DNA of 64,000 bases from Thermoanaerobaculia bacterium (lineage in GTDB: Bacteria > Acidobacteriota > Thermoanaerobaculia > UBA5066 > Gp7-AA6): NCBI GenBank assembly GCA_036395755.1, contig DASWCZ010000056.1, positions 12,074 to 76,073 on the forward strand, written 5' to 3'. The notes under the pieces were generated by a model. That model was not told the DNA's origin and made no database searches. It worked only from the letters and a program-made list of their open reading frames with translations. The translations under genes were made by a program, and so were the position numbers. This document shows positions 1 to 64,000 of this stretch, piece after piece (position 1 is the stretch's first letter; the number at the start of each line of letters is the position of its first letter).

Positions 1-1749
1 GACTTCAATCGATGGGACTCCGATGGCCACGCCCTCGCCCCGCGCGGCGAGTCGGGGGTCTGGGAGGGTTTCATTCCGGGCGTCGAGCCCGGCGCCGTGT
101 ACAAGTACCACGTCCGGTCGCGACACCGGGGCTACCGCGTGGACAAGACCGATCCTTTCGCTTTCTTCCGCGAGACGCCTCCGAACACCGGATCGATCGT
201 CTGGGATCTCTCTTACGGCTGGGGCGACTCGGCGTGGATGGAGCGCCGCACTCCGCACGCCTCACGCGACTCGGCGATGTCGGTCTACGAGATCCACCTC
301 GGCTCGTGGCTGCGACGCGGCGGCCGCCTTCCCTCTTACCGCGAAATCGCGCCGGAGCTCGCCTCCTATGCGCGCCGGCTCGGCTTCACTCACGTCGAGC
401 TCCTCCCCATCATGGAGCACCCGTTCTACGGATCGTGGGGATACCAGACGACCGGCTTCTTCGCTCCCACCAGCCGCTACGGGACGCCGCAGGACCTGAT
501 GTTCCTGATCGACCACCTGCACGAGGAGGGGATCGGTGTGATCCTCGACTGGGTGCCTTCGCATTTCCCGTCCGACGAGCACGGCCTCGTCTTCTTCGAC
601 GGGAGCCACGTGTACGAGCACGCCGATCCGCACAAGGCGTATCAGCCGGACTGGGGGAGCCTCGTCTTCAATTACGGCCGGGACGAGGTCCGGAGCTTCC
701 TGCTCTCCTCCGCGCTCTTCTGGCTGGAGCGCTACCACGCCGATGGTTTGCGCGTGGACGCGGTAGCTTCCATGCTGTACCTGGACTACTCCCGGAAAGA
801 GGGGGAGTGGGACCCGAACCGGTTCGGCGGCCGCGAGAATCTCGAAGCGATCGCCTTCCTTCGCCGCTTCAACGAGGAGGTCTATCGGGCGCAGCCCGGC
901 GCGGAAACGGTCGCCGAGGAGTCCACAGCGTGGCCGATGGTGACCCGGCCGACGTGGGTCGGAGGGCTCGGGTTCGGAATGAAGTGGGACATGGGTTGGA
1001 TGCACGACACTCTCGAATACATGAAGCTCGATCCGATACACCGCAAGTTCCACCACGACAAGCTGACGTTCCGCGGCCTGTACGCGTACTCCGAGAACTA
1101 CGTCCTGCCCCTGTCGCACGACGAGGTCGTGCACCTGAAAGGGTCGCTCCTGGCCAAGATGCCGGGCGACGACTGGCAGAGGCTCGCCAACCTCCGCCTG
1201 CTCTTCGCCTGGATGTGGGCGCAGCCTGGAAAGAAGCTGCTGTTCATGGGAGGCGAGATCGGGCAATGGCGCGAGTGGAACCACGACGCCGAGCTCGACT
1301 GGGCGCTCCTCGAGGATCCCTTGCACGCGGGCCTCCAGAGCTGGGTCCGGGATTTGAATCGGCTCTACGCAGAGGAGCCCGCCCTGCACGAGCGCGACTT
1401 CGAGCCCGCCGGTTTTTCGTGGATCGATTGCTCAGACTTCGAGCGCAGCGTCGTCGCGCTTCTGCGGTGCGGCCGCTCGCCGGAGGACGTCGTCGTCGCC
1501 GCGTTCAACTTCACGCCGGTGCCCCGTTACGGATATCGCGTCGGGCTGCCGACCGCGGGGTTCTGGCGCGAGCTCGCCAACAGCGACGCGGCCGAGTACG
1601 GAGGTAGCGGCGTCGGCAACCTGGGGGGCTGCCATGCTTCGGAGGAGCCGGCGCACGGGCGTCCGTACTCGGCGGAGATCACGCTGCCCCCGCTCGGAGC
1701 GGTGTTTTTCAAGCCGGCGAGGCGTCCCGCCGATGGAGAAGACGAATGA
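1..1749 (+). CDS. glgB: 1,4-alpha-glucan branching enzyme, C-terminal part (5' end lies outside the window)
   Basis: Frame 1 is open from base 1 ([37 protein letters not shown]) and continues into the 97..1749 ORF. GH13/GlgB signatures are present: [37 protein letters not shown]. Confidence 0.93.
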
Positions 1750-3218
1750 ACCGCTTCGTCTGCGTCCACGGTCACTTCTACCAGCCGCCGCGGGAGAACC
1801 CGTGGACGGACGATGTGGACGAAGAACTCTCCGCGCAGCCCTACCACGACTGGAACCAGCGGATCACGGCGGAGTGCTACCGACCGAACGGTTTCGGGCA
1901 GCCTTCGAACTACTCGCGCATGAGCTTCAACTTCGGACCGACCCTGCTCTCGTGGCTCGCCGCAAACTCCCCGGAAACGTACCGTTCCATTCTCGAGGCG
2001 GACCGCATGAGCCGCTCCCGCTTCTCGGGTCACGGTTCCGCAATCGCGCAGGCCTACAACCACGCGATCCTTCCGCTCGCAAGCCGCCGGGACAAGGTCA
2101 CGCAGGTCGCGTGGGGCATCCGCGACTTCGAGTTCCGGTTCGGTCGGCGGCCCGAGGGGATGTGGCTTCCGGAAACCGCCGTCGACGCGGACACGCTCGA
2201 AGTCCTCGCGGAGCAGGGGATCGCGTTCACGGTCCTCGCTCCGTCCCAGGCGGCGCGCGTGCGCGAGCCGGAAGGGGACTGGCAGGACGTCGACGCCCGC
2301 GGCATCGACCCCCGCGAGCCCTATCGGGTTCCCCTTCGATCCGGGCGCGCGATCTCCGTCTTTTTCTACGACGGCACGCTCGCGCACGCGGTGGCGTTCG
2401 GGGAGCTGCCGCGCGACGGAACGGAGCTCGCGCGCGCGCTGCTGTCCCGTTTCCGCGACGACTCGGATCGAGAGCTCGTCCACGTCGCGACGGACGGGGA
2501 GACCTACGGCCACCACTTCCGCGACGGCGACCGCGCGCTCTCCGACGCGCTCGATGCGATCGAGGCCTCCGGTTTTGCCATGCTGACGAATTACGGGGAG
2601 CACCTCGCGCGCTTTCCGCCCCGACGCGAAGCGCAGATCGTTCCGAACACCTCCTGGAGCTGCTCGCACGGGATCGCGCGCTGGATGGACGACTGCGGAT
2701 GCTCGGCGGGGCGCGCGGCAAGTCACCCGTGGCGTCGACCCCTGCGCGAGGCGCTCGACTGGCTGCGCGACACGCTCGCTCCGCTCTACGAGGCCGCCGC
2801 GTCCGGTGTCCTCCACGATCCCTGGGCGGCGCGCAACGACTCGATTGAGATCGTGCTCGATCCTTCGGACGAGAGCGTCCTTCGGTTCTTCGATCGCAAC
2901 GCGATCGGCCCGCTCTCCGCGGAAGACCGATCGACCGCTCTCGGCCTCCTGGAGCTCCAGCGCAACGCCCTCCTGATGTACACGAGCTGCGGCTGGTTCT
3001 TCGACGATCCGGCCGGTCTCGAGACGCGACAGGTCCTCCGCTACGCCGCGCGGGCGGTGGAGCTCGCCGAGGAACACCTCGGCGGTTCGCTCGAGCCGCT
3101 CTTCCTCCGTCTCCTCGAGCGAGTGCGGTCGAGCCTCCCCGAACGGCGGGACGCTTCGGAGCTCTACCGCACGCTACGCGCGCCTCTGCCTCCGGCCGCG
3201 GCCGTCGTGCCGAGCTGA
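1746..3218 (+). CDS. glycoside hydrolase family 57 protein (alpha-amylase/branching-enzyme-like, DUF3536-type)
   Basis: The N-terminus [20 protein letters not shown], plus LPETAVD and [10 protein letters not shown], are typical GH57 motifs. The start overlaps the glgB stop as ATGA (1746-1749). Confidence 0.85.
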
Positions 3219-3262
3219 CGGACGGATCCCTCCGGACCCATCTGCTATTCTCGGTCGAGTCG

Positions 3263-5392
3263 ATGGAAGTCTTCGGGCAGCACGACTCGGGCCCCGCCCT
3301 TCCTCCAAACCTCGCCCTCCTTCCCCGGCTTTCCCGGGACCTGCGGTGGACGTGGCGTCCGTCGATCCGGGCGCTCTTCTCCTCCCTCGATCCGGGTCTC
3401 TGGACGGCGGTCCGCGGCAACCCGGCGGCATTTCTTCGCCGCGTCTCGCCCGAGCGGCTCCAGACCGCGGCGGCCGACCCGGCCTTCCTGGCGAGGCTCT
3501 ACGGCCTCGCCTCGGAGCTGGCGTTCGAGGACAACGCGGAGCCGCTCCACCCGGGCGTCCGCGGACTCGTGTCTCGCCGAGATCGAATCGCCTATTTCTC
3601 GGCGGAGTTCGGCTTGACGGAAGTGCTCCCGATCTACGCGGGAGGTCTCGGGGTTCTCGCGGGCGACGTGCTGAAGTCGTCGAGCGACCTGAAGCTGCCG
3701 CTCGTCGGCGTCGGCCTCTTCTACCGCGAGGGGTATTTCCGGCAGCTCTTGGATGCGGACGGGTGGCAGCGGGAGGAGAACCCGCTTCTCGATCCGGCCG
3801 ACCTCCCTCTCGCCCTCCCGGTGACAGAGGACGGAAGTCCACCCACGACCGTACTCGAGCTCGGCGACCGGCCGGTGCAACTCCTGATCCGCGTGGCGCG
3901 CGTGGGACGCATCTCGCTCTTCCTGCTCGACGCCGACCTGCCCGAGAATCATCCCGATGACCGAATGGTCACCGCGCGGCTCTACGCCGGCGACCAGGAG
4001 ATGCGGATCCGGCAGGAAATCGTCCTCGGAATGGGGGGCTTGAAGGCTCTGAAGCGGCTTGGCCTCATTCCGTCCATCCGCCACATCAACGAAGGACACG
4101 CCGCGTTCGCCGTCCTGGAGAAGATCCGGGAGCTCGTCAGCGAAGAAGGCATGTCGCTGGCGGATGCCCGCGAGTCGGCGTCCGCCGGAAACGTCTTCAC
4201 GACACACACTCCGGTCCCCGCGGGCATCGACCGCTTCCCGCTGCCCTTGATCGAGAAATACCTGTCCGGAGTCGCCCGGGACTGCGGCATCACGATCGAG
4301 GAGCTCATGCGTCTGGGGCGCGAGGTTCCGGAGCGGGAGGGGGAGCCCTTTTCGATGGCGGTCCTGGCGCTCCGCCACTCCTCTCACGCGAACGCGGTCT
4401 CGCAGCTCCACGCCCGGGTGTCCCGCCGGCTGTGGATGGAACTTCTCCCCGAGCTCGCGGACGTCGACGTCCGCATCCAATCGATCACGAACGGCGTCCA
4501 TCGCGCGACCTGGACCGACCCGGAGATTGCTATGCTGCGGCTGCCCGACAATCCGGGGCCCGAGGCGCGGAGCGAGCTGTGGCGCACGCACGAGCGTCTG
4601 CGCGCGCGCCTCGTTTCGTTCTGCCGTGACCGTCTGGTCGCCTGGAAGCGCGAGCTCGGCCGCCCCGAAGAGGAAGTCGAAGCGGCGGGTCGCGTTCTCG
4701 ATCCGCAGGCGATGACCATCGGGTTCGCGCGACGCTTCGCTGCGTACAAGCGGGCGACGCTCGTCTTCAGCGATCCGGAGCGGCTGAGGCGCCTCCTCGA
4801 TTCGCGGCCGGTGCAGCTCGTCTTCGCTGGAAAGGCTCACCCCGCGGACGATCCCGCCAAAGAGCTCCTCCGCGACGTCGTGCGATGGTCGCAGAGCCCG
4901 GAGTTCCGGGACCGCGTCGTCTTCCTCCCCGAGTACGACATGGGGGTCGCTCGCGCGCTCGTCGCGGGCTGCGACGTCTGGTTGAACAACCCGATCCGGC
5001 CGCACGAGGCGTCGGGCACGTCCGGGATGAAAGTTGCGATGAACGGCGGATTGAACCTCTCGGTCTTGGACGGCTGGTGGGACGAGGCGCCTTACGAGGA
5101 GGCGGGTTTCGTCATCGGAGAGGCAACCGACGACTCGGTCCGCGAGGACGCCGCGACCGCGCTCTACGAGGTGCTCGAGGAGAAGGTCGTCCCCCTCTTC
5201 TTCGATCGCGACGAGAACGGAATCCCGTGGCGCTGGGTCGAGAAGATGGTCTTCTCCGCGAAGCGGATCGCAAGGCTCTTCTCCTCAGACCGCATGGTGA
5301 CCGAGTACCTGGAGCAGTGCTACCTGCCGGCGGCGGAGCGTCGCGTCGCGGCGAACGGAACGCGGGCGAGACAGCTCGTCGAGGGGGCCTAG
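3263..5392 (+). CDS. glgP: alpha-glucan phosphorylase (GT35, GlgP/MalP-like)
   Basis: 709-aa ORF with LRWTWRP...LDPGLW, IAYFSAEFGL, AGGLGVLAGD and the PLP-lysine region EASGTSGMKVAMNGGLNLSVLDGWW. Confidence 0.9.
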   Translation: MEVFGQHDSGPALPPNLALLPRLSRDLRWTWRPSIRALFSSLDPGLWTAVRGNPAAFLRRVSPERLQTAAADPAFLARLYGLASELAFEDNAEPLHPGVRGLVSRRDRIAYFSAEFGLTEVLPIYAGGLGVLAGDVLKSSSDLKLPLVGVGLFYREGYFRQLLDADGWQREENPLLDPADLPLALPVTEDGSPPTTVLELGDRPVQLLIRVARVGRISLFLLDADLPENHPDDRMVTARLYAGDQEMRIRQEIVLGMGGLKALKRLGLIPSIRHINEGHAAFAVLEKIRELVSEEGMSLADARESASAGNVFTTHTPVPAGIDRFPLPLIEKYLSGVARDCGITIEELMRLGREVPEREGEPFSMAVLALRHSSHANAVSQLHARVSRRLWMELLPELADVDVRIQSITNGVHRATWTDPEIAMLRLPDNPGPEARSELWRTHERLRARLVSFCRDRLVAWKRELGRPEEEVEAAGRVLDPQAMTIGFARRFAAYKRATLVFSDPERLRRLLDSRPVQLVFAGKAHPADDPAKELLRDVVRWSQSPEFRDRVVFLPEYDMGVARALVAGCDVWLNNPIRPHEASGTSGMKVAMNGGLNLSVLDGWWDEAPYEEAGFVIGEATDDSVREDAATALYEVLEEKVVPLFFDRDENGIPWRWVEKMVFSAKRIARLFSSDRMVTEYLEQCYLPAAERRVAANGTRARQLVEGA

Positions 5393-5394
5393 AC

Positions 5395-6831
5395 ATTCGT
5401 TCCGCCGGCCTCCTCCTTCATCCCACCTCGCTCCCCGGACCTTTCGGAGTCGGGGACCTCGGACCGGCCGCGGATCGTTTTCTCGACTGGGCCTCCTCGG
5501 CCGGCCAGACGATCTGGCAGGTTCTCCCGCTCGGACCGACCGGCTTCGGCTCTTCTCCCTACGGCGCCCTTTCGGCGTTCGCCGGGAACCCGCTCCTCCT
5601 CTCCCCGGAGCGGCTCGTCGAGGACGGGCTCGTCTCCGCTTCCGCGATCCGGGACGTTCCAGACTTTCCGGCGGAACGGGTGGAGTGGGACTCCGCGCGC
5701 GACTGGAAGGAGCGCTTGCTGCGCTGCGCCTGGAGCCGGACGGAGAAATCCGCCGTGCTTTCCGCCGACCTGGACCGATTCCGCAGCGCGCCGGAGCAGC
5801 GGCCCTGGCTTTCCGACTGGGCGCTCTTCGCGGCGCGCCGCGCCACGGGATCGATGAGCGGAGCGCGGGAGCTCGCGGACGAGATCGCTTACCAGGAGTT
5901 CCTGCAACTCCTCTTCTTCCGTCAGTGGGGGAGACTCCGGGACGAAGCGGCGCGGCGAGGGATCGCGCTCTTCGGAGACGTCCCGATCTACGTCTCCCGA
6001 GACGGCGTGGAGGTGTCAACGCATCCCGATCTCTTCGCGCTCGATGCGTCCGGCCTCGCGCTCGAGGTCGCCGGCGTTCCCCCCGACTTCTTCAGCCGGA
6101 CGGGACAGCTCTGGGGCTACCCGCTGTACCGCTGGGATCGGATGGAGCAGAACGGGTTCGCCTGGTGGATCGAGCGCCTTCGAGCGGCTTTCCGGCGGAC
6201 CGACGTCGTCCGGCTCGATCACTTCCGCGGTTTCGTCGCGTACTGGGCGGTCCCCGCGGCATCGGCGACGGCGGCGGAGGGAGAGTGGCGCCCGGGTCCG
6301 GGCCGGAGGCTCTTCGACGCGGTCGAGCGCGCGCTCGGCCGCCTGCCTCTCGTCGCGGAGGACCTCGGGACGATCACTCCCGACGTCCGCGCCCTTCTGG
6401 CGGAGCTCGGATTGCCCGGCATGAAAGTCCTGCAGTTCGCCTTCTTCGAGCCGAACAGCGCCTACCTCCCGCACAACCACGTCGCGAACTCGGTCGTCTA
6501 CACCGGCACCCACGACAACGACACCGCGCGGGGATGGTGGGGAAGCCTGAGCGGAGAGGAACGACAGCGGGTACACGACTACCTCGGAAGCGACGGTCAC
6601 GAGATCGAGTGGGACCTGATCCGCGCGGCCTACGGCTCGGTCGCCGAGCGCGCCATCGTGCCGATCCAGGACGTCTTCGGGCTCGGAAGCGAGGCGCGGA
6701 TGAACACGCCCGGGGAGGGCGTTGGGAACTGGAGCTGGCGGGCGCGGGCAGGGGACTTCCGGCCCGATCGCGCGGCGCGGCTCTCGCGGCTCGCGGTGTT
6801 GACGGGACGCTCGGGGAGCTCCAGAACGTAG
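5395..6831 (+). CDS. malQ: 4-alpha-glucanotransferase (amylomaltase); start codon uncertain
   Basis: The conserved MalQ N-terminus (R)SAGLLLHPTSLPGPFGVGDLG starts at 5398, immediately after the glgP stop (5390-5392). The codon at 5395 is ATT. The nearest in-frame canonical start is GTG at 5317, which would give a 76-nt overlap with glgP. The rest of the ORF (frame of 4885..6831) has MalQ motifs: YVSRDG, WGYPLYRW, RLDHFRGF, YTGTHDNDT. Confidence 0.85.
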   Translation: MRSAGLLLHPTSLPGPFGVGDLGPAADRFLDWASSAGQTIWQVLPLGPTGFGSSPYGALSAFAGNPLLLSPERLVEDGLVSASAIRDVPDFPAERVEWDSARDWKERLLRCAWSRTEKSAVLSADLDRFRSAPEQRPWLSDWALFAARRATGSMSGARELADEIAYQEFLQLLFFRQWGRLRDEAARRGIALFGDVPIYVSRDGVEVSTHPDLFALDASGLALEVAGVPPDFFSRTGQLWGYPLYRWDRMEQNGFAWWIERLRAAFRRTDVVRLDHFRGFVAYWAVPAASATAAEGEWRPGPGRRLFDAVERALGRLPLVAEDLGTITPDVRALLAELGLPGMKVLQFAFFEPNSAYLPHNHVANSVVYTGTHDNDTARGWWGSLSGEERQRVHDYLGSDGHEIEWDLIRAAYGSVAERAIVPIQDVFGLGSEARMNTPGEGVGNWSWRARAGDFRPDRAARLSRLAVLTGRSGSSRT

Positions 6832-6842
6832 AGAGGTGGGCA

Positions 6843-7079
6843 GTGACGAGAAAACGGGTCGTCCGGCAGCACGAGGTCGAAGCGGATTTCCGGGTGCCGC
6901 AGCTCGCGAAGGCCGGATCTTCGCTCACGCTGCGTCTCCACTACCGCGGCGAGAGAATCGGAGAGATCGAGATCGGACGAGGCTCTCTGTACTGGCGCGG
7001 CGGCGGACGTCACCGATCGAAGCGGATCCCCTGGTCCCGCTTCGCCGAAAAGATGGACGAACTGGCGTACGGTGCCTGA
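6843..7079 (+). CDS. small hypothetical protein (~78 aa)
   Basis: GTG at 6843 is preceded by GAGAGG. It occupies the tail frame of the 5685..7079 ORF (VTRKRVVRQHEVEADFRVPQLAKAGSSLTLRLHYRGERIGEIEIGRGSLYWRGGGRHRSKRIPWSRFAEKMDELAYGA). Third-position GC bias looks coding, and it fills an otherwise empty gap. No family recognised. Confidence 0.45.
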   Translation: MTRKRVVRQHEVEADFRVPQLAKAGSSLTLRLHYRGERIGEIEIGRGSLYWRGGGRHRSKRIPWSRFAEKMDELAYGA

Positions 7080-7110
7080 GAGAATGGGAGTCCGCCGTTA
7101 GATTCCTTCG

Positions 7111-7116
7111 AAGGAG
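7111..7116 (+). promoter_or_regulatory. Shine-Dalgarno AAGGAG for the outer-membrane protein gene
   Basis: AAGGAG lies 7 nt upstream of the ATG at 7124. Confidence 0.6.
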
Positions 7117-7123
7117 CAAGATC

Positions 7124-8464
7124 ATGCCCCTCCTCCGCCGGTTCGGTCTCTGCCTCGCCGTGATGGGCCTCTTTGCCGCGCGCGCTTCCGGTCAGGCGTT
7201 CAACCTTCGGGATCTCCTGACGGAGTTCCTGCGGGAAGGCATCACGCTCGCGCCGCCGGCCGCGCCGTTTCCGAGCCACGAGGCGCACTTCAGCGGCATA
7301 GATTCCGAGGAATTCCACGCCCTCGAGCATATGAGCGACGAGATCGGAAACCAACTCTCCAACTTTCCCCTGGCCTCCTCCGCGGGAGGCTTCACCTATC
7401 GGTTCGATCCCTCGGCGGGCGTCTTCACCCGCACTGCCGACAGCTTTGGTCCCGTTTACGCGGAGCGGGCCGAGTCGATCGGCGTAGGGAAGTTCAACCT
7501 CGGGCTGAGCTACAGCCATTTCACCTACGACCGGCTCCACAACTTGAGGCTACGCGATGGAGACCTGCGGCTCGTCTTTACGCACGAGGACATCAACCAC
7601 GACGGAAGCAACCTCCAGCCGTTCTTCGAAGGCGACGTCATCACGGGCCGCTTGTTCCTGAAGATCGGCACGGACGTGACGGCTTTCGTTCTGACCTACG
7701 GACTGACGGACCGGCTGGACTTCGGCCTCGCGGTGCCCATCGTGCGCGTTCGGCTGGAAGCGCGCACGGACCTGCAGATCGAGAGGCTCGCGACCGGTTC
7801 TGTCGCTCCCGACATCCATCGCTTCGCCAACGGCCGATCGACCGACACCGTCCGGCAGAGCGGAAGCGCGTCCGGGGTCGGCGACGTCATCGTACGCGGG
7901 AAGTATCAACTTCTGCGGGCCGATCGAGGGGGCCTCGCCCTGGCGGCGGACGTGCGCCTCCCGACGGGGGACGAACGGGAGCTACTCGGCTCGGGCTCGA
8001 CCCGCGTCAAGGGGTTCCTGATCGGCTCGTTGCGCTGGGGGACGTTCTCACCGCACGTCAATGCCGGTTACAACTGGAACTTGCGCACCGGAAGCGCGCC
8101 GAGGTTCGCCGACCAGATCGGGTACGCAGCGGGCTTCGACTGGGCGGCGCATTCTCGGCTGACCTTTGCCGCCGACGTGATCGGCAGCAGCTACCGAGAC
8201 GCAACGGTCCTCAAGGTGACGGACCAGACCTTCCAGGCGAACACGAACCCGAATCCCGCCCAGCCGCCGACCATTGCCACAGCGACCTATCCGATGCTGA
8301 CCATTCTGGAGGGACGGAACTACACGGCGCTGCTCGGATCCCTCGGGGCGAAGATCAACCCGTTTGGCAACTTCCTTCTGACGGTCAACGGTCTCTTCCC
8401 TCTGAAGCGGGAGAGCCTGCAGGACGACTTCGCGGCCCTGGTGGCAATCGACTACAGCTTCTAG
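7124..8464 (+). CDS. outer-membrane beta-barrel protein (transporter-like; family assignment tentative)
   Basis: ATG at 7124 gives the signal peptide MPLLRRFGLCLAVMGLFAARASGQA. The body shows alternating amphipathic strand patterns and ends with a C-terminal ...AIDYSF (terminal Phe). The upstream part of the 6836..8464 ORF is Arg-rich and was rejected. Confidence 0.75.
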   Translation: MPLLRRFGLCLAVMGLFAARASGQAFNLRDLLTEFLREGITLAPPAAPFPSHEAHFSGIDSEEFHALEHMSDEIGNQLSNFPLASSAGGFTYRFDPSAGVFTRTADSFGPVYAERAESIGVGKFNLGLSYSHFTYDRLHNLRLRDGDLRLVFTHEDINHDGSNLQPFFEGDVITGRLFLKIGTDVTAFVLTYGLTDRLDFGLAVPIVRVRLEARTDLQIERLATGSVAPDIHRFANGRSTDTVRQSGSASGVGDVIVRGKYQLLRADRGGLALAADVRLPTGDERELLGSGSTRVKGFLIGSLRWGTFSPHVNAGYNWNLRTGSAPRFADQIGYAAGFDWAAHSRLTFAADVIGSSYRDATVLKVTDQTFQANTNPNPAQPPTIATATYPMLTILEGRNYTALLGSLGAKINPFGNFLLTVNGLFPLKRESLQDDFAALVAIDYSF

Positions 8465-8469
8465 AAAAG

Positions 8470-8489
8470 GTCGGGCGCGAACGCCGGAC
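8470..8489. terminator. possible hairpin terminator between convergent genes
   Basis: gtcgggcg-cgaa-cgccggac forms an 8-bp stem with one mismatch. On the minus strand it is followed by CTTTTCT and lies 5 nt after the kinase stop. Confidence 0.4.
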
Positions 8490-8494
8490 AATCT

Positions 8495-10567
8495 CTAGCG
8501 CAGGCCGACGATCACCCAGGCGCCACCGATTTTCTCGAGCAGGATCCGGACGGGTCCGGAATGAGACTGCTCGCTGCCGACTCGAGGGATTGCCAACCGC
8601 CTCTCATGGCCGCTGACTTCGGCGCGCCTCCCTTCGGGCTCGACGTCGATCCTGTCGATCTCGAGTTGGAGAGTCTGTGAGCGAAGGCTCTCGAAAGCCT
8701 TCTGAATCCGAGGGCGGCCGAGCGAGGGGTAGACCCGGGCGTAGAGCGCGATGTCGAGCGTGTTCTGCGCCTGGACATAGAGTGCCACCGCTTCCCGGAC
8801 TCTGTCCTCTTCGGACCGGGCTCGCGCCGGAGATTCGAGTGGCTTTGCCGGAGGAGGCTTCGGCTCCGGGACCGCCGGGACGACGGAAGGAATCGGACGC
8901 GGCGGCTCGGAAGCGACGGTCGGCTCCTTCGCCGCGACCGGCGGCGGGAGGCTCGCGACGCGCTCGGCGGGACGTTGCGGCGCCGTGCGGGACCAGCTCT
9001 CCGCCTGCCGGAAGAGAGCGGCGGCGGAATCGAAGGATGCGGCTGCCGATTCGTAGCGCCCGTCGCCCAGTAGCCGCTGGCCCTCCTTTTCCTTCCTCCG
9101 AGCCGATTCGTAGACGGAGCCCGCGATCTCGGGGGCGCGAGCCCGCTCGGCGGCGCCCCGCGTGCTCTTCGCCAGGCCGCGCGCGTCCTCGGCGATGCGC
9201 CGCAACCGGCCGGTGTCCGGCTGAGAAGCGGGAGGCGCGGCGGTCGCTTCCAGCGTCGCCGCTTCGGTCGGCGGTGGCGGCGTCGGGACTTCGGCTGCGA
9301 CGGTCGGCGGAACGACCTGCGCGGCGGCCGCGGTCGGGAAAGGTCCGGAGGGGCGCGCGAGTTCGCCTCCCCGGGCACTCGAGGGTCGTCGCTGCACAGC
9401 GAGAATCACCGCGATCGCCGCCGCCGCCCCGGCGAGGACGATCGCGGCGACCGGCAGCGGAGAACGGCGGCGGGCGGTCTTTTCCGTCATCGGAGCGGCG
9501 ACCGTCTCCTCCCACTCTCCCGCCGGTCCAGTCTCGACGGGGCCGGGGGCGGTCGGCTGGGACCGGGGCGTCGGCGTGCCTTGCGCAACGAAGTACCGGT
9601 CGAGCCGGTCCTGAGCGCTCGGAGTGACGGCGTCGTGCGGAATCTCGCGCGATTCCCGGACTTTGGCGAGAATGCGCTGGGTCGCCTCCGGATCGGCGGA
9701 AAAGCCGAGTGCGTGCCGGATCGTAATGATCTCGCGATCGAACTCTTCGGCGCTCGAGAAGCGCCGCGCGCGCTCCTTCTCCATCGCTTTCAAAACCACG
9801 GCGCGAACCGGCTCCGGGACGCGGTTGGCCGGATCGGTCACCGAGAACGGAAGCGCCTCCTTGAAGAGGTGCGCGGCAAAGAGCTCGCGCGGCGATTCGC
9901 CGGGAAAGGGCAGCTGTCCTGTCAGGAGCTCGTACAGGCCGACGCCGAGCGAGTAGAGGTCGCTCCGGCCGTCCAAGGTCTCGCCTTCTGCCAGGCCGCC
10001 GAGCTGCTCGGGAGAAGAATATTTGAGCTTCCCGAGAAAGACGCCGGTGGACGTCAGATTGATGGTCTTGTCGAGCGGCTTCGCAATGCCGAGGTCGATC
10101 AGCTTCACCTGGGGACGGCCCTCGTCGTCGTGGGTCAACATCAGGTTGTCGGGCGCGATGTCGCGGTGGACCACGTTCTTCCGATGCAGGAATCCGAGCG
10201 CGGAGAGCGTCTGGTGCGCGATCTCGAGGGTCATCGGCACACCGGGCGGTCCCGATGCCCTCAGGAGCTCCGCCAAGTTCACGCCGTCGATGAACTCCAT
10301 GACGATGTACGCCATGCCGTCGGAGTCCAGAGCGAAATCCAGGATGGCCCCGATATTCGGATGTTTGAGACGGGTTGCAGTCTTCGCTTCCTGCGTGAAC
10401 CGGCGCTTCAGCTCCTCGTCGGCTCCGATCTGCGGACGCATGACCTTGACGACACGAACCTCGTCGAGAAGGCGGTGGCGGACCTTGTAGATGGTCCCCA
10501 TGCCACCTTCCTTGATCTTCGCGAGGATTTCGTACTTGCCTTCGATGAGGGTACCGGCGACCGGCAA
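8495..10567 (-). CDS. membrane Ser/Thr protein kinase with extracytoplasmic NTF2/SnoaL-like C-terminal domain
   Basis: Hanks kinase motifs are present: GGMGTIYKV, VVKVM, HRDIAPDNLM, DLGIAK, YSSPEQ. These are followed by one TM helix (PLPVAAIVLAGAAAAIAVILAV), a Pro/Ala-rich linker and a C-terminal ~120-aa NTF2-like region. Start set at TTG 10567 (MPVAGTLIEGKYEIL), 6 nt after GGAGGTGGG. The longer ORF to 10867 would overlap the divergent UbiA gene. Confidence 0.88.
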   Translation of the reverse strand: MPVAGTLIEGKYEILAKIKEGGMGTIYKVRHRLLDEVRVVKVMRPQIGADEELKRRFTQEAKTATRLKHPNIGAILDFALDSDGMAYIVMEFIDGVNLAELLRASGPPGVPMTLEIAHQTLSALGFLHRKNVVHRDIAPDNLMLTHDDEGRPQVKLIDLGIAKPLDKTINLTSTGVFLGKLKYSSPEQLGGLAEGETLDGRSDLYSLGVGLYELLTGQLPFPGESPRELFAAHLFKEALPFSVTDPANRVPEPVRAVVLKAMEKERARRFSSAEEFDREIITIRHALGFSADPEATQRILAKVRESREIPHDAVTPSAQDRLDRYFVAQGTPTPRSQPTAPGPVETGPAGEWEETVAAPMTEKTARRRSPLPVAAIVLAGAAAAIAVILAVQRRPSSARGGELARPSGPFPTAAAAQVVPPTVAAEVPTPPPPTEAATLEATAAPPASQPDTGRLRRIAEDARGLAKSTRGAAERARAPEIAGSVYESARRKEKEGQRLLGDGRYESAAASFDSAAALFRQAESWSRTAPQRPAERVASLPPPVAAKEPTVASEPPRPIPSVVPAVPEPKPPPAKPLESPARARSEEDRVREAVALYVQAQNTLDIALYARVYPSLGRPRIQKAFESLRSQTLQLEIDRIDVEPEGRRAEVSGHERRLAIPRVGSEQSHSGPVRILLEKIGGAWVIVGLR

Positions 10568-10573
10568 GGAGAT

Positions 10574-10582
10574 CCCACCTCC
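10574..10582 (-). promoter_or_regulatory. Shine-Dalgarno GGAGGTGGG for the kinase gene
   Basis: The reverse complement of 10574..10582 is GGAGGTGGG, with 6-nt spacing to the TTG at 10567. Confidence 0.6.
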
Positions 10583-10652
10583 CGGGGATCGTTGCGATTG
10601 TAACCGCGAGGACCGCGCGGAAACGTTCTCGGATCGCGCTCTGTCCTTTAGA

Positions 10653-11597
10653 ATGGTTCGGATGGCCGTGATGAGTCCGCGTGAGCGCTTTGCGGGCTCC
10701 GTTCTGCCCGCGACGCGGGAGCTTTCGGACCTCCTGATCTCGGCGCGGCCGGCGCAGTGGGTCAAGAATCTCGTCCTGCCCCTGCCGTTTCTGTTCGGGG
10801 GCGCGCTCGCGTCCGCGCGCGGGTGGAAGCTCGCCGCGGCCGGGTTCGTGGTCTTCTGCGCGGTCACGAGCGCGATCTACCTCTTCAACGACGTCATGGA
10901 TCGGGAGCGCGACCGCGCCCATCCGGTCAAGCGGCGACGTCCCTTGGCCGCCGGGTCCCTCGCCATCGCGTCCGCAATCGGTGTCGCGGCGTCGCTCGGC
11001 GCCGGAGGACTGGCGGCGGCGTTTCTGCTCGGAGAGCGGTTCGGTCTCTGGTGCGCGTTGTACGCCCTGCTGATGCTCGCGTACTCGCTCTGGCTGAAGC
11101 GGATTCCCTTTGTCGAGGCCTTGATCGTCGCGGCGGGCCTTCCTCTTCGTGCGCTCGCCGGCGCCGCCCTCGCGGGGTTGCCCGCGTCCGCCTTTCTCAT
11201 GGGCTGTGCGTACCTGCTCGCGCTCTTCCTCGTGATCGGAAAGAGGCAGTGGGAGTTGCAGCACGCCGGAAACGTCTCCTCCTCCGAGCACCGGCCGGTC
11301 CTCGCCTCGTATCGGCACGAAGGACTCGACTTCCTCTTCGTCGTCACGGCGCTCTCGACCGTCGCCGCGTATTCCGCGTACACGGTCGTTCCCACGACCC
11401 TCGCAATGCACGGCGGCCGATCCCTCGCCTCGACCGTACCCTTCGTCGTCCTCGGCGTCGCGCGGTACGTCCGGCTCGTCTATCGGAGGGGCGGGGGCGG
11501 AAGCCCCACCCGCGCTCTCTTGATCGACGACCCCTGGATCCTTCTGATCGTGATGGGCTGGGTCGCGGCGGCCGGCTGGGTCATCTATGCCCGCTGA
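10653..11597 (+). CDS. UbiA-family polyprenyl-phosphate phosphoribosyltransferase (decaprenyl-phosphate phosphoribosyltransferase-like)
   Basis: RPAQWVKNLVLPLPFLFGG and NDVMDRERDRAHPVKRRRPLAAG resemble the Rv3806c-type DPPR synthase motif. Polytopic membrane protein. ATG at 10653, with alternative ATGs at 10662 and 10671. Confidence 0.8.
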   Translation: MVRMAVMSPRERFAGSVLPATRELSDLLISARPAQWVKNLVLPLPFLFGGALASARGWKLAAAGFVVFCAVTSAIYLFNDVMDRERDRAHPVKRRRPLAAGSLAIASAIGVAASLGAGGLAAAFLLGERFGLWCALYALLMLAYSLWLKRIPFVEALIVAAGLPLRALAGAALAGLPASAFLMGCAYLLALFLVIGKRQWELQHAGNVSSSEHRPVLASYRHEGLDFLFVVTALSTVAAYSAYTVVPTTLAMHGGRSLASTVPFVVLGVARYVRLVYRRGGGGSPTRALLIDDPWILLIVMGWVAAAGWVIYAR

Positions 11598-12339
11598 CAA
11601 GGAGCCGCGACTCGGAGTCGGCTTCCTCGCATACAACGAGGAGGGCGCGATCGCCAAGACCGTGGCGGAGGCGGTCGCGTCGCTTTCGGCCGTCGAAGGT
11701 CTCGACTGGCGGATCCTGATCGTCAACGACGGAAGCCGGGACCGGACCGGCGAGATCGCGGAGTCCCTCGCCGCCGCGGACCCGCGGGTCTCGGTCGTGC
11801 ACCACGACGGAAACAAGGGATACGCGGTCGCCACGGAGACGGCGCTGCGCAACGCGCCGGGCGAAGTCGTGATGGTCGTGGACGGGGACGGACAGCACAC
11901 CATGGCCGACGCGCCGCGGTTTCTTGAGGCGATCCGGGAAGGCGCGGACGTCGTCTTCGGCTGGAAGAAGAAGCGCCACGACCCCTTTCCCCGGCTCGTC
12001 CTCTCGAAAGGCTTGAACACGCTCTCCCGCTGGATCCTCGGCTCTCCGCTCCATGACATCAATGGCGGCTGCCGCGCGTTCCGGAAGGACGTGGCCAGGC
12101 GGATCGAGATCCGGCATCGCATCAATTTCGTCGGCGACGAGATCTTCGCGCGGTGCCGGATCGCCGGATGGAAAGTCTCAGAGGTCGTCGTACGCCACTT
12201 CCCCCGGGAAGCGGGGCAGAGCATCCACCGCCCCTGGAAGATGCTCGGAACGATCTCCCGGGTCCTGCGCTACCTCTTCGAGCTCCGCGGAGAAATCCGC
12301 CGGGCCGACGCGATGAGACGTCTGGTCGGAGCGCGCTGA
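11587..12339 (+). CDS. GT2 glycosyltransferase (polyprenyl-phosphate sugar synthase/Dpm1-like)
   Basis: GVGFLAYNEE, VNDGSRDRT and VVDGDGQH are GT-A motifs. The start overlaps the UbiA gene end by 11 nt. Confidence 0.85.
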   Translation: MPADKEPRLGVGFLAYNEEGAIAKTVAEAVASLSAVEGLDWRILIVNDGSRDRTGEIAESLAAADPRVSVVHHDGNKGYAVATETALRNAPGEVVMVVDGDGQHTMADAPRFLEAIREGADVVFGWKKKRHDPFPRLVLSKGLNTLSRWILGSPLHDINGGCRAFRKDVARRIEIRHRINFVGDEIFARCRIAGWKVSEVVVRHFPREAGQSIHRPWKMLGTISRVLRYLFELRGEIRRADAMRRLVGAR

Positions 12340-12353
12340 GCGCGCCGACACGC

Positions 12354-13709
12354 ATGCCACGGATCGCGATCCTCGGGGGAGGCCCAACCGGCCTCGGCGC
12401 GGCGTACCGGCTTCGCGAGCGCGGCGTCGACGACTTCGAGGTCTTCGAGAGGGCCGGCCAGATCGGTGGGCTGGCCACCAGCTTCGAGGACGCGAAGGGT
12501 TACACGTGGGACGTGTCTGGCCACATCATTTTTTCGGGCTACCCGTACTTCAACGAGTTCCTCGAGAAGATGCTCGGCAAGGAGGGAATCCGGCGGATCG
12601 ATCGGGAGAGCTGGATCAAGTTCGAGGACCGTTACGTCCGCTATCCCTTCCAGAACCACCTGTCGTCGCTGCCCGAGCAGGCGATGCTCGAATGCCTGAT
12701 CGGCCTCGTCGAATCGCAGACGATCGACCGGGATCGCGCCTTCAAGAACTTCGAGGAATGGGTGTTCGCGAAGTTCGGCGCGGGGGTCTCGAAGCACTTC
12801 ATGATCCCTTACAACGAGAAGGTCTGGTCCACGCCGCTTTCGCAGATGGGGTTTTACTGGATCGCCGAAAGGGTGAGCGTCGTCGACTGGAAGAAGGCGC
12901 TCGAGACCGCGCTCCTTCCGAAGAACGTCGACTGGGGACCGAACGCGACCTTCGGCTATCCGGCCACGCGCGGGACGGTCGGGCTGTGGCTGGCTGTCCT
13001 GCCCTACCTGGGCGACCGCCTGCGCTGTCGCAAGCGAGCCGTCTGCGTGGACGAGGACGAGCGGGAAATCCGGTTCGCCGACGGCTCATCGGCGAGTTAC
13101 GAAAAACTTCTGACCACGCTGCCGCTCGAAGCCTTCGTCGCTCGACTCGCCCGCGCACCCGAGAGCGTGCGCGCGGCGTCGAAGAGGCTCCTCTTCAATC
13201 GGTTGTTCACGGTGGGGGTGGGACTGAAGCGGCCTTCGCCGTCGACGAAGAACTGGATCTACTTCCCGAACCCGAAGACGCCGTTCTACCGCATGACTTA
13301 CCTCTCGAACTATTCCCCCGACATCGTTCCGGGAGGGGACACGTCGCGACACTGCTCGCTGCTCACGGAGACGACCTACTCGCGGTTCCGGCCGCTGCCC
13401 GGCGGCGATTTCGCGAAATCCGTCGTGGACGGTCTCGTCGCCGAAGAGATCCTGCAGCCGGCAGACCTGCCGGCGATCGAGTCCGTGTACTTGATCCACG
13501 CCGCGCATGCCTATCCGATCCCGAGCGTGGACCGGGACGAGGCGCTCGGGACGATCCAGTCCTATCTCGAGTCGAAGGAGATCTACTCGCGCGGGCGCTT
13601 CGGATCCTGGAAGTACGAGATCGGAAACCAGGACCACTCGCTTATGCAGGGCAAGGAGGTCGTCGACCGCTGGCTGGATGGCTCGGAAGAGAAGGTATTC
13701 CGGAGCTAG
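12354..13709 (+). CDS. glf: FAD-dependent UDP-galactopyranose mutase, eukaryotic (GLF/UgmA)-type
   Basis: Rossmann motif IAILGGGPTGLGAAYRL. Blocks matching fungal/kinetoplastid UGM as I recall it: YTWDVSGHIIFS, YPFQNHLSSLP, WGPNATFGYPATRGTVGLW, WIYFPNPKTPFYRMTYLSNYSP, HAYPIPSVDRDEAL, YSRGRFGSWKYEIGNQDHSLMQG. The ATG at 12354 is the first Met after the GT2 stop. Confidence 0.8.
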   Translation: MPRIAILGGGPTGLGAAYRLRERGVDDFEVFERAGQIGGLATSFEDAKGYTWDVSGHIIFSGYPYFNEFLEKMLGKEGIRRIDRESWIKFEDRYVRYPFQNHLSSLPEQAMLECLIGLVESQTIDRDRAFKNFEEWVFAKFGAGVSKHFMIPYNEKVWSTPLSQMGFYWIAERVSVVDWKKALETALLPKNVDWGPNATFGYPATRGTVGLWLAVLPYLGDRLRCRKRAVCVDEDEREIRFADGSSASYEKLLTTLPLEAFVARLARAPESVRAASKRLLFNRLFTVGVGLKRPSPSTKNWIYFPNPKTPFYRMTYLSNYSPDIVPGGDTSRHCSLLTETTYSRFRPLPGGDFAKSVVDGLVAEEILQPADLPAIESVYLIHAAHAYPIPSVDRDEALGTIQSYLESKEIYSRGRFGSWKYEIGNQDHSLMQGKEVVDRWLDGSEEKVFRS

Positions 13710-13734
13710 CCGGCGGTTCTCCTCTGACGCGGCG

Positions 13735-15681
13735 GTGACGTTGAGACGGAACGGACTCCCGCCCGTCTGGGCGGTCGCGATCGCCCTCCTCGGCCTTTTC
13801 CTGATCGTGGTCGCGCACGTGCCCATGCAACGCCAGCAGATGCCGGCCTGGGCGGCGGCGGCGCTCGTATCCGGCGTGATGGTCTGGGTCGCGCTCGCGA
13901 TCCGTTTTCCCCCTGCGAAAGAGGACCTCGGGCCGCTCGCGCCGTCCGCCGGCGGTCCGCGAATCGTCCCGCTCGCGCTCTGCGCCGTTCTCGCGCCCCT
14001 CGCCTGGATCCACTCGGCCGGCGGGACCTACCGCACGGCCGGAGTGGCGGCGTGGATCGGCGCGGTCGCGTGCTGGCTGGCCGCCTGGCTCCCCGGGAGA
14101 GAGGCGCGCGCGGCGGTGGCGTCCCCGGCCCGATCGGGAGTTCCCGGGCGGGTCCGGGCCCTTGCGGCTCTCGCGGGCATCCTCGTCATCGGCGCGTGGT
14201 TCCTCTTCCACGGGCTCGCCGCGACGCCGGCCAACCCGACGAGCGACCACGCCGAGAAGCTTCTGGACGTCCTCGATCTCATCAACGGGGAGCGCCCGAT
14301 CTTTTTCGTCCGCAACACGGGGCGGGAGCCGTTCCAGTTCTACTGGACTTTCGCTCTGATCGAGATTTTCGGGTTACCGCTCAAATACCTGACTTTGAAG
14401 ATTGGCACCGCTGTCATCGGGCTGGCCGCGCTGCCCGCTCTGTATCTGCTCGGCTGCGAGATGGGCGGCGTGGCCCTGGGCCTCTCGGTGGCGGCCCTCG
14501 CGGCCTGGAGCAAGTGGCCCGTCTCGCTCGCCCGGCAGGGCCTGCGGTACCCGCTGGCAGTCCTACCGGCGGCCGTCGTTCTCTGGGCCCTCCTGCGCTA
14601 CGTCCGCCGGGGCGATCGGGCCTCGGTTCTCTGGGCGGGAGCCGTGATCGGGCTGGGTCTGCACGGATACATCTCCTTTCGGGCCGTGCCTCTCCTGGTC
14701 CCACTCGCGTTCGCGTTCGCTCTCGCCGACCGCCGGAGACGCGGGAGACGAATGGCCGTCGTGGGAGACGGTCTGCTGATCGCGGCGACCGCCGTTCTCG
14801 TTGCCCTGCCCCTCCTTCACTACACGGTGGAGCACCCGGAGCAGTTCTGGTATCGCGCCGCGACGCGAGTCGCGAGCCTCGAGAGACCGATCGGGCAGGA
14901 GCCGCTCGCGATCTTCGGACAGAACGTTCTCCACATGCTTCTCGCGTTCGATTGGCGCGGCGCCTCGACGTGGGTCGTGATCCGCCAGGGCGAGCCTTTC
15001 CTGGATGCGGCCACGGCTGGACTTCTGGTCGCCGGCGTCGTTCTTCTGGCGGCCCGCATTGCGCGGCGATCGTTGCGGTGGACGATCGTCGCTCTCGCGT
15101 TCTTCGTTCTGACGCTTTCCTCGACCCTCTCTCTCGCCTTTCCCGACGAGAACCCCAGCATCAACCGGAGCGGCACGGTGATTCCGGTCATTTTTCTCCT
15201 CGCCGCGCTCCCCGTCGTGGAGCTCCTCGCCCGCCCGCGGCGCCGGATCGCATCGCTCCTGGCCGGCGCCGGCATCGCGATCCTCTTCGTCTTGTCCGGG
15301 ATCCAGAACTACCGCGATTACTTCATCGGCTTCCACCGGAGCTACGAGCAGTCCGTGGATCACTCGATGGCGATGGCTCGCGTCCTCGACGACTACCGCA
15401 GGCAGGGCGTGCCTCTCCGACAGATGTACCTGCTCTACTCCGACTACTGGGTGGACGGACGCAACATCGCGTTCGAGCTCGGCGAGCCATCCTGGGCCTC
15501 CGGCCAGGTCTTCGACCCTGGCAAGCTGCCGCCGGACACCGGAGCGCGTCCTCTCATCTTCCTGCTCGCGCCGGGTAACCCGATCCTGGAGAAGCTCGAG
15601 AAGACCTATCCGACGGGGAAGGTTCGGACCGTCGTCCAGAACTTCGCCGACCGCAACTTCTACGTCTACTCCGTTCCCTGA
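13735..15681 (+). CDS. GT-C fold membrane glycosyltransferase (GT39/ArnT/PMT_2-like)
   Basis: 648-aa polytopic protein from GTG 13735 (VTLRRNGLPPVWAVAIALLGLFLIVVAH). It has many TM helices and a C-terminal soluble domain, with no similarity to transporters. The upstream part of the 13507 ORF overlaps the mutase gene. Confidence 0.7.
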   Translation: MTLRRNGLPPVWAVAIALLGLFLIVVAHVPMQRQQMPAWAAAALVSGVMVWVALAIRFPPAKEDLGPLAPSAGGPRIVPLALCAVLAPLAWIHSAGGTYRTAGVAAWIGAVACWLAAWLPGREARAAVASPARSGVPGRVRALAALAGILVIGAWFLFHGLAATPANPTSDHAEKLLDVLDLINGERPIFFVRNTGREPFQFYWTFALIEIFGLPLKYLTLKIGTAVIGLAALPALYLLGCEMGGVALGLSVAALAAWSKWPVSLARQGLRYPLAVLPAAVVLWALLRYVRRGDRASVLWAGAVIGLGLHGYISFRAVPLLVPLAFAFALADRRRRGRRMAVVGDGLLIAATAVLVALPLLHYTVEHPEQFWYRAATRVASLERPIGQEPLAIFGQNVLHMLLAFDWRGASTWVVIRQGEPFLDAATAGLLVAGVVLLAARIARRSLRWTIVALAFFVLTLSSTLSLAFPDENPSINRSGTVIPVIFLLAALPVVELLARPRRRIASLLAGAGIAILFVLSGIQNYRDYFIGFHRSYEQSVDHSMAMARVLDDYRRQGVPLRQMYLLYSDYWVDGRNIAFELGEPSWASGQVFDPGKLPPDTGARPLIFLLAPGNPILEKLEKTYPTGKVRTVVQNFADRNFYVYSVP

Positions 15682-16526
15682 CGGGCGGCAGAAGCGTTGC
15701 CATCCCGGGCAGCGAAGAGAAAGCCGATGTCGCGGTGAGCCGGGTTGGGGCGCGTTCGAACCCGGAAACCCCGTTCCTCGAGGAAGCGGACGAGGTCGTC
15801 GCGCCCGAAGCGTGTGACCCCCTCGTGGTACTCCATCGCGATGCGCCGGATGCGTTGCAACCCGACCTCGCTCGCCCCGAAGAGGATGTCGTACTCCGCG
15901 CCTTCACAGTCGATCTTGAGAAAATCGCATCGCTCGATTTTCGAGCGCTCGAAGACCTGGTCGAGGGTGATCGCTTCGACGGGAGCCGCGGACCCCTTCT
16001 CTCGCGACAGCGTGCGGGATCGCTCCGCGAGACCCGCCTTGGTCGCCATGTAGAGCCGGCCCGCGTCGGCCGCGACGGCCAGCGGAAACGTGCGTACGTT
16101 GGCGAGCCGGTTCAGCTCGAGGTTCGCGAGAAGGAGGGCGTAGGACTCGGCAAGCGGCTCGAACGCGTAGACGGTGGAATCGGGACATTCCCGCGCGGTC
16201 GAGATCGCGAAATCGCCCAGCCCGGCGCCCAGATCGACCACCGTCCACCCGTTCTCGACCGGCACGAACCCGCGCTCGTAATCCCGGTCCAGGCAGGTCT
16301 CCTTGATGATCCAGATGTCCATCCGGCCGCGCACGCGGAAGCGGCAGCCGGTCGAGAGCTCGATTCCGAACGGGCGGCGGCCGGGAAAACCCAGGAACGC
16401 CGAGAGAACCCGCAGAGGAGGGCGGATCTGTCGAAGGAGGGTCGGGATCGAGCCGACGTAGTAACGCCAGCGCGACAACGGACCGACTCTCGAAAACTCT
16501 CTCGCGTCCACGCTAGCGGAGCACAT
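15666..16526 (-). CDS. FkbM-family SAM-dependent methyltransferase
   Basis: VVDLGAGLGDFAIS, VYAFEP and DFLKIDCEGAEYDIL are typical FkbM motifs. The start overlaps the upstream gene end by 14 nt. Confidence 0.85.
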   Translation of the reverse strand: MCSASVDAREFSRVGPLSRWRYYVGSIPTLLRQIRPPLRVLSAFLGFPGRRPFGIELSTGCRFRVRGRMDIWIIKETCLDRDYERGFVPVENGWTVVDLGAGLGDFAISTARECPDSTVYAFEPLAESYALLLANLELNRLANVRTFPLAVAADAGRLYMATKAGLAERSRTLSREKGSAAPVEAITLDQVFERSKIERCDFLKIDCEGAEYDILFGASEVGLQRIRRIAMEYHEGVTRFGRDDLVRFLEERGFRVRTRPNPAHRDIGFLFAARDGNASAARQGTE

Positions 16527-19071
16527 CCGCGAGGTTCCAGAAGTAGAGGTGGTTCGTCTCGCGGTCCGACACCGCCACGCGGCCGAGCGGGTCCACCGTC
16601 ACGCCGGTCGGTCGTTTGAAGATGCCGTCCGGCCTCCAGGAGTGACGCAGGTTGCCCGCGGCGTCGTACTCGTTGACGCGTCCTTCCGTCGAGTCGGTCG
16701 CGAAAATCGATCCGGTGGGTCCGATCGCGAGGTAAGGCTCGGTGTAGAAGTCTTTCCACCCGAATACTGGGAACTCCCGCACGAACTTGCCTTCGGAGTC
16801 GAATACCTGGATCCGGTGATTGCCGGTGTCCGCGACGTAGACGTTGCCGGCGGCGTCGGCCGCGAGTCCGACCGGCTCGACGAACTGACCCGGACCGCTG
16901 CCGGGCGTGCCCCAATCCGAGACGCGCTTTCCTTCCTTGTCGAATCGGACCACGCGCTTGTTTCCGGTGTCGGCCACGTAGAGGAAGCCGCGCGAGAGAA
17001 GGACGGCGCGGGGTCCGAAGAATCCCCTCACGTCGTCGGTCCAGACCCCGAGCCACGAGCCGTCCGCCTTGAAGCGGGCGATCCGATGGTTCCAGGTGTC
17101 GGCGACGACCACCGTTCCGTCGGCGTCGACGGCGACGCCGCACGGCTCCTTCAACTGCCCGTCACCCGAACCCGAAGTCCCGATCGCCCGGATGAACTGG
17201 CCGTTCGGGTCGAACACCTGGATGCGGCCGTTCTTGGTGTCGGCGACGTACAGGTTGGCGCGGGAATCGGCAGCGAGCCCGCGCGGCTCGTTGAACTGCC
17301 CGTTACCGGACCCCGGCTCTCCGAAGACGCGCGCGGGCGCGACGACTGTCGCGGAGCCGCCCGCATAGTCGCGCGCCGAGGTGTTCTGCAGCGGAACGTT
17401 CAAAGGGGCGAGCGGCCCGGAGCTCGCGAGGTCCTTTCGCACGAAGAAGGTCGAATCCTGGGAGCCGATCGGGCTCCAGATCTCGTGGAAGAGCCACCAG
17501 CGGGCGAGATCGGTCAGCGTCGGCCGAGCGGGCCCGTTCGGGTCGAGCTTGTATTTCTCGGCGAACCACCACGCCCGGATCGGGACGCGTTTGGCGGTGT
17601 ACTGCGCTGCGAGCTGTTTCTCGAGCCCGCCCTGCGGGTCCCAGTCCGAGATGAGGATCGGCGTGGTCGCGTCGTCGATGCGCGTGACCCACTTCGTCGG
17701 CATGTCGCGGAAGTACCAGGTCAGCGGCCAGGAAGCCTCGCCGGCGACGGTGACGACCGCCTCTCCAGGCGCGACTTTCCGGCGCGCGACATCGACCTGC
17801 TCGAGCGCCCGCGTCAGATCGCGGGTCGTCTGCACGTATGCCAGGATCTCGGCGTGCTTCGGCTCGCGCTCCAGGTCATGCGCCCCGTAGCGAAAGCACG
17901 CCAGGAGCATGCCGCTCGCGTTCACGAGAGCGAGGACGAAGAGCACCGCCAGCGCGAGCCGGGGGCGCTTTTCCCGCCGGTCGCGCCAGAGCGACGCGAA
18001 TCCGACCGCTGCGAGGATGGTGATCGGGAGGAGAGCGTGCACGGTCAGCCAGGGGACCTTCTCGCGCGCCCAGGCATAGAGAAGAAGCGACCCGATCGCC
18101 CAGAAAAGCACGAAGCGCAGGAAGGGGGAGGCGCGCTTTCCCGAACGCCGGAAGGCGAAGCAGGCCGCGAAGACTATCGCGGTCTCGTAGTAGAGAAGTT
18201 GTGGAACGTAGTAGTACCAGGGTCCCGGAATGCGCGCGATGGAATGCTGGCCCATCCAGTACTTGATTGCCTTGGGTATCGCGAGCCAGTCCTTCGGATA
18301 CTTCCCGAACGCCGTGTACATCAGCGCCCAGATCGCCAGAAACACGAGCGCCGCCGTGGCGATCGGAAGGATGCGCGCGCGGACCCAGCCCGCGGTTGCG
18401 CGGATGGCCTCGGCGAGCGCGTCTTTCCGCCCCTTCGCCAGCGCGACGCGCTCGACGAGGGCCCAGGCGCCGTAGGCGACGAACAGCACGCCGGTCATGT
18501 AGGCGTTTTCCTTCGTCACGCCGGCGAGCGCGAAAGAAACTGCGGCGAGCGTGAGCCAGTGCGCCCGGTCGGTCTCCAGGAAACTCTGGAATGCCAGGAT
18601 CGTCCCGAGCGTGAACACGAGGGAGTACACGTCCTCCCGGATGAACCGCGAAAAGTACGTCAGGTGCGGCGAGATCAGGACGAGAGCCGCGTACGCCGCG
18701 GCCGCGCCGGTGCCGACCCAGCGGGCGAGCGGGATCGCTGCGGCAATCAGGAGTAGGCCGAAAATCGCCGGGAGGAGCCGGGCCGTCGTGTTCGACGCGC
18801 CCAGCAGCCGGTAGACGAGAGCATTCGCGTAGTAAAGGAACGGCCCGTGGTAGGCCGGGTCGTATCGCCAGTTGCCGTCCTTCATCAGCGTGTAGGACTG
18901 GTGCGCGTGAATCGATTCGTCGTGATGGAACGGCCGGTCGCCGAGAGACCAGAACCTCGTCGTCAGAGCCAGGAGCGCGATCAGGATCCCGGCGGCCGCG
19001 ACCGCCTGCCGTCGAGCTGGCGCGCGTTCCGGTCTCTCCTCGATCTTTTCGAGGGTCTGCGGCTCCGTCAC
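16513..19071 (-). CDS. TIGR03663-like GT-C membrane protein fused to a C-terminal NHL-repeat beta-propeller
   Basis: N-terminal ~540-aa polytopic region with RPFHHDESIHAHQSY...YDPAYHGPFLYY. C-terminal ~290 aa carry NHL repeats (LYVADTKNGRIQVFD, VVVADTWNHRIARF, LYVADTGNKRVVRFD, VYVADTGNHRIQVFD). GTG at 19071 overlaps the upstream stop as GTGA. Confidence 0.8.
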   Translation of the reverse strand: MTEPQTLEKIEERPERAPARRQAVAAAGILIALLALTTRFWSLGDRPFHHDESIHAHQSYTLMKDGNWRYDPAYHGPFLYYANALVYRLLGASNTTARLLPAIFGLLLIAAAIPLARWVGTGAAAAYAALVLISPHLTYFSRFIREDVYSLVFTLGTILAFQSFLETDRAHWLTLAAVSFALAGVTKENAYMTGVLFVAYGAWALVERVALAKGRKDALAEAIRATAGWVRARILPIATAALVFLAIWALMYTAFGKYPKDWLAIPKAIKYWMGQHSIARIPGPWYYYVPQLLYYETAIVFAACFAFRRSGKRASPFLRFVLFWAIGSLLLYAWAREKVPWLTVHALLPITILAAVGFASLWRDRREKRPRLALAVLFVLALVNASGMLLACFRYGAHDLEREPKHAEILAYVQTTRDLTRALEQVDVARRKVAPGEAVVTVAGEASWPLTWYFRDMPTKWVTRIDDATTPILISDWDPQGGLEKQLAAQYTAKRVPIRAWWFAEKYKLDPNGPARPTLTDLARWWLFHEIWSPIGSQDSTFFVRKDLASSGPLAPLNVPLQNTSARDYAGGSATVVAPARVFGEPGSGNGQFNEPRGLAADSRANLYVADTKNGRIQVFDPNGQFIRAIGTSGSGDGQLKEPCGVAVDADGTVVVADTWNHRIARFKADGSWLGVWTDDVRGFFGPRAVLLSRGFLYVADTGNKRVVRFDKEGKRVSDWGTPGSGPGQFVEPVGLAADAAGNVYVADTGNHRIQVFDSEGKFVREFPVFGWKDFYTEPYLAIGPTGSIFATDSTEGRVNEYDAAGNLRHSWRPDGIFKRPTGVTVDPLGRVAVSDRETNHLYFWNLADVLR

Positions 19072-20090
19072 GGCTTCTTGCTGCCGGGGAGAAGGATCTT
19101 CGACACCCCATTGCTGGCGGAGTTGACGACGTACACGATGCGCTGCTTGCCGTCCAGAGCGAGTCCCGTCGGGCGCGCGAACGGCTTGCCCGAATCGTCG
19201 GAGCTCCACGTGTTTCGAACGGTTCCTCCGCTCGCGAGCTCGAGGACGGTGTTCCCGTTGGGATTGGTCACGTAGATCTCTCCCGTCTCGCCGACCTCGA
19301 GGAACGGTTCGGCCGCCCCTTCCCAAGCGGCGACCGGCAGTGATTTCTGGAACCGGCCTTCTTTATCGAGAACTTCGATCCGCCGATTACCGATGTCCGC
19401 GACGTAGACCTGCCCGCTGGGTCCGACGCCGATGCCAACCGGGCTCGAGAACTCGCCGGGGCCGGCGCCGAGCTTGCCGATCGCCCGCTGTTCCCCGAGC
19501 GACCGGTTGAAGACCACCACTTTGTGGTTGCCCGTGTCCGTGATCCACACCTTTCCGTCGGGCGCCGCAGCGACTCCGCGCGGTCCGAAGAATCCGGCTG
19601 CGGTCGCCTTCCATTCCCCCTTCACCGTGTAGTACTGGATCCGTCCGTTCCAGGTGTCCGCGACGTAGAGATCTTCTCCGCGCGCCGCGACGCCGGCGGG
19701 CTGCCTCAGACTAAAGGTCCCGTTACCCGGATTTCCCCAGCCGCCGAGGTATCCGCCGTTGCCGTCGAAGACCCGGATGCGCGAGTTGCCGAAGTCTGCA
19801 ATCCACAGCCTTCCTTCTCCATCCAGGGTCGCGTCGCGCGGCTCGCTCATGCCCGCGAAAGGCGGTCGCTCCTGGACGGGCGCCGAGCGGATCGACGGCT
19901 CCGTTGGCTCGCCGGGGTGCTTCGCCGCCGCCGGAGCCGCGCCCTCCGGCTTTGCCGGCGCTTCCTTTCGCCGGCACGCGATCGGAACGACGAGGAAAAG
20001 TAGGGCGAGCGCGACGCCGACTCCGGGGTGGCGGAAGCGTTTCGCGGGGGAGGGCTCCGTCCGGACGTGCGACGAGGATGAATCGGTCAC
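19068..20090 (-). CDS. NHL-repeat beta-propeller lipoprotein
   Basis: GTG at 20090 overlaps the upstream stop as GTGA. Lipoprotein signal ...GVGVALALLFLVVPIAC, a Pro/Ala linker, then a 265-aa NHL domain paralogous to the C-terminus of the upstream giant protein. Confidence 0.85.
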   Translation of the reverse strand: MTDSSSSHVRTEPSPAKRFRHPGVGVALALLFLVVPIACRRKEAPAKPEGAAPAAAKHPGEPTEPSIRSAPVQERPPFAGMSEPRDATLDGEGRLWIADFGNSRIRVFDGNGGYLGGWGNPGNGTFSLRQPAGVAARGEDLYVADTWNGRIQYYTVKGEWKATAAGFFGPRGVAAAPDGKVWITDTGNHKVVVFNRSLGEQRAIGKLGAGPGEFSSPVGIGVGPSGQVYVADIGNRRIEVLDKEGRFQKSLPVAAWEGAAEPFLEVGETGEIYVTNPNGNTVLELASGGTVRNTWSSDDSGKPFARPTGLALDGKQRIVYVVNSASNGVSKILLPGSKKP

Positions 20091-20884
20091 GGCGCTTTCC
20101 TTTCCGCAAGATTCAGCCGGGAGACGGAGTTGTTGCCCGAATCGATGACATACAGAATATCTCGCCGACGATCGAGAGCGAGGCCGGTCGGCTTCGCGAA
20201 CTTGCGGCCCTGGTCGTCCGCGCTCCACGTGCGCTCGACCGAGCCCGAAGAGTCGAACGCGCGGACCGCGCCGGTGGCGGGGTCAGCGGCATAGATCGTT
20301 TCGTCGCGGCCGATTTCGATGTGCGGTTCGACCGGTCCTTGCCATCCGGGCACGTCGAAGGCGCGCTGGAACTGGCCCGACGCGTCCAGGATCACGACCC
20401 GGTGATTCCCGACGTCGGCGACGTACACCGAGCCCGACGGGCCGACGGCGATCCCGACGGGACTCGAGAACTCTCCCGGGCCCGATCCCTTCTTTCCGAC
20501 GACCTGCCGGTTCTGCAGGACGGCGTCGTAAGTCACGAGCTGATGGTTCCCGGTGTCGGTCACCCAGACCTTTCCCTCCGCGGAAATCGCGACGCCGCGC
20601 GGCCCGTAGAGGCCCGCCGCCGAACCTTTCGGCTCACCGGCGAGAGTGAAGGACTGGAGACGGCCGTTCCAGGTATCGGCGATGTACAGGTCCTCTCCCC
20701 GGATCGCCACGGCGCAGGGCTCCCGCAGTCCGAAGGTGCCGCTGCCGCGGCCGCCCCATCCGCCGAGGTATCCGCCTCCTCCGTCGAAGATCCGCAGCCG
20801 CGAGTTGCCGAAGTCCGCGATCCAGATCCTGCCCTTTCCGTCCACGTCGCCGTCCCGGGGCTCCCGCATGCCGGAGAAGGGGGG
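19068..20884 (-). repeat. tandem duplication of a 798-nt NHL-domain coding module (19068..19865 and 20087..20884)
   Basis: My gapless hand alignment of the two 265-aa translations finds 153 of 265 positions identical. Long identical runs include WIADFGNSR, GEDLY.ADTWNGR, GPGEFSSPVGI.VGPSG.VYVAD and PTGLALD. Confidence 0.85.
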
Positions 20885-23800
20885 GCGTCCCTGCTCCGCC
20901 GTCTCCGCGATCGCGGGCGCCTCCTCTTGCTCGACGACCTCCGCGGCGCCCGCTGCCACCGGGACGTTCTCCTTCGCGGGCACGATGACGTCTTGCGAGT
21001 CGCCCCCGATGACCCGGTAGATCTTGACCTCCGGGTTCTCGTAAGCGCGCTCGAAGAGGTCCGTCGCGCGGTCGAACTTGCGCAGGCCTTCCGCGGGATA
21101 AGTCTTGCGCTCGAGCCAGCCGACGTAGACGTAACCGACGTGATATCGCCGCAGCAGGTGCTCGATGGGCGCGGCTTCCCGGCTGGAATAGATCCGCTCG
21201 ACCGCCTCGCGCCTCTCGACGACCTCCGTTTCTGGGTTGCCGCGCTGCTTGACGTGGTGCTCCCATCCGAGCACGGTCGGAAGCCCCGTCAGCATCGAGA
21301 TGCGGCTGAAGTCCTGGTACGGATCGCCGTGGGCTTCCAGGAGCACGGGCGTCCCCCGGATCGTCCGTCGAAGCCAGAGGACCGCGCGGTATTCACCGGG
21401 CCTCGTCTCCTCGAGGTATCGGAGCCCGTCGAGTGTGGGGCCCGAATACGCCGCGAAGTGGTTGCTGACCGCGCCGCGCGCGGCCGTGACGGTCGTGAAG
21501 AGAGCCGCGATGGCGAGGAGGAAGAGAACGGCGCGCGGAGGAAAACGCCAGCGCCCGTAGACGCCGCGTCGGTCCTTCGGCCGGAAGACGAGCGCGGCGG
21601 CCGCGACCGCGAAGAGGAGCCAGGCCTCCAGGTAGAGCTTGAAGATCGTGTTCATCCGGTCGGAGATGTAGACCTTCTGCGTGAAGAGGATCAGAAAGAA
21701 GGCAGCGGCGACGAAGCCGCAGGCGAGTCGCTCGTCCGGATCGGTCGCGCGGTCGGCGGCCGCGGCGAAAAAGAGCAGGACGCCCGCGCAGGCGAAGACT
21801 TCCACCGAGAGAAATCCGAGCAGGGCGAGCAGGCCGCCGACGGCCGCCACGAGGATGAGGCGCATTCGTCTCTCGAGGCCCTGCTCCGCCATCCGGTCGG
21901 AGACGAAGCCGAGCAGCCACGCAAACGCGAGGAAGAAGAAGAGACCGAACACGGTCACGACGTCGACGCCTTTCGCGCCGGGCTCCTGTTCCCAGCCGAA
22001 CCCCGGGCTTCCACCCCCGTGCACCCAGAGAGGAGCGGCGGTCGCCCAGGCGGCCGCCACGGTCGTGAGCACGCCCGGCGCCATTCGCGCGAGGTGCGCC
22101 GGCGCGAATCGGCCGGCGGAGGCAGTCACCAGGAAGACGATTCCGCACAGGCCGGCGAGTAGCGGCGCGTCCCACGCGTTCGTCAGGGCCTGCGCCGCGG
22201 CGGCGAAGCCCAGGATCGCGCCCGATGCGATCCGCGAGATCGGCCTCGCGGGCGGGCTGGAGTTCACGCGGACGAAGTGGAGGGCGGCGGCGCCGACGAG
22301 CAGAAAGAGCGGCATCGCGAGGACGTGCGCGTGCAGGTCCGCGAAGACGAGGCTCCAGAACGGGTACTCGTTGATGGTGTCCTTGATGATGCGGGAGGTC
22401 GCCCAGAAATAGTTCCAGTCGAGGGCTCGATGATTGAGCAGCCACTCGCGCAGGCCCGAGAGATTCCCGAGGACCACGGCCAGCCCTGCGCCGGCGACGC
22501 CGGCTCGCACCGTTCCCGTCCAGTTGCGCAGGAGGGTGAAGGAGCCCTGCAGCATCAGCCCGCCGAGCAGCCCGAAGGCGAGATTGAACGTGAAGCGGGT
22601 AGAGAGCCCGGTTAAGAGCGTCAGGAAAGCGATCATCTGCTGCCCGAACGCGTAGTAGCCGAGCGGAGCGCCGGCGAACCAGGGATCGGAGGCGGGGAGA
22701 GTCCGGGTCCGCACGAGGATGTTCAGGATCGAGAAGTCCATCGGCTTCTCTCCCCAGTAGATCTCGGGGTTGAACGCGCGGATGCCGAGGAAGAGGAGGA
22801 ACCCGAGAGCAAACGCCGCCTCGCCCGCGACCACGAGGCGCCGGCGCTCGCGGAAGAAGTCGATAATCAACCGCCGCCGCGCGAAGAAGAGGAGCGCAGA
22901 GGGAAGCGCCGCGAGCGCCAGACACGTCCACGCCGCCCCGCGTCCGTTGGATAGGATCCGAAGCTGGACGAGCACGGCGAAAAGGAAAGTCGTTCCGACG
23001 ATTCCCAGGATTCTGGAGACACCGGCGCCGCGGTCCGCCAGGCGCGGGAAGAACGCGTGCGCGAGAGGAAACGCGACCGCTCCCACCAGAAGGATCCCCA
23101 GGTACCACAGGATTGCGGCGCCGAAGGATCCGATCGCGATCTCCCGGGTTCCCGATCCCACCAATGTCTTGTCGAAGTCCGCGCGGTGGGGAGGGTAGAT
23201 CGGCGACGTCACGGTCCGCTTCGACCGCGGCCACTTCTCCCAGTCTCCGAGCGTCGGCGGCGTCTGCGGCATCGAGGCGAGAAGGATCTGCGTCACCCGC
23301 CCGGGGGAGAACTGTTTGTTCTTGCGGAAGAGGACGACCCGCGGATGGTCGTAAACCGTGAACTGCTCCTCGGCGCGGTCGTCCGGGACCTTCAACGGCC
23401 CGAGCGTCGGGTAGGAATTGAAGTCGGCGGCGAGGTCGAAGCCCAGCCGTCCCTCGAAGAGCGCGCTGTAGTAGGCGCGCGACATCGGAAAAACTGCGGG
23501 GATCCGGGTCAGGTTCACGTAGACGCGGTTGCTGGTGACCGCAATCCAGTCCGATTCCTTCAGGACCTTGACGACGTCTTCCACCTTTCTCGGCGAGTCC
23601 GGATCGAAGAGGGTCAGCTGCGGTCCGTTGTAGGCGCCCATGTCGTATCCCGGCAGAGGAAGCGGCAGGGCATCGTCCCAGGACTCGTTCGCGAAGCGCG
23701 CTGGCGGCGGCACGTTCTCGTAGATCCACTTCGCCGCGGCCACGCGGGGATGCGGACGGCGGTAGATCGACGTGAAAGCAAGGCCCCAGAGAAACGTTCC

Positions 23801-25018
23801 GGCGACCGCGATCGCCGGAAGGAAACGCAGGACCCGGGCGCTCTGACGGCGCGCGCTTCGCGCGCGCGCGGCGAGGTCGCCGAGGAACAGCGTGGCGAGC
23901 ACCGCGAGCGCGGGGTACGCCGGGTAGAAATAGCGGATCGACTTGACGATCGAGAGGCCGTGGTAGAGCAGGAGAAACACGGCGTGCGCCACGAGCGGCA
24001 CGAGAGCCCGCCGCGCCCCCTTTCTCGCGACGAGAACGGCCCAGCCGAGCGCGGCGAGCGCCGGGAGCGCGAAGAACGGTCCGGCGCCCCAGAAAACCAT
24101 GTTTCCGATCGGGAAAAGGATCGTGCGTCCCGCCCATTGGAACGCGGGCGGGAATCCGGAGACGCTCGAGGAGAGCTCCGCCAGCCGCTTCATGTCCGCC
24201 AGGTAGCGCGGATCCAGCCGGAAGGAGAAGAATCCCGAGCCGGCGAACGCGTAAGGCAGGCCGAAACGCACCGCGACCGCCGCCGCCGCCAGGCAGAGGG
24301 CGAAGCGGCCCGCCATCCCGGCGATCCGGGGGCCGGGACTCCTCTCCTCTCGCGGCGTGTCGCGTCGAAAAGCGCCGATCAGGAGTCCCAGGCCGACCGG
24401 CACGAAGAGCGCGAGCGCGGTCACTTTGCAGGAGGCCGCGAAGCCGAGGGCGACACCGGTCAGGACGACTTCCAGGGGGCGGGAACGACCCTGCGCGAGG
24501 TGGACCGCGCCTAAGAGCGTCGCGGTAGAGAAGGCGGTCAGGAACGTGTCGACCGCCCAGAAGTGCGAGAGCTGAAGTCCGAGCGGACAGAATGCCAGAA
24601 GGGCCGCCGCCGCGAGCGCCAGCCGGCGATCTTTGGAGAACCGCCGGGCGAGAAGGTAGGCGAGCCACACCGAGGCTAAGTCCGCGAAGGCGGAGAGCAC
24701 CCGGCCGACGAGATAGGCGCCGCCGTAGCCGCTCTTTCCGAGGAGGCCGGCGACGGCTTTCGTCACGAAGATTGGCAGAGTTCCGTAGACGAACGAGTCG
24801 TGGCCGCGGTTGTAGGGGTTGAGCGATGACCGCGCCGAATCGAAGTACGCGGCCGGGCTCTTCGGGAACACGAGCTTCTCCTCGACCATCGAGATGAAGC
24901 GCTCGTCCGGGTGGAGATGGTGCCCCGCGTCCCAGTCGAGACCGGAGAGACGCAGGACGGCCCCAGCGGCGATCAGGACGAAAAAGAGCTGGCGGGCGCG
25001 GTGCCGGCTCAGGCGCAA
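20087..25018 (-). CDS. 1643-aa three-module envelope protein: GT-C (PMT_2/ArnT-like) + DUF2298 ('YYY', TIGR03662-like) + NHL beta-propeller
   Basis: TTG start at 25018 (MRLSRHRARQLFFVLIAAGAVLRL). First periplasmic loop has HPDERF. The central region has DTINEYPFWSLVFADLHAHVLAMPLFLL, typical of DUF2298. The last 265 aa are NHL repeats. Coding bias is continuous and there are no internal stops. Confidence 0.85.
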   Translation of the reverse strand: MRLSRHRARQLFFVLIAAGAVLRLSGLDWDAGHHLHPDERFISMVEEKLVFPKSPAAYFDSARSSLNPYNRGHDSFVYGTLPIFVTKAVAGLLGKSGYGGAYLVGRVLSAFADLASVWLAYLLARRFSKDRRLALAAAALLAFCPLGLQLSHFWAVDTFLTAFSTATLLGAVHLAQGRSRPLEVVLTGVALGFAASCKVTALALFVPVGLGLLIGAFRRDTPREERSPGPRIAGMAGRFALCLAAAAVAVRFGLPYAFAGSGFFSFRLDPRYLADMKRLAELSSSVSGFPPAFQWAGRTILFPIGNMVFWGAGPFFALPALAALGWAVLVARKGARRALVPLVAHAVFLLLYHGLSIVKSIRYFYPAYPALAVLATLFLGDLAARARSARRQSARVLRFLPAIAVAGTFLWGLAFTSIYRRPHPRVAAAKWIYENVPPPARFANESWDDALPLPLPGYDMGAYNGPQLTLFDPDSPRKVEDVVKVLKESDWIAVTSNRVYVNLTRIPAVFPMSRAYYSALFEGRLGFDLAADFNSYPTLGPLKVPDDRAEEQFTVYDHPRVVLFRKNKQFSPGRVTQILLASMPQTPPTLGDWEKWPRSKRTVTSPIYPPHRADFDKTLVGSGTREIAIGSFGAAILWYLGILLVGAVAFPLAHAFFPRLADRGAGVSRILGIVGTTFLFAVLVQLRILSNGRGAAWTCLALAALPSALLFFARRRLIIDFFRERRRLVVAGEAAFALGFLLFLGIRAFNPEIYWGEKPMDFSILNILVRTRTLPASDPWFAGAPLGYYAFGQQMIAFLTLLTGLSTRFTFNLAFGLLGGLMLQGSFTLLRNWTGTVRAGVAGAGLAVVLGNLSGLREWLLNHRALDWNYFWATSRIIKDTINEYPFWSLVFADLHAHVLAMPLFLLVGAAALHFVRVNSSPPARPISRIASGAILGFAAAAQALTNAWDAPLLAGLCGIVFLVTASAGRFAPAHLARMAPGVLTTVAAAWATAAPLWVHGGGSPGFGWEQEPGAKGVDVVTVFGLFFFLAFAWLLGFVSDRMAEQGLERRMRLILVAAVGGLLALLGFLSVEVFACAGVLLFFAAAADRATDPDERLACGFVAAAFFLILFTQKVYISDRMNTIFKLYLEAWLLFAVAAAALVFRPKDRRGVYGRWRFPPRAVLFLLAIAALFTTVTAARGAVSNHFAAYSGPTLDGLRYLEETRPGEYRAVLWLRRTIRGTPVLLEAHGDPYQDFSRISMLTGLPTVLGWEHHVKQRGNPETEVVERREAVERIYSSREAAPIEHLLRRYHVGYVYVGWLERKTYPAEGLRKFDRATDLFERAYENPEVKIYRVIGGDSQDVIVPAKENVPVAAGAAEVVEQEEAPAIAETAEQGRPPFSGMREPRDGDVDGKGRIWIADFGNSRLRIFDGGGGYLGGWGGRGSGTFGLREPCAVAIRGEDLYIADTWNGRLQSFTLAGEPKGSAAGLYGPRGVAISAEGKVWVTDTGNHQLVTYDAVLQNRQVVGKKGSGPGEFSSPVGIAVGPSGSVYVADVGNHRVVILDASGQFQRAFDVPGWQGPVEPHIEIGRDETIYAADPATGAVRAFDSSGSVERTWSADDQGRKFAKPTGLALDRRRDILYVIDSGNNSVSRLNLAERKAP

Positions 25019-25157
25019 ACTGTCCCTTCACTCCGGGAGCGGATGTCCGAACCTCCTCTTCTCGAACGGATTCCCGGAGGACGGGCGTCGCCATTCGACC
25101 GTCGAGAACGGGCCGATTCTACAGGAGCGATGCGCGCGCGCCTTCGCGCGGTGGCCC

Positions 25158-25991
25158 TCACGCCGGCTTGCGCGCCTTCACGGAGAGGATCACGGCGCTC
25201 CGGCCCTCCTCGCGCGGGCGATTCCAGGAGTCGATCGCATTCAGCAGCGAGCGTGCGACGTGGAGCGGCCTCCAGGAGCGGCCCGGGGCGTCCCCATAAC
25301 GGAATCGGTCCGCTTGAGGCAGCACTCCCGATTCGACCAGCCGCATGCCGAGTCCGTACACCAGATTATGAGCGAACGGAAAACAGTGGTGCACGAACTG
25401 CCGGGGGTCCTCGGCGACGAGATCGGCTCGCCTGACGAGATCGATCAGCTTTTCGCGCGTGTAGAGACGCACGTGGTTCGTCCAGATTCCTCCGAAGAAT
25501 CCGCTGCGGATCGGCGCAAGTCCGAGACGTTCCAGCGACCAGTTGATCGGATCCCATAGGAACGGGTAGTCGTGATTGGGGACCGTGATCGCGATCGTTC
25601 CGCCCGGCCGGACGACGCGCTTGACCTCGAGCAGTCCCGGAAGATCTTCGGGAAGGTGCTCCAGGACTTCCGACAGGATGACCTTGTCGAACGCCCCGTC
25701 CGCGTAGGGGAGGCGGGTGACGCTGCCGGCCGCGAGCGACACGCGGGAAGAGATCTCGGCTCGCGCGCGGCGGAGCCTCGGCAGATCGTTGTCGATGCCG
25801 GTCAACCGGCAGGGCGCGAGCTCGTCGATGACCTTCAGGAACCACCCGAGACCGCAGCCGCAGTCGAGAACGCGCTCGCCCGGCCGGGGCTGGAGGTACT
25901 CGAGCACGATCCGCAGGCGGTGTTTGGCCGCCATGTCCGCTTCGTTCGCGAGCATCCGCTGGAGCTTCGCGGCATCGTCGGGCGTGCTCAC
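25158..25991 (-). CDS. class I SAM-dependent methyltransferase
   Basis: VLDCGCGLGW (motif I), FDKVILSEVLEHL and RVVRPGGTIAITVP. GTG at 25991 overlaps the GT4 stop as GTGA. The rest of the 702-aa ORF is Arg/Pro-rich artefact. Confidence 0.85.
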   Translation of the reverse strand: MSTPDDAAKLQRMLANEADMAAKHRLRIVLEYLQPRPGERVLDCGCGLGWFLKVIDELAPCRLTGIDNDLPRLRRARAEISSRVSLAAGSVTRLPYADGAFDKVILSEVLEHLPEDLPGLLEVKRVVRPGGTIAITVPNHDYPFLWDPINWSLERLGLAPIRSGFFGGIWTNHVRLYTREKLIDLVRRADLVAEDPRQFVHHCFPFAHNLVYGLGMRLVESGVLPQADRFRYGDAPGRSWRPLHVARSLLNAIDSWNRPREEGRSAVILSVKARKPA

Positions 25992-27145
25992 CACCGCGGT
26001 CGGAAGGCCCGCGCCGGAGAAGGCGTCTCCAGGCGCTCCAGCACGCCCTCGTACTCCGACACGCACCGTTTCGGGTCGAACAGGTCTTCGATTGCCTGGC
26101 GCGGCCGCACGTATTTTTCCCTTTCGTCGAGCACGGCGAGGATGCCGGCCGCCAGGGCCGCCGGGTCGGCCGGCTCGACCGTCAGTCCCATGCCGGTCTC
26201 GCGGACCGGGACCCGCGCGCCGGGGATGTCCGTCGCCACGACGGGCGTTCCGCACATCATCGCCTCCGGCTGCACCAGCGCAAGGCAGTCGGTCCGGCTC
26301 GGCAGGACGAAGACGTCGAGCATCGAGTAGAAATTCGCGAGCTTCTGCGGGTCGGAGACCAGCCCGAGCATCGTTACATGGGGCCGCACCTTCTCCAGGA
26401 GCGCCGCGCACCGCGAGAAGAAATCCTCGTACCCCATCCGGGTCTCTCCCGCGTAGACGAAGTGCGCGTCGGGCGCCTTCGCGAGAACATCGGGAATCGC
26501 CTGCAGGAGGTAGTCGAACCCCTTTTCCTCGACCCAGCGGCCCGCGAACCCCACCAGGCGCCGACCCGAGAGGTTGAGCTCCGCCTTCCACCGCGAGGAG
26601 TCTTCGGAGCGAGGCACCGGAATCACCACCGGCGGCAGGATCGCGTCGGTCTTCTGAAGGTACGGCTGGAGGAAAGGGGAATGGCTCGCGTAGTCGGTGC
26701 TGTACGCAACGATCCGGGTCGCCTGGGAGAGCGCGCGACGCATCAGGAAGGTCACCGCGCGCTCGACCGCTTGGTTGAGTAGTCCCGCCGGCATCGTCAG
26801 GTCGCCGTGGTGTGTCAGGACGACCGGCTTCTTCAGGAGGCGCCCGAACAGTGTGACGAGAGGAGCTTCCAGAATCGGGGTGTGGACCTGCACGACGTCG
26901 GCCCGGCGCATCTCGCGCCACAACGCCGCCGGAAACGACGGCATCACCACGCCCCGGCTCACGCGGCCCATGACCGGGAGGCGGACGACGCGGACACTCT
27001 CGATCGTTTCCTCGAGAGCGAGCTTCGGATCGTGACGGGAGGTCAGGACCGTCACGGAGTGGCCTCCGGCCGCGAGCCCTTCCGCCAGACGCTTCGCGTA
27101 CGCGGTCAGGCCCGTCCAGTGGGGGTGGTAGTACGTCAGGATCAT
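25988..27145 (-). CDS. GT4 glycosyltransferase
   Basis: MILTYYHPHWTGLTAYAKRLAEGLAAGGHSVTVLT and the E-x7-E region PSRTDCLALVQPEAMMCGTPVVATD. ATG at 27145. Confidence 0.88.
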   Translation of the reverse strand: MILTYYHPHWTGLTAYAKRLAEGLAAGGHSVTVLTSRHDPKLALEETIESVRVVRLPVMGRVSRGVVMPSFPAALWREMRRADVVQVHTPILEAPLVTLFGRLLKKPVVLTHHGDLTMPAGLLNQAVERAVTFLMRRALSQATRIVAYSTDYASHSPFLQPYLQKTDAILPPVVIPVPRSEDSSRWKAELNLSGRRLVGFAGRWVEEKGFDYLLQAIPDVLAKAPDAHFVYAGETRMGYEDFFSRCAALLEKVRPHVTMLGLVSDPQKLANFYSMLDVFVLPSRTDCLALVQPEAMMCGTPVVATDIPGARVPVRETGMGLTVEPADPAALAAGILAVLDEREKYVRPRQAIEDLFDPKRCVSEYEGVLERLETPSPARAFRPRW

Positions 27146-27192
27146 CAAGATCCGGCGGCGGGACGTCGCATCCCGCAGCGGGGCGGCAGCGC

Positions 27193-29397
27193 TCACTTCT
27201 GCGGCCGGACGCGGTAGATCGCGGTCGCGCCGCCCCGGGCGGGCTCCAGGAACGGGAACGCCGCAACCCGCGGCGCCTCCGGATAAGCGCTGCGCTCGAG
27301 GTCTCCCACGATCACGTGAGTCACGTGATAACGGTCGAGGATTTGGTGCGCGGCCCGGGGGTCCGACGCCGAGTAGAACTTGCGCACCTCCTCCAATCGG
27401 GCCATCACCTCGGGGGCGTTCGACCGCCACAGCCCTTCGTGGTTCGCCCAGCCCATCACGGTGGGGATGCCAGTGTGGGAGGAGATCCGGGCGTACTCCG
27501 TGTACGGGTTCCCCGAGGCTTCCATCACGACCGACCTGCTCGGCGCGTTCTTTACGAGCCACTCGATCGCCTGGAGGTCCCCGGGGTTTCGCCGTCTGAG
27601 CGCCCGCCGCGCATCGAGGGAGAAGGCTCCGTCGCGCTGGCGCAGGCGGGAGACCGCGGCGGTCATCGGGTAGAGCAGAGCGGCGAACACCGCCAGAACG
27701 AGGACGAAAACGAGCGACCGCCGCGGCACCTTCGTGGCCCGCCACGCGCGGTCCACGAACACGACGGCGCCGATTCCCAGCAGAGGCCAGGCCTGGTGAT
27801 AGAACTTGAAGATCGTGTTCATACGGTGCAGCTGCTCGCCGTAGGAGTCCTTGAAGTAGACGACCTCGCATCCGGCGATCATCCCGAGCGCGAGAAGACA
27901 GAGAAAGGCGGCGAACAGGACGCCGCGGTCCGGCTCGCGCCGGAGGGAACGCCACGCGGCGCGGCCGGCGAGAAAAACGAGAAAAAGGATCGGGGCGAGC
28001 GCGGGGGCCTTCCTCGCGAACGCGAGACCGAGGGAAACGACCGCCGCTGCCGCGAGAAGAAAGTCGCGCCAACGCCGTCCTTCCTCGGTGTCTTCGGGAG
28101 CGGAAAGAAGAAGTCCCGTCGCCGCGACGGCGAACAGGATCCCCCAGACGCCCAGGAATTCGAGGATGCCGGACGTCGCGTGGGTCTTTCCGATTCCGTT
28201 GTAGGGCAGATGGTAGGAGGTCCGATAGGGCTGTGTCAGGAAGAGCGCGAGGAGGACCGCTCCGGCGCCGGTCAACGCACCCGACAGGGCCGTTCCGAGC
28301 CGCGGCAGCCCCTCGCCGCGCGTCGTGCGGGCCGCGCCGGCAAAGACGAGCAGCATCGCGATCGCCGGGGCGTTCCAGAGGTTCGCTCCGATTGCCGCCG
28401 CCGCGACGAGCGCAACGAGAAGGAACGGTGCCCATCGCGAGAGGAAAGACCCGGCGGCGGGTTTTGACTCTGGACCCTGATCTCTCGACTCCGGCAATCC
28501 GGCTTCGATCCATCGATCCGCAACCGCGAAAGTCGCCAGGAAGAAGGGGAAGGCGAGCAGGTGGGGGTGCAGGTCGGCGTGAAAGAACGTGAAGAACGGG
28601 AACTCGTTGATCGTGTCGCCCGAGCCGATGACGCGCGAGGCGTGGAAGTAGTCGAAATCCCTGGCGAACGGTGTCGCCCAGGCCTCGAACGCGCCGGCCA
28701 GATTTCCCGCGAAAACGCTCGCGAAGCCGGCCCCGATCGCCGCCGCAGTCCGTCCCCGGGAAAGGCGAAACCCGAGACACGCCGCCGCGGCGAAGGAGTA
28801 CCCGGCGAAGGTCGCGATCGCGAGGTTGTAGGCGACGAATGGAGTGACCCCGGCCGCTTTCGCGACCGTGGCCGCCAGCAGGTAGCCCCAGTAGTAGTAG
28901 TTGATCGTGTTCCCCGCCATCCACGGATCGGCGGGGGGCATGTCGGGCCATCGCGTGAGCGAGTTGAAGAACGCGAGATCCATGAACTTCTCGGCTCCGA
29001 GGATCTCGGGGACCGCGGCCCGGATCACGAGGAAGATCGCGGCCGGCGCCCAGAAGAAGAGCGCGCCCCGGTTTTCCTCCGGGCCCCAGAAGCGACCGGT
29101 CTCACGGCCGGCCCTGCGGCGGGAGAAGAAGGACGCGCCGGCGAGAGCCGCGACCGACAGAAGAATCGTGCCGCGCGAAAAGCCGAACGGGAGCACCAGA
29201 GACAGGGCCCACGCGAGCCAGCCGGCGAGGACGAGGCCGACCGGCCGCGAGAGGAGCGCGGCGTCGCGCCGGTTGGCGAAGAAGAGGCGAAGCGCCGGCA
29301 AGACCGCGAGACCGAGGATCTCGACGGCCAGGGCCCAGGCCAAGATGTTCCGCACTGAGAAGAGTTTATAGTCCAAGTCCGCGGTCGCAGGGGGCAC
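27193..29397 (-). CDS. DUF2298 ('YYY', TIGR03662-like) polytopic membrane protein
   Basis: 734 aa with DTINEFPFFTFFHADLHPHLLAFPFFLATF and a YYYWGY motif. It is paralogous to the central module of the 1643-aa protein. GTG start at 29397, with an alternative GTG at 29355. Confidence 0.82.
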   Translation of the reverse strand: MPPATADLDYKLFSVRNILAWALAVEILGLAVLPALRLFFANRRDAALLSRPVGLVLAGWLAWALSLVLPFGFSRGTILLSVAALAGASFFSRRRAGRETGRFWGPEENRGALFFWAPAAIFLVIRAAVPEILGAEKFMDLAFFNSLTRWPDMPPADPWMAGNTINYYYWGYLLAATVAKAAGVTPFVAYNLAIATFAGYSFAAAACLGFRLSRGRTAAAIGAGFASVFAGNLAGAFEAWATPFARDFDYFHASRVIGSGDTINEFPFFTFFHADLHPHLLAFPFFLATFAVADRWIEAGLPESRDQGPESKPAAGSFLSRWAPFLLVALVAAAAIGANLWNAPAIAMLLVFAGAARTTRGEGLPRLGTALSGALTGAGAVLLALFLTQPYRTSYHLPYNGIGKTHATSGILEFLGVWGILFAVAATGLLLSAPEDTEEGRRWRDFLLAAAAVVSLGLAFARKAPALAPILFLVFLAGRAAWRSLRREPDRGVLFAAFLCLLALGMIAGCEVVYFKDSYGEQLHRMNTIFKFYHQAWPLLGIGAVVFVDRAWRATKVPRRSLVFVLVLAVFAALLYPMTAAVSRLRQRDGAFSLDARRALRRRNPGDLQAIEWLVKNAPSRSVVMEASGNPYTEYARISSHTGIPTVMGWANHEGLWRSNAPEVMARLEEVRKFYSASDPRAAHQILDRYHVTHVIVGDLERSAYPEAPRVAAFPFLEPARGGATAIYRVRPQK

Positions 29398-29420
29398 CGC
29401 CTTTACAGCGGGACGGAAGC

Positions 29421-30119
29421 GTGGGCCTCACCGAATATCGCAAGAAGAGACGCTTCGACGTCACCGCGGAGCCCGCGGGTGGGAAGACGCCGCGCCGCGC
29501 GAAAGCGAAGAAGCTCTCGTACGTCATCCAGAAGCATCGCGCGACGGCGCTCCACTACGACTTCCGACTCGAGTGGAAAGGCGTGCTCCTGTCGTGGGCC
29601 GTGCCGAAAGGGCCGTCGCTCGATCCCTCGGTCAAACGGATGGCGATGCCGACCGAGGACCATCCGATCGAGTACGCGAAGTTCGAGGGGATCATCCCGG
29701 AGGGCCAGTACGGTGGCGGGACGGTGATGATCTGGGACAAGGGCACATGGACTCCGGAGGTCCCCGACGTCGACGCCGCTCTCAAGAAGGGGGATTTGAA
29801 GTTCACGCTCGACGGCCACAAGCTGCACGGTTCCTGGGTTCTCGTCCGGATCCGCGCGCGCGAAGGGGGCCGTCCGCCCTGGCTCCTGATCAAGCATCGG
29901 GACGAGTTCGCGAGCAAGAGGGACATCGCGGAGGAGGAGCCCCGCTCGGTCGTGTCGAAGAGGATCCTCGCGGAGATCGCCCGCGACGAAGGCGGAGACA
30001 TCGTGAAGGCGGCGAGCGGCGATCCACCTTCGCTGATCAAGAAGCTGCTGAAGCAGCCGGAGCTCCTCGCGCCGCCGAAGCGCGGCCGGCGCAAAGCCGT
30101 CTGGAACTCGAATCGGTGA
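29421..30119 (+). CDS. stand-alone LigD 3'-phosphoesterase (PE) domain protein
   Basis: YVIQKHRATALHYDFRLEW, WAVPKGPS and EGQYGGGTVMIWDKG are LigD-PE signatures. GTG start at 29421. Confidence 0.9.
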   Translation: MGLTEYRKKRRFDVTAEPAGGKTPRRAKAKKLSYVIQKHRATALHYDFRLEWKGVLLSWAVPKGPSLDPSVKRMAMPTEDHPIEYAKFEGIIPEGQYGGGTVMIWDKGTWTPEVPDVDAALKKGDLKFTLDGHKLHGSWVLVRIRAREGGRPPWLLIKHRDEFASKRDIAEEEPRSVVSKRILAEIARDEGGDIVKAASGDPPSLIKKLLKQPELLAPPKRGRRKAVWNSNR

Positions 30120-31069
30120 CCGCCGCGTCCGCCCGGAAGGCGCGCGCCGCCTCCGACAGGATCCCGTTCCGCGTGCGGCCGATGCTGGCGACGCTCTTCC
30201 CGGAGCCGTTCCACTATCCGGGCTGGGTCTACGAAGAGAAGTACGACGGCTACCGGATCCTCGCTTACAAGGAGGGGAACCGCGTCACGCTCCTCTCCCG
30301 CAATGCAAAGGACCGGACCGAGACGTTCTCCGAGATTGCGCGGGCGATCGCGACCCTGCCGGACCGGACGGTCCTTTTAGACGGCGAAGCCGTCGCCTTC
30401 GACCACAAGCTCGTGTCGCGATTCCAGCTCCTTCAGCAGGGCGAGGTGCCGACTCTCTACGCGGTCTTCGACTGCCTCTACCGCAAGGGGCGCGACCTTC
30501 GAAACGAGCCCCTCCCGGTTCGACGCGATGCGCTCGAAGAGGCGATCGGGGACACGGACCATCTGTTTCCGTCCCGCCGCCTGGAGTCGAACGGCCTGAC
30601 GGCATACGGGACGGCGAAAAGGAAGGGATGGGAAGGCGTCGTCGGCAAAGATTCCTCGGCTCCATACCTCGAGGGGCGCAGTACGAAGTGGCTCAAGGTG
30701 AAGATCAAGCAGGAGGAGGAGTTCGTGATCGGCGGCTACACGCCACCGGCCGGATCGCGTTCGCACTTCGGATCGCTGTTGCTCGGCGCCAATCAGGGAT
30801 CCGACCTCCGATACGTCGGCAAAGTCGGGACCGGTTTCCCGCAGAAGACGCTGGCGACGCTCCACAAGAAGTTCCAGCCGCTCGTCCGGAAGACCCCGCC
30901 GTTCATCGATCCGCCGCGCGAGAAGGGGGCGGTCTGGCTCGTCCCGAAGCTCGTCGCGCAGATCCAGTTTCAGGAGTGGACCCACGACTGGAAGCTGCGC
31001 CAGCCCGTCTTCCTGGGGCTGCGCGACGACAAGAGTCCCGACGAGGTCATCTTTCCGGAGCCAAAGTGA
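30116..31069 (+). CDS. ligD: ATP-dependent DNA ligase (LigD ligase domain, stand-alone)
   Basis: Adenylation motif EEKYDGYRILAY, plus LLDGEAVAF, EGVVGKD and WLKVK. GTG at 30116 overlaps the PE gene stop as GTGA. Confidence 0.9.
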   Translation: MTAASARKARAASDRIPFRVRPMLATLFPEPFHYPGWVYEEKYDGYRILAYKEGNRVTLLSRNAKDRTETFSEIARAIATLPDRTVLLDGEAVAFDHKLVSRFQLLQQGEVPTLYAVFDCLYRKGRDLRNEPLPVRRDALEEAIGDTDHLFPSRRLESNGLTAYGTAKRKGWEGVVGKDSSAPYLEGRSTKWLKVKIKQEEEFVIGGYTPPAGSRSHFGSLLLGANQGSDLRYVGKVGTGFPQKTLATLHKKFQPLVRKTPPFIDPPREKGAVWLVPKLVAQIQFQEWTHDWKLRQPVFLGLRDDKSPDEVIFPEPK

Positions 31070-31989
31070 CCGCGTCCCGCCGCAAGCGACTTCCGGGAGA
31101 TTCGGTCGCGTCCGAACGCCTTCCGATCTCCGTCTCCAATCCGGACAAGGTCTTCTGGCCGGACGAGGGATACACGAAGCTCGATCTCGTCCGCTTCTAC
31201 GACTTCGTCTTTCCGAAGCTGAAGCCGTGGATGAAAGACCGCTTGATCTCGTTGAAGCGCTGCCCGAACGGTCTTGCCGGAAAGTGTTTCTTTCAGAAAG
31301 AGAAGCCGGAGTCCATGCCTGCCGATACTCCGACGAAGCGGATCGTCCACGAGAACGGCATCCGCAACTACGTCGTCGGCGGGAAGAAGGAGACGCAGCT
31401 CGCGCTCGCGAACCTGGGCTGCATCGCGGTCCACGTCTGGGGCGCCCGCGCGCCGGCGCCGAGGCAGCCGGACTGGCTCTGTTTCGACCTCGACCCGGAC
31501 TCCGGGAAGTTCGCCGACGCCGCTCGAGCCGGCGTCAAGGTGAAGGCGGCGCTCGACGCGCTCGACCTCGTTTCGTTCGCCAAGACCTCTGGAAAGAAGG
31601 GACTCCACGTCTTCGTGCCAATCCGCCCCGGTCCGGACGCGGACGACGTCCGCGGGTTCGCCGAAGTGCTCGGGACGAAGCTCGCTTCCGCGTATCCCAA
31701 AGATTTGACGATGGAAGGCTCCATCGCGAAGCGCAAAGGGCGTGTCTACCTCGATCCGTTCCGCAACGGCTTCGCGCAGACGGTCGTCTCGCCGTTCTGC
31801 GTCCGCCGTTTCCCGCGGGCACCGGTCTCGACGCCGCTCGAATGGTCGGAGGTCAAGCCGACTCTCGATCCGGGAGAGTTCAACATCTCCAACTTCGACG
31901 AACGGCTGAAGAAGGCCGATCCCTGGGCCGATTTCTGGAAGAACCGGCAGGATCTGAAACCGGCGATCGCCGCTCTCAAGAGGCTGTAG
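31066..31989 (+). CDS. stand-alone LigD polymerase/primase domain protein
   Basis: NPDKVFWPDEGYTKLDL, LCFDLDPD and TSGKKGLHVFVP are AEP primase-polymerase motifs. GTG at 31066 overlaps the ligase stop as GTGA. Confidence 0.9.
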   Translation: MTASRRKRLPGDSVASERLPISVSNPDKVFWPDEGYTKLDLVRFYDFVFPKLKPWMKDRLISLKRCPNGLAGKCFFQKEKPESMPADTPTKRIVHENGIRNYVVGGKKETQLALANLGCIAVHVWGARAPAPRQPDWLCFDLDPDSGKFADAARAGVKVKAALDALDLVSFAKTSGKKGLHVFVPIRPGPDADDVRGFAEVLGTKLASAYPKDLTMEGSIAKRKGRVYLDPFRNGFAQTVVSPFCVRRFPRAPVSTPLEWSEVKPTLDPGEFNISNFDERLKKADPWADFWKNRQDLKPAIAALKRL

Positions 31990-32012
31990 AGGTCCGCTAG
32001 ACTTTCCGGCGC

Positions 32013-33179
32013 GTGAGGGCTCTCGAAAAACTGGTCGCGTTCCTCGGCCGCCACTTCGGCCCGCCGCGGCTCTTCCTCGCGGTCGCGGCGTGGGTACTCG
32101 CGCTCGGCGCCTGGGGCATGGTCGCGCGGACGTATCTTCCGGTCGAGCACTGGCTGCGCTGGGAGATCCCGCTCGAGCTCCGCGCGCCGCTCTACGCGAA
32201 GTTCGACTCCGGGTGGTACCTCGCGATCATCGAGTGGGGCTACGGGAGACCTCCTCCCGATGGCAGGCCCTCGAACCACGCGTTCTTTCCGCTCTATCCG
32301 ACGACGGCGAAGGTTCTTCGCGACACGTTCGCGATCGACGGGTTCCACGCCGGTCTCGTGGTGACGTACGCGTGCCTCTTCCTGGCGATGAGCCTGTTCT
32401 ACCGGGAGGGCGTGGAGAGGCTCGGGGAAGGTGACGCCTCCGCTTCCGTGGCTTTCCTTCTTCTTTTCCCCACGTCGTTCTTCCTCGCGGCCGTGTACGC
32501 CGAGTCGATGTTCCTGCTCTTCGCGCTCCTCGCCTTCCGGGACGCGCGGCGCGGGCCTGCCGCCAGATCCACTCTCTGGGGATTCCTTCTCGGGCTGACC
32601 CGCGCGTCGGCGCTCGCCGTGGCGCCGGCGCTGTTTCTCGCGGCGCTCGAGAATCGCTCGCCCGACGGTCGCCGGCCATGGGGCAGGGCGCTCGTGGCGG
32701 GCCTCGTACCCGCCGCGACGGTCTTCCTCTGGATCTTCGGGATCGGATGGGTATACGGCGAGCCCGGTCTCTTCTTCCGCTCGATGCAGGGGTGGCACCG
32801 CGGCACGAGCTCGCTCTCGGGCATCGCGGCGTGGGCCGTTTCCATGGGGGTGCGCTTCAAGCACATGGACTGGGAACGTGACCCGAGCTTCGCGCTCGAC
32901 TACGGCGCGGCGCTCCTCTTCTCTGCCGTCGGCGTCTACCAGCTCGTGAAGAGGCGGTGGGCCGACGCGGCGTGGACCGGGGCAGCGATCACGCTTCCCA
33001 TGACGACCGGCCTCTCCGGGGGGATGCCGCGGTTCCTGATGGTCGTCTATCCGGTCTATTTCGCGCTCGCCGAAGGATCGCGAGGCCGGCCGCGAGCTCG
33101 GCTCGTGTGGTGGGTCGTTTCGGGCGGATTGCTCCTCGCCGCCGCCGCGCGATTCGTCAACTGGCACTGGGTCGCGTGA
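32013..33179 (+). CDS. GT-C-like membrane mannosyltransferase family protein (PIG-V/GT76-like)
   Basis: Polytopic 388-aa protein with FDSGWYLAIIEWGY and AFFPLYP motifs in the first loop region. Confidence 0.7.
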   Translation: MRALEKLVAFLGRHFGPPRLFLAVAAWVLALGAWGMVARTYLPVEHWLRWEIPLELRAPLYAKFDSGWYLAIIEWGYGRPPPDGRPSNHAFFPLYPTTAKVLRDTFAIDGFHAGLVVTYACLFLAMSLFYREGVERLGEGDASASVAFLLLFPTSFFLAAVYAESMFLLFALLAFRDARRGPAARSTLWGFLLGLTRASALAVAPALFLAALENRSPDGRRPWGRALVAGLVPAATVFLWIFGIGWVYGEPGLFFRSMQGWHRGTSSLSGIAAWAVSMGVRFKHMDWERDPSFALDYGAALLFSAVGVYQLVKRRWADAAWTGAAITLPMTTGLSGGMPRFLMVVYPVYFALAEGSRGRPRARLVWWVVSGGLLLAAAARFVNWHWVA

Positions 33180-33973
33180 ACCCCGCCGAGTACGCGGCGA
33201 TGTTCGCGGTCGAGGACCGCCACTGGTGGTACGTCGGCGTGCGGCGGGAGATCGAACGAGCGCTCGAGACGGTTCGGGCGCCCGGGAATCGCCGCCCGCG
33301 CATCCTCGACGCGGGCTGCGGAACCGGAGGGCTGCTGGCGAACCTCATGACCCCGGCATGGAAGGTGGGTCTCGAGATCTCGTCCGAAGGAATCCGCCTC
33401 TCGCAGTCGCGGGGTCTCGCGGCCCTCGTCTCCGGAAGCGTTTCCGCGCTTCCTTTCGCGGACGGCTCTTTCGACGCGGTCGTGTCGATCGACGTCCTCT
33501 GCCACTCGCGTGTGGAGGAGCGGCAGGCGCTCGAGGAGGCGGCGCGAGTGCTCCGGCCCGGAGGGATCCTGCTCGCGCAGGTGCCGGCCTTCGACTTCCT
33601 CCGGGGCGAGCACGACGCAGCCGTCTGGACGAAGCGGCGGTACCGGCGCGCGGAGGTCTCCGACCTGGTCTCGAAAGCCGGGCTCGCTCCGCGGCGCTCC
33701 GGATACCGCAATGCGCTCCTCTTCCCGGCGGCCGCCGTTCTCCGGCTCTTCCGGCGGCGGCAAGTCTCCCGTGAGAGCGCGCGCTCCGACGTGCGGCCCG
33801 TTCCCCGGATCGTGAACGTTCTTCTCTCGGGAGTCCTCGCGATCGAGAGACGGTTCCGCGGGAGCTTTCCCTTCGGGCTCTCGGTCTTTTGCGTGGCCGA
33901 GAAGCCCCTCGTCGCGCGGGATACCATCCGCCGTCCGGCCGATCCGGCGGCCGCGGGGGGTGCAAAGGAATGA
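33176..33973 (+). CDS. class I SAM-dependent methyltransferase
   Basis: ILDAGCGTGG, FDAVVSIDVLCH and LRPGGILLAQVP. GTG at 33176 overlaps the upstream stop as GTGA. Confidence 0.85.
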   Translation: MNPAEYAAMFAVEDRHWWYVGVRREIERALETVRAPGNRRPRILDAGCGTGGLLANLMTPAWKVGLEISSEGIRLSQSRGLAALVSGSVSALPFADGSFDAVVSIDVLCHSRVEERQALEEAARVLRPGGILLAQVPAFDFLRGEHDAAVWTKRRYRRAEVSDLVSKAGLAPRRSGYRNALLFPAAAVLRLFRRRQVSRESARSDVRPVPRIVNVLLSGVLAIERRFRGSFPFGLSVFCVAEKPLVARDTIRRPADPAAAGGAKE

Positions 33974-35082
33974 TCCCGGTCTGGGAGCCGGTCCTCGACG
34001 GGAACGAGAAGCGGTACGTTCTCGACTGTCTCGAGACGAACTGGATCTCTTCGCTCGGCTCTTACATCACCCGTTTCGAGGAGAGCGTGGCGCGGTACTG
34101 CGGCGTGCCGTACGGCGTGGCCTGCTCGAGCTGTACGACCGCCCTCCACCTCGCGCTGGTCGCCCTCGGCATCGGGCCGGGCGACGAAGTGCTGATCCCC
34201 GACTTCACCCTGATCGTCTCGGCGAATACGGTCATCCAGGCGGGCGCCCGTCCCGTCCTCGTCGACGCAGATCCGAAGACGTGGTGCATCGATCCCTCGA
34301 AGCTCGAAGAGAAGATCGGTCCGCGCACCCGGGCGGTAATGCCGGTCCACATGTACGGGCATCCATGCGATATGCCGGCGATCCGGGAGATCGCGCGCCG
34401 CCACGATCTCCTCGTGATCGAGGACTGCGCGGAGGCGCACGGGGCCGAGATCGCGGGCAGGATGGTCGGCAGCTTCGGCGACGCGGCATGCTTTTCTTTC
34501 TACGGCAACAAGATCCTGACGACCGGAGAGGGGGGGATGGTCCTCTGTTCCGACGCGGCGCTCGCCGAGAAGATGCGTCTCCTCCGCAACCAGGCCTTCG
34601 CTCAACCGCGATTCGTCCACCGGGAGATCGGTTTCAACTACCGGATCACCAACGTCCAGGCGGCGATCGGGCTCGCGCAGACCGAGAAGGTCGAACAGAA
34701 GGTCGAGAGAAAGCGCGAGATCGCGCGCTGGTATGCGGAGGCATTCGCGAGAGTGGAAGATGTCAACCTGCCGTGGGAGGCGCCGGGCGCGAAGAACGTC
34801 TACTGGATGTACGGCGTCAAGCTCGGTGACTCGTTCCGGCACGGTCGCGACGGCGTCATGGCGGCGATGAAGGAGAAAGGGGTCGAGACGCGCGCCTTTT
34901 TCTGCCCCATGCACAGCCAGCCCGTCTTCGCCGGGAACGATCCGCGATTTCCCGAAACGTCCGGCGAGTACCCCGTGTCGGACGATCTCTGGAAGCGCGG
35001 GCTCTATCTGCCGTCGGGACTCGGCCTGACGCGTTCGCAGGTCGAGGAGGTCGCCGGCAAGCTCGCGGAGTGCCGAGATTGA
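33970..35082 (+). CDS. DegT/DnrJ/EryC1/StrS-family sugar aminotransferase
   Basis: MIPVWEPVLDGNEKRYVLDCLETNWIS, VIEDCAEAHGA and the PLP-lysine region FSFYGNKILTTGEGGMV. ATG at 33970 overlaps the upstream stop as ATGA. Confidence 0.9.
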   Translation: MIPVWEPVLDGNEKRYVLDCLETNWISSLGSYITRFEESVARYCGVPYGVACSSCTTALHLALVALGIGPGDEVLIPDFTLIVSANTVIQAGARPVLVDADPKTWCIDPSKLEEKIGPRTRAVMPVHMYGHPCDMPAIREIARRHDLLVIEDCAEAHGAEIAGRMVGSFGDAACFSFYGNKILTTGEGGMVLCSDAALAEKMRLLRNQAFAQPRFVHREIGFNYRITNVQAAIGLAQTEKVEQKVERKREIARWYAEAFARVEDVNLPWEAPGAKNVYWMYGVKLGDSFRHGRDGVMAAMKEKGVETRAFFCPMHSQPVFAGNDPRFPETSGEYPVSDDLWKRGLYLPSGLGLTRSQVEEVAGKLAECRD

Positions 35083-35813
35083 GCCGTGCCCAGGGCGCGC
35101 TCCCGGGCGATCCCCGGGTCTCGATCGTGCTCGCCACCTTCAACGAGAGGGAAAACATCCTCGAGACGATTCGCGGGATCTTCGAGCACCTCGGCGGTTC
35201 CACGGAGATCATCGTCGTGGACGACGATTCCCCCGACGGCACCTGGAAGCTCGCGCAGGATCTGAACGACCCCCGCGTCAAGGTCATCCGTCGCGTGGGG
35301 ACGCGCGGCCTGGCATCCGCGTTCAACCGCGGGATCCTCGAGAGCCGGGGCGCGATCGTCGGCTGGATGGACGCGGACATGTGCATGCCTCCCGCAATGC
35401 TGCCGGGAATGGTGAAGCTGCTCGATGAGTCCGACGTCGTCGTCGGGTCGCGATACGCGCCGGGCGGCAGGGATGACCGGGCCCGGCTGCGGGTCATATC
35501 GAGCCGCCTGATCAACCGCCTGGCCACGACCGTTCTCGGGTACGGGATCCGCGACTACGACAGCGGCTTCGTGGTCCTGCGGCGATCGGTCTTCGACAAG
35601 GTCTCCTTGATCCCCACCGGCTACGGTGCCTACTTCATGGAGTTCCTGTATACGTGCCGGCGCAAAGGGCTGACCGTGCGGGAAGTGCCCTACACCTTTC
35701 GTGATCGGCAGAAGGGAATCTCGAAGTCCGCGCCGAGCCTCTGGAGGTTTTTCCGTACGGGTCTCCAGTACGTGACGCGGATTTTCGTGGCCCGCGTCCG
35801 GAGTCACGACTGA
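35070..35813 (+). CDS. GT2 polyprenyl-phosphate glycosyltransferase (Dpm1/ArnC-like)
   Basis: VSIVLATFNERENI, VVDDDSPDGT and WMDADM. The start is either GTG 35070 or TTG 35079; the latter forms a TTGA overlap with the aminotransferase stop. Confidence 0.87.
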   Translation: MPRLSRAQGALPGDPRVSIVLATFNERENILETIRGIFEHLGGSTEIIVVDDDSPDGTWKLAQDLNDPRVKVIRRVGTRGLASAFNRGILESRGAIVGWMDADMCMPPAMLPGMVKLLDESDVVVGSRYAPGGRDDRARLRVISSRLINRLATTVLGYGIRDYDSGFVVLRRSVFDKVSLIPTGYGAYFMEFLYTCRRKGLTVREVPYTFRDRQKGISKSAPSLWRFFRTGLQYVTRIFVARVRSHD

Positions 35814-36187
35814 TGCCTCACGAGATCCTGCCCCCGCTCTTCGAGCGTCGCGACGATCGCGGCGTTTTCCGCGAAGTCCTGGCCGGCTTCCCGGCCGGGA
35901 CCGTCGTGTGCGGGCGGATGAAGGCCGGCGCGGTGATGGGGAACCACTATCACCGCCGGACCCGCGTCTTCTTCTATCTCCTCGCCGGGGAAGCCGACGT
36001 GCGGACCGTGGACGTCGAGAGCGGCGCGAAAGAGGGCTTCCCGCTCGGCGAGAACCGGGGCGTCTTCTTCGAGCCCGGGCAATCGCACGCGATCCGATTC
36101 GGAGTGGACTCCGAGTTCCTCATGCTCAAGTCGCTGCCCTACGATCCGGCAGATCCCGACACGATCGAATTCCCCGTGCCGGAGTGA
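35813..36187 (+). CDS. cupin-fold protein, FdtA/WxcM-like sugar 3,4-ketoisomerase candidate
   Basis: 124 aa with DDRGVFREV, GNHYHRRT and C-terminal LPYDPADPD. The pattern resembles the small cupins found with DegT aminotransferases. There is a 1-nt TGATG overlap with the GT2 gene. Confidence 0.6.
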   Translation: MPHEILPPLFERRDDRGVFREVLAGFPAGTVVCGRMKAGAVMGNHYHRRTRVFFYLLAGEADVRTVDVESGAKEGFPLGENRGVFFEPGQSHAIRFGVDSEFLMLKSLPYDPADPDTIEFPVPE

Positions 36188-36646
36188 TCACCGCGCGTTT
36201 CGGCGAATGTAGATCGTCTTCTCCACTCTCGCGTGGACGGTGCCGGCGGAGTCGACGAGATCCACGTTGTAGACACGATCGATCGAATTCTCCGTCTCGA
36301 GTGCTCGTCGGATCATCTCAATCTCCTCTTCCTCGATCATGAACCGCGCAAAGAGCGTTCCGCGTCCCGGTTTCCGGAACCGGATCGTCGCGGCTTTGTC
36401 CCAGACGGTGTATCCGGGTCCGAGAATCTTGATCAGCATGATCATGTAGTGTGGATCGACCGCGCCGTAGAGGCTCCCTCCGTAGATCGTCCCGACGTAG
36501 TTGCGCGTGCGCCAGTTGAGAGGGAGTTTCACGTGGACTTCCCGGAAGTCGCTGGAGATGTAAGTGACGCGGGCACCCGTGCCGCGGAAGGCGGGGAAGA
36601 AGTTGAAGCCCCACCTCATTCTCCGGGACGTAGGTGATTCAGGCAA
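36188..36646 (-). CDS. DUF4442 hotdog-fold protein (thioesterase-like)
   Basis: LNWRTRNYVGTIYGGSLYGAVDPHYMIMLIKILGPGYTVWDKAATIRFRKPGRGTLFARF matches the DUF4442 family. The more likely start is the internal ATG at 36619 (MRWGFNFF). Confidence 0.75.
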   Translation of the reverse strand: MPESPTSRRMRWGFNFFPAFRGTGARVTYISSDFREVHVKLPLNWRTRNYVGTIYGGSLYGAVDPHYMIMLIKILGPGYTVWDKAATIRFRKPGRGTLFARFMIEEEEIEMIRRALETENSIDRVYNVDLVDSAGTVHARVEKTIYIRRNAR

Positions 36647-36775
36647 AACCGGAGGCCTTCGTTTGAATTCTCTCGGCCGCCGGCCGCGCAGCGACCGCCA
36701 GCGGCCGACAGTTGCCCCACCTCATTCGCCGCGAAGCGGCACTTTCCGGCACGATCGAATGCTAGATTAGTCTCG

Positions 36776-37819
36776 ATGTACGAACCGGGCTACGTCGGGC
36801 TGCTCGCCTCCGGCGAGCTCGAAGAGCGCGTCGAAAAGCTCTACGCGCTGCTCTCCTCGTGCACCGTCTGCCCGCGCAACTGCGGCAACGACCGGCTCGC
36901 AAACGTCCTCGCCTCCTGCGCGTCGGGGCTCGATCCGGTCGTCTCCTCCTACACCGCGCACTTCGGCGAGGAGCCGGTCCTCTCGGGTACGCGGGGCGCG
37001 GGCAACGTCTTTTTCGGCAACTGCAACCTGCGGTGCGTCTACTGCCAGAACTGGCAGATCAGCCAGGATTGGAAGACGCAGCGGGGCAACGAAGTGCCGG
37101 TCGAGCGGCTCGCGGGGATGCTTCTCGAGTTGCAAAGTCGCGGCTGCCACAACATCGGTTTCGTCTCCCCGACTCACTACGCGCCGCAGATGGCGCAGGC
37201 GGTGCTGCTCGCCGCGCGCAGCGGACTGCATTTGCCGGTCGTCTACAACACGAACGCATACGACTCGGTCGAGGTCCTGCGTCTCCTCGACGGGATCGTC
37301 GACGTCTACCTGCCCGACTTCAAGTACGCCGACTCCGGCGCCGGTTGGACGTACTCGAAGGTGCCCGACTATCCCGAGCGCGCCCGCGAAGCGCTCGTCG
37401 AGATGTACCGGCAGAAAGGATCAGCTCTCGTCTACGGCGAGGACGGCCTCTTGAAGAGCGGACTGCTCGTCCGGATGCTCGTCCTGCCCAACGGCGTCGG
37501 AGGGATCTCAGATTCCCTCGCGTGGATCGCGGAGACGCTTTCTCCCCGCGTCGCGATCTCGCTCATGGCGCAGTACTACCCGATCCACCGGGCGTCGAAC
37601 GACGCGCGCTACTCCGCCCTCTCCCGCGAGATCACGGCGGGGGAGTGGGAGGAAGCGCTCGCCGCGCTCGAGGCGAACGGATTCTCGAACGGCTTCCAGC
37701 AGGAGCTTGAGACCGCGAACCGCTACTACCGCCCGGACTTCACGGACCGCGAGACGCCGTTCAAGGACCTCCGCGACTTCACTTCAGGGCCGATTCCAGT
37801 TTCGACAACCGCGCCTTGA
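36776..37819 (+). CDS. radical SAM protein (PflX/pyruvate-formate-lyase-activase-related family)
   Basis: CNLRCVYCQN radical SAM cluster motif, an N-terminal CTVCPRNC cysteine motif, and VYLPDFKY. Confidence 0.85.
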   Translation: MYEPGYVGLLASGELEERVEKLYALLSSCTVCPRNCGNDRLANVLASCASGLDPVVSSYTAHFGEEPVLSGTRGAGNVFFGNCNLRCVYCQNWQISQDWKTQRGNEVPVERLAGMLLELQSRGCHNIGFVSPTHYAPQMAQAVLLAARSGLHLPVVYNTNAYDSVEVLRLLDGIVDVYLPDFKYADSGAGWTYSKVPDYPERAREALVEMYRQKGSALVYGEDGLLKSGLLVRMLVLPNGVGGISDSLAWIAETLSPRVAISLMAQYYPIHRASNDARYSALSREITAGEWEEALAALEANGFSNGFQQELETANRYYRPDFTDRETPFKDLRDFTSGPIPVSTTAP

Positions 37820-39632
37820 GCTTCTCAATCTCACCGTCTTTTTCCTTCACTATCTCGTAGAGTCCCTGGATGGCCGCGAGGGCGACGCCCGACGAGTCGA
37901 GCGTGCTGATGGAACGCTCGTCGCTGCCCAGTCCGAACGCTGCGGAAAAGTCTTGCGCCATCGGTCCGAGGTGCTCGATGTCGCATCCCTCCGCCTTGTA
38001 GCTCCAGCGGGTGATCGGCAGCGAGACGAGCCGGAAGAGAACGTCCCGTTTATCGACCTGCTGAAAGTTCTCCTTCGAGTCGCGATCGGAGTTGTCCGCC
38101 CAGACCCCGCCGATCGTCAGGTGAGCGCCGGTCGAGGTCCTCAAGAAATCGGTCGCGATGTCGAAGCTCGGTGAGCTCGTCGTTCCGAACCACATTCCGC
38201 CCGACGCGCGGACGATGAACTGGTCGGCGCCGGTCGAGGCGACGTTGGCCGCCGTGCTGTCCCCCCAGACGAAGACGCCCGCGTAGTTCGTTTTGGCTTG
38301 TCTTCCCGCGGCGAAGCTGTAGTTTCCATTGGCGAAATTGCTGTCGCCGCCGGGAACGGTTGCGCTGATGCCCGAAGCCTCGTTGTTGGTGCCACCACCG
38401 ATCGCTGATCCGGACCCCCCAGCCATGTTGTTGGATCCGCCCGCCACCGTGTTCACAGATCCCCCAGCGGCCGTATTGTTCAAGCCACCGCCCACGAAGC
38501 CCCTGAATGCAGCGTGGTTGAGTGTGCCTCCCGCCACGACGGCATCGGTATCGGTCGTGGTGTTGGCACTCCCGCCACCGATGAACGAGTCGGCGCCATT
38601 TGCAGTATTGCTGAATCCGCCCGCGACGGTTGCGTAGGGATGGTCACTCGTGGTGCCGCTGGCGTCGCCTGCTCTGTTGTTCACCCCTCCGAGCACGGAA
38701 CCGTAGTCATCAGTGACCCGGTTCGTGGCGGATAACGTCCCACCTCCCGCGATCGTCGCTCCCAAAGCTCCGCTGGTCACGCTGTTCCCGGACCATCCAC
38801 CGATGACGTTGGGGCTCGTGGCGTTCGGCTCGAGCCGCAGCACGCGGGCGTCGCTTACCTTGAGCTCCAGAGCCTGGTTGTCGGTGGTGCCGAGGAAGTT
38901 CGTGCCTGCTATCGTGCCGCTGTTGCCGGTCAGAGACCACGCGGCCCCCGCGCCGGGCGCGGCGATCGTGAGCGTCTGGCCGGAAGGCGTGATCGTGACG
39001 TTCGTTCCGGGTGCCAGAGTCACCGCGCCGGAGAGGTCGTTCAAGGTGTTCACGACGAGCTGCGGCGCGTAGTAGCCGTTGGTGTCGATGATCAGATCCG
39101 TTGCCGAGACACCCGCGACCACGGTGATCCCGCCGCTGGCTCCCAGCGGCACCACCGCAGCATTGGCGACGGTTTGCCCCGCCACGTAGTTCAGCGTCGA
39201 GACCGTCGGCTGAACGCCTCCCTCCGGATAGATCACGATGTGGCCGGGACCCTGCGTGTTCGTTACCGTAACGTTCAAAGAGACCGCTTGAGCGGCACCC
39301 GAGATGCCGCACTGCCCGGTCAACGTGAAGCTTCTCGGAACGCCTGCCACGAGGGCCGGAGGTCCGTAAGTGCCGGTAAAGCCATTGCCGCGCGTATCGA
39401 CGATGCGGCAAGGATTGATTCCGGTGAAGGGAAGGGGAGGCGTCGGCACCGCCTCGATCGACTCGACGCCGATCGGTGCGTTATCCGAGTTGCCCTTCTC
39501 CGGCTTCTGGAACCTCGCCGGAGGGTTCCAGTACGGCGGCGCCGGCCAGCTGGCGATCTCCTGAGCAAAGGCGATCAGCGGGAAAGACACGACTGCGAAC
39601 GCGACGGAGAGGCGACGCGCGGAAATCATCAT
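37779..39632 (-). CDS. secreted tail-fibre-like protein with C-terminal peptidase S74 intramolecular-chaperone domain
   Basis: Signal peptide MMISARRLSVAFAVVSFPLIAFAQE, with AGGAGG 3 nt before the first ATG and 6 nt before the second. N-terminal domain INPCRIVDTRGNGF...IIDTNGYYAP. The central region has degenerate GG.NN.A.G head-type repeats. The C-terminus DRDSKENFQQVDKRDVL...WSYK...HLGPMAQDF...ALAAIQGLYEIVKEKDGEIEKLKARL is typical of S74 chaperone domains. Confidence 0.8.
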   Translation of the reverse strand: MMISARRLSVAFAVVSFPLIAFAQEIASWPAPPYWNPPARFQKPEKGNSDNAPIGVESIEAVPTPPLPFTGINPCRIVDTRGNGFTGTYGPPALVAGVPRSFTLTGQCGISGAAQAVSLNVTVTNTQGPGHIVIYPEGGVQPTVSTLNYVAGQTVANAAVVPLGASGGITVVAGVSATDLIIDTNGYYAPQLVVNTLNDLSGAVTLAPGTNVTITPSGQTLTIAAPGAGAAWSLTGNSGTIAGTNFLGTTDNQALELKVSDARVLRLEPNATSPNVIGGWSGNSVTSGALGATIAGGGTLSATNRVTDDYGSVLGGVNNRAGDASGTTSDHPYATVAGGFSNTANGADSFIGGGSANTTTDTDAVVAGGTLNHAAFRGFVGGGLNNTAAGGSVNTVAGGSNNMAGGSGSAIGGGTNNEASGISATVPGGDSNFANGNYSFAAGRQAKTNYAGVFVWGDSTAANVASTGADQFIVRASGGMWFGTTSSPSFDIATDFLRTSTGAHLTIGGVWADNSDRDSKENFQQVDKRDVLFRLVSLPITRWSYKAEGCDIEHLGPMAQDFSAAFGLGSDERSISTLDSSGVALAAIQGLYEIVKEKDGEIEKLKARLSKLESALK

Positions 39633-39659
39633 CTTCCTCCTTGGTGGAAGTGAGGTTCG

Positions 39660-39727
39660 GAGGCCGCCTGTATTCTGACTCCCCCGAAGGCTGTGCTGTC
39701 TCTTGGACAAAAGTCGCAGGCGGCCTC
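39660..39727. repeat. 11-bp perfect inverted repeat (gaggccgcctg / caggcggcctc) with a 46-nt spacer
   Basis: The arms at 39660..39670 and 39717..39727 are exact reverse complements. They lie between the DUF72 stop (39734) and the fibre-protein start (39632). Confidence 0.6.
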
Positions 39728-39733
39728 AGCAAC

Positions 39734-40639
39734 TCAGAAGAGAGTCTTTTGAGGCGCCTCCTCACTGCGCGTCGCGCCCGAAATCGACGGGTACGCCTCT
39801 CTCAAGCTCTCCGGAACCGCGCGCCTCTCGCCGATCAACATCTGCTGGAGTTGCAGCGCGTTCGCCACGGCCTGGCCGCGGAAGTGGTTGTTCATGACCG
39901 CGAACGCGTTCGCGTCGGCCCTCCGCGCCCGGCCCTCGCGGATCCGCTCCGCCCAGGGCTCGAGCTCTCTCTCGGAATAGAGGTAGTTGTAGCGCTCCTC
40001 GTTCGATGTGTTCGGTCCGAACCACTTCGCCGCGTTTCGACCATGGAAGCGGTAGTACGCGACGGGAGCGGTCACGTAGGAAGTCCCGGGTAGGTTTCCT
40101 TTCAGGCGCGGCTGATCGATGTTGACGAATGCGATACTCCTGTCTTCGAGGAATCGCAGCGTCTCCGGGGTGTTCCACGAGAAGTGGCGGAACTCGGCGG
40201 CCATCGGGAACGTTCCGAACCGCTCGAAGATCTTCTCGAGCACTTCGCGGTTCTCCGCAGTCCAATGGAAAGACATCGGCACCTGCACGAGCACGCATCC
40301 GAGCCGCCCGGCTTCCGCGAGCGCCCCCATTGCGCCCGCGACCGCTCGTTCGTCCTGCCCGGTGGCGTTGCGTTCGTGCGTGAACGCCCGGTACAGCTTC
40401 GCGGTGAAGAGAAACCGGGGGTTGTGCGCCACGCGCCGCGTCCAGTCGCGCGCCATGGACGGCGGAGGGATCCGGTAGAAGGTCGAGTTGATCTCGCTCG
40501 TGTCGAAGAGCGAAGCCATGAACTCGAGGCGGTCGAAGCCCCTTCCCGCCGGCGGATAGACGATCCCCTCCCAGTCCTTGTACATCCAGCCGGCCGTGCC
40601 GATCCGCACGAGTCCGGGTCCGCCTGCCTCCGTGCTCAC
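39734..40639 (-). CDS. DUF72 domain-containing protein (YecE-like)
   Basis: IGTAGWMYKDWEGIVYP, EINSTFYR and YYRFHGRN. GTG at 40639 overlaps the upstream stop as GTGA. Confidence 0.85.
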   Translation of the reverse strand: MSTEAGGPGLVRIGTAGWMYKDWEGIVYPPAGRGFDRLEFMASLFDTSEINSTFYRIPPPSMARDWTRRVAHNPRFLFTAKLYRAFTHERNATGQDERAVAGAMGALAEAGRLGCVLVQVPMSFHWTAENREVLEKIFERFGTFPMAAEFRHFSWNTPETLRFLEDRSIAFVNIDQPRLKGNLPGTSYVTAPVAYYRFHGRNAAKWFGPNTSNEERYNYLYSERELEPWAERIREGRARRADANAFAVMNNHFRGQAVANALQLQQMLIGERRAVPESLREAYPSISGATRSEEAPQKTLF

Positions 40640-41361
40640 TCGGCGCCGCAGGCGTTGACGAGAGCGGAGCTCTCGTCCTCCGCCACGGTGAACCCTCCCT
40701 CGGCGATCGCGCGGTCATTCTGCTGGAGCCTCAAGCGGTACTCGCCCGGTTTCGAAAAGAAGTCTCCGGTTTTCACCGTGATCCGGAACCGTTTCGAATC
40801 GATCCTTCCCGCCGGGACGAGCACGCGGGTCGCGCCGCCCGGCGCAATCGCGACCACCGAGACTTCCGCGGGCGGGGCGGAGGCGACGTCCCCCGCGAGG
40901 GTTACGCGGTGCACGACGGCCGTGAGCTGCCACCGCGCCCGGACCGGCTCGTCTCCCGGCACGAACGCCGTCACCCGGTTGCGAGCCGGAGACGATTCGA
41001 TGTTCTTCGGGACGCCGAACGGGACCCGCATCCAGAAGCGCGTGCCCACCGGTTTGCCGTCGAGCGTCGCCGGATAGAAGCTCCCGGCGCGCAGGGCCGC
41101 GTCCGACGCGAGGGCGAAGAGCATGAAGGTGGTTCCGACGATCCGAACGTCCCGGACCCTTCCCGATCGATCGACGAGCACCTCGTGGGTCGATTCCCCG
41201 CTCATCTGCGCTCTTCGGGCGGGAGGCGGGTACTCGGGCGCGCGGAGCATCTTCGGGCGCGCTGCCACGAAACCGGCGCAGGAAGCCTCGCGCGGGGCCG
41301 TTCGCGTCGAGCAGCCGGCCGCCGCCGCGACGAGAAGGAGTGCGACAGCCCGGCGCGCTAT
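40636..41361 (-). CDS. TonB C-terminal-domain lipoprotein with extra C-terminal beta-rich domain; start codon uncertain
   Basis: Lipobox [17 protein letters not shown], then a TonB_C-like segment (PEYPPPARRAQMSGESTHEVLVDRSGRVRDVRIV). The codon just before ARRAV is ATA (41361), which overlaps the upstream TAG as ATAG. The nearest canonical in-frame start is a GTG 33 codons upstream. Confidence 0.6.
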   Translation of the reverse strand: MARRAVALLLVAAAAGCSTRTAPREASCAGFVAARPKMLRAPEYPPPARRAQMSGESTHEVLVDRSGRVRDVRIVGTTFMLFALASDAALRAGSFYPATLDGKPVGTRFWMRVPFGVPKNIESSPARNRVTAFVPGDEPVRARWQLTAVVHRVTLAGDVASAPPAEVSVVAIAPGGATRVLVPAGRIDSKRFRITVKTGDFFSKPGEYRLRLQQNDRAIAEGGFTVAEDESSALVNACGAE

Positions 41362-42107
41362 TGCTTCCGCAGCGCCGCCGCGAAGTCGAAGCGCGAGGGA
41401 TCGCGGGCGAGCCAGAACTGCCCTCCACCCGCTTCGTGGCCGTCCGCGAGAAATCGCAAGGTCCACACGCCCTCCTCCCAGTCCGCGCCCACGGGCGCCA
41501 CCACCGATACGCGGGCGTCCGTGGCGTTGGCCGGTACGGCCACCGGGCTCTCGAAAACGATGTACGGTCGTCCGGTGGGCGACGTCGCTTCGACTCGCAC
41601 CGTCATCTTCCTCGCCTTCGATTGCGGCTCGACGTCCAGCACTGCCTCCGCTCGCAGCTTCGGATCGATGCCGCGGCGAATCGGGAAACCCTCCGGCGCC
41701 GTCTTCGTTCCGGAGGCGTCGGCGGGAAAGACGGGCAGATCTCCCAGGATCGGCTGGGGAATCGCTCCGCGCTTGCTGTTCTTCACCCGGAAGCGCACTC
41801 CGACGTTGGCGGCGATCTCGACGGGCTTGCCGTCGCGCGTCGCCGGCTTGAACCGCCACGCCGAGACGGCAGCCATCGCGGGGTCGATGAAACCGGGAAA
41901 GCTCGCCGCGAGCGGCCGGAGGTTCTGGATCAACCCCTGCTTGTCGATGCGGCCGACCAGGAGAACGTTTCCCTGCTGCTGGCTCTTGAGCAACGTCTCC
42001 GGATACACCGCCTCCTGGTATTTCTGGATCTCCGCTCCTCTCATCTGCGCGAATCCGGAGACTCCGCCGAGAAAGAGAGCTCCGAGAACAAGAGCCGACC
42101 GCTTCAA
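41358..42107 (-). CDS. secreted TonB C-terminal-domain protein with extra C-terminal domain
   Basis: TTG at 42107 overlaps the lipA stop as TTGA and gives the signal peptide [21 protein letters not shown]. The TonB_C-like segment is [32 protein letters not shown]...[17 protein letters not shown]. Confidence 0.7.
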
Positions 42108-43009
42108 GCCGGGACCGCCTCGAGCGCGCGGCGGGCATGGTACGAGGAGCGGACGAGCGGTCCGGCCTCGACCCGGAGGAAGCCCATCGCTTCTCCTTCG
42201 CGGCGAAGCGCCTCGAACTCGTCCGGCGTGTAGTACCGCTCGACGGGAAGCCGCCGCTCGTGCGGCTGAAGGTACTGGCCGATCGTCGCGATGTCGCACC
42301 CCGCGGACTTGAGGTCGGCGAGAGCCCGCACGAGCTCGTCTTTTGTCTCGCCGAGCCCGACCATCACTCCGGACTTCGTCCGCATTCCGCTCGCGCTCTC
42401 GCGACGAATCGCGTCGGCCCGCCGGAGCAGCTCGAGTGACCGCTCGTAGCGGGCCTGAGGTCGGACGCGCCGGTAGAGGCGCGCGACCGACTCGAGATTG
42501 TGATTGAGGATTTCCGGCGCCTCGTCGAGGACGATCCCGAGAGCGCTCCAGTTCCCGCAGAAGTCGGGGATCAACACCTCGATCGTGCATCCGGGGACCC
42601 GCCGGCGGATGGCGCGGATCGTCTCCGCGAAATGCGAGGCGCCGCCGTCGGAGAGATCGTCGCGGTTGACCGACGTCACCACTGCGTGGGAGAGGCCGAG
42701 CTCGCGAACCGCCTCGGCCACCCTTTCCGGCTCCTCGGCGTCGAGTGGGCCCGGCGCGCCTTTCCCAACGGCGCAGAAGCCGCAGGTCCGCGTGCAGACG
42801 TCTCCCATGAGCATGAACGTCGCCGTGCGCTCGCGTGCCCAGCACTCGTGGATGTTCGGACAGCGCGCCTCCTCGCAGACGGTCACGAGCGAAAGGCGCC
42901 GCATCATCGCGCGGACCTCCTCGTACTCGCCGGTCGTCGACAGCCGCACCTTCAACCAGGGCGGCCGCTCGAGACGCGAAGCGTGTGGAAGAACGGGCAG
43001 GCCGCTCAT
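42104..43009 (-). CDS. lipA: lipoyl synthase
   Basis: [13 protein letters not shown] and [10 protein letters not shown] cluster motifs. ATG at 43009 overlaps the lipB stop as ATGA. Confidence 0.95.
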
Positions 43010-43722
43010 CCGCCGACGGCCCCGGTCTCCCGCCCGAACACCTCCGCGAACCGCGAAACGAGCCGTGAGGCGACCTCGCGGACCTCGGCGTGGAAGCCCG
43101 CCACCCGCTCGATCGAGGTCACCCCGCCGTCGCTGATTCCGCAGGGCACGATCCCGCGGAAATAGGGGAGAGGCTCGTCGGTCACGTTCAACGCGAACCC
43201 GTGTGTCGTGATCCAGCGGGAGATGTGAACCCCGATCGCCGCGATCTTGTCGTTGCCGACCCAGACGGAGGAGACGCGCTCGCGGGCGGTCGATCGGCCC
43301 GCCGAAACGCCGAGGTCGGCGAGGGTCCGGAGGAGGACTTCCTCCAGGTCGCGGACGTAACGGCGGACGTCCCGACGATCCGGATCGAGGTTCAGGATCG
43401 GATAGCCGACGAGCTGACCCGGACCGTGGTAAGTGACCTTGCCGCCCCGGTCCGCAAGGACGAGGTCGATCTCGAGCTCCCGCCGCCTCTCCGGCGTGAA
43501 GAGCACGTCCGCGGCCGAAGCGTTCCGGCCGAGCGTGAAGACCGGCTCGTGTTCGAGGAGGAAGAGGGTCTCCGGTCCGCCCCTCGCCACGCGGGCGGCC
43601 GCCTCTCTCTGGAGCACGAGCGCGCGTTCGTAGCCGATCCGTCCGAGCCAGATCGCCTCGACGCGCCGCGGCCCGGCAGGGACCCGCTCCGGCATCGGGA
43701 CGGCGACCTTCATCGTGTCCAT
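43006..43722 (-). CDS. lipB: octanoyltransferase (lipoyl(octanoyl) transferase)
   Basis: [37 protein letters not shown] and IVPCGI. The start is ATG 43722 (MDTMKV) or ATG 43713, which forms ATGA with the upstream stop. The longer 330-aa ORF overlaps the upstream gene. Confidence 0.9.
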
Positions 43723-44990
43723 CGGGAAAGAAGTGTATCGCCCGCGCCGAAAACTCCGTACAGGAGGAGAACCGGATCCCAGTACGGGACGCGGAAGCGC
43801 CAGACGACGAGGATGACGACGTGCACGGCCATCGAGACCGCGAGGACCGCGAGGACGAACGCGCGGACTCCCGGCCGCGGCGCCGAAACGAATCCGACGA
43901 CGGCGAGCACGTACAGCACGAGAAAGTACGTTCCGGTCGCGGCGACGACGACCGGCGGCCAGAACCAGGGCGTCGGGTAGGGCCGCAGCCATTCCCACGC
44001 CTTCCGCAGCAGGAGCCGCGCCCAGCCGGCGGGGTCCGCTCGGCGCTCCGCGACGGCGCGCCCTATGAAAGCGCGGGCCCGTTCGAAAGGCGAATTGAGT
44101 CCGCGCGCGCGAAGCTCCTCGGTCTGTCGCTGCATGTCGCGGTGGAGTGCTTCGACCCAGCGAAGATATTCCGCGCGGCTCTCGACGTCGAAGAACCGAA
44201 CGGCCCAGTCGGAGTTCCCCTGGTAGAACGTGCTTCCGGCGGCGTCGTTGATCGGGACGATCTCTCCGAAGACGGCGGCGTTCCGCGCGATCCAGGGGGC
44301 GAGGGCGAGGGCGAACCCGAGGAGTCCCGCCGCCGCGAGATGAGCCCGCGCGCGAAACGGATACCGCCGGTCGAAGAGAGGCGCCGTGAGAAATGGGAAG
44401 AGCGCGAGCGCGGAGGCGCGGGTCAGCGCGGCGAGCGCGAGGACGGCGCCGGCGCCGAGTGCGAGCGTCGTCGACGGGCGGTCGGTTGCTGCCAGAAGGA
44501 GGAACGCGGCGGCGAGCAAAAGTGTCGTGAACAGCGGTTCGCTCTGGATGTCGGCGGAGTACCAGAGGAAGACCGGATGGAGCGCTCCCGCGACGCCCGT
44601 CGCGAGCGCGATTCCGCGCCGGCGGAAGATCCGCGCGGACAGAAGGGCGAGGAGGGGCGCGACGAACGATCCCACCGCGGCCGTGACGATCTTCGCGAGA
44701 GCGACGGCGTCCGGCCGGCCGAGGGTCGTGACGGCGAGAAAGAACGGGTAGCCCGGCGCGCGAAAGTAGAAAGGCTCCGAGGAAGTCGGATAGCGGCCGA
44801 GCCGCGCGATTTCGGTCGCCGCGGAGAGATAAGCGGTGGCGTCTCCGAAACGGACGGTCGAGAAGCCCACCGCGGCGACCGCCGCGAGGCGCGCGGCAAG
44901 CGCCAGAGCGAAGAGACCAAGAAGCGCCTTCCCGCCGAGCCGCGGCGGCGCCGAGGGGCCCGTCGAGAGCGGAGAGGCCCTATCCCAGAT
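43710..44990 (-). CDS. GT-C fold membrane glycosyltransferase (GT39/PMT_2-like); start codon uncertain
   Basis: Polytopic protein. The first canonical start is GTG 44870 ([14 protein letters not shown]). However, the frame is open upstream to 45017 and encodes a typical first TM helix, [21 protein letters not shown], directly before the FGD loop. The only candidate starts upstream are ATC 44990 and CTG 44906. Confidence 0.65.
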
Positions 44991-46497
44991 CGAACTCGGC
45001 CTTCTCGAGCGTCTTCTTCACCGCTCCTAAGAAACGGTCGGCGTCGGCGCCGTCGATCAGGCGGTGATCGAAGGAGAGTGCCAGGAATCCCACGGTCCGG
45101 ATCGCGAGCGCGTCGTTGCCGTTCTCGTCGTTGACGACGACCGGGCGCTTCTCGATCGTCCCGACTCCCAGGATCCCGACCTGCGGTTGCGGAATGATCG
45201 GCGTTCCGAAGAGCGAGCCGAACACGCCCGGATTCGTCACGGTAAACGTGCCGCCCTGGATCTCTTCCGGCTTCAGTCGCTTCGTTCGAGCGCGCTCGGC
45301 GAGGTCCTGCCCCGCGCGGGCGAGACCGAGAATCGACTTCTCGTCGGCGTGCTTGATGACCGGCACGATCAGGCCCCAGTCGAGCGCTACCGCCATCCCC
45401 AGGTGGATGTCCTTGTGGTAGACGATGTTGTCGCCGTCGATCGAAGCATTGACTTGAGGGAACTCCTTCAAGGCCTGGATCGCGGCGCGGAAGATGAACG
45501 GCAGATACGTGAGCTTCACGCCGTTCTTCTCCAGGAACGCATCCTTGTGCCGCTCCCGCAGCTTCGCGATGTTCGTGTAATCGACCTGGAAGACCGTCGT
45601 GACGTGCGCCGACGTGCGCTTCGACAGGATCATGTTCTCGGCGGTGATCTTCCGGATCTTCGTCATCGGGACCACTTCGTCACGGTCTGTGACCGCGAGC
45701 GCGGGGCGCGGCGCGGGCTCGGCCGCCGGCAGACGCGCAGGCTGGCCGACCTGGGCCGGTGGCGCGCTCGGAGCGGAAGCGACCGACGCGACAGATCCCG
45801 CCGCCGGCGCTCCCGCGACCTTGCGGTTCTCCAGGAACGAGAGGATGTCGTTCTTCGTCACCCGGTTGTAGATTCCCGTTCCCTCGACCTCGCGGATGTC
45901 GAGGCCCTGTTCCTGCGCGATCTTTCGGACGAGCGGGGAGGAGCGCTGGCGAATCCTTTCCTCGATCGACTCGATCCGCGCGCCGGGGGGCTCGGCCGCC
46001 ACGGCGGCCGCGGGCTGCGGAGAAGTCGGCAGGGCGGCCGCCGGAGGGGTCGTCGGCTGCGGTCGAGAGGGTTGGAGCTCGGGTTCGGGCTCCGGTTGCT
46101 GAGCGGCAGCCGCGGGGGGAACCGGAGGTGCAGCCGCCTGCGTGGAAGGAGGAGTACTCGCGGGCGCGGCAGGGGGGGCTGCGGGCGCGGCCGGCGCCGG
46201 CTCCGGGGGCGCAGCCTCGGCCGGCTTTTGCGCCGCGGCGCCGGGGGTAACGGCCTCTGCCGCTTGACCGATCGAGCCGACGACCGTGTTGATCGGGACG
46301 GTCTCGCCTTCGCCGACCTTGATCTCGACGAGCGTCCCGGCGACCGGGGACGGAATCTCCGCGTCGACCTTGTCGGTGGAGATCTCGAAGATCGGCTCGT
46401 CTCTCTTGACGGGATCGCCCACCTTCTTCAGCCACTTGGTGATGGTGCCCTCGGCGATCGACTCGCCCATCTGGGGCATGATGATGTCCGTCGCCAT
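44980..46497 (-). CDS. 2-oxoacid dehydrogenase E2 component (dihydrolipoamide acyltransferase)
   Basis: Lipoyl domain MATDIIMPQMGESIAEGTITKWL...EISTDKVDAEIPSP, a Pro/Ala linker, a subunit-binding domain SSPLVRKIAQEQGLDI, and the catalytic DHRLIDGADADRF. ATG at 46497 lies 6 nt after GGAGGA. Confidence 0.9.
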   Translation of the reverse strand: MATDIIMPQMGESIAEGTITKWLKKVGDPVKRDEPIFEISTDKVDAEIPSPVAGTLVEIKVGEGETVPINTVVGSIGQAAEAVTPGAAAQKPAEAAPPEPAPAAPAAPPAAPASTPPSTQAAAPPVPPAAAAQQPEPEPELQPSRPQPTTPPAAALPTSPQPAAAVAAEPPGARIESIEERIRQRSSPLVRKIAQEQGLDIREVEGTGIYNRVTKNDILSFLENRKVAGAPAAGSVASVASAPSAPPAQVGQPARLPAAEPAPRPALAVTDRDEVVPMTKIRKITAENMILSKRTSAHVTTVFQVDYTNIAKLRERHKDAFLEKNGVKLTYLPFIFRAAIQALKEFPQVNASIDGDNIVYHKDIHLGMAVALDWGLIVPVIKHADEKSILGLARAGQDLAERARTKRLKPEEIQGGTFTVTNPGVFGSLFGTPIIPQPQVGILGVGTIEKRPVVVNDENGNDALAIRTVGFLALSFDHRLIDGADADRFLGAVKKTLEKAEFDLG

Positions 46498-46503
46498 CCA
46501 AGC

Positions 46504-46509
46504 TCCTCC
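46504..46509 (-). promoter_or_regulatory. Shine-Dalgarno GGAGGA for the E2 gene
   Basis: The reverse complement of 46504..46509 is GGAGGA, with 6-nt spacing to the ATG at 46497. Confidence 0.6.
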
Positions 46510-46706
46510 GCGAACGAGAATAGCATCGAAGCGCGCGAAATCTGACCAGCAGAAGCCGTTCGCCGGTTGAACTCGAAAGGAAACCATGTCGCCGATTCTC
46601 ACCCAGGGCTCGCGGATCCCGGTTTCCCGCGAGGAACACGCGCGGTTGAAAGCCCTGCTGGGAGGGGAAGACGGGAAAGCGTAGCCGCCCTCTCGCGCCC
46701 CCTTCG

Positions 46707-49184
46707 ATCCACAAATTCGGCGGAGCCTCGCTTCGCGACGCGGGCGCGCTCACTCATGCGCTCTCGATCGTCGAGAACGGAGACCGCCCCGCGGTGGTCG
46801 TGGTTTCGGCCTTCGCCGGAGTTACGGACGCGCTGCTCGCGCTCGCCGGAGATCTCTCCCGAGGCAACGACTCGGCGGTCCGCAGGACTGCCGCGGGCCT
46901 TCAGAAGAGGTACGAGCGCTCGGTGCGCGCGGTCGTTGACGCGGGCGACGTGCGGCAGAGCCTCCTGTCGCAAGTCCGGCGCGCCTTCGGCGAGCTCGAG
47001 GCTCTCCCGAGCGCTCCCCGGATGCTCCGGGAGCTCTCGCCTCGCTCGATCGACCAGCTCCTCGCCGCCGGGGAAGACCTGGCGGCGCGGATCTTCTCGG
47101 CCGGGCTCGCCGCGCGGGGAGTGCGGTCCGAATACGTGAGCGCGCTCGAGGTGGTCGCGACGGACGGCCGGCCGGGCCAGGCGTCGCCCGACCTCGCGTC
47201 GACGGATCGCCGCGCCCGGGCGAGGCTGCGGCCTCTTCTTTCGAAGGGCGCGGTCCCGGTCGTGCCCGGCTTTCTCGGAGCGGACGTCGAAGGGCGCGTC
47301 GTGACGCTCGGCCGGGGCGGATCGGACCTGACGGCGACTCTTCTCGGCCGGTCGCTCGCGGCGCGGTGGGTCATTCTCTGGAAGGACGTCCGCGGCTTCC
47401 TGACGGCCGACCCCCGCGTCGTACCGGACGCTCGCGTGATCCCGCAGTTGAACGTCCGCGAAGCCGCAGAGCTCGCCTATTACGGCGCGAAGGTTCTCCA
47501 CCCGCGTGCCCTGATTCCCGCTGGCCGGGCGCGGATCTTCGTCCGCCCCTTCGATCGGCCCGATGAGCCGGGCACGGAAATTTCCGGGCGGCGTACACTC
47601 GAGAAATATCCGGTCAAGGCCCTCTCGGCGATCTCGGGACAGGCACTCGTGACGGTGACCGGCAATGGGATGCTCGGGGTTCCAGGGATCGCCGCCCGGA
47701 CGTTCGGCGCCCTCCATCGCGAGGGCATCTCGGTGTCGCTCATCTCCCAGGCCTCTTCCGAGCACTCGATCTGTGCCGGGATTCCGGAAGCCCAGGCCGA
47801 CGCCGCGCAGAAGAGTCTTCTCGAGGCGTTCCGTGAGGAGGTTTCGCGCCGGGAGGTGGACGGCGTTGAAGTCCTGAGAGGTCTCGCCACGATCTCCGTC
47901 GTCGGCCTGGGGATGGCCGGAACTCCGGGCATCGCGGCGCGGGTCTTCAACGCGCTCGCGCCGGCCGGCATCAACGTCGTCGCAATCGCGCAGGGCTCCT
48001 CGGAGCTGAACATCTCCTTCGTCGTCGAGGCGGCGCGGTCGGGAGAAGCGCAGCGGCACATCCATGACGCCTTTCAGCTCTCGAAGATCGGCGGAGGGGG
48101 CGCCTCCGCCTCCGAGCACACGGACGTCGTGCTGCTCGGCTTCGGCCAGGTCGGGCGGACGCTGGCCGGCCTGATCGTGCGTTCTTCCCGGCGCACGAAG
48201 TTGCGCCTGGTCGGGGCGATCGATCGCGGCGGCTACGTGTTCCGGCCCGCGGGTCTTTCCTCCCGGGACGTGATGGACCTTGCGGGCTTGAAAGCCGGTG
48301 CGCGCTCGGTCTCGGAGAAACCACGCGGAGTTGCCGCCGGCGCGCGCGAGGCGATCGCTGCGCTCGCGGAGCACGCTCTCTCCCGGCCGATCTTGGTCGA
48401 CGTGACCGCCGGGAAGACCGGTCCTGTGCTCGAGGAAGCGGTCGCGTCCGGCTTCGATCTGGTGCTCGCGAACAAACGGCCGCTCTCCGGCCCTCGCGCC
48501 GAAGCGGAGAAGATCGAGAACGCGATCCGGGAAGGCGGGCGGCGCCTGCGATTCGAGGCCACGGTCGGAGCCGGGCTTCCGATCCTCGACACATACCGCA
48601 AGCTCGTCGAGTCAGGAGACCGTGTCGTAAAGATCGAAGGATGTCTCTCCGGCACGCTCGGCTTCCTCCTGTCGGAGATCGAGGCCGGGCGCCCCTTCTC
48701 GCGGAGCCTGCGCGAGGCGATCGGCCGTGGCTACACCGAGCCCGATCCCCGCGACGACCTCTCCGGAGCCGACGTCGGAAGGAAGGCCGTCATCCTCGGC
48801 CGCCTGCTCGGGTTCCGGGGCGAGCCGGAGGAGGTCGCGGTGGAACCGCTCGTTCCCCCGGCTTTCCGCAAGGTGTCTCTCGCGCGTTTCCTCGAGCGGC
48901 TCCCCGAGCTCGATCCCGATTGGGCAGCGCGGCTCGCCCGCGCCCGATCGCGAGAACGACGATTGCGTTACGTCGCGACGGTCACGCGCCGGAAGATCCG
49001 GGTGGGATTGGTCGAGGTCAGCACTGGCAGTCCGTTCGTCGGGCTGCGAGGCACCGACAACCAGGTCGCGTTCACGACGCTGCGCTACCGCGCAAACCCG
49101 CTCGTGATCCAAGGACCGGGAGCCGGCCTCGCGGTCACCGCGGCGGGGATCCTGAACGACGTGCTCGAGCTGGCGGGCGGGTGA
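46707..49184 (+). CDS. thrA: bifunctional aspartokinase / homoserine dehydrogenase; start codon uncertain (non-canonical)
   Basis: The aspartokinase signature IHKFGGASLRDAG...VVVVSAFAGVTD begins at 46707 (ATC). This is 29 codons upstream of the first in-frame canonical start (GTG 46794), and an in-frame stop lies at 46647. Downstream are ACT-like regions and a homoserine dehydrogenase domain (VVLLGFGQVGR, ...GAGLPILDT...). Confidence 0.88.
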   Translation: MHKFGGASLRDAGALTHALSIVENGDRPAVVVVSAFAGVTDALLALAGDLSRGNDSAVRRTAAGLQKRYERSVRAVVDAGDVRQSLLSQVRRAFGELEALPSAPRMLRELSPRSIDQLLAAGEDLAARIFSAGLAARGVRSEYVSALEVVATDGRPGQASPDLASTDRRARARLRPLLSKGAVPVVPGFLGADVEGRVVTLGRGGSDLTATLLGRSLAARWVILWKDVRGFLTADPRVVPDARVIPQLNVREAAELAYYGAKVLHPRALIPAGRARIFVRPFDRPDEPGTEISGRRTLEKYPVKALSAISGQALVTVTGNGMLGVPGIAARTFGALHREGISVSLISQASSEHSICAGIPEAQADAAQKSLLEAFREEVSRREVDGVEVLRGLATISVVGLGMAGTPGIAARVFNALAPAGINVVAIAQGSSELNISFVVEAARSGEAQRHIHDAFQLSKIGGGGASASEHTDVVLLGFGQVGRTLAGLIVRSSRRTKLRLVGAIDRGGYVFRPAGLSSRDVMDLAGLKAGARSVSEKPRGVAAGAREAIAALAEHALSRPILVDVTAGKTGPVLEEAVASGFDLVLANKRPLSGPRAEAEKIENAIREGGRRLRFEATVGAGLPILDTYRKLVESGDRVVKIEGCLSGTLGFLLSEIEAGRPFSRSLREAIGRGYTEPDPRDDLSGADVGRKAVILGRLLGFRGEPEEVAVEPLVPPAFRKVSLARFLERLPELDPDWAARLARARSRERRLRYVATVTRRKIRVGLVEVSTGSPFVGLRGTDNQVAFTTLRYRANPLVIQGPGAGLAVTAAGILNDVLELAGG

Positions 49185-50113
49185 GAACCGTCCGCGCTTT
49201 CGCACCGGGCACCGTCGCGAACCTCGGGCCCGGCTTCGACGTCCTTGGCCTTGCCGTCATGGGCGCGGGGGACACGGTGACGGCCGAGCGCGCCGCGGAC
49301 GGAGAGATCCGCATCCGTTCCTCCGGCCATCCGGAGATTCCGGTCGACGCCGAGCGGAACACGGCGGGCATCGCCGCCGCTCGCGTTCGGGAAAGAGCGG
49401 GGAGGACGGCGATCGGCTTCACGCTCGTCGTCGAAAAGGGCCTTCCTCTCTCGGGCGGGCAGGGAGGCAGCGCGGCGTCGGCGGTCGCGGCCGCGGTAGC
49501 GGTCAACGAGCTGCTCGGTTCTCCTTTCGGCAAGGAGGAGCTTCTGTTGCCGTGCCTGGAAGCGGAGACGGCGGTCGCCGGGCGGCACGCGGACAACGTC
49601 GCCGCGGCGCTCTATGGAGGCGTCGTCCTGATCCGGTCCCTGGAGCCGCTCGACGTGGTCCGGCTGCCGTTCCCCGACGAGCTCCGGATCGTCCTCGCGC
49701 ACCCGCGGCAGAGCCTGCGGACCGAGGAAGCCCGAGCGTGCCTTCCCCGCTCGGTCGACCTCGGCGTCGCGGTGGCACAGGCCGCGGGCGTCGGCGCTCT
49801 CGTCGCGGCGCTCGCCACCCGAGACTGGGACCTCCTGCGGCGATCGGTGGAGGATCGGGTTGCCGAGCCTGCGCGGGCGCCGCTCCTTCCGGGATTCGCG
49901 GAGGCGAAGTCCGCGGCTCTGGCGGCCGGCGCACTCGGCTGCTCGATCTCGGGGAGCGGACCTTCGTCGTTCGCTTTCGCGCTCGACGACGACTCGGGCA
50001 GGCGGATCGGCGAAGCGATGATCGCCGGTTACCGGTCCCGCGGGATCGAGGCGAGCACGCGGACCGGCGCGATCGACGGGCGCGGCGCCCGCGTCGTCGG
50101 GAGCGGGGAATGA
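49181..50113 (+). CDS. thrB: homoserine kinase
   Basis: APGTVANLGPGFD and GLPLSGGQGGSAASAVAA (GHMP kinase motif). GTG at 49181 overlaps the thrA stop as GTGA. Confidence 0.9.
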   Translation: MRTVRAFAPGTVANLGPGFDVLGLAVMGAGDTVTAERAADGEIRIRSSGHPEIPVDAERNTAGIAAARVRERAGRTAIGFTLVVEKGLPLSGGQGGSAASAVAAAVAVNELLGSPFGKEELLLPCLEAETAVAGRHADNVAAALYGGVVLIRSLEPLDVVRLPFPDELRIVLAHPRQSLRTEEARACLPRSVDLGVAVAQAAGVGALVAALATRDWDLLRRSVEDRVAEPARAPLLPGFAEAKSAALAAGALGCSISGSGPSSFAFALDDDSGRRIGEAMIAGYRSRGIEASTRTGAIDGRGARVVGSGE

Positions 50114-51408
50114 GCGGATCGGCCGCCGGCCCCTCGAGCTGGCAGGTCTGCGCGCGCTGCGGCAAGGATCTTCCGCTTTCGTTCGCGAAGAGTCAGTGCC
50201 CCGCGTGCGCGGCACTCCTCGAGGCGCGGCACCGGCCGCCCGAGCGGCGCGGTCGCGGGCTTCGCGAGCTCTTCGCGGAGCGTCGCGGGTCTGGCGAGCC
50301 GCTCGATGCCTCCGGCGTGTGGAGGTTCCGCGAGCTCGTCCTGCCGGACGCCGGCGCGGACGTCGTCACGCATCCGGAAGGCAACACGCCGCTCCTCTCG
50401 CTCGCCCCGGTCTCTCGCTGGACCGGCATCGCGGACCTCGCCCTCAAGCACGAAGGGCACAACCCGACCGGTTCGTTCAAGGACCGCGGGATGACCGTCG
50501 GGGTGACCGTCGCGAAGCGCATCGGGGCGCGGGCGGCCGCATGCGCTTCGACAGGGAACACTTCGGCTTCGCTGGCGGCTTATGCGGCGCTCGCGGAGAT
50601 TCCGGCGCTCGTCTTCGTTCCGGCGGGCCAGGTGGCGGCAGGCAAGCTCGCCCAGACGCTGGCGTACGGCGCGAAGACGCTCCTGGTTCGCGGCGACTTC
50701 GACGCCTGCTTCGCGCTGGCCCGCGAGGCGAGCGAGAAGCTGAACGTGTACCTTCTGAACTCCGTCAACCCGTTCCGCCTCGAGGGACAGAAGACGATCG
50801 TCTTCGAAGCACTCGAGCAGCTGGACTGGGAACCGCCGGACTGGATCGCGCTCCCGGCGGGCAACCTCGGCAATACCTCGGCGTTCGGAAACGCCCTTCG
50901 CGACGCGCGCGACCTGGGCCTGATCTCGCGCGTCCCCCGGCTCGCCGCCGTCCAGGCCGCGGGCGCGAACCCCTTCGCCCGCGGCTTCCGGGAGGGATTC
51001 GCGCGACGGCATCGCATGAAGGCGGAGACCGCGGCGACCGCGATCCGGATCGGCGACCCGGCCTCGTACGAGCGGGCCGTCGGCGCGATCCGCTCGACCA
51101 ACGGCGTCGTCACCGACGTGACCGACGACCAGATCCTCGAGGCGAAGGCCGTGGTCGACGCCTCGGGAGCGGGTTGTGAGCCGGCGAGCGCGGCGAGCGT
51201 CGCCGGCGTGAAGAAGCTCGTCGAACAGGGGGTGATCCGGCCGGGGGAGCGCGTCGTGGCGATCCTGACCGGGCACATCCTGAAAGATCCGGGCCTCCTT
51301 CTCCGATACCACATGGAGACCGATCCGCCTCCGTCCCGCGCCAACCGGCCCGTCGAGATCGAGCCCGCCCTGTCCGCCGTCGAGGAGGTCCTCGGAGACC
51401 GTCTTTGA
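50110..51408 (+). CDS. thrC: threonine synthase
   Basis: N-terminal Cys4 ribbon CARCG...CPAC and PLP-lysine motif HNPTGSFKDRG. ATG at 50110 overlaps the thrB stop as ATGA. Confidence 0.92.
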   Translation: MSGSAAGPSSWQVCARCGKDLPLSFAKSQCPACAALLEARHRPPERRGRGLRELFAERRGSGEPLDASGVWRFRELVLPDAGADVVTHPEGNTPLLSLAPVSRWTGIADLALKHEGHNPTGSFKDRGMTVGVTVAKRIGARAAACASTGNTSASLAAYAALAEIPALVFVPAGQVAAGKLAQTLAYGAKTLLVRGDFDACFALAREASEKLNVYLLNSVNPFRLEGQKTIVFEALEQLDWEPPDWIALPAGNLGNTSAFGNALRDARDLGLISRVPRLAAVQAAGANPFARGFREGFARRHRMKAETAATAIRIGDPASYERAVGAIRSTNGVVTDVTDDQILEAKAVVDASGAGCEPASAASVAGVKKLVEQGVIRPGERVVAILTGHILKDPGLLLRYHMETDPPPSRANRPVEIEPALSAVEEVLGDRL

Positions 51409-53120
51409 ACCGGGCGCTCGGCCGGCTGCTCGCCCGCCTCGAGGCTTCGAAGACGAAGCGGCCCGACGCGGGCGAGGCCCTCTTACTCCTGCGATCGCTC
51501 GAGCCTCGCGTGTTTCCGGACGCGGAGAGCCTTATCCGGTTTCACGAAGGGGTTCTCTTCCTGCGGGCACACCCGCACGATCGCGCGACGGAGCGTCGAG
51601 CGCAACGGATCCTGTCGCGCTTCGCGGATCGGGTCGAGGCCCTGGCGCGCTCCAGCGCCGACCTCGGACCCTTCGACCGGCCGGAGGTCTCCGGCATCGC
51701 CGGCACGGAGATCTCGACCGACTACTCCTTCGACGTCGTGCGCTGGCTGGCGAATCGGTTTCCGCGACTCGTCCGCCTCGACTGGGAGAGCGATGGCAGG
51801 GAGGATCGCCTTCGCGCTCTCTTCCCGCGGTTTCTGCCGCTCTTAAAGGAGGAGGCGCTCGAAGACGCCAACGTCCCCTATCTCGACTGGATGCGCGCCG
51901 CGCAGCCGGATCCGAAACTCGACCTCGCGTGGCTGATCGCTCGGCTGGACGCTCTCGCGACGTCCGAAGAAGAGCGCGCCGAACGGTATGAGGCGCTGAA
52001 GCTCCGGATCGTCTGGAGCCTCGGAAATGGTCGGGTGAGCCGCTCTCGGATGCTCCGCCGCGCGCCGCGGACCTTCTTCCATTCCGAGCCGCTGATCGCC
52101 CGGAGGGACGTCTCCCTCACGGAGGCGCTCGCGCGACCGGCGCTTTCGATCCGACGGGTCTCGCGGCGCGAAGGAGCGAGAGTCGTCGATTTCGCGCGCG
52201 GAGCGACCGCGCTCCGCTACCGCGAATATTACGGCTTCACGTACGCGGATCCGGCGTCGGTTCGCGCCGCCCGAGTCGGAAGGGGAGTCGAGATCTTCTT
52301 CATGGGTCTCGAAAAGGGGCGCCGGCTGCCGTTGCGCGCCGGGTTCGCCGCAATCGTCGTGAAGAACGGGGTTCCGGTCGGTTACGTCGAGGGGCTCGCG
52401 TTCTTCGAGCGGATCGAGATCGGGTTCAACATCTACTACACGTTTCGCGAAGGGGAGTCCGCGTGGATCTTCGGGCGGGTGTTGAAGCTCGTCAACCAGG
52501 TCTTGGGCGTCGCGTCGTTCTCGATCGATCCGTACCAGCTCGGGCACGAGAATCCCGAGGCGATCGATTCGGGCGCGTTCTGGTTCTACCGCAAGCTCGG
52601 GTTCCGTCCGACGTCGTCCTCGATCGCGAGGAAGATCGAGTCCGAAGAAAGAAAGATCGCGGGAAAGCCCGCGTACCGCTCGCCGCGGCGAGCGCTCCAG
52701 CGCCTGGTCACGCGCAACCTGCTCTATGAAATCGATCCGGCGCGGGCGGGGGAGTGGGATCGCTTCCACGTCCGCAACCTGGGCCTCGCCGTAGAGCGGC
52801 GGATGCGGCTCCGGTATGGCGGCGATCCGGAGGAAGCCCGCCGGCGGGCGACCTCGCGCGTCGCACGGTTGCTCGGAGGCACGGTGTCGAAGCGCGGAGC
52901 CTTCCCGGACCTGGCACTCGTGCTCGACCTCATTGCCGACCTGCCCGCGTGGACTTCCGGCGAGCGCGAAGCGCTCGCGGAGATCGCCCGAGCCAAGACG
53001 GGCCGCGAGGAGATCCGTTATCTGCGGCTGCTTCAGCGCCACGAGAGACTGCGGCGAGCACTGATCCGACTGGGGAGCGCCGAATACCCGACCAGCGGTC
53101 GATCCGTCTTTCGGGGGTGA
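51405..53120 (+). CDS. hypothetical 571-aa protein with GNAT-like C-terminal half
   Basis: TTG at 51405 overlaps the thrC stop as TTGA. No family recognised for the N-terminal ~300 aa. Residues ~330-430 (AAIVVKNGVPVGYVEG...IYYTFREGESAWIF...SGAFWFYRKLGFRP) look like a GNAT fold, with the characteristic F.Y.KLGF tail. Confidence 0.6.
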   Translation: MNRALGRLLARLEASKTKRPDAGEALLLLRSLEPRVFPDAESLIRFHEGVLFLRAHPHDRATERRAQRILSRFADRVEALARSSADLGPFDRPEVSGIAGTEISTDYSFDVVRWLANRFPRLVRLDWESDGREDRLRALFPRFLPLLKEEALEDANVPYLDWMRAAQPDPKLDLAWLIARLDALATSEEERAERYEALKLRIVWSLGNGRVSRSRMLRRAPRTFFHSEPLIARRDVSLTEALARPALSIRRVSRREGARVVDFARGATALRYREYYGFTYADPASVRAARVGRGVEIFFMGLEKGRRLPLRAGFAAIVVKNGVPVGYVEGLAFFERIEIGFNIYYTFREGESAWIFGRVLKLVNQVLGVASFSIDPYQLGHENPEAIDSGAFWFYRKLGFRPTSSSIARKIESEERKIAGKPAYRSPRRALQRLVTRNLLYEIDPARAGEWDRFHVRNLGLAVERRMRLRYGGDPEEARRRATSRVARLLGGTVSKRGAFPDLALVLDLIADLPAWTSGEREALAEIARAKTGREEIRYLRLLQRHERLRRALIRLGSAEYPTSGRSVFRG

Positions 53121-53163
53121 GGCCCGCCATCGGAAGCGAGGCCGGAAAGCGGGAAACGCTAAG

Positions 53164-54141
53164 ATGAACTCGGTGACACCGGTCGTTTCCGTCCTGATCG
53201 CTTCGGATCGCGTTCAGGGCTCTCTTTCTGACTGCCTCTCTTCGCTCGAGAGGCAGGAGAGGGCCCCGTCTTTCGAGGTCGTCGTCGCGTCGTCTTCCCC
53301 TCCGGCAACGGACGGGCTTTCCTTTCCTTGCGAGTGGGTCCGCGTCGAGACCCGCAACCCGGCGACCCGCCGAAACCTCGCGGCGGCCCGGGCGCGCGGC
53401 AGCGTCCTCGCCTTCTTGGACGACGACGCGCAGGCGGAGCCCCGGTGGCTGGAGGCGGGGGCGCGCGCTCTCGAGATCGCGGACTTCGTCGGCGGGCCCG
53501 ACGTTGCGCCTTCCGAGGCGCCGTATCTCGAGCGGGTCTCCGACCTTCTCCTCGCCACGCGCCGGATCGGCAGCGGCGTCCCGGCGCACGAGCGCGGCGC
53601 CCCTGGCGGGCCCGTTCGCGCGTCGCACGACATCGCCCTGTGCAACCTGTTCGTCCGCCGGGACGCCTTCGACGCAGTCGGGGGACTCGACGAGTCGCTC
53701 GGCTACGTCGGCGAGGACACCGACCTCGTTCACCGCGCGCTCGCGCTCGGCCTGCGCGTCCGGCTCGATCCGGCCGTCCGCGTGCGGCACCGGCGGCGCG
53801 CCTTTCCGGCGGGGTACCTCGCGCAACGCTGGCGCTACCGCGTCAAAACCGGCCGGCTCTTCGTCGAACGGCCCGGTCTCCATTCCCGCCGACGAATCGC
53901 CGCGTTTCTTTCGGCGGGTTTCCTCGCCACGGCGGGAACCGCCTCTTTCGGCCTGCCGTTTCTCGCGCCGGCGGCGATTCTCTATGCCCTTGCCACGTGG
54001 GCGCTTTCGTTCCCCATTTGGCGCCACGACCTGGCGCTCTTCCCCGCGATCCCCTTCGCGTTTGCGCTCCACCACTTGACGTACTTCGCCGGGCTTCTGG
54101 CCGGTATCGCGCGGGGCCTGCTCGCGGTCGCAGGACGTTGA
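53164..54141 (+). CDS. GT2 glycosyltransferase with C-terminal membrane region
   Basis: VSVLIASDR, AFLDDDA and GEDTDL are GT-A motifs. The C-terminal ~90 aa are hydrophobic. Confidence 0.8.
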   Translation: MNSVTPVVSVLIASDRVQGSLSDCLSSLERQERAPSFEVVVASSSPPATDGLSFPCEWVRVETRNPATRRNLAAARARGSVLAFLDDDAQAEPRWLEAGARALEIADFVGGPDVAPSEAPYLERVSDLLLATRRIGSGVPAHERGAPGGPVRASHDIALCNLFVRRDAFDAVGGLDESLGYVGEDTDLVHRALALGLRVRLDPAVRVRHRRRAFPAGYLAQRWRYRVKTGRLFVERPGLHSRRRIAAFLSAGFLATAGTASFGLPFLAPAAILYALATWALSFPIWRHDLALFPAIPFAFALHHLTYFAGLLAGIARGLLAVAGR

Positions 54142-55223
54142 ACGAGCTCGCGCTCGCCGGGCAGTGGTTCCGGGGTCGAGCGACGCTGCCGCGGTACCTG
54201 ATCCTGGGGATGACAAACCTCTGCAACTCGAAGTGCGTGACCTGCTTCTACTGGGACCACTTAAACGTCAACCGCCACCTCGAGATGTCGCTCGAGGACT
54301 ACGGGCGCGCTCTCGAAGACCTGCCGTCGCTCTACAGCGTCGTTCTGACCGGGGGCGAGCCCACGTTGAACCGCGACCTGCCGGGGGTGACCCGGCTGCT
54401 CTATCGCCGCCACGACGCCTCGAACGTCACGATGCCGACGAACTCGCTCCTGCCGGAGCAGGTCGAGGCGATCGTCGCCCAGGCGCTCGAGTCCCGGAAG
54501 GACGAACGGCAGACGTACACGGTGGGACTGTCGCTCGATCACCTCGGGGAGCGCCACGACGAGATCCGGGGCGCGCCCGGGAACTTCCCCAAAGTCGCGG
54601 AGACCTACCGCCGGCTCGCGGCTCTGAAAAGGCGCCGGCGCGGCCTCCTCGTCAACGTGCAGACCGTGCTCGCCTCGTTCAACCGGGACGACCTGCCGGA
54701 GATCACGTCCTGGATCGAGGCGAACTTCCCCGAGATCGACTTCCATTCCTTCGAACTCCTTCGGCCGCCGTTTCCGGACTCTTCCATCCGACCCCTGACC
54801 GCGGAGGAGTACGCGCAGGCTCTCGCGACGCTGAAGCCGTACTGGGCGCGCTTCGATCGCTACCGGCCGATCCTCCGCAACCTGAAGGTGGCGGCGCGCG
54901 AGGCCGAGCTCGAAACGCTCGAGCAGGAACGCATGGTCTACAAGTGCTACGCCGGGACGGTCTCGGGAGTCCTGAATCCGGAGGGGACGGTCTCGCTCTG
55001 CGAGGTGCAGTGGGAGATCGGGAACATCCGCGACTTCGGCTGGTCGTTCCGCAAGGCGTGGTTCTCGGAGAAGGCGAACGAGCTCCGCCGCCGCGTGGCG
55101 CGGCGCGAGTGCTGGTGCACCCATTCGTGCTTCATGTCGTCGAGCCTGCCGTTTTCGGTCAAGGGATTGGCGAAGATGGCGACGACGGCGCTGCTACCGA
55201 CGCACCGAGCCGCCGAGACTTAG
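54138..55223 (+). CDS. radical SAM protein with C-terminal Cys-rich (SPASM/twitch-like) region
   Basis: MTNLCNSKCVTCFYW (CxxxCxxC), GGEPTL, and C-terminal cysteines CYAG...LCEV...CWCTHSC. TTG at 54138 overlaps the GT2 stop as TTGA. Confidence 0.8.
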   Translation: MNELALAGQWFRGRATLPRYLILGMTNLCNSKCVTCFYWDHLNVNRHLEMSLEDYGRALEDLPSLYSVVLTGGEPTLNRDLPGVTRLLYRRHDASNVTMPTNSLLPEQVEAIVAQALESRKDERQTYTVGLSLDHLGERHDEIRGAPGNFPKVAETYRRLAALKRRRRGLLVNVQTVLASFNRDDLPEITSWIEANFPEIDFHSFELLRPPFPDSSIRPLTAEEYAQALATLKPYWARFDRYRPILRNLKVAAREAELETLEQERMVYKCYAGTVSGVLNPEGTVSLCEVQWEIGNIRDFGWSFRKAWFSEKANELRRRVARRECWCTHSCFMSSSLPFSVKGLAKMATTALLPTHRAAET

Positions 55224-55290
55224 CGGAGCCACCATGGGATGCTGCGTAACGGCCGCTTGCTCTCTCCCGGCGCCGTCGAGGCGCCGATAA

Positions 55291-55318
55291 AAAGGGCCGG
55301 AATCTCTCCCGGCCCTTT
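55291..55318. terminator. bidirectional intrinsic terminator between convergent genes
   Basis: Perfect 10-bp stem aaagggccgg / ccggcccttt with an 8-nt loop. On the minus strand the stem is followed by TTTTTAT, so it would terminate the BON gene transcript. Confidence 0.75.
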
Positions 55319-55375
55319 CCTGGACGTGCCGGCTTTCGCCGGCGGTTTCGGAGAACCTCGCGGTCCTCCAGACCG

Positions 55376-56008
55376 TCAGTACCCCTTCTTCTCCGCTTTC
55401 TTCTCCGCCTTTTCGCTCATAGTGAGCTTGCTCTGGACGTCCTTGACGCCCGAGGTCTCCTTCGCGAGCTTGATGGCCTGGTCGATCTCGGCCTGGCTCT
55501 TCATGTGCTCGCTCGTCAGATAGACCACGCCGTTGCGGGTATCGACGTCGATCTTCAGGCCGCCGACGGTCGGATCGGCCAGCAGTTTCGCCTTGACCGC
55601 CGCGGTGATCGCGGCGTCATCCATCACCTGGCCCATCGGACGGTTGGGCTCCGGGTTGGGGGCGTTGCCGCCGACCAGTGCGCCCTCGCCACCCGCGGGT
55701 GGATTCCCAGCGGGCGGGTTCGCGGCTGCCGCGGTCTTCAGCGTGATGTTGTCCACGACGTCGGCGACTCCTTCCGTGCCGCGCGCCAGCGCGACCGCCT
55801 GATCCTTGGCGGCCTGGCTGTCTACGTTGCCCGAAAGCGTGACGACCTTGTCCTTGGTGTCGACGTCGATCTGATAGGCCTTCACGGTGTCATCCGCCGC
55901 GAGCTTCGACTTGACCTTGCCCGTGATTCCCGCGTCGGTTTGCGCGCATGCCACAGCAAACGCCGCCGCCGCGAGAATCGCCAGAAGGGTAGAGATCCGT
56001 TTCGTCAT
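55376..56008 (-). CDS. BON-domain lipoprotein (OsmY-like, two BON domains)
   Basis: Lipoprotein signal MTKRISTLLAILAAAAFAVACAQ. There are two repeats of the BON pattern (IDVDTKDKVVTLSGNV...; IDVDTRNGVVYLTSEH...) separated by a Pro/Asn/Gly linker. Confidence 0.88.
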   Translation of the reverse strand: MTKRISTLLAILAAAAFAVACAQTDAGITGKVKSKLAADDTVKAYQIDVDTKDKVVTLSGNVDSQAAKDQAVALARGTEGVADVVDNITLKTAAAANPPAGNPPAGGEGALVGGNAPNPEPNRPMGQVMDDAAITAAVKAKLLADPTVGGLKIDVDTRNGVVYLTSEHMKSQAEIDQAIKLAKETSGVKDVQSKLTMSEKAEKKAEKKGY

Positions 56009-56142
56009 GAATTTCCTCCTTGCATGAGGCCAAATGGCCGCGTGAAGGTGAACTGCATCTTTCGTGCCGGTGGACGGCCAGTCGAAGGGGGTTGGAAATC
56101 ATTCAAACGATTGGGCTATTCTGCTCTCTGGATGAGCAACGG

Positions 56143-57842
<1,700 letters not shown>

Positions 57843-57843
<1 letters not shown>

Positions 57844-59060
57844 TGAGCAGCAGAGAAACTCCGTTCGCCCCGATCGAGCAGGCGGTCGAGGAGCTCAAAG
57901 CCGGGCGGTTCGTTGTCGTCGTGGACGACGAGGACCGGGAGAACGAGGGGGATCTCGTCCTCGCGGCGGAGAAAGTCACCCCCGAGGCCATCAACTTCAT
58001 GGCGCGCGAGGGCCGGGGCCTCATCTGCCTCGCGCTCACGGAGGAGCGCTGCGATGCGCTCGAGCTGCCTCCCATGGTCGGGGAGAACACGTCCAACTTC
58101 GGAACGGCGTTCACGGTCTCGATCGAGGCGCGGGGACAGGTCACGACCGGCATTTCCGCGGCCGATCGGGCCGCCACCGTGAAGACGGCCATCGACCCGG
58201 CGACCCGCCCCTCCGACCTCGCGCGGCCGGGACACATGTTTCCGCTGAGAGCGCAGGCGGGCGGGGTGTTGAAGCGCGCCGGGCAGACCGAAGCGTCGGT
58301 CGATCTCGCGCGGATCGCGGGCCTCGACCCCTCCGCTGTGATCTGCGAGGTGATGAACGAGGACGGGACCATGGCACGGGTGCCGGACCTCGCGAAGTTC
58401 TGCGAGAAGCACGGCCTCGTCCTGGTCACGGTCGCGGACCTGATCCGCCACCGTATGAAGACCGAGCGTCTCGTGCAGCGGATCGCCGCGCCGCACCTGC
58501 CGACGCGGTTCGGCGACTTCCGCCTCGCCGCGTATCGGAGCGACGTGACGCACGAGGAGCACATCGCGCTCGTTCACGGGGAAATCCTCGAGGACGAGCC
58601 GGTTCTGGTGCGGGTGCACTCGCAATGCCTGACGGGCGACGTCTTCGGATCGACGCGCTGCGACTGCGGCGCGCAACTCTCGCTCGCGATGGAGAAAATC
58701 ATCGAGGCGGGGAAAGGCGTCTTCCTGTACCTCTTGCAGGAGGGTCGTGGGATCGGTCTCATCAACAAGTTGAAGGCCTACGAGCTGCAGGACGAGGGAC
58801 ACGACACCGTCTCGGCCAACGAGAAGCTCGGGTTTCCTCCGGACATCCGCAACTACGGCGTCGGGTGCCAGATCCTGCGCGACCTCGGCGTCCGAAAGAT
58901 GCGGCTCATGACGAACAATCCATCCAAGTACGTGGCGATCGGCGGCTACGGTCTCGAGATCGTCGAGCGGGTCCCGCTCGAGGTGCGTCCGACAGCCGGA
59001 TCGCGGCGCTACCTCGAGGCGAAGAAGAACAAGATGGGGCACCTCCTGAAAATGGTTTAG
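57843..59060 (+). CDS. ribBA: bifunctional 3,4-dihydroxy-2-butanone-4-phosphate synthase / GTP cyclohydrolase II
   Basis: [12 protein letters not shown] (RibB) and [18 protein letters not shown] (RibA zinc site). There is a 1-nt TGATG overlap with the mutase gene. Confidence 0.95.
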
Positions 59061-59130
59061 CAGCCTCGCCCCCGGCCGCTTCCCCTCCCATAGCTGATAG
59101 TTTCCATCCTCGCATCCGAGAGGAGGAAGC

Positions 59131-59970
59131 ATGTCCAAGCTCTTCGAGGTCGTCCCGCCCTTCCAGCCGGGGCGCCGGTTTTTCCGTCTGATCGTCGTTG
59201 CCGTCGTCCTGATCGCTCTTCTCGCTGGGAACCCGATCAAAGTCATTCCGGCCGGCCACGTGGGCGTGAAGGATTTCTTCGGTAGCGTCTCGCCGAACGT
59301 GCTGCCGCCCGGCGTGCGGTTCGTGTTTCCGTTCACGCGGGTCGTCAAGATGTCGATCCAGACCCAGGAGGTCAAGGAGACGGCCGAGGTGCCGTCGAAG
59401 GAAGGGCTGACCATGGAGCTCGAGGGCTCGCTCCTCTTCCGTCTCGATCCCGACAAGGCTGCCGAGATTTACCGCAAGGTCGGCCAGGACTACCAGGAAA
59501 TCGCAGTCCATCCCCAGATTCGCTCGGCGATCCGGGAGGTCACCGCCTCCTACGAGGCGAAAGTCCTGTACTCGGCGGAGCGCGAGCGGATCGCCAAGGA
59601 GACCCTGGAGCTCTTCCGCAAGCTGGCCGGCGACAGAGGGATCATCGCCGAGGCCGTCCTGTTGAGGAAGATTGGCCTGCCCCCCATCGTCGCGAACGCG
59701 ATCCAGGAAAAGCTGCGGCGCGAGCAGGAGGCCGAGCAGATGAAGTTCGTGCTCCAGAAGGAGCAGCAGGAGGCGGAGCGCAAGCGGATCGAGGCGCAGG
59801 GAATCGCGGACTTCCAGCGGATCGTCGCCGCGGGGATCAGTCCGGCCTTGCTCGAGTGGAAAGGCATCGAAGCGACCGAGAAGCTCGCGATGAGCCAGAA
59901 CTCGAAGGTCGTCGTGATCGGCAGCGGCAAGAACGGTCTGCCGCTGATCTTGGGCGGCGAAGGGAAGTGA
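59131..59970 (+). CDS. SPFH/band-7 (prohibitin-family) membrane protein
   Basis: N-terminal TM helix, then a VIPAGHVGVKDFFG...LEGSLLFRL...IRSAIREV pattern and a coiled-coil QEKLRREQEAEQ. GAGGAGGAAGC lies upstream of the ATG. Confidence 0.88.
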   Translation: MSKLFEVVPPFQPGRRFFRLIVVAVVLIALLAGNPIKVIPAGHVGVKDFFGSVSPNVLPPGVRFVFPFTRVVKMSIQTQEVKETAEVPSKEGLTMELEGSLLFRLDPDKAAEIYRKVGQDYQEIAVHPQIRSAIREVTASYEAKVLYSAERERIAKETLELFRKLAGDRGIIAEAVLLRKIGLPPIVANAIQEKLRREQEAEQMKFVLQKEQQEAERKRIEAQGIADFQRIVAAGISPALLEWKGIEATEKLAMSQNSKVVVIGSGKNGLPLILGGEGK

Positions 59971-59988
59971 CCGCGCGAAGCGCGGTCA
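59968..59988 (+). terminator. 9-bp stem / 3-nt loop hairpin overlapping the SPFH stop codon (weak terminator candidate)
   Basis: tgaccgcgc-gaa-gcgcggtca is perfectly paired, but no U-tract follows. Confidence 0.3.
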
Positions 59989-60031
59989 TCCCGAGCGAAG
60001 CGAGGGATCCCTCGAACCTGCGGTTCTCGGG

Positions 60032-60643
60032 ATGACGGCAAGCTGCCTCGAGCCGGTCGTCCTGGAAGGCGAGTACGTCCGGCTCGAGCCGCTCTCTTTT
60101 TCCCACCTCAACGCCCTCTCGGAGGTCGCGCTCGACCCGGAGCTCTGGCGCTGGACGAGCGAGCGCGCGGACTCGGCGGAAGAGCTGCGCGCTTATGTCG
60201 AGAGGGCGCTCGAGGGACAGCGATCCGGCTCGGCACTGCCGTTCGCGACGATCGCCCGTTCGATCGGGAAGCCGATCGGCAGCACGCGCTTCGCCAACGT
60301 GGATCTCCCGAACGGACGCCTCGAGATCGGGTGGACCTGGCTCGGGCGCGACTGGCAACGCACGGCGGCGAACACCGAGGCGAAGTACCTCATGATGAAA
60401 CACGCTTTCGAGACGCTCGGCGTCCGGCGCGTAGAGTTCAAGACCGACGCATTGAACGAGCGCTCCCGCGCGGCCATCCGGCGGATCGGTGCCCGGGAGG
60501 AAGGGATCCTGCGCAAACACGGGGTGACCATGAGCGGCCGCGTGCGCGACACGGTCTATTACAGCGTCATCGACGACGAATGGCCGGTCGTCCGCCGGCG
60601 TCTCGAGGAACGGTTGGCGATCGGTCCCCGTACCATTTCTTGA
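60032..60643 (+). CDS. GNAT-family N-acetyltransferase (RimJ/RimL-like)
   Basis: LEPLSFSHL...IGWTWLGRDWQRTAANTEAKYLMMKHAFETLGVRRVEFKTDALNERSRAAIRRIGAREEGILRKH. Confidence 0.88.
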   Translation: MTASCLEPVVLEGEYVRLEPLSFSHLNALSEVALDPELWRWTSERADSAEELRAYVERALEGQRSGSALPFATIARSIGKPIGSTRFANVDLPNGRLEIGWTWLGRDWQRTAANTEAKYLMMKHAFETLGVRRVEFKTDALNERSRAAIRRIGAREEGILRKHGVTMSGRVRDTVYYSVIDDEWPVVRRRLEERLAIGPRTIS

Positions 60644-61313
60644 GAGTCTCCGGCGATACGCCGGCGAAGTAACCGGCGATCACCCTCCAGTTTCGGAGAA
60701 CCTGCCGTGCTCGACCGTGCTCGATGTACCGGCGGGGCGACGTGACCGTCTTCTCCGGTCGGACGACGAAGCGTCCCGCCCTTCTCAGGCGTACGACGAG
60801 ATCGAGGTCGTCACAGATCGGCAGGTCGCGGAAGCCGCCGACCCTCTCGTAGATTTCGCGGCGGCAGAAAATTCCCTGGTCGCCGAAGGGGAGCTTTGCG
60901 AGGCGGGACCGGCGGTTCGCCCACCACGCGATCCAGCGCATCACGAGACCGGCCCGGTCGTAAGCGAGCGAGAAGGCCCCCGCGTTCGCGCCCTCCGCCA
61001 CGGTTCGAGCGATCAGAGCGAGTGCGTCCTCCGGAGGCCGCGAGTCGGCGTGCAGGAAGAAGAGGATCTCGCCGCGCGCCTGTCCGGCGGCCCGGGCGAG
61101 GGCAGCGCCGCGGACGCCCGGCAGCGACAGAACCCGCGCGCCGTTCTCGCGAAGCGCTTCCCCGGTCTCTTTCGGGGCACCAGTGTCGGCGACGAGGAGC
61201 TCCGCGTCCGCCGAACGGGAGAATCGGGAGAAGAAAGCCGCGACCTCCGGACTTTCGTTCTGGATCGGGACGATGACGGAGATCACGGTTCGCGGCGGGC
61301 TCGATGCTAGCAT
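60567..61313 (-). CDS. GT2 glycosyltransferase (TIGR04283-like)
   Basis: ISVIVPIQNES, FLHADS and LPFGDQGIFCRREIYERVGGF. ATG at 61313 (MLASSPP). The 3' end overlaps the convergent GNAT gene by 77 nt. Confidence 0.78.
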   Translation of the reverse strand: MLASSPPRTVISVIVPIQNESPEVAAFFSRFSRSADAELLVADTGAPKETGEALRENGARVLSLPGVRGAALARAAGQARGEILFFLHADSRPPEDALALIARTVAEGANAGAFSLAYDRAGLVMRWIAWWANRRSRLAKLPFGDQGIFCRREIYERVGGFRDLPICDDLDLVVRLRRAGRFVVRPEKTVTSPRRYIEHGRARQVLRNWRVIAGYFAGVSPETLKKWYGDRSPTVPRDAGGRPAIRRR

Positions 61314-61320
61314 CGCGACG

Positions 61321-61911
61321 GTGAAGCTCCCGATGCCCGCGGCCGTTCTCGCCGGTGGCGCCTCGAAGCGGATGGGCCGGCCCAAAGGGGCGCTTCCATG
61401 GGGCGCCTCGACCCTCCTCGAGTTTCAGACCACGCGCCTCTCGACGCTCTTCTCCGAAGTTTTCGTCGTCGTGAAGGAGAAGCCGGCGTTCCCCGTCGGC
61501 CCGGCGCGCGTCCTTCTGGACGGCTCTCCGGAGTTCGCCGCGATCCACGGACTTCTGCGGGCGCTCGAGGAGGCCTCGGATCGGATCTTTATCCTGGCGG
61601 TGGATCTGCCGGGACTGACCCACGACCTCGTGCGCGAGATCGCGGACCGCGGGCTCGCGACGGTGGCGCCCGCGCTCATTCCCGAGGCGGGTGGGCGGTT
61701 GCAACCGCTCGCCGCGGTCTGGCGGCGTTCCGCGGCCCGTTTCGCGAAGGGCCGCATCGGCCGGGACATGCTTTCTCTGGGCGCGCTCGCCGACGAGGTG
61801 GCCGCGGAGATCTTCCCGGAGAAGGAATGGCGCCATCTCGACCCGAGCGGCGTCGCCTTCGCGAACCTGAACACATTCGCCGACTTTGCCGCGCACCGGG
61901 AGCGCGCCTGA
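61321..61911 (+). CDS. mobA: molybdenum cofactor guanylyltransferase
   Basis: AAVLAGGASKRMGRPKG and ILAVDLP. The start is GTG 61321 or ATG 61333. Confidence 0.85.
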   Translation: MKLPMPAAVLAGGASKRMGRPKGALPWGASTLLEFQTTRLSTLFSEVFVVVKEKPAFPVGPARVLLDGSPEFAAIHGLLRALEEASDRIFILAVDLPGLTHDLVREIADRGLATVAPALIPEAGGRLQPLAAVWRRSAARFAKGRIGRDMLSLGALADEVAAEIFPEKEWRHLDPSGVAFANLNTFADFAAHRERA

Positions 61912-62390
61912 AGGGCAAAAAACCGCTTCACGTTGACGCGCGCGGGCGGGCGCGGATGGTCGACGTCGGCGGAAAGGCCAGGACGCGGCGGCGCGCGATC
62001 GCGCGCGGGCGGGTGCGGATGGGGAGAGAGGCGTTCGAAGCGCTCGCGACCGGCCGGCTATCGAAGGGGGACGCCCTCGCCGTGGCCAGGCTCGCCGGAA
62101 TCCTTGCGGCGAAGAAGACGCCCGAGCTCGTTCCGCTGGCGCATCCGATCGGCCTCGAATCGGTCGGCGTCGAGTGCGAGCTCGACGCCCGGGCGCACGA
62201 AGTGGTCGTGACGGCGGAGGTCTCGGCGTCCGCCCGAACAGGGGTCGAGATGGAAGCGCTCACGGCCGTCGCCGGATCGTGCCTTGCGCTCTACGACATG
62301 GCGAAGTCGCTCGACCGCGGAATCGAGATTCGCGAGATCGTGCTGCTGGAAAAGACCGGCGGCCGGTCCGGTCCCTACCGGCGCGGCTGA
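61908..62390 (+). CDS. moaC: cyclic pyranopterin monophosphate synthase; start codon uncertain
   Basis: MVDVGGK...GDALAVARLAGILAAKKTPELVPLAHP...TGVEMEALTAVAGSCLALYDM. The conserved N-terminal PLHVD...G.A.MVDV segment lies upstream of the ATG at 61956. A CTG at 61908 overlaps the mobA stop as CTGA. Confidence 0.85.
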   Translation: MKGKKPLHVDARGRARMVDVGGKARTRRRAIARGRVRMGREAFEALATGRLSKGDALAVARLAGILAAKKTPELVPLAHPIGLESVGVECELDARAHEVVVTAEVSASARTGVEMEALTAVAGSCLALYDMAKSLDRGIEIREIVLLEKTGGRSGPYRRG

Positions 62391-62731
62391 GTCGCCGGCG
62401 AGGATTCCGCGGTCACGTTTCTCTCGGGAGGCGGATAGAGGTACGTGCGGCTCGGCGGGGAAACGGTCGCGCTCCTCGTCGGCGGCGGAATCTGCGCGGT
62501 CGGGGCTGCCCTGTTTGCGGGCGCGGTCGGCGTGAGGGCGGCAGCCGCCGGCGAAGTCTGCCGCCCGGGCGCCCTCTCCGCCTCGCGCGATAAGGCTCTC
62601 CCGATCGAAGAAGAACGCACCAGGCCGAGAATCGCGAACGCGAGGACGGCGACGAAGATCGCGACGGCCGCGTAATACGCCCGGACGGGACGGCGAGGCT
62701 CCGGATCGATCATCACTCGCCGGGAATGCAA
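62375..62731 (-). CDS. hypothetical single-pass membrane protein
   Basis: The ORF has a clear TM helix (YYAAVAIFVAVLAFAILGLV) and a Pro/Ala/Thr-rich tail. Third-position GC bias looks coding, and it fills an otherwise ~400-nt gap. No family recognised. Confidence 0.4.
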   Translation of the reverse strand: MHSRRVMIDPEPRRPVRAYYAAVAIFVAVLAFAILGLVRSSSIGRALSREAERAPGRQTSPAAAALTPTAPANRAAPTAQIPPPTRSATVSPPSRTYLYPPPERNVTAESSPATQPRR

Positions 62732-62806
62732 ACGGGCGACCAGAAAAACGGTTCGACGTTCAACGTTCGAGGTCCGGGGAAGCCGCGGCTATAGTAGCCA
62801 GAGAGC

Positions 62807-63334
62807 ATGGGATCACCAATCCGGGTCGCGATCGTCACCGTCTCCGACGGCGTCGCCGCCGGAGAGAGGGATGATCGAGGGGGACCGGCGTGCGAGCAGG
62901 CTTTGCGCGACTCGGCGGTCGAGCACGTCGTCGTCTCGCGCGAGGCGATTCCAGACGAGCGCGACCGGATCGCCGAGACCGTGCGGGTCCGCGCGGATGA
63001 AGGCGGGACGGACCTGATCGTCCTGACCGGAGGAACCGGTGTCTCCCCGCGGGATCGGACGCCCGAGGCGGTCCGAAGCGTCCTCGACATCGAAGCGCCG
63101 GGCCTCGCGGAAAAGATGCGCGCCGACACGGGAAGGGATTTCGCCGCGGCCTACCTCTCGCGCCAGGTCGCCGGGGTGCGTGGGCGCACTCTCGTCCTGG
63201 CGTTGCCCGGATCGCCGAAGGGTGCCGCCGACTGTCTTCACGCGGTGGCGCCGCTCCTGCCGCACGCCCTCGGCCTCGTCCGCGGCGAGCGGCCGGAGCA
63301 TCCCCGGCCCGGCGCCGGAACCGGACGCCCTTGA
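62807..63334 (+). CDS. mog: MogA/MoaB-family molybdopterin adenylyltransferase
   Basis: VAIVTVSDG, LIVLTGGTGVSPRDRTPEA and LPGSPKG. Confidence 0.88.
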   Translation: MGSPIRVAIVTVSDGVAAGERDDRGGPACEQALRDSAVEHVVVSREAIPDERDRIAETVRVRADEGGTDLIVLTGGTGVSPRDRTPEAVRSVLDIEAPGLAEKMRADTGRDFAAAYLSRQVAGVRGRTLVLALPGSPKGAADCLHAVAPLLPHALGLVRGERPEHPRPGAGTGRP

Positions 63335-64000
63335 CAGACCGCGATCCCGGGACGGTCCTCGGCATCGATGCGCTGCTTTCCGATCCGGAAGCGATCGCCG
63401 GAAAGCGGCTCGGCCTGGTCACCAACCCTTCCGGCCTGACGTCGGACGGAACGCCCTCCTGGAAGGCGCTCTCCGATCTTCCGGAAGCGCGGCTCGCGCG
63501 GCTCTTCGGCCCGGAGCACGGCGTGGATGGGGGGGCCGTCTACATGGAGGGCGTCTCGTCCTCAACTCATCGCGAGACGGGGCTTCCGGTCGTCTCGCTC
63601 TACGGGTCGACGCTCGCGAGCCTGAAGCCCAGAAGGGAGGATCTCGCCGACCTCGACACGCTCGTCTTCGACGTGCCCGACGTCGGAAGCCGGTACTACA
63701 CCTTCCACTGGACGATGCTGCTCGCGATGGAGGCGTGCGCCGAGCTCGGGAAGCGGTTCGTCGTCTGCGACCGGCCGAACCCGATCGGAGGAGCGGTCGA
63801 AGGCGCGCCGCAGGATCCGGAATTCCTCTCTTTCGTCGGCCTGCACCCGATCGCGGTCAAGCACGGCATGACTTCGGGGGAGCTCGCGCGGCTTCTCGCC
63901 TCCGAGCGCGGGCTCGATCTCGATCTGGTCGTGTGCCCGATGCGCGGCTGGGGGCGCGACACCGCGTACGCGGAGACCGGCTTGCCGTGGATCCCGCCGT
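63331..64000 (+). CDS. DUF1343 domain protein (YzbB/NamZ-like exo-muramidase family), 3' end outside the window
   Basis: TTG at 63331 overlaps the mog stop as TTGA. The frame stays open to the window end: MTDRDPGTVLGIDALL...KRLGLVTNPSGLT...LFGPEHG...FDVPDVGSRYYTF...RPNPIGG. Confidence 0.8.
   Translation, partial: MTDRDPGTVLGIDALLSDPEAIAGKRLGLVTNPSGLTSDGTPSWKALSDLPEARLARLFGPEHGVDGGAVYMEGVSSSTHRETGLPVVSLYGSTLASLKPRREDLADLDTLVFDVPDVGSRYYTFHWTMLLAMEACAELGKRFVVCDRPNPIGGAVEGAPQDPEFLSFVGLHPIAVKHGMTSGELARLLASERGLDLDLVVCPMRGWGRDTAYAETGLPWIPP

What the first reader, a model, noticed from the sequence alone, without database searches (positions are those of the whole stretch)
20087..25018. 1643-aa single polypeptide fusing a PMT_2-like GT-C module, a DUF2298 module and an NHL propeller
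The ORF is uninterrupted. It has about 560 aa resembling ArnT/PMT-type enzymes, with HPDERF in the first loop. About 600 aa follow carrying the DUF2298 hallmark DTINEYPFWSLVFADLHAHVL. The protein ends with a linker and the NHL domain.

DUF2298 also occurs alone in the same operon (27193..29397). A covalent fusion of DUF2298 to a recognisable glycosyltransferase module is direct guilt-by-association evidence that DUF2298 proteins work with, or are themselves, GT-C enzymes.
Basis: partly seen in the sequence, partly recalled or inferred. Interest (0 to 1): 0.7.

Follow-up and report, generated by a model that had tools for sequence, protein, structure and literature searches.

The report
Two-module membrane glycosyltransferase with propeller
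This is a real, widely conserved 1643-residue membrane protein that joins two distantly related lipid-sugar-dependent (GT-C) glycosyltransferase modules to a periplasmic propeller. The second module is the uncharacterised family DUF2298, which is therefore very probably a glycosyltransferase family itself.

Summary
ORF 20087..25018 (-) is uninterrupted and coding-like throughout. It contains a PMT-type module (aa 1-~600, HPDERF at 36-41), a DUF2298/TIGR03662 module (aa ~631-1340) and a six-bladed NHL propeller (aa ~1385-1643). It is not an assembly artefact: more than 120 full-length orthologues exist, some on Mb-scale contigs, and single ORFs of the same build occur in Binatia and Myxococcales.

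AlphaFold2 models of both membrane modules are confident (pLDDT 88-89). Each matches only GT-C(A) enzymes in the PDB (STT3/AglB, ArnT, DPY19, AftA, PMT, ALG). Profile-profile comparison shows that DUF2298 is a remote homologue of module 1: three extra N-terminal helices, then a colinear 13-helix core and a periplasmic domain. Both modules keep invariant loop-1 acidic residues (D38/E39; E757).

The gene lies in a translationally coupled cassette that is conserved across phyla: DUF2298, GT4, methyltransferase, fusion, NHL protein, Agl23-family GT-C+NHL.

The fusion is not rare. 79 of the 150 nearest DUF2298 cluster representatives carry module 1 sequence. Substrates are unknown, and no published functional work on DUF2298 was found.

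Verdict: an ordinary-looking but uncharacterised tandem GT-C enzyme, of moderate interest.

The parts
20087..25018 (-). Whole gene: 1643-aa protein with a predicted 27 TM helices (module 1, module 2, linker, NHL). Stop codon at 20087-20089.
   Evidence: uninterrupted, uniform GC3; full-length orthologues; 27 helices; short 'in' loops carry 0.32 K+R per residue against 0.08 for 'out' loops.
23759..25018 (-). Module 1 membrane core (aa 1-420): 11-TM PMT/ArnT-like GT-C(A) module.
   Evidence: Pfam PMT E 1.3e-12. AF2 pLDDT 87.8, pTM 0.90. Foldseek returned 38 GT-C hits with probability >=0.99: STT3, ArnT, AglB, ALG12, Pmt4, AftD, PglB, Emb, PimE.
24896..24913 (-). HPDERF (aa 36-41) in the first periplasmic loop of module 1. 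D38/E39 are the candidate catalytic pair.
   Evidence: Present in all 113 orthologues that cover this region. D and E are 100% conserved in 48 diverse cluster representatives (printed numbering is -1).
23219..23758 (-). Module 1 periplasmic alpha/beta domain (aa 421-~600) with an invariant VYDHP motif.
   Evidence: AF2 secondary structure; conservation. In ~915-1110-aa relatives the same domain occurs with only one TM helix in front of DUF2298.
21464..23128 (-). Module 2 membrane part (aa 631-1185): DUF2298/TIGR03662, made of 3 extra N-terminal TM helices plus a 13-TM GT-C(A) core.
   Evidence: AF2 pLDDT 89, pTM 0.91. Foldseek top 12 hits are all GT-C(A): DPY19, STT3, AglB, ArnT, AftA. hhalign to module 1 begins at module-2 residue ~95-105.
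22736..22753 (-). GEKPMD (aa 756-761) in the loop-1 equivalent of module 2. E757/K758 align with E39/R40 of module 1.
   Evidence: E757 is 100% and K758 94% conserved in 123 representatives. Two independent hhalign alignments pair ER with EK, at low per-column confidence.
22322..22378 (-). TINEYP...FADLHAHV (aa 881-899): periplasmic loop and helix end carrying E884, D894, H896 and H898. Candidate metal or phosphate site.
   Evidence: 99-100% conserved family-wide. Placed on the 'out' side in the topology model.
21638..21661 (-). DRMNTIFK (aa 1120-1127): conserved periplasmic-face motif with N1123 and K1127.
20999..21463 (-). Module 2 periplasmic alpha/beta domain (aa 1186-1340).
   Evidence: AF2. 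Aligns with the periplasmic domain of module 1 (hhalign local E 7e-5). Foldseek hit to the AglB C-terminal globular domain 3vu0_B: probability 0.93, TM-score 0.49 normalised to the target.
20867..20998 (-). Acidic Ala/Pro/Glu-rich linker (aa 1341-1384).
   Evidence: Sequence. Poorly conserved among orthologues.
20090..20866 (-). Six-bladed NHL beta-propeller (aa 1385-1643), predicted periplasmic.
   Evidence: Pfam NHL 105.7 bits. PDB profile hits include the PknD sensor domain, TRIM71 and the Pizza6 designs.
27193..29397 (-). Stand-alone DUF2298 gene (734 aa), first gene of the cassette.
   Evidence: Found upstream of the fusion in most related loci, including other phyla.
25988..27145 (-). 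GT4 (GT-B fold, cytoplasmic) glycosyltransferase, 385 aa.
   Evidence: Conserved position.
25158..25991 (-). Class I SAM methyltransferase. Its GTG start overlaps the GT4 stop codon (GTGA).
19068..20090 (-). Separate NHL propeller protein (340 aa) with an N-terminal hydrophobic, lipobox-like anchor (LFLVVPIAC). Its start overlaps the fusion stop codon (GTGA).
   Evidence: 57% identical to the NHL domain of the fusion.
16513..19071 (-). TIGR03663 (Agl23-family) GT-C module fused to an NHL propeller (852 aa). Its start overlaps the preceding stop codon (GTGA).
   Evidence: TIGR03663 340.7 bits against a cut-off of 126.25. Present downstream in 40 of 46 long loci.
15666..16526 (-). FkbM-family methyltransferase, last gene on this strand.
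   Evidence: Present in 11 of 46 loci.

Best explanation
Proposed identity: an inner-membrane enzyme with a predicted 27 TM helices and two active sites, both facing the periplasm.

Anatomy:
- Module 1 is an 11-TM PMT/ArnT-like GT-C(A) glycosyltransferase.
- Module 2 (DUF2298) is a remote paralogue. It has three extra N-terminal helices that carry the chain back across the membrane, then a 13-TM GT-C(A) core and its own periplasmic domain.

Proposed mechanism (inferred):
- Each module takes a polyprenyl-phosphate-linked sugar from the outer leaflet.
- Each module uses its invariant loop-1 acid (D38/E39 in module 1; E757 in module 2, with D894/H896/H898 nearby) to transfer the sugar to an acceptor.
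- The tethered NHL propeller holds that acceptor.

Proposed pathway role (inferred): the protein acts with the stand-alone DUF2298, a cytoplasmic GT4, methyltransferase(s) and an Agl23-family GT-C+NHL protein. Together they would assemble or decorate a periplasmic or cell-surface glycoconjugate, by analogy with mycobacterial PIM/LM/LAM and arabinan assembly.

Shown here: gene integrity, domain order, fold, homology of the two modules, conserved residues, topology consistency and cassette conservation.

Inferred only: catalysis by both modules, donor type, acceptor and product.
For: - Integrity and conservation.
- Fold: AF2 pLDDT 89 and 87.8. Foldseek gives only GT-C(A) enzymes at probability 1.0 for both modules.
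- Homology of module 1 to DUF2298: hhalign probability 86% (E 5e-7) against module 2, and 96.9% (E 2.4e-10) against an independent stand-alone DUF2298 profile. The match is colinear from TM1 to the periplasmic domain. The reversed control gives 0.1%.
- Active-site-like residues are invariant in diverse relatives of both modules. All fall on the periplasmic side of a topology that obeys the positive-inside rule.
- Cassette: GTGA start/stop overlaps and the same gene order in three phyla.
- Possible donor synthesis: a DPPRS-like UbiA protein and a Dol-P-hexose-transferase-like GT2 lie within 10 kb in 32-35 of 46 Thermoanaerobaculia loci.
Against: - No DUF2298 protein has been characterised in anything I could read.
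- Structural matches are remote: TM-score 0.32-0.41 normalised to the query, about 10-14% identity.
- HMM searches link DUF2298 to no other Pfam GT-C family and to no PDB sequence.
- The per-column confidence of the DE-to-EK alignment is low.
- Two acidic residues in the loop-1 motif of module 2 (E752, D761) are not conserved family-wide.
- The UbiA/GT2 genes score below their curated cut-offs and were not found beside the cassette in the Binatia and Myxococcales loci.
- A GT-C-like protein (Agl23) has been reported to translocate lipid-linked sugars rather than transfer them (PMC11182771).
- The acceptor is unknown.
Confidence: 0.6

Rival explanations
1. Only one module is a transferase. The other is a GT-C-derived, non-catalytic partner that flips or delivers the polyprenyl-phosphate sugar, or scaffolds the acceptor. 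Either module 1 or DUF2298 could be that partner. The fusion would then couple donor supply to transfer.
For: - The Agl23 family (TIGR03663) is GT-C-like, and purified Agl23 translocated a lipid-linked oligosaccharide in proteoliposomes (PMC11182771).
- An Agl23-family gene sits in the same operon, and module 1 has a weak TIGR03663 hit (22 bits).
- No dedicated flippase gene was recognised in the conserved core cassette.
Against: - Both modules keep invariant acidic, basic and His residues on the periplasmic face across very diverse relatives. That is the pattern expected of active sites.
- DUF2298 is common as a stand-alone protein and as tandem DUF2298-DUF2298.
- Module 1 scores far below the Agl23 cut-off (22 against 126.25).
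Confidence: 0.2
2. The DUF2298 module transfers en bloc, like an oligosaccharyltransferase, ligase or polymerase. It would move a pre-assembled glycan from a polyprenyl-diphosphate carrier, built by the cytoplasmic GT4 and methyltransferase, onto a protein or lipid. Module 1 and the Agl23-like enzyme would then add single sugars.
For: - STT3 and AglB are among the best structural matches of module 2, and its C-terminal domain resembles the AglB globular domain.
- The 13-TM core matches the STT3/ArnT count.
- A cytoplasmic GT4 and a methyltransferase lie between the two DUF2298 genes.
Against: - No WWDYG-type motif or other OST signature was seen, and no STT3 Pfam hit was found even at E<=1.
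- No initiating phosphoglycosyl transferase or Wzx-type flippase was recognised in the cassette.
- ArnT, DPY19 and AftA, which use monosaccharide donors, match about as well.
Confidence: 0.15
3. The single ORF is an artefact: a sequencing or assembly error has joined separate PMT-like, DUF2298 and NHL genes.
For: In high-GC DNA long ORFs arise easily, and separate DUF2298 and NHL genes do exist in the same operon.
Against: - GC3 is uniform along the ORF.
- More than 120 independent full-length orthologues come from different projects, including Mb-scale contigs.
- The same build occurs in other phyla.
- The topology requires the extra helices that link the modules.
Confidence: 0.01
4. The central DUF2298 module is a transporter, unrelated to glycosyltransferases.
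For: It is a large polytopic membrane domain with no HMM-level similarity to GT-C families. MFS proteins appear lower in the Foldseek list.
Against: MFS and other transporter hits have probability 0.05-0.28 and TM-scores of about 0.1, against probability 1.0 for twelve GT-C enzymes. Profile homology to module 1 beats a reversed control by a wide margin.
Confidence: 0.02

Closest known systems
ArnT (GT83) and bacterial/eukaryotic PMT (GT39) lipid-sugar-dependent GT-C(A) transferases
   Same: Module 1 has a Pfam PMT hit, a DE pair at the start of the first periplasmic loop, about 11 TM helices and a C-terminal periplasmic domain. ArnT (5ezm/5f15) and Pmt4 are among its best structural matches. 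NCBI names one m1-m2-NHL relative (P0163) 'glycosyltransferase family 39 protein'.
   Different: The PMT profile is matched only over positions 81-198 of 245. The ArnT equivalog model scores 19 bits against a cut-off of 567. No MIR domain is present. The module is followed in the same chain by a second GT-C module and a propeller.
STT3/AglB/PglB oligosaccharyltransferases (GT66) and DPY19 C-mannosyltransferase (GT98)
   Same: These are the best structural matches of the DUF2298 module. They share a 13-TM core followed by a periplasmic/lumenal globular domain.
   Different: Sequence identity is 10-14% and there is no HMM-level similarity. DUF2298 has three additional N-terminal helices and so an N-out start. 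Its signature motifs differ: GEKPMD, YY(Y)xG, TINE(Y/F)P, DLHxH, RMNTxFK.
Mycobacterial Emb/Aft arabinosyltransferases and PimE/Mpt mannosyltransferases in LM/LAM/arabinan assembly
   Same: Several GT-C enzymes with periplasmic accessory domains act after cytoplasmic GT4 enzymes and use polyprenyl-P-sugars. A DPPRS-like UbiA gene lies nearby here.
   Different: In those systems each GT-C is a separate polypeptide (Emb proteins form dimers). Their accessory domains are carbohydrate-binding modules, not NHL propellers. No evidence here identifies the sugar or the lipid anchor.
TMTC1-4 (GT-C module + TPR repeats)
   Same: A GT-C(A) membrane module is fused to a C-terminal repeat domain that faces away from the cytoplasm and is thought to engage the acceptor (PMC7801869).
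   Different: TMTCs have a single GT-C module and TPR repeats rather than an NHL propeller, and they are eukaryotic.
Agl23 / TIGR03663 family (archaeal 'flippase activity-associated' GT-C-like proteins)
   Same: A member fused to NHL is encoded two genes downstream (340.7 bits). From my memory of the TIGRFAMs notes, the family co-occurs with TIGR03662.
   Different: Module 1 of the fusion is not a member (22 bits against a cut-off of 126.25).

Membership tests
DUF2298 (PF10060) / TIGR03662 Chlor_Arch_YYY | HMM score above the curated cut-off over the whole domain | tested here: met
   PF10060 scores 265.2 bits against 27.8. TIGR03662 scores 457.7 bits against 300.25 and covers profile positions 2-726 of 727.
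DUF2298 (PF10060) / TIGR03662 Chlor_Arch_YYY | Name-giving YYYxG motif (recalled from the TIGRFAMs description) | tested here: inconclusive
   The fusion has YYAFG (aa 788-792), and its orthologues conserve YY.FG. The stand-alone paralogue has YYYWG. The third Tyr is 91% conserved family-wide.
GT-C(A) fold glycosyltransferases | Fold similarity to solved GT-C(A) structures | tested here: met
   Module 2 gave 12 hits at E<=1e-3, all GT-C(A) with probability 1.0. Module 1 gave 38 GT-C hits with probability >=0.99. The best non-GT-C hit has probability below 0.3. TM-scores are only 0.3-0.58.
GT-C(A) fold glycosyltransferases | Conserved acidic residue(s) at the start of the first extracytoplasmic loop | tested here: met
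   D38/E39 and E757 are 100% conserved in diverse representatives. They lie in 'out' loops of a topology that fits the positive-inside rule.
GT-C(A) fold glycosyltransferases | Transfer from a polyprenyl-phosphate-linked sugar donor | not testable with these tools
   This needs biochemistry. The only context is DPPRS-like UbiA and Dol-P-hexose-transferase-like GT2 genes nearby, both below their curated cut-offs.
GT39 / PMT (module 1) | Pfam PMT above the gathering score, plus a DE motif in loop 1 | tested here: met
   48.3 bits against 22.7, although only profile positions 81-198 of 245 are matched. The DE pair is invariant.
GT39 / PMT (module 1) | MIR domain in the large lumenal loop (eukaryotic PMTs) | tested here: not met
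   No MIR hit in the Pfam scan. The periplasmic domain is C-terminal and alpha/beta.
ArnT (GT83) equivalog | NCBIfam PRK13279 score above the cut-off | tested here: not met
   19.2 bits against 567.
Agl23 / TIGR03663 (module 1) | HMM score above the cut-off | tested here: not met
   22 bits against 126.25. The neighbouring gene 16513..19071 does meet it, at 340.7 bits.
NHL-repeat six-bladed beta-propeller | Repeated NHL motifs spanning about 260 aa, with similarity to solved NHL propellers | tested here: met
   PF01436 scores 105.7 bits against 20. The PDB profile search hit Pizza6, TRIM71 and PknD (E 1e-25 to 1e-50) over aa ~1430-1640.

The most novel reading that the evidence does not exclude
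DUF2298 would be an unclassified GT-C(A) glycosyltransferase family, with about 6,500 clusters at 50% identity and no CAZy family that I know of. Its distinguishing features would be a 3+13-helix build and a Glu...Asp-x-His-x-His periplasmic site. Proteins that string two or three GT-C modules together, with propellers as acceptor clamps, would act as covalently linked 'assembly lines'. These would add successive sugars to a methylated surface glycan or lipoglycan of Acidobacteriota and other little-cultured phyla.
Probability: 0.35. Interest if true: 0.65.

Novelty: new variant of a known kind. Interest (0 to 1): 0.45.

Why it matters
DUF2298 is a large, widespread membrane-protein family. 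In this search it gave 6,496 clusters at 50% identity with E<=1e-3 (2,130 of them at E<=1e-30). I found no functional literature on it.

Showing that it is a divergent GT-C module would give a concrete, testable hypothesis for the whole family. That module is habitually fused or co-encoded with a PMT-like module, a GT4 and NHL propellers. The result also points to specific residues to mutate.

It would flag an uncharacterised envelope-glycan pathway in Acidobacteriota, Binatia and Myxococcota.

Multi-module GT-C polypeptides could also show how periplasmic glycan assembly steps are coupled. New GT-C families are still being founded when a member is characterised, for example GT136 in 2024 (PMC11127046).

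Tried and rejected
- phmmer of either module against PDB sequences found nothing.
- A full-length profile against PDB returned only NHL proteins.
- A stand-alone DUF2298 profile against PDB gave one chance hit, E 0.8.
- A Pfam scan of 40 stand-alone DUF2298 proteins at E<=1 found no other GT-C family. The GT-C link is therefore invisible to plain HMMs and rests on structure prediction and profile-profile comparison.
- Literature searches for DUF2298, PF10060, TIGR03662, the YYY domain, COG5427, CL0111, AglS and HVO_1526 found no functional statement on DUF2298.
- The AglS paper (PMC3510580) and the MMBR review (PMC4054257) are not held. I could not settle which family the characterised archaeal Dol-P-Man mannosyltransferase AglS belongs to.
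- I could not check whether Pfam places PF10060 in clan GT-C.
- My first hydropathy-window TM scan was too noisy. I replaced it with AF2 helices plus the positive-inside rule.
- My first tblastn for the Agl23-like module used an out-of-frame translation and wrongly suggested the gene was absent elsewhere. The corrected search found it in 40 of 46 loci.
- I rejected the artefact and transporter readings (see rivals).
- I did not model both modules together. The tool returns no coordinates or PAE, so packing could not have been read.

Full report
**1. Observation**

The window is about 68% G+C, so long open frames are common. ORF 20087..25018 (-) is nevertheless a true gene.
- It is 1643 codons long with a TTG start. 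An AGGGA ribosome-binding-like site lies 5 nt upstream.
- Third-position G+C stays at 0.78-0.93 in every 60-codon window sampled, with no frame switch.

Domain searches:
- Pfam finds PMT (aa 101-214, E 1.3e-12), DUF2298 (aa 680-1136, E 1.6e-78) and NHL repeats.
- NCBIfam finds TIGR03662 'Chlor_Arch_YYY' over aa 632-1336 at 457.7 bits, against a cut-off of 300.25.
- The stand-alone DUF2298 gene at 27193..29397 (-) is confirmed.

**2. Not an artefact, and not rare**

- A search of 5.8 billion proteins listed 120 homologues at 56-93% identity. All but one (a partial protein of 1392 aa with 84% coverage) cover at least 97% of the query and are 1582-1684 aa long. All 120 carry DUF2298 and NHL hits, and all but three also carry a PMT or PMT_2 hit. 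Sources name them only 'DUF2298 domain-containing' or 'YYY domain-containing'.
- In one-genome-per-species contigs, 199 stretches encode a relative. Most are from Thermoanaerobaculia/Acidobacteriota, several on 1-4 Mb contigs.
- A gene call on a 4.28 Mb contig is 1643 aa.
- Full-length single ORFs also exist at 31-37% identity in Candidatus Binatia (L061, 1592 aa) and a Myxococcales MAG (L070, 1621 aa). Relatives are also named from Schekmanbacteria and 'Tritonobacter'.

An exhaustive HMMER scan with module 2 found 6,496 clusters (50% identity) at E<=1e-3. I sorted the 150 best by architecture:

| Architecture | Count |
|---|---|
| DUF2298 alone | 62 |
| module 1-DUF2298 | 56 |
| module 1-DUF2298-NHL | 23 |
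| DUF2298-NHL | 9 |

- The module 1-DUF2298 class includes ~1300-aa forms, ~2000-2700-aa module 1-DUF2298-DUF2298 forms, and ~915-1110-aa forms.
- The ~915-1110-aa forms carry only the last helix and periplasmic domain of module 1.
- This sample is biased towards relatives of the query. Even so, it shows that the fusion is a standard architecture.
- From memory, the TIGR03662 description already mentions an extra N-terminal region and duplicated copies.

**3. What the modules are**

AlphaFold2 models were built with 46-47-sequence alignments. They are confident: module 2 has pLDDT 89.0 and pTM 0.91, and module 1 has pLDDT 87.8 and pTM 0.90.

Foldseek against the PDB:
- Module 2 gave twelve hits at E<=1e-3, all with probability 1.0 and all GT-C(A) enzymes: DPY19, yeast and human STT3, AglB, ArnT and AftA. 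The next hits are MFS and other transporters at probability below 0.3 and TM-score about 0.1. The C-terminal domain resembles the AglB globular domain.
- Module 1 gave 38 GT-C hits, including STT3, ArnT, AglB, ALG12, Pmt4, ALG9, AftD, PglB, Emb and PimE.

Plain HMM methods see none of this for DUF2298.

Profile-profile comparison does see it.
- Module 1 against module 2: global probability 86%, E 5e-7, aligning module 1 residues 1-566 to module 2 residues 95-720.
- Module 1 against an independent profile of 40 stand-alone DUF2298 proteins: global probability 96.9%, E 2.4e-10; local 86%, E 5e-6.
- The reversed-sequence control gives 0.1% (global) and 5.5% (local).

DUF2298 is therefore a remote homologue of the PMT-like module. 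It has three extra N-terminal helices, then a colinear core and periplasmic domain.

**4. Active-site-like features and topology**

- In module 1, W29-D30-x-G-H-H-L-H-P-D38-E39-R-F is present in all 113 orthologues that cover this region.
- D38, E39, R106, R358/Y359 and D549-H550-P551 are 100% conserved in 48 diverse representatives (numbering corrected by +1).
- In DUF2298, E757, Y788, H896, H898 and W949 are 100% conserved in 123 representatives. K758, R770, R876, E884, D894, N1123 and K1127 are 94-99% conserved.
- Both hhalign alignments pair E39-R40 with E757-K758, at low per-column confidence.
- Taking the AF2 helices as TM segments gives 11 + 16 = 27 helices, with the N-terminus inside and the C-terminus outside.
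- Short 'in' loops carry 26 K+R in 81 residues. Short 'out' loops carry 15 in 186.
- Every conserved motif, both alpha/beta domains and the NHL propeller fall on the outside.
- The three extra helices of DUF2298 are what allow a module that ends outside to be followed by another whose core begins inside.

**5. Context**

The genes on this strand are, in order:
- DUF2298 (27193-29397)
- GT4 (25988-27145)
- SAM methyltransferase (25158-25991)
- the fusion
- an NHL protein with a lipobox-like N-terminus (19068-20090; 57% identical to the fusion's propeller)
- a TIGR03663/Agl23-family GT-C fused to NHL (16513-19071; 340.7 bits)
- an FkbM methyltransferase (15666-16526)

Three junctions are GTGA start/stop overlaps.

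Conservation of the order:
- DUF2298, GT4, (methyltransferase), fusion, GT-C+NHL recurs throughout Thermoanaerobaculia.
- It also recurs in Binatia. In the Myxococcales locus the downstream ORF gave only NHL-type hits in the NCBIfam scan, so its GT-C part is unconfirmed.
- Within 10 kb in 32-35 of 46 long loci lie a UbiA protein, a small GT2 and an FAD oxidoreductase. The UbiA protein best matches decaprenyl-phosphate phosphoribosyltransferase (181 bits, below the cut-off of 234). The GT2 best matches dolichyl-phosphate hexose transferase.
- These are plausible donor-synthesis genes. They were not found beside the cassette in the other phyla.

**6. Mechanism**

- The best-supported reading is a bifunctional periplasm-facing GT-C enzyme. 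Its two modules each transfer a sugar from a polyprenyl-phosphate carrier to an acceptor presented by the NHL propeller.
- It would work in a pathway primed in the cytoplasm by the GT4 and methyltransferase.
- Fold, homology, conserved residues, topology and cassette are shown. Catalysis, donor, acceptor and product are inferred by analogy with ArnT, PMT, STT3 and the mycobacterial Emb/Aft/PimE enzymes.
- The main rival is that one module is a non-catalytic donor-handling partner. The motivation is Agl23, a GT-C-like protein reported to translocate lipid-linked glycans (PMC11182771).
- A second rival is OST-like en-bloc transfer by DUF2298.
- The artefact and transporter readings are excluded.

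**7. Novelty**

- The sequence family and its architectures are already in databases, and the fold is a known one.
- The full-text library holds only two passing mentions of DUF2298 and no functional work.
- Tandem GT-C modules in one chain with a propeller have not been characterised in anything I could find.
- I rate it a new variant of a known kind, of moderate interest. It is still useful as a concrete handle on a large uncharacterised family.

Noticed in passing
window 13507-15681 (+); likely true start 13678 or 13735: A ~650-720-aa polytopic membrane protein with a C-terminal soluble domain and no Pfam or NCBIfam hit. It lies between the FAD oxidoreductase and the FkbM gene. Relatives (37-62% identity) occur next to the cassette in 23 of 46 loci, in either orientation. 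It could be yet another divergent GT-C-like protein.
   Followed up: partly
window 10491-13709 (+): A UbiA-family protein best matches decaprenyl-phosphate phosphoribosyltransferase (181 bits, below its cut-off). It is followed by a 250-aa GT2 that best matches Dol-P-hexose transferase, ArnC and PpgS, then an NAD_binding_8/amine-oxidase-type flavoprotein. The trio is 60-89% identical and syntenic in 32-35 of 46 Thermoanaerobaculia loci. It may make polyprenyl-P-sugar donors, or it may be carotenoid-related.
   Followed up: partly
representatives P0154, P0160, P0184, P0188 and others (about 915-1110 aa): Many DUF2298 proteins carry only the last TM helix and the periplasmic alpha/beta domain of module 1 (query aa ~390-590) in front of DUF2298. 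This suggests that the domain works with DUF2298 rather than only with its own membrane core.
   Followed up: partly
representatives P0132, P0135, P0136, P0141, P0145, P0147, P0153 and others (about 2000-2750 aa): Single polypeptides contain module 1 plus two DUF2298 copies, which is three GT-C-like modules and roughly 40 or more TM helices. Others carry two NHL propellers (P0165, P0243, P0202).
   Followed up: no
window 29421-31989 (+): LigD functions are encoded as separate ORFs divergent from the cassette: a phosphoesterase domain at 29421-30119 and a Prim-Pol domain in 30628-31989. Relatives have three separate genes (L079, L081). The same LigD neighbourhood is conserved in many loci.
   Followed up: no
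window 32013-36187 (+): A second envelope-glycan group: a PIG-V-like GT-C (weak), a LegC/PseC-like aminotransferase, a 247-aa GT2 (AglJ/ArnC-like) and a 124-aa protein with weak Polysacc_synt_C and cupin hits. It looks like an Arn-type polyprenyl-P-aminosugar route.
   Followed up: no
window 37779-39710 (-): A 643-aa protein with a C-terminal Peptidase_S74 (endosialidase chaperone) domain, in a stretch of lower G+C (~0.64). It resembles a tail fibre or autotransporter and may be of mobile-element origin.
   Followed up: no
window 43710-44870 (-): Another polytopic protein with a sub-threshold PMT_2 hit (23.1 bits against 26.1). The window therefore holds at least six GT-C-like modules.
   Followed up: no
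window 97-5392 (+): An alpha-glucan metabolism block: an alpha-amylase-family protein, GH57+DUF3536 and a glycogen-phosphorylase-like protein.
   Followed up: no
L079 8895-9962: In a 72%-identical orthologous locus, an NAD-dependent epimerase/dehydratase gene is inserted between the methyltransferase and the fusion. This hints at a modified nucleotide sugar feeding the pathway.
   Followed up: no
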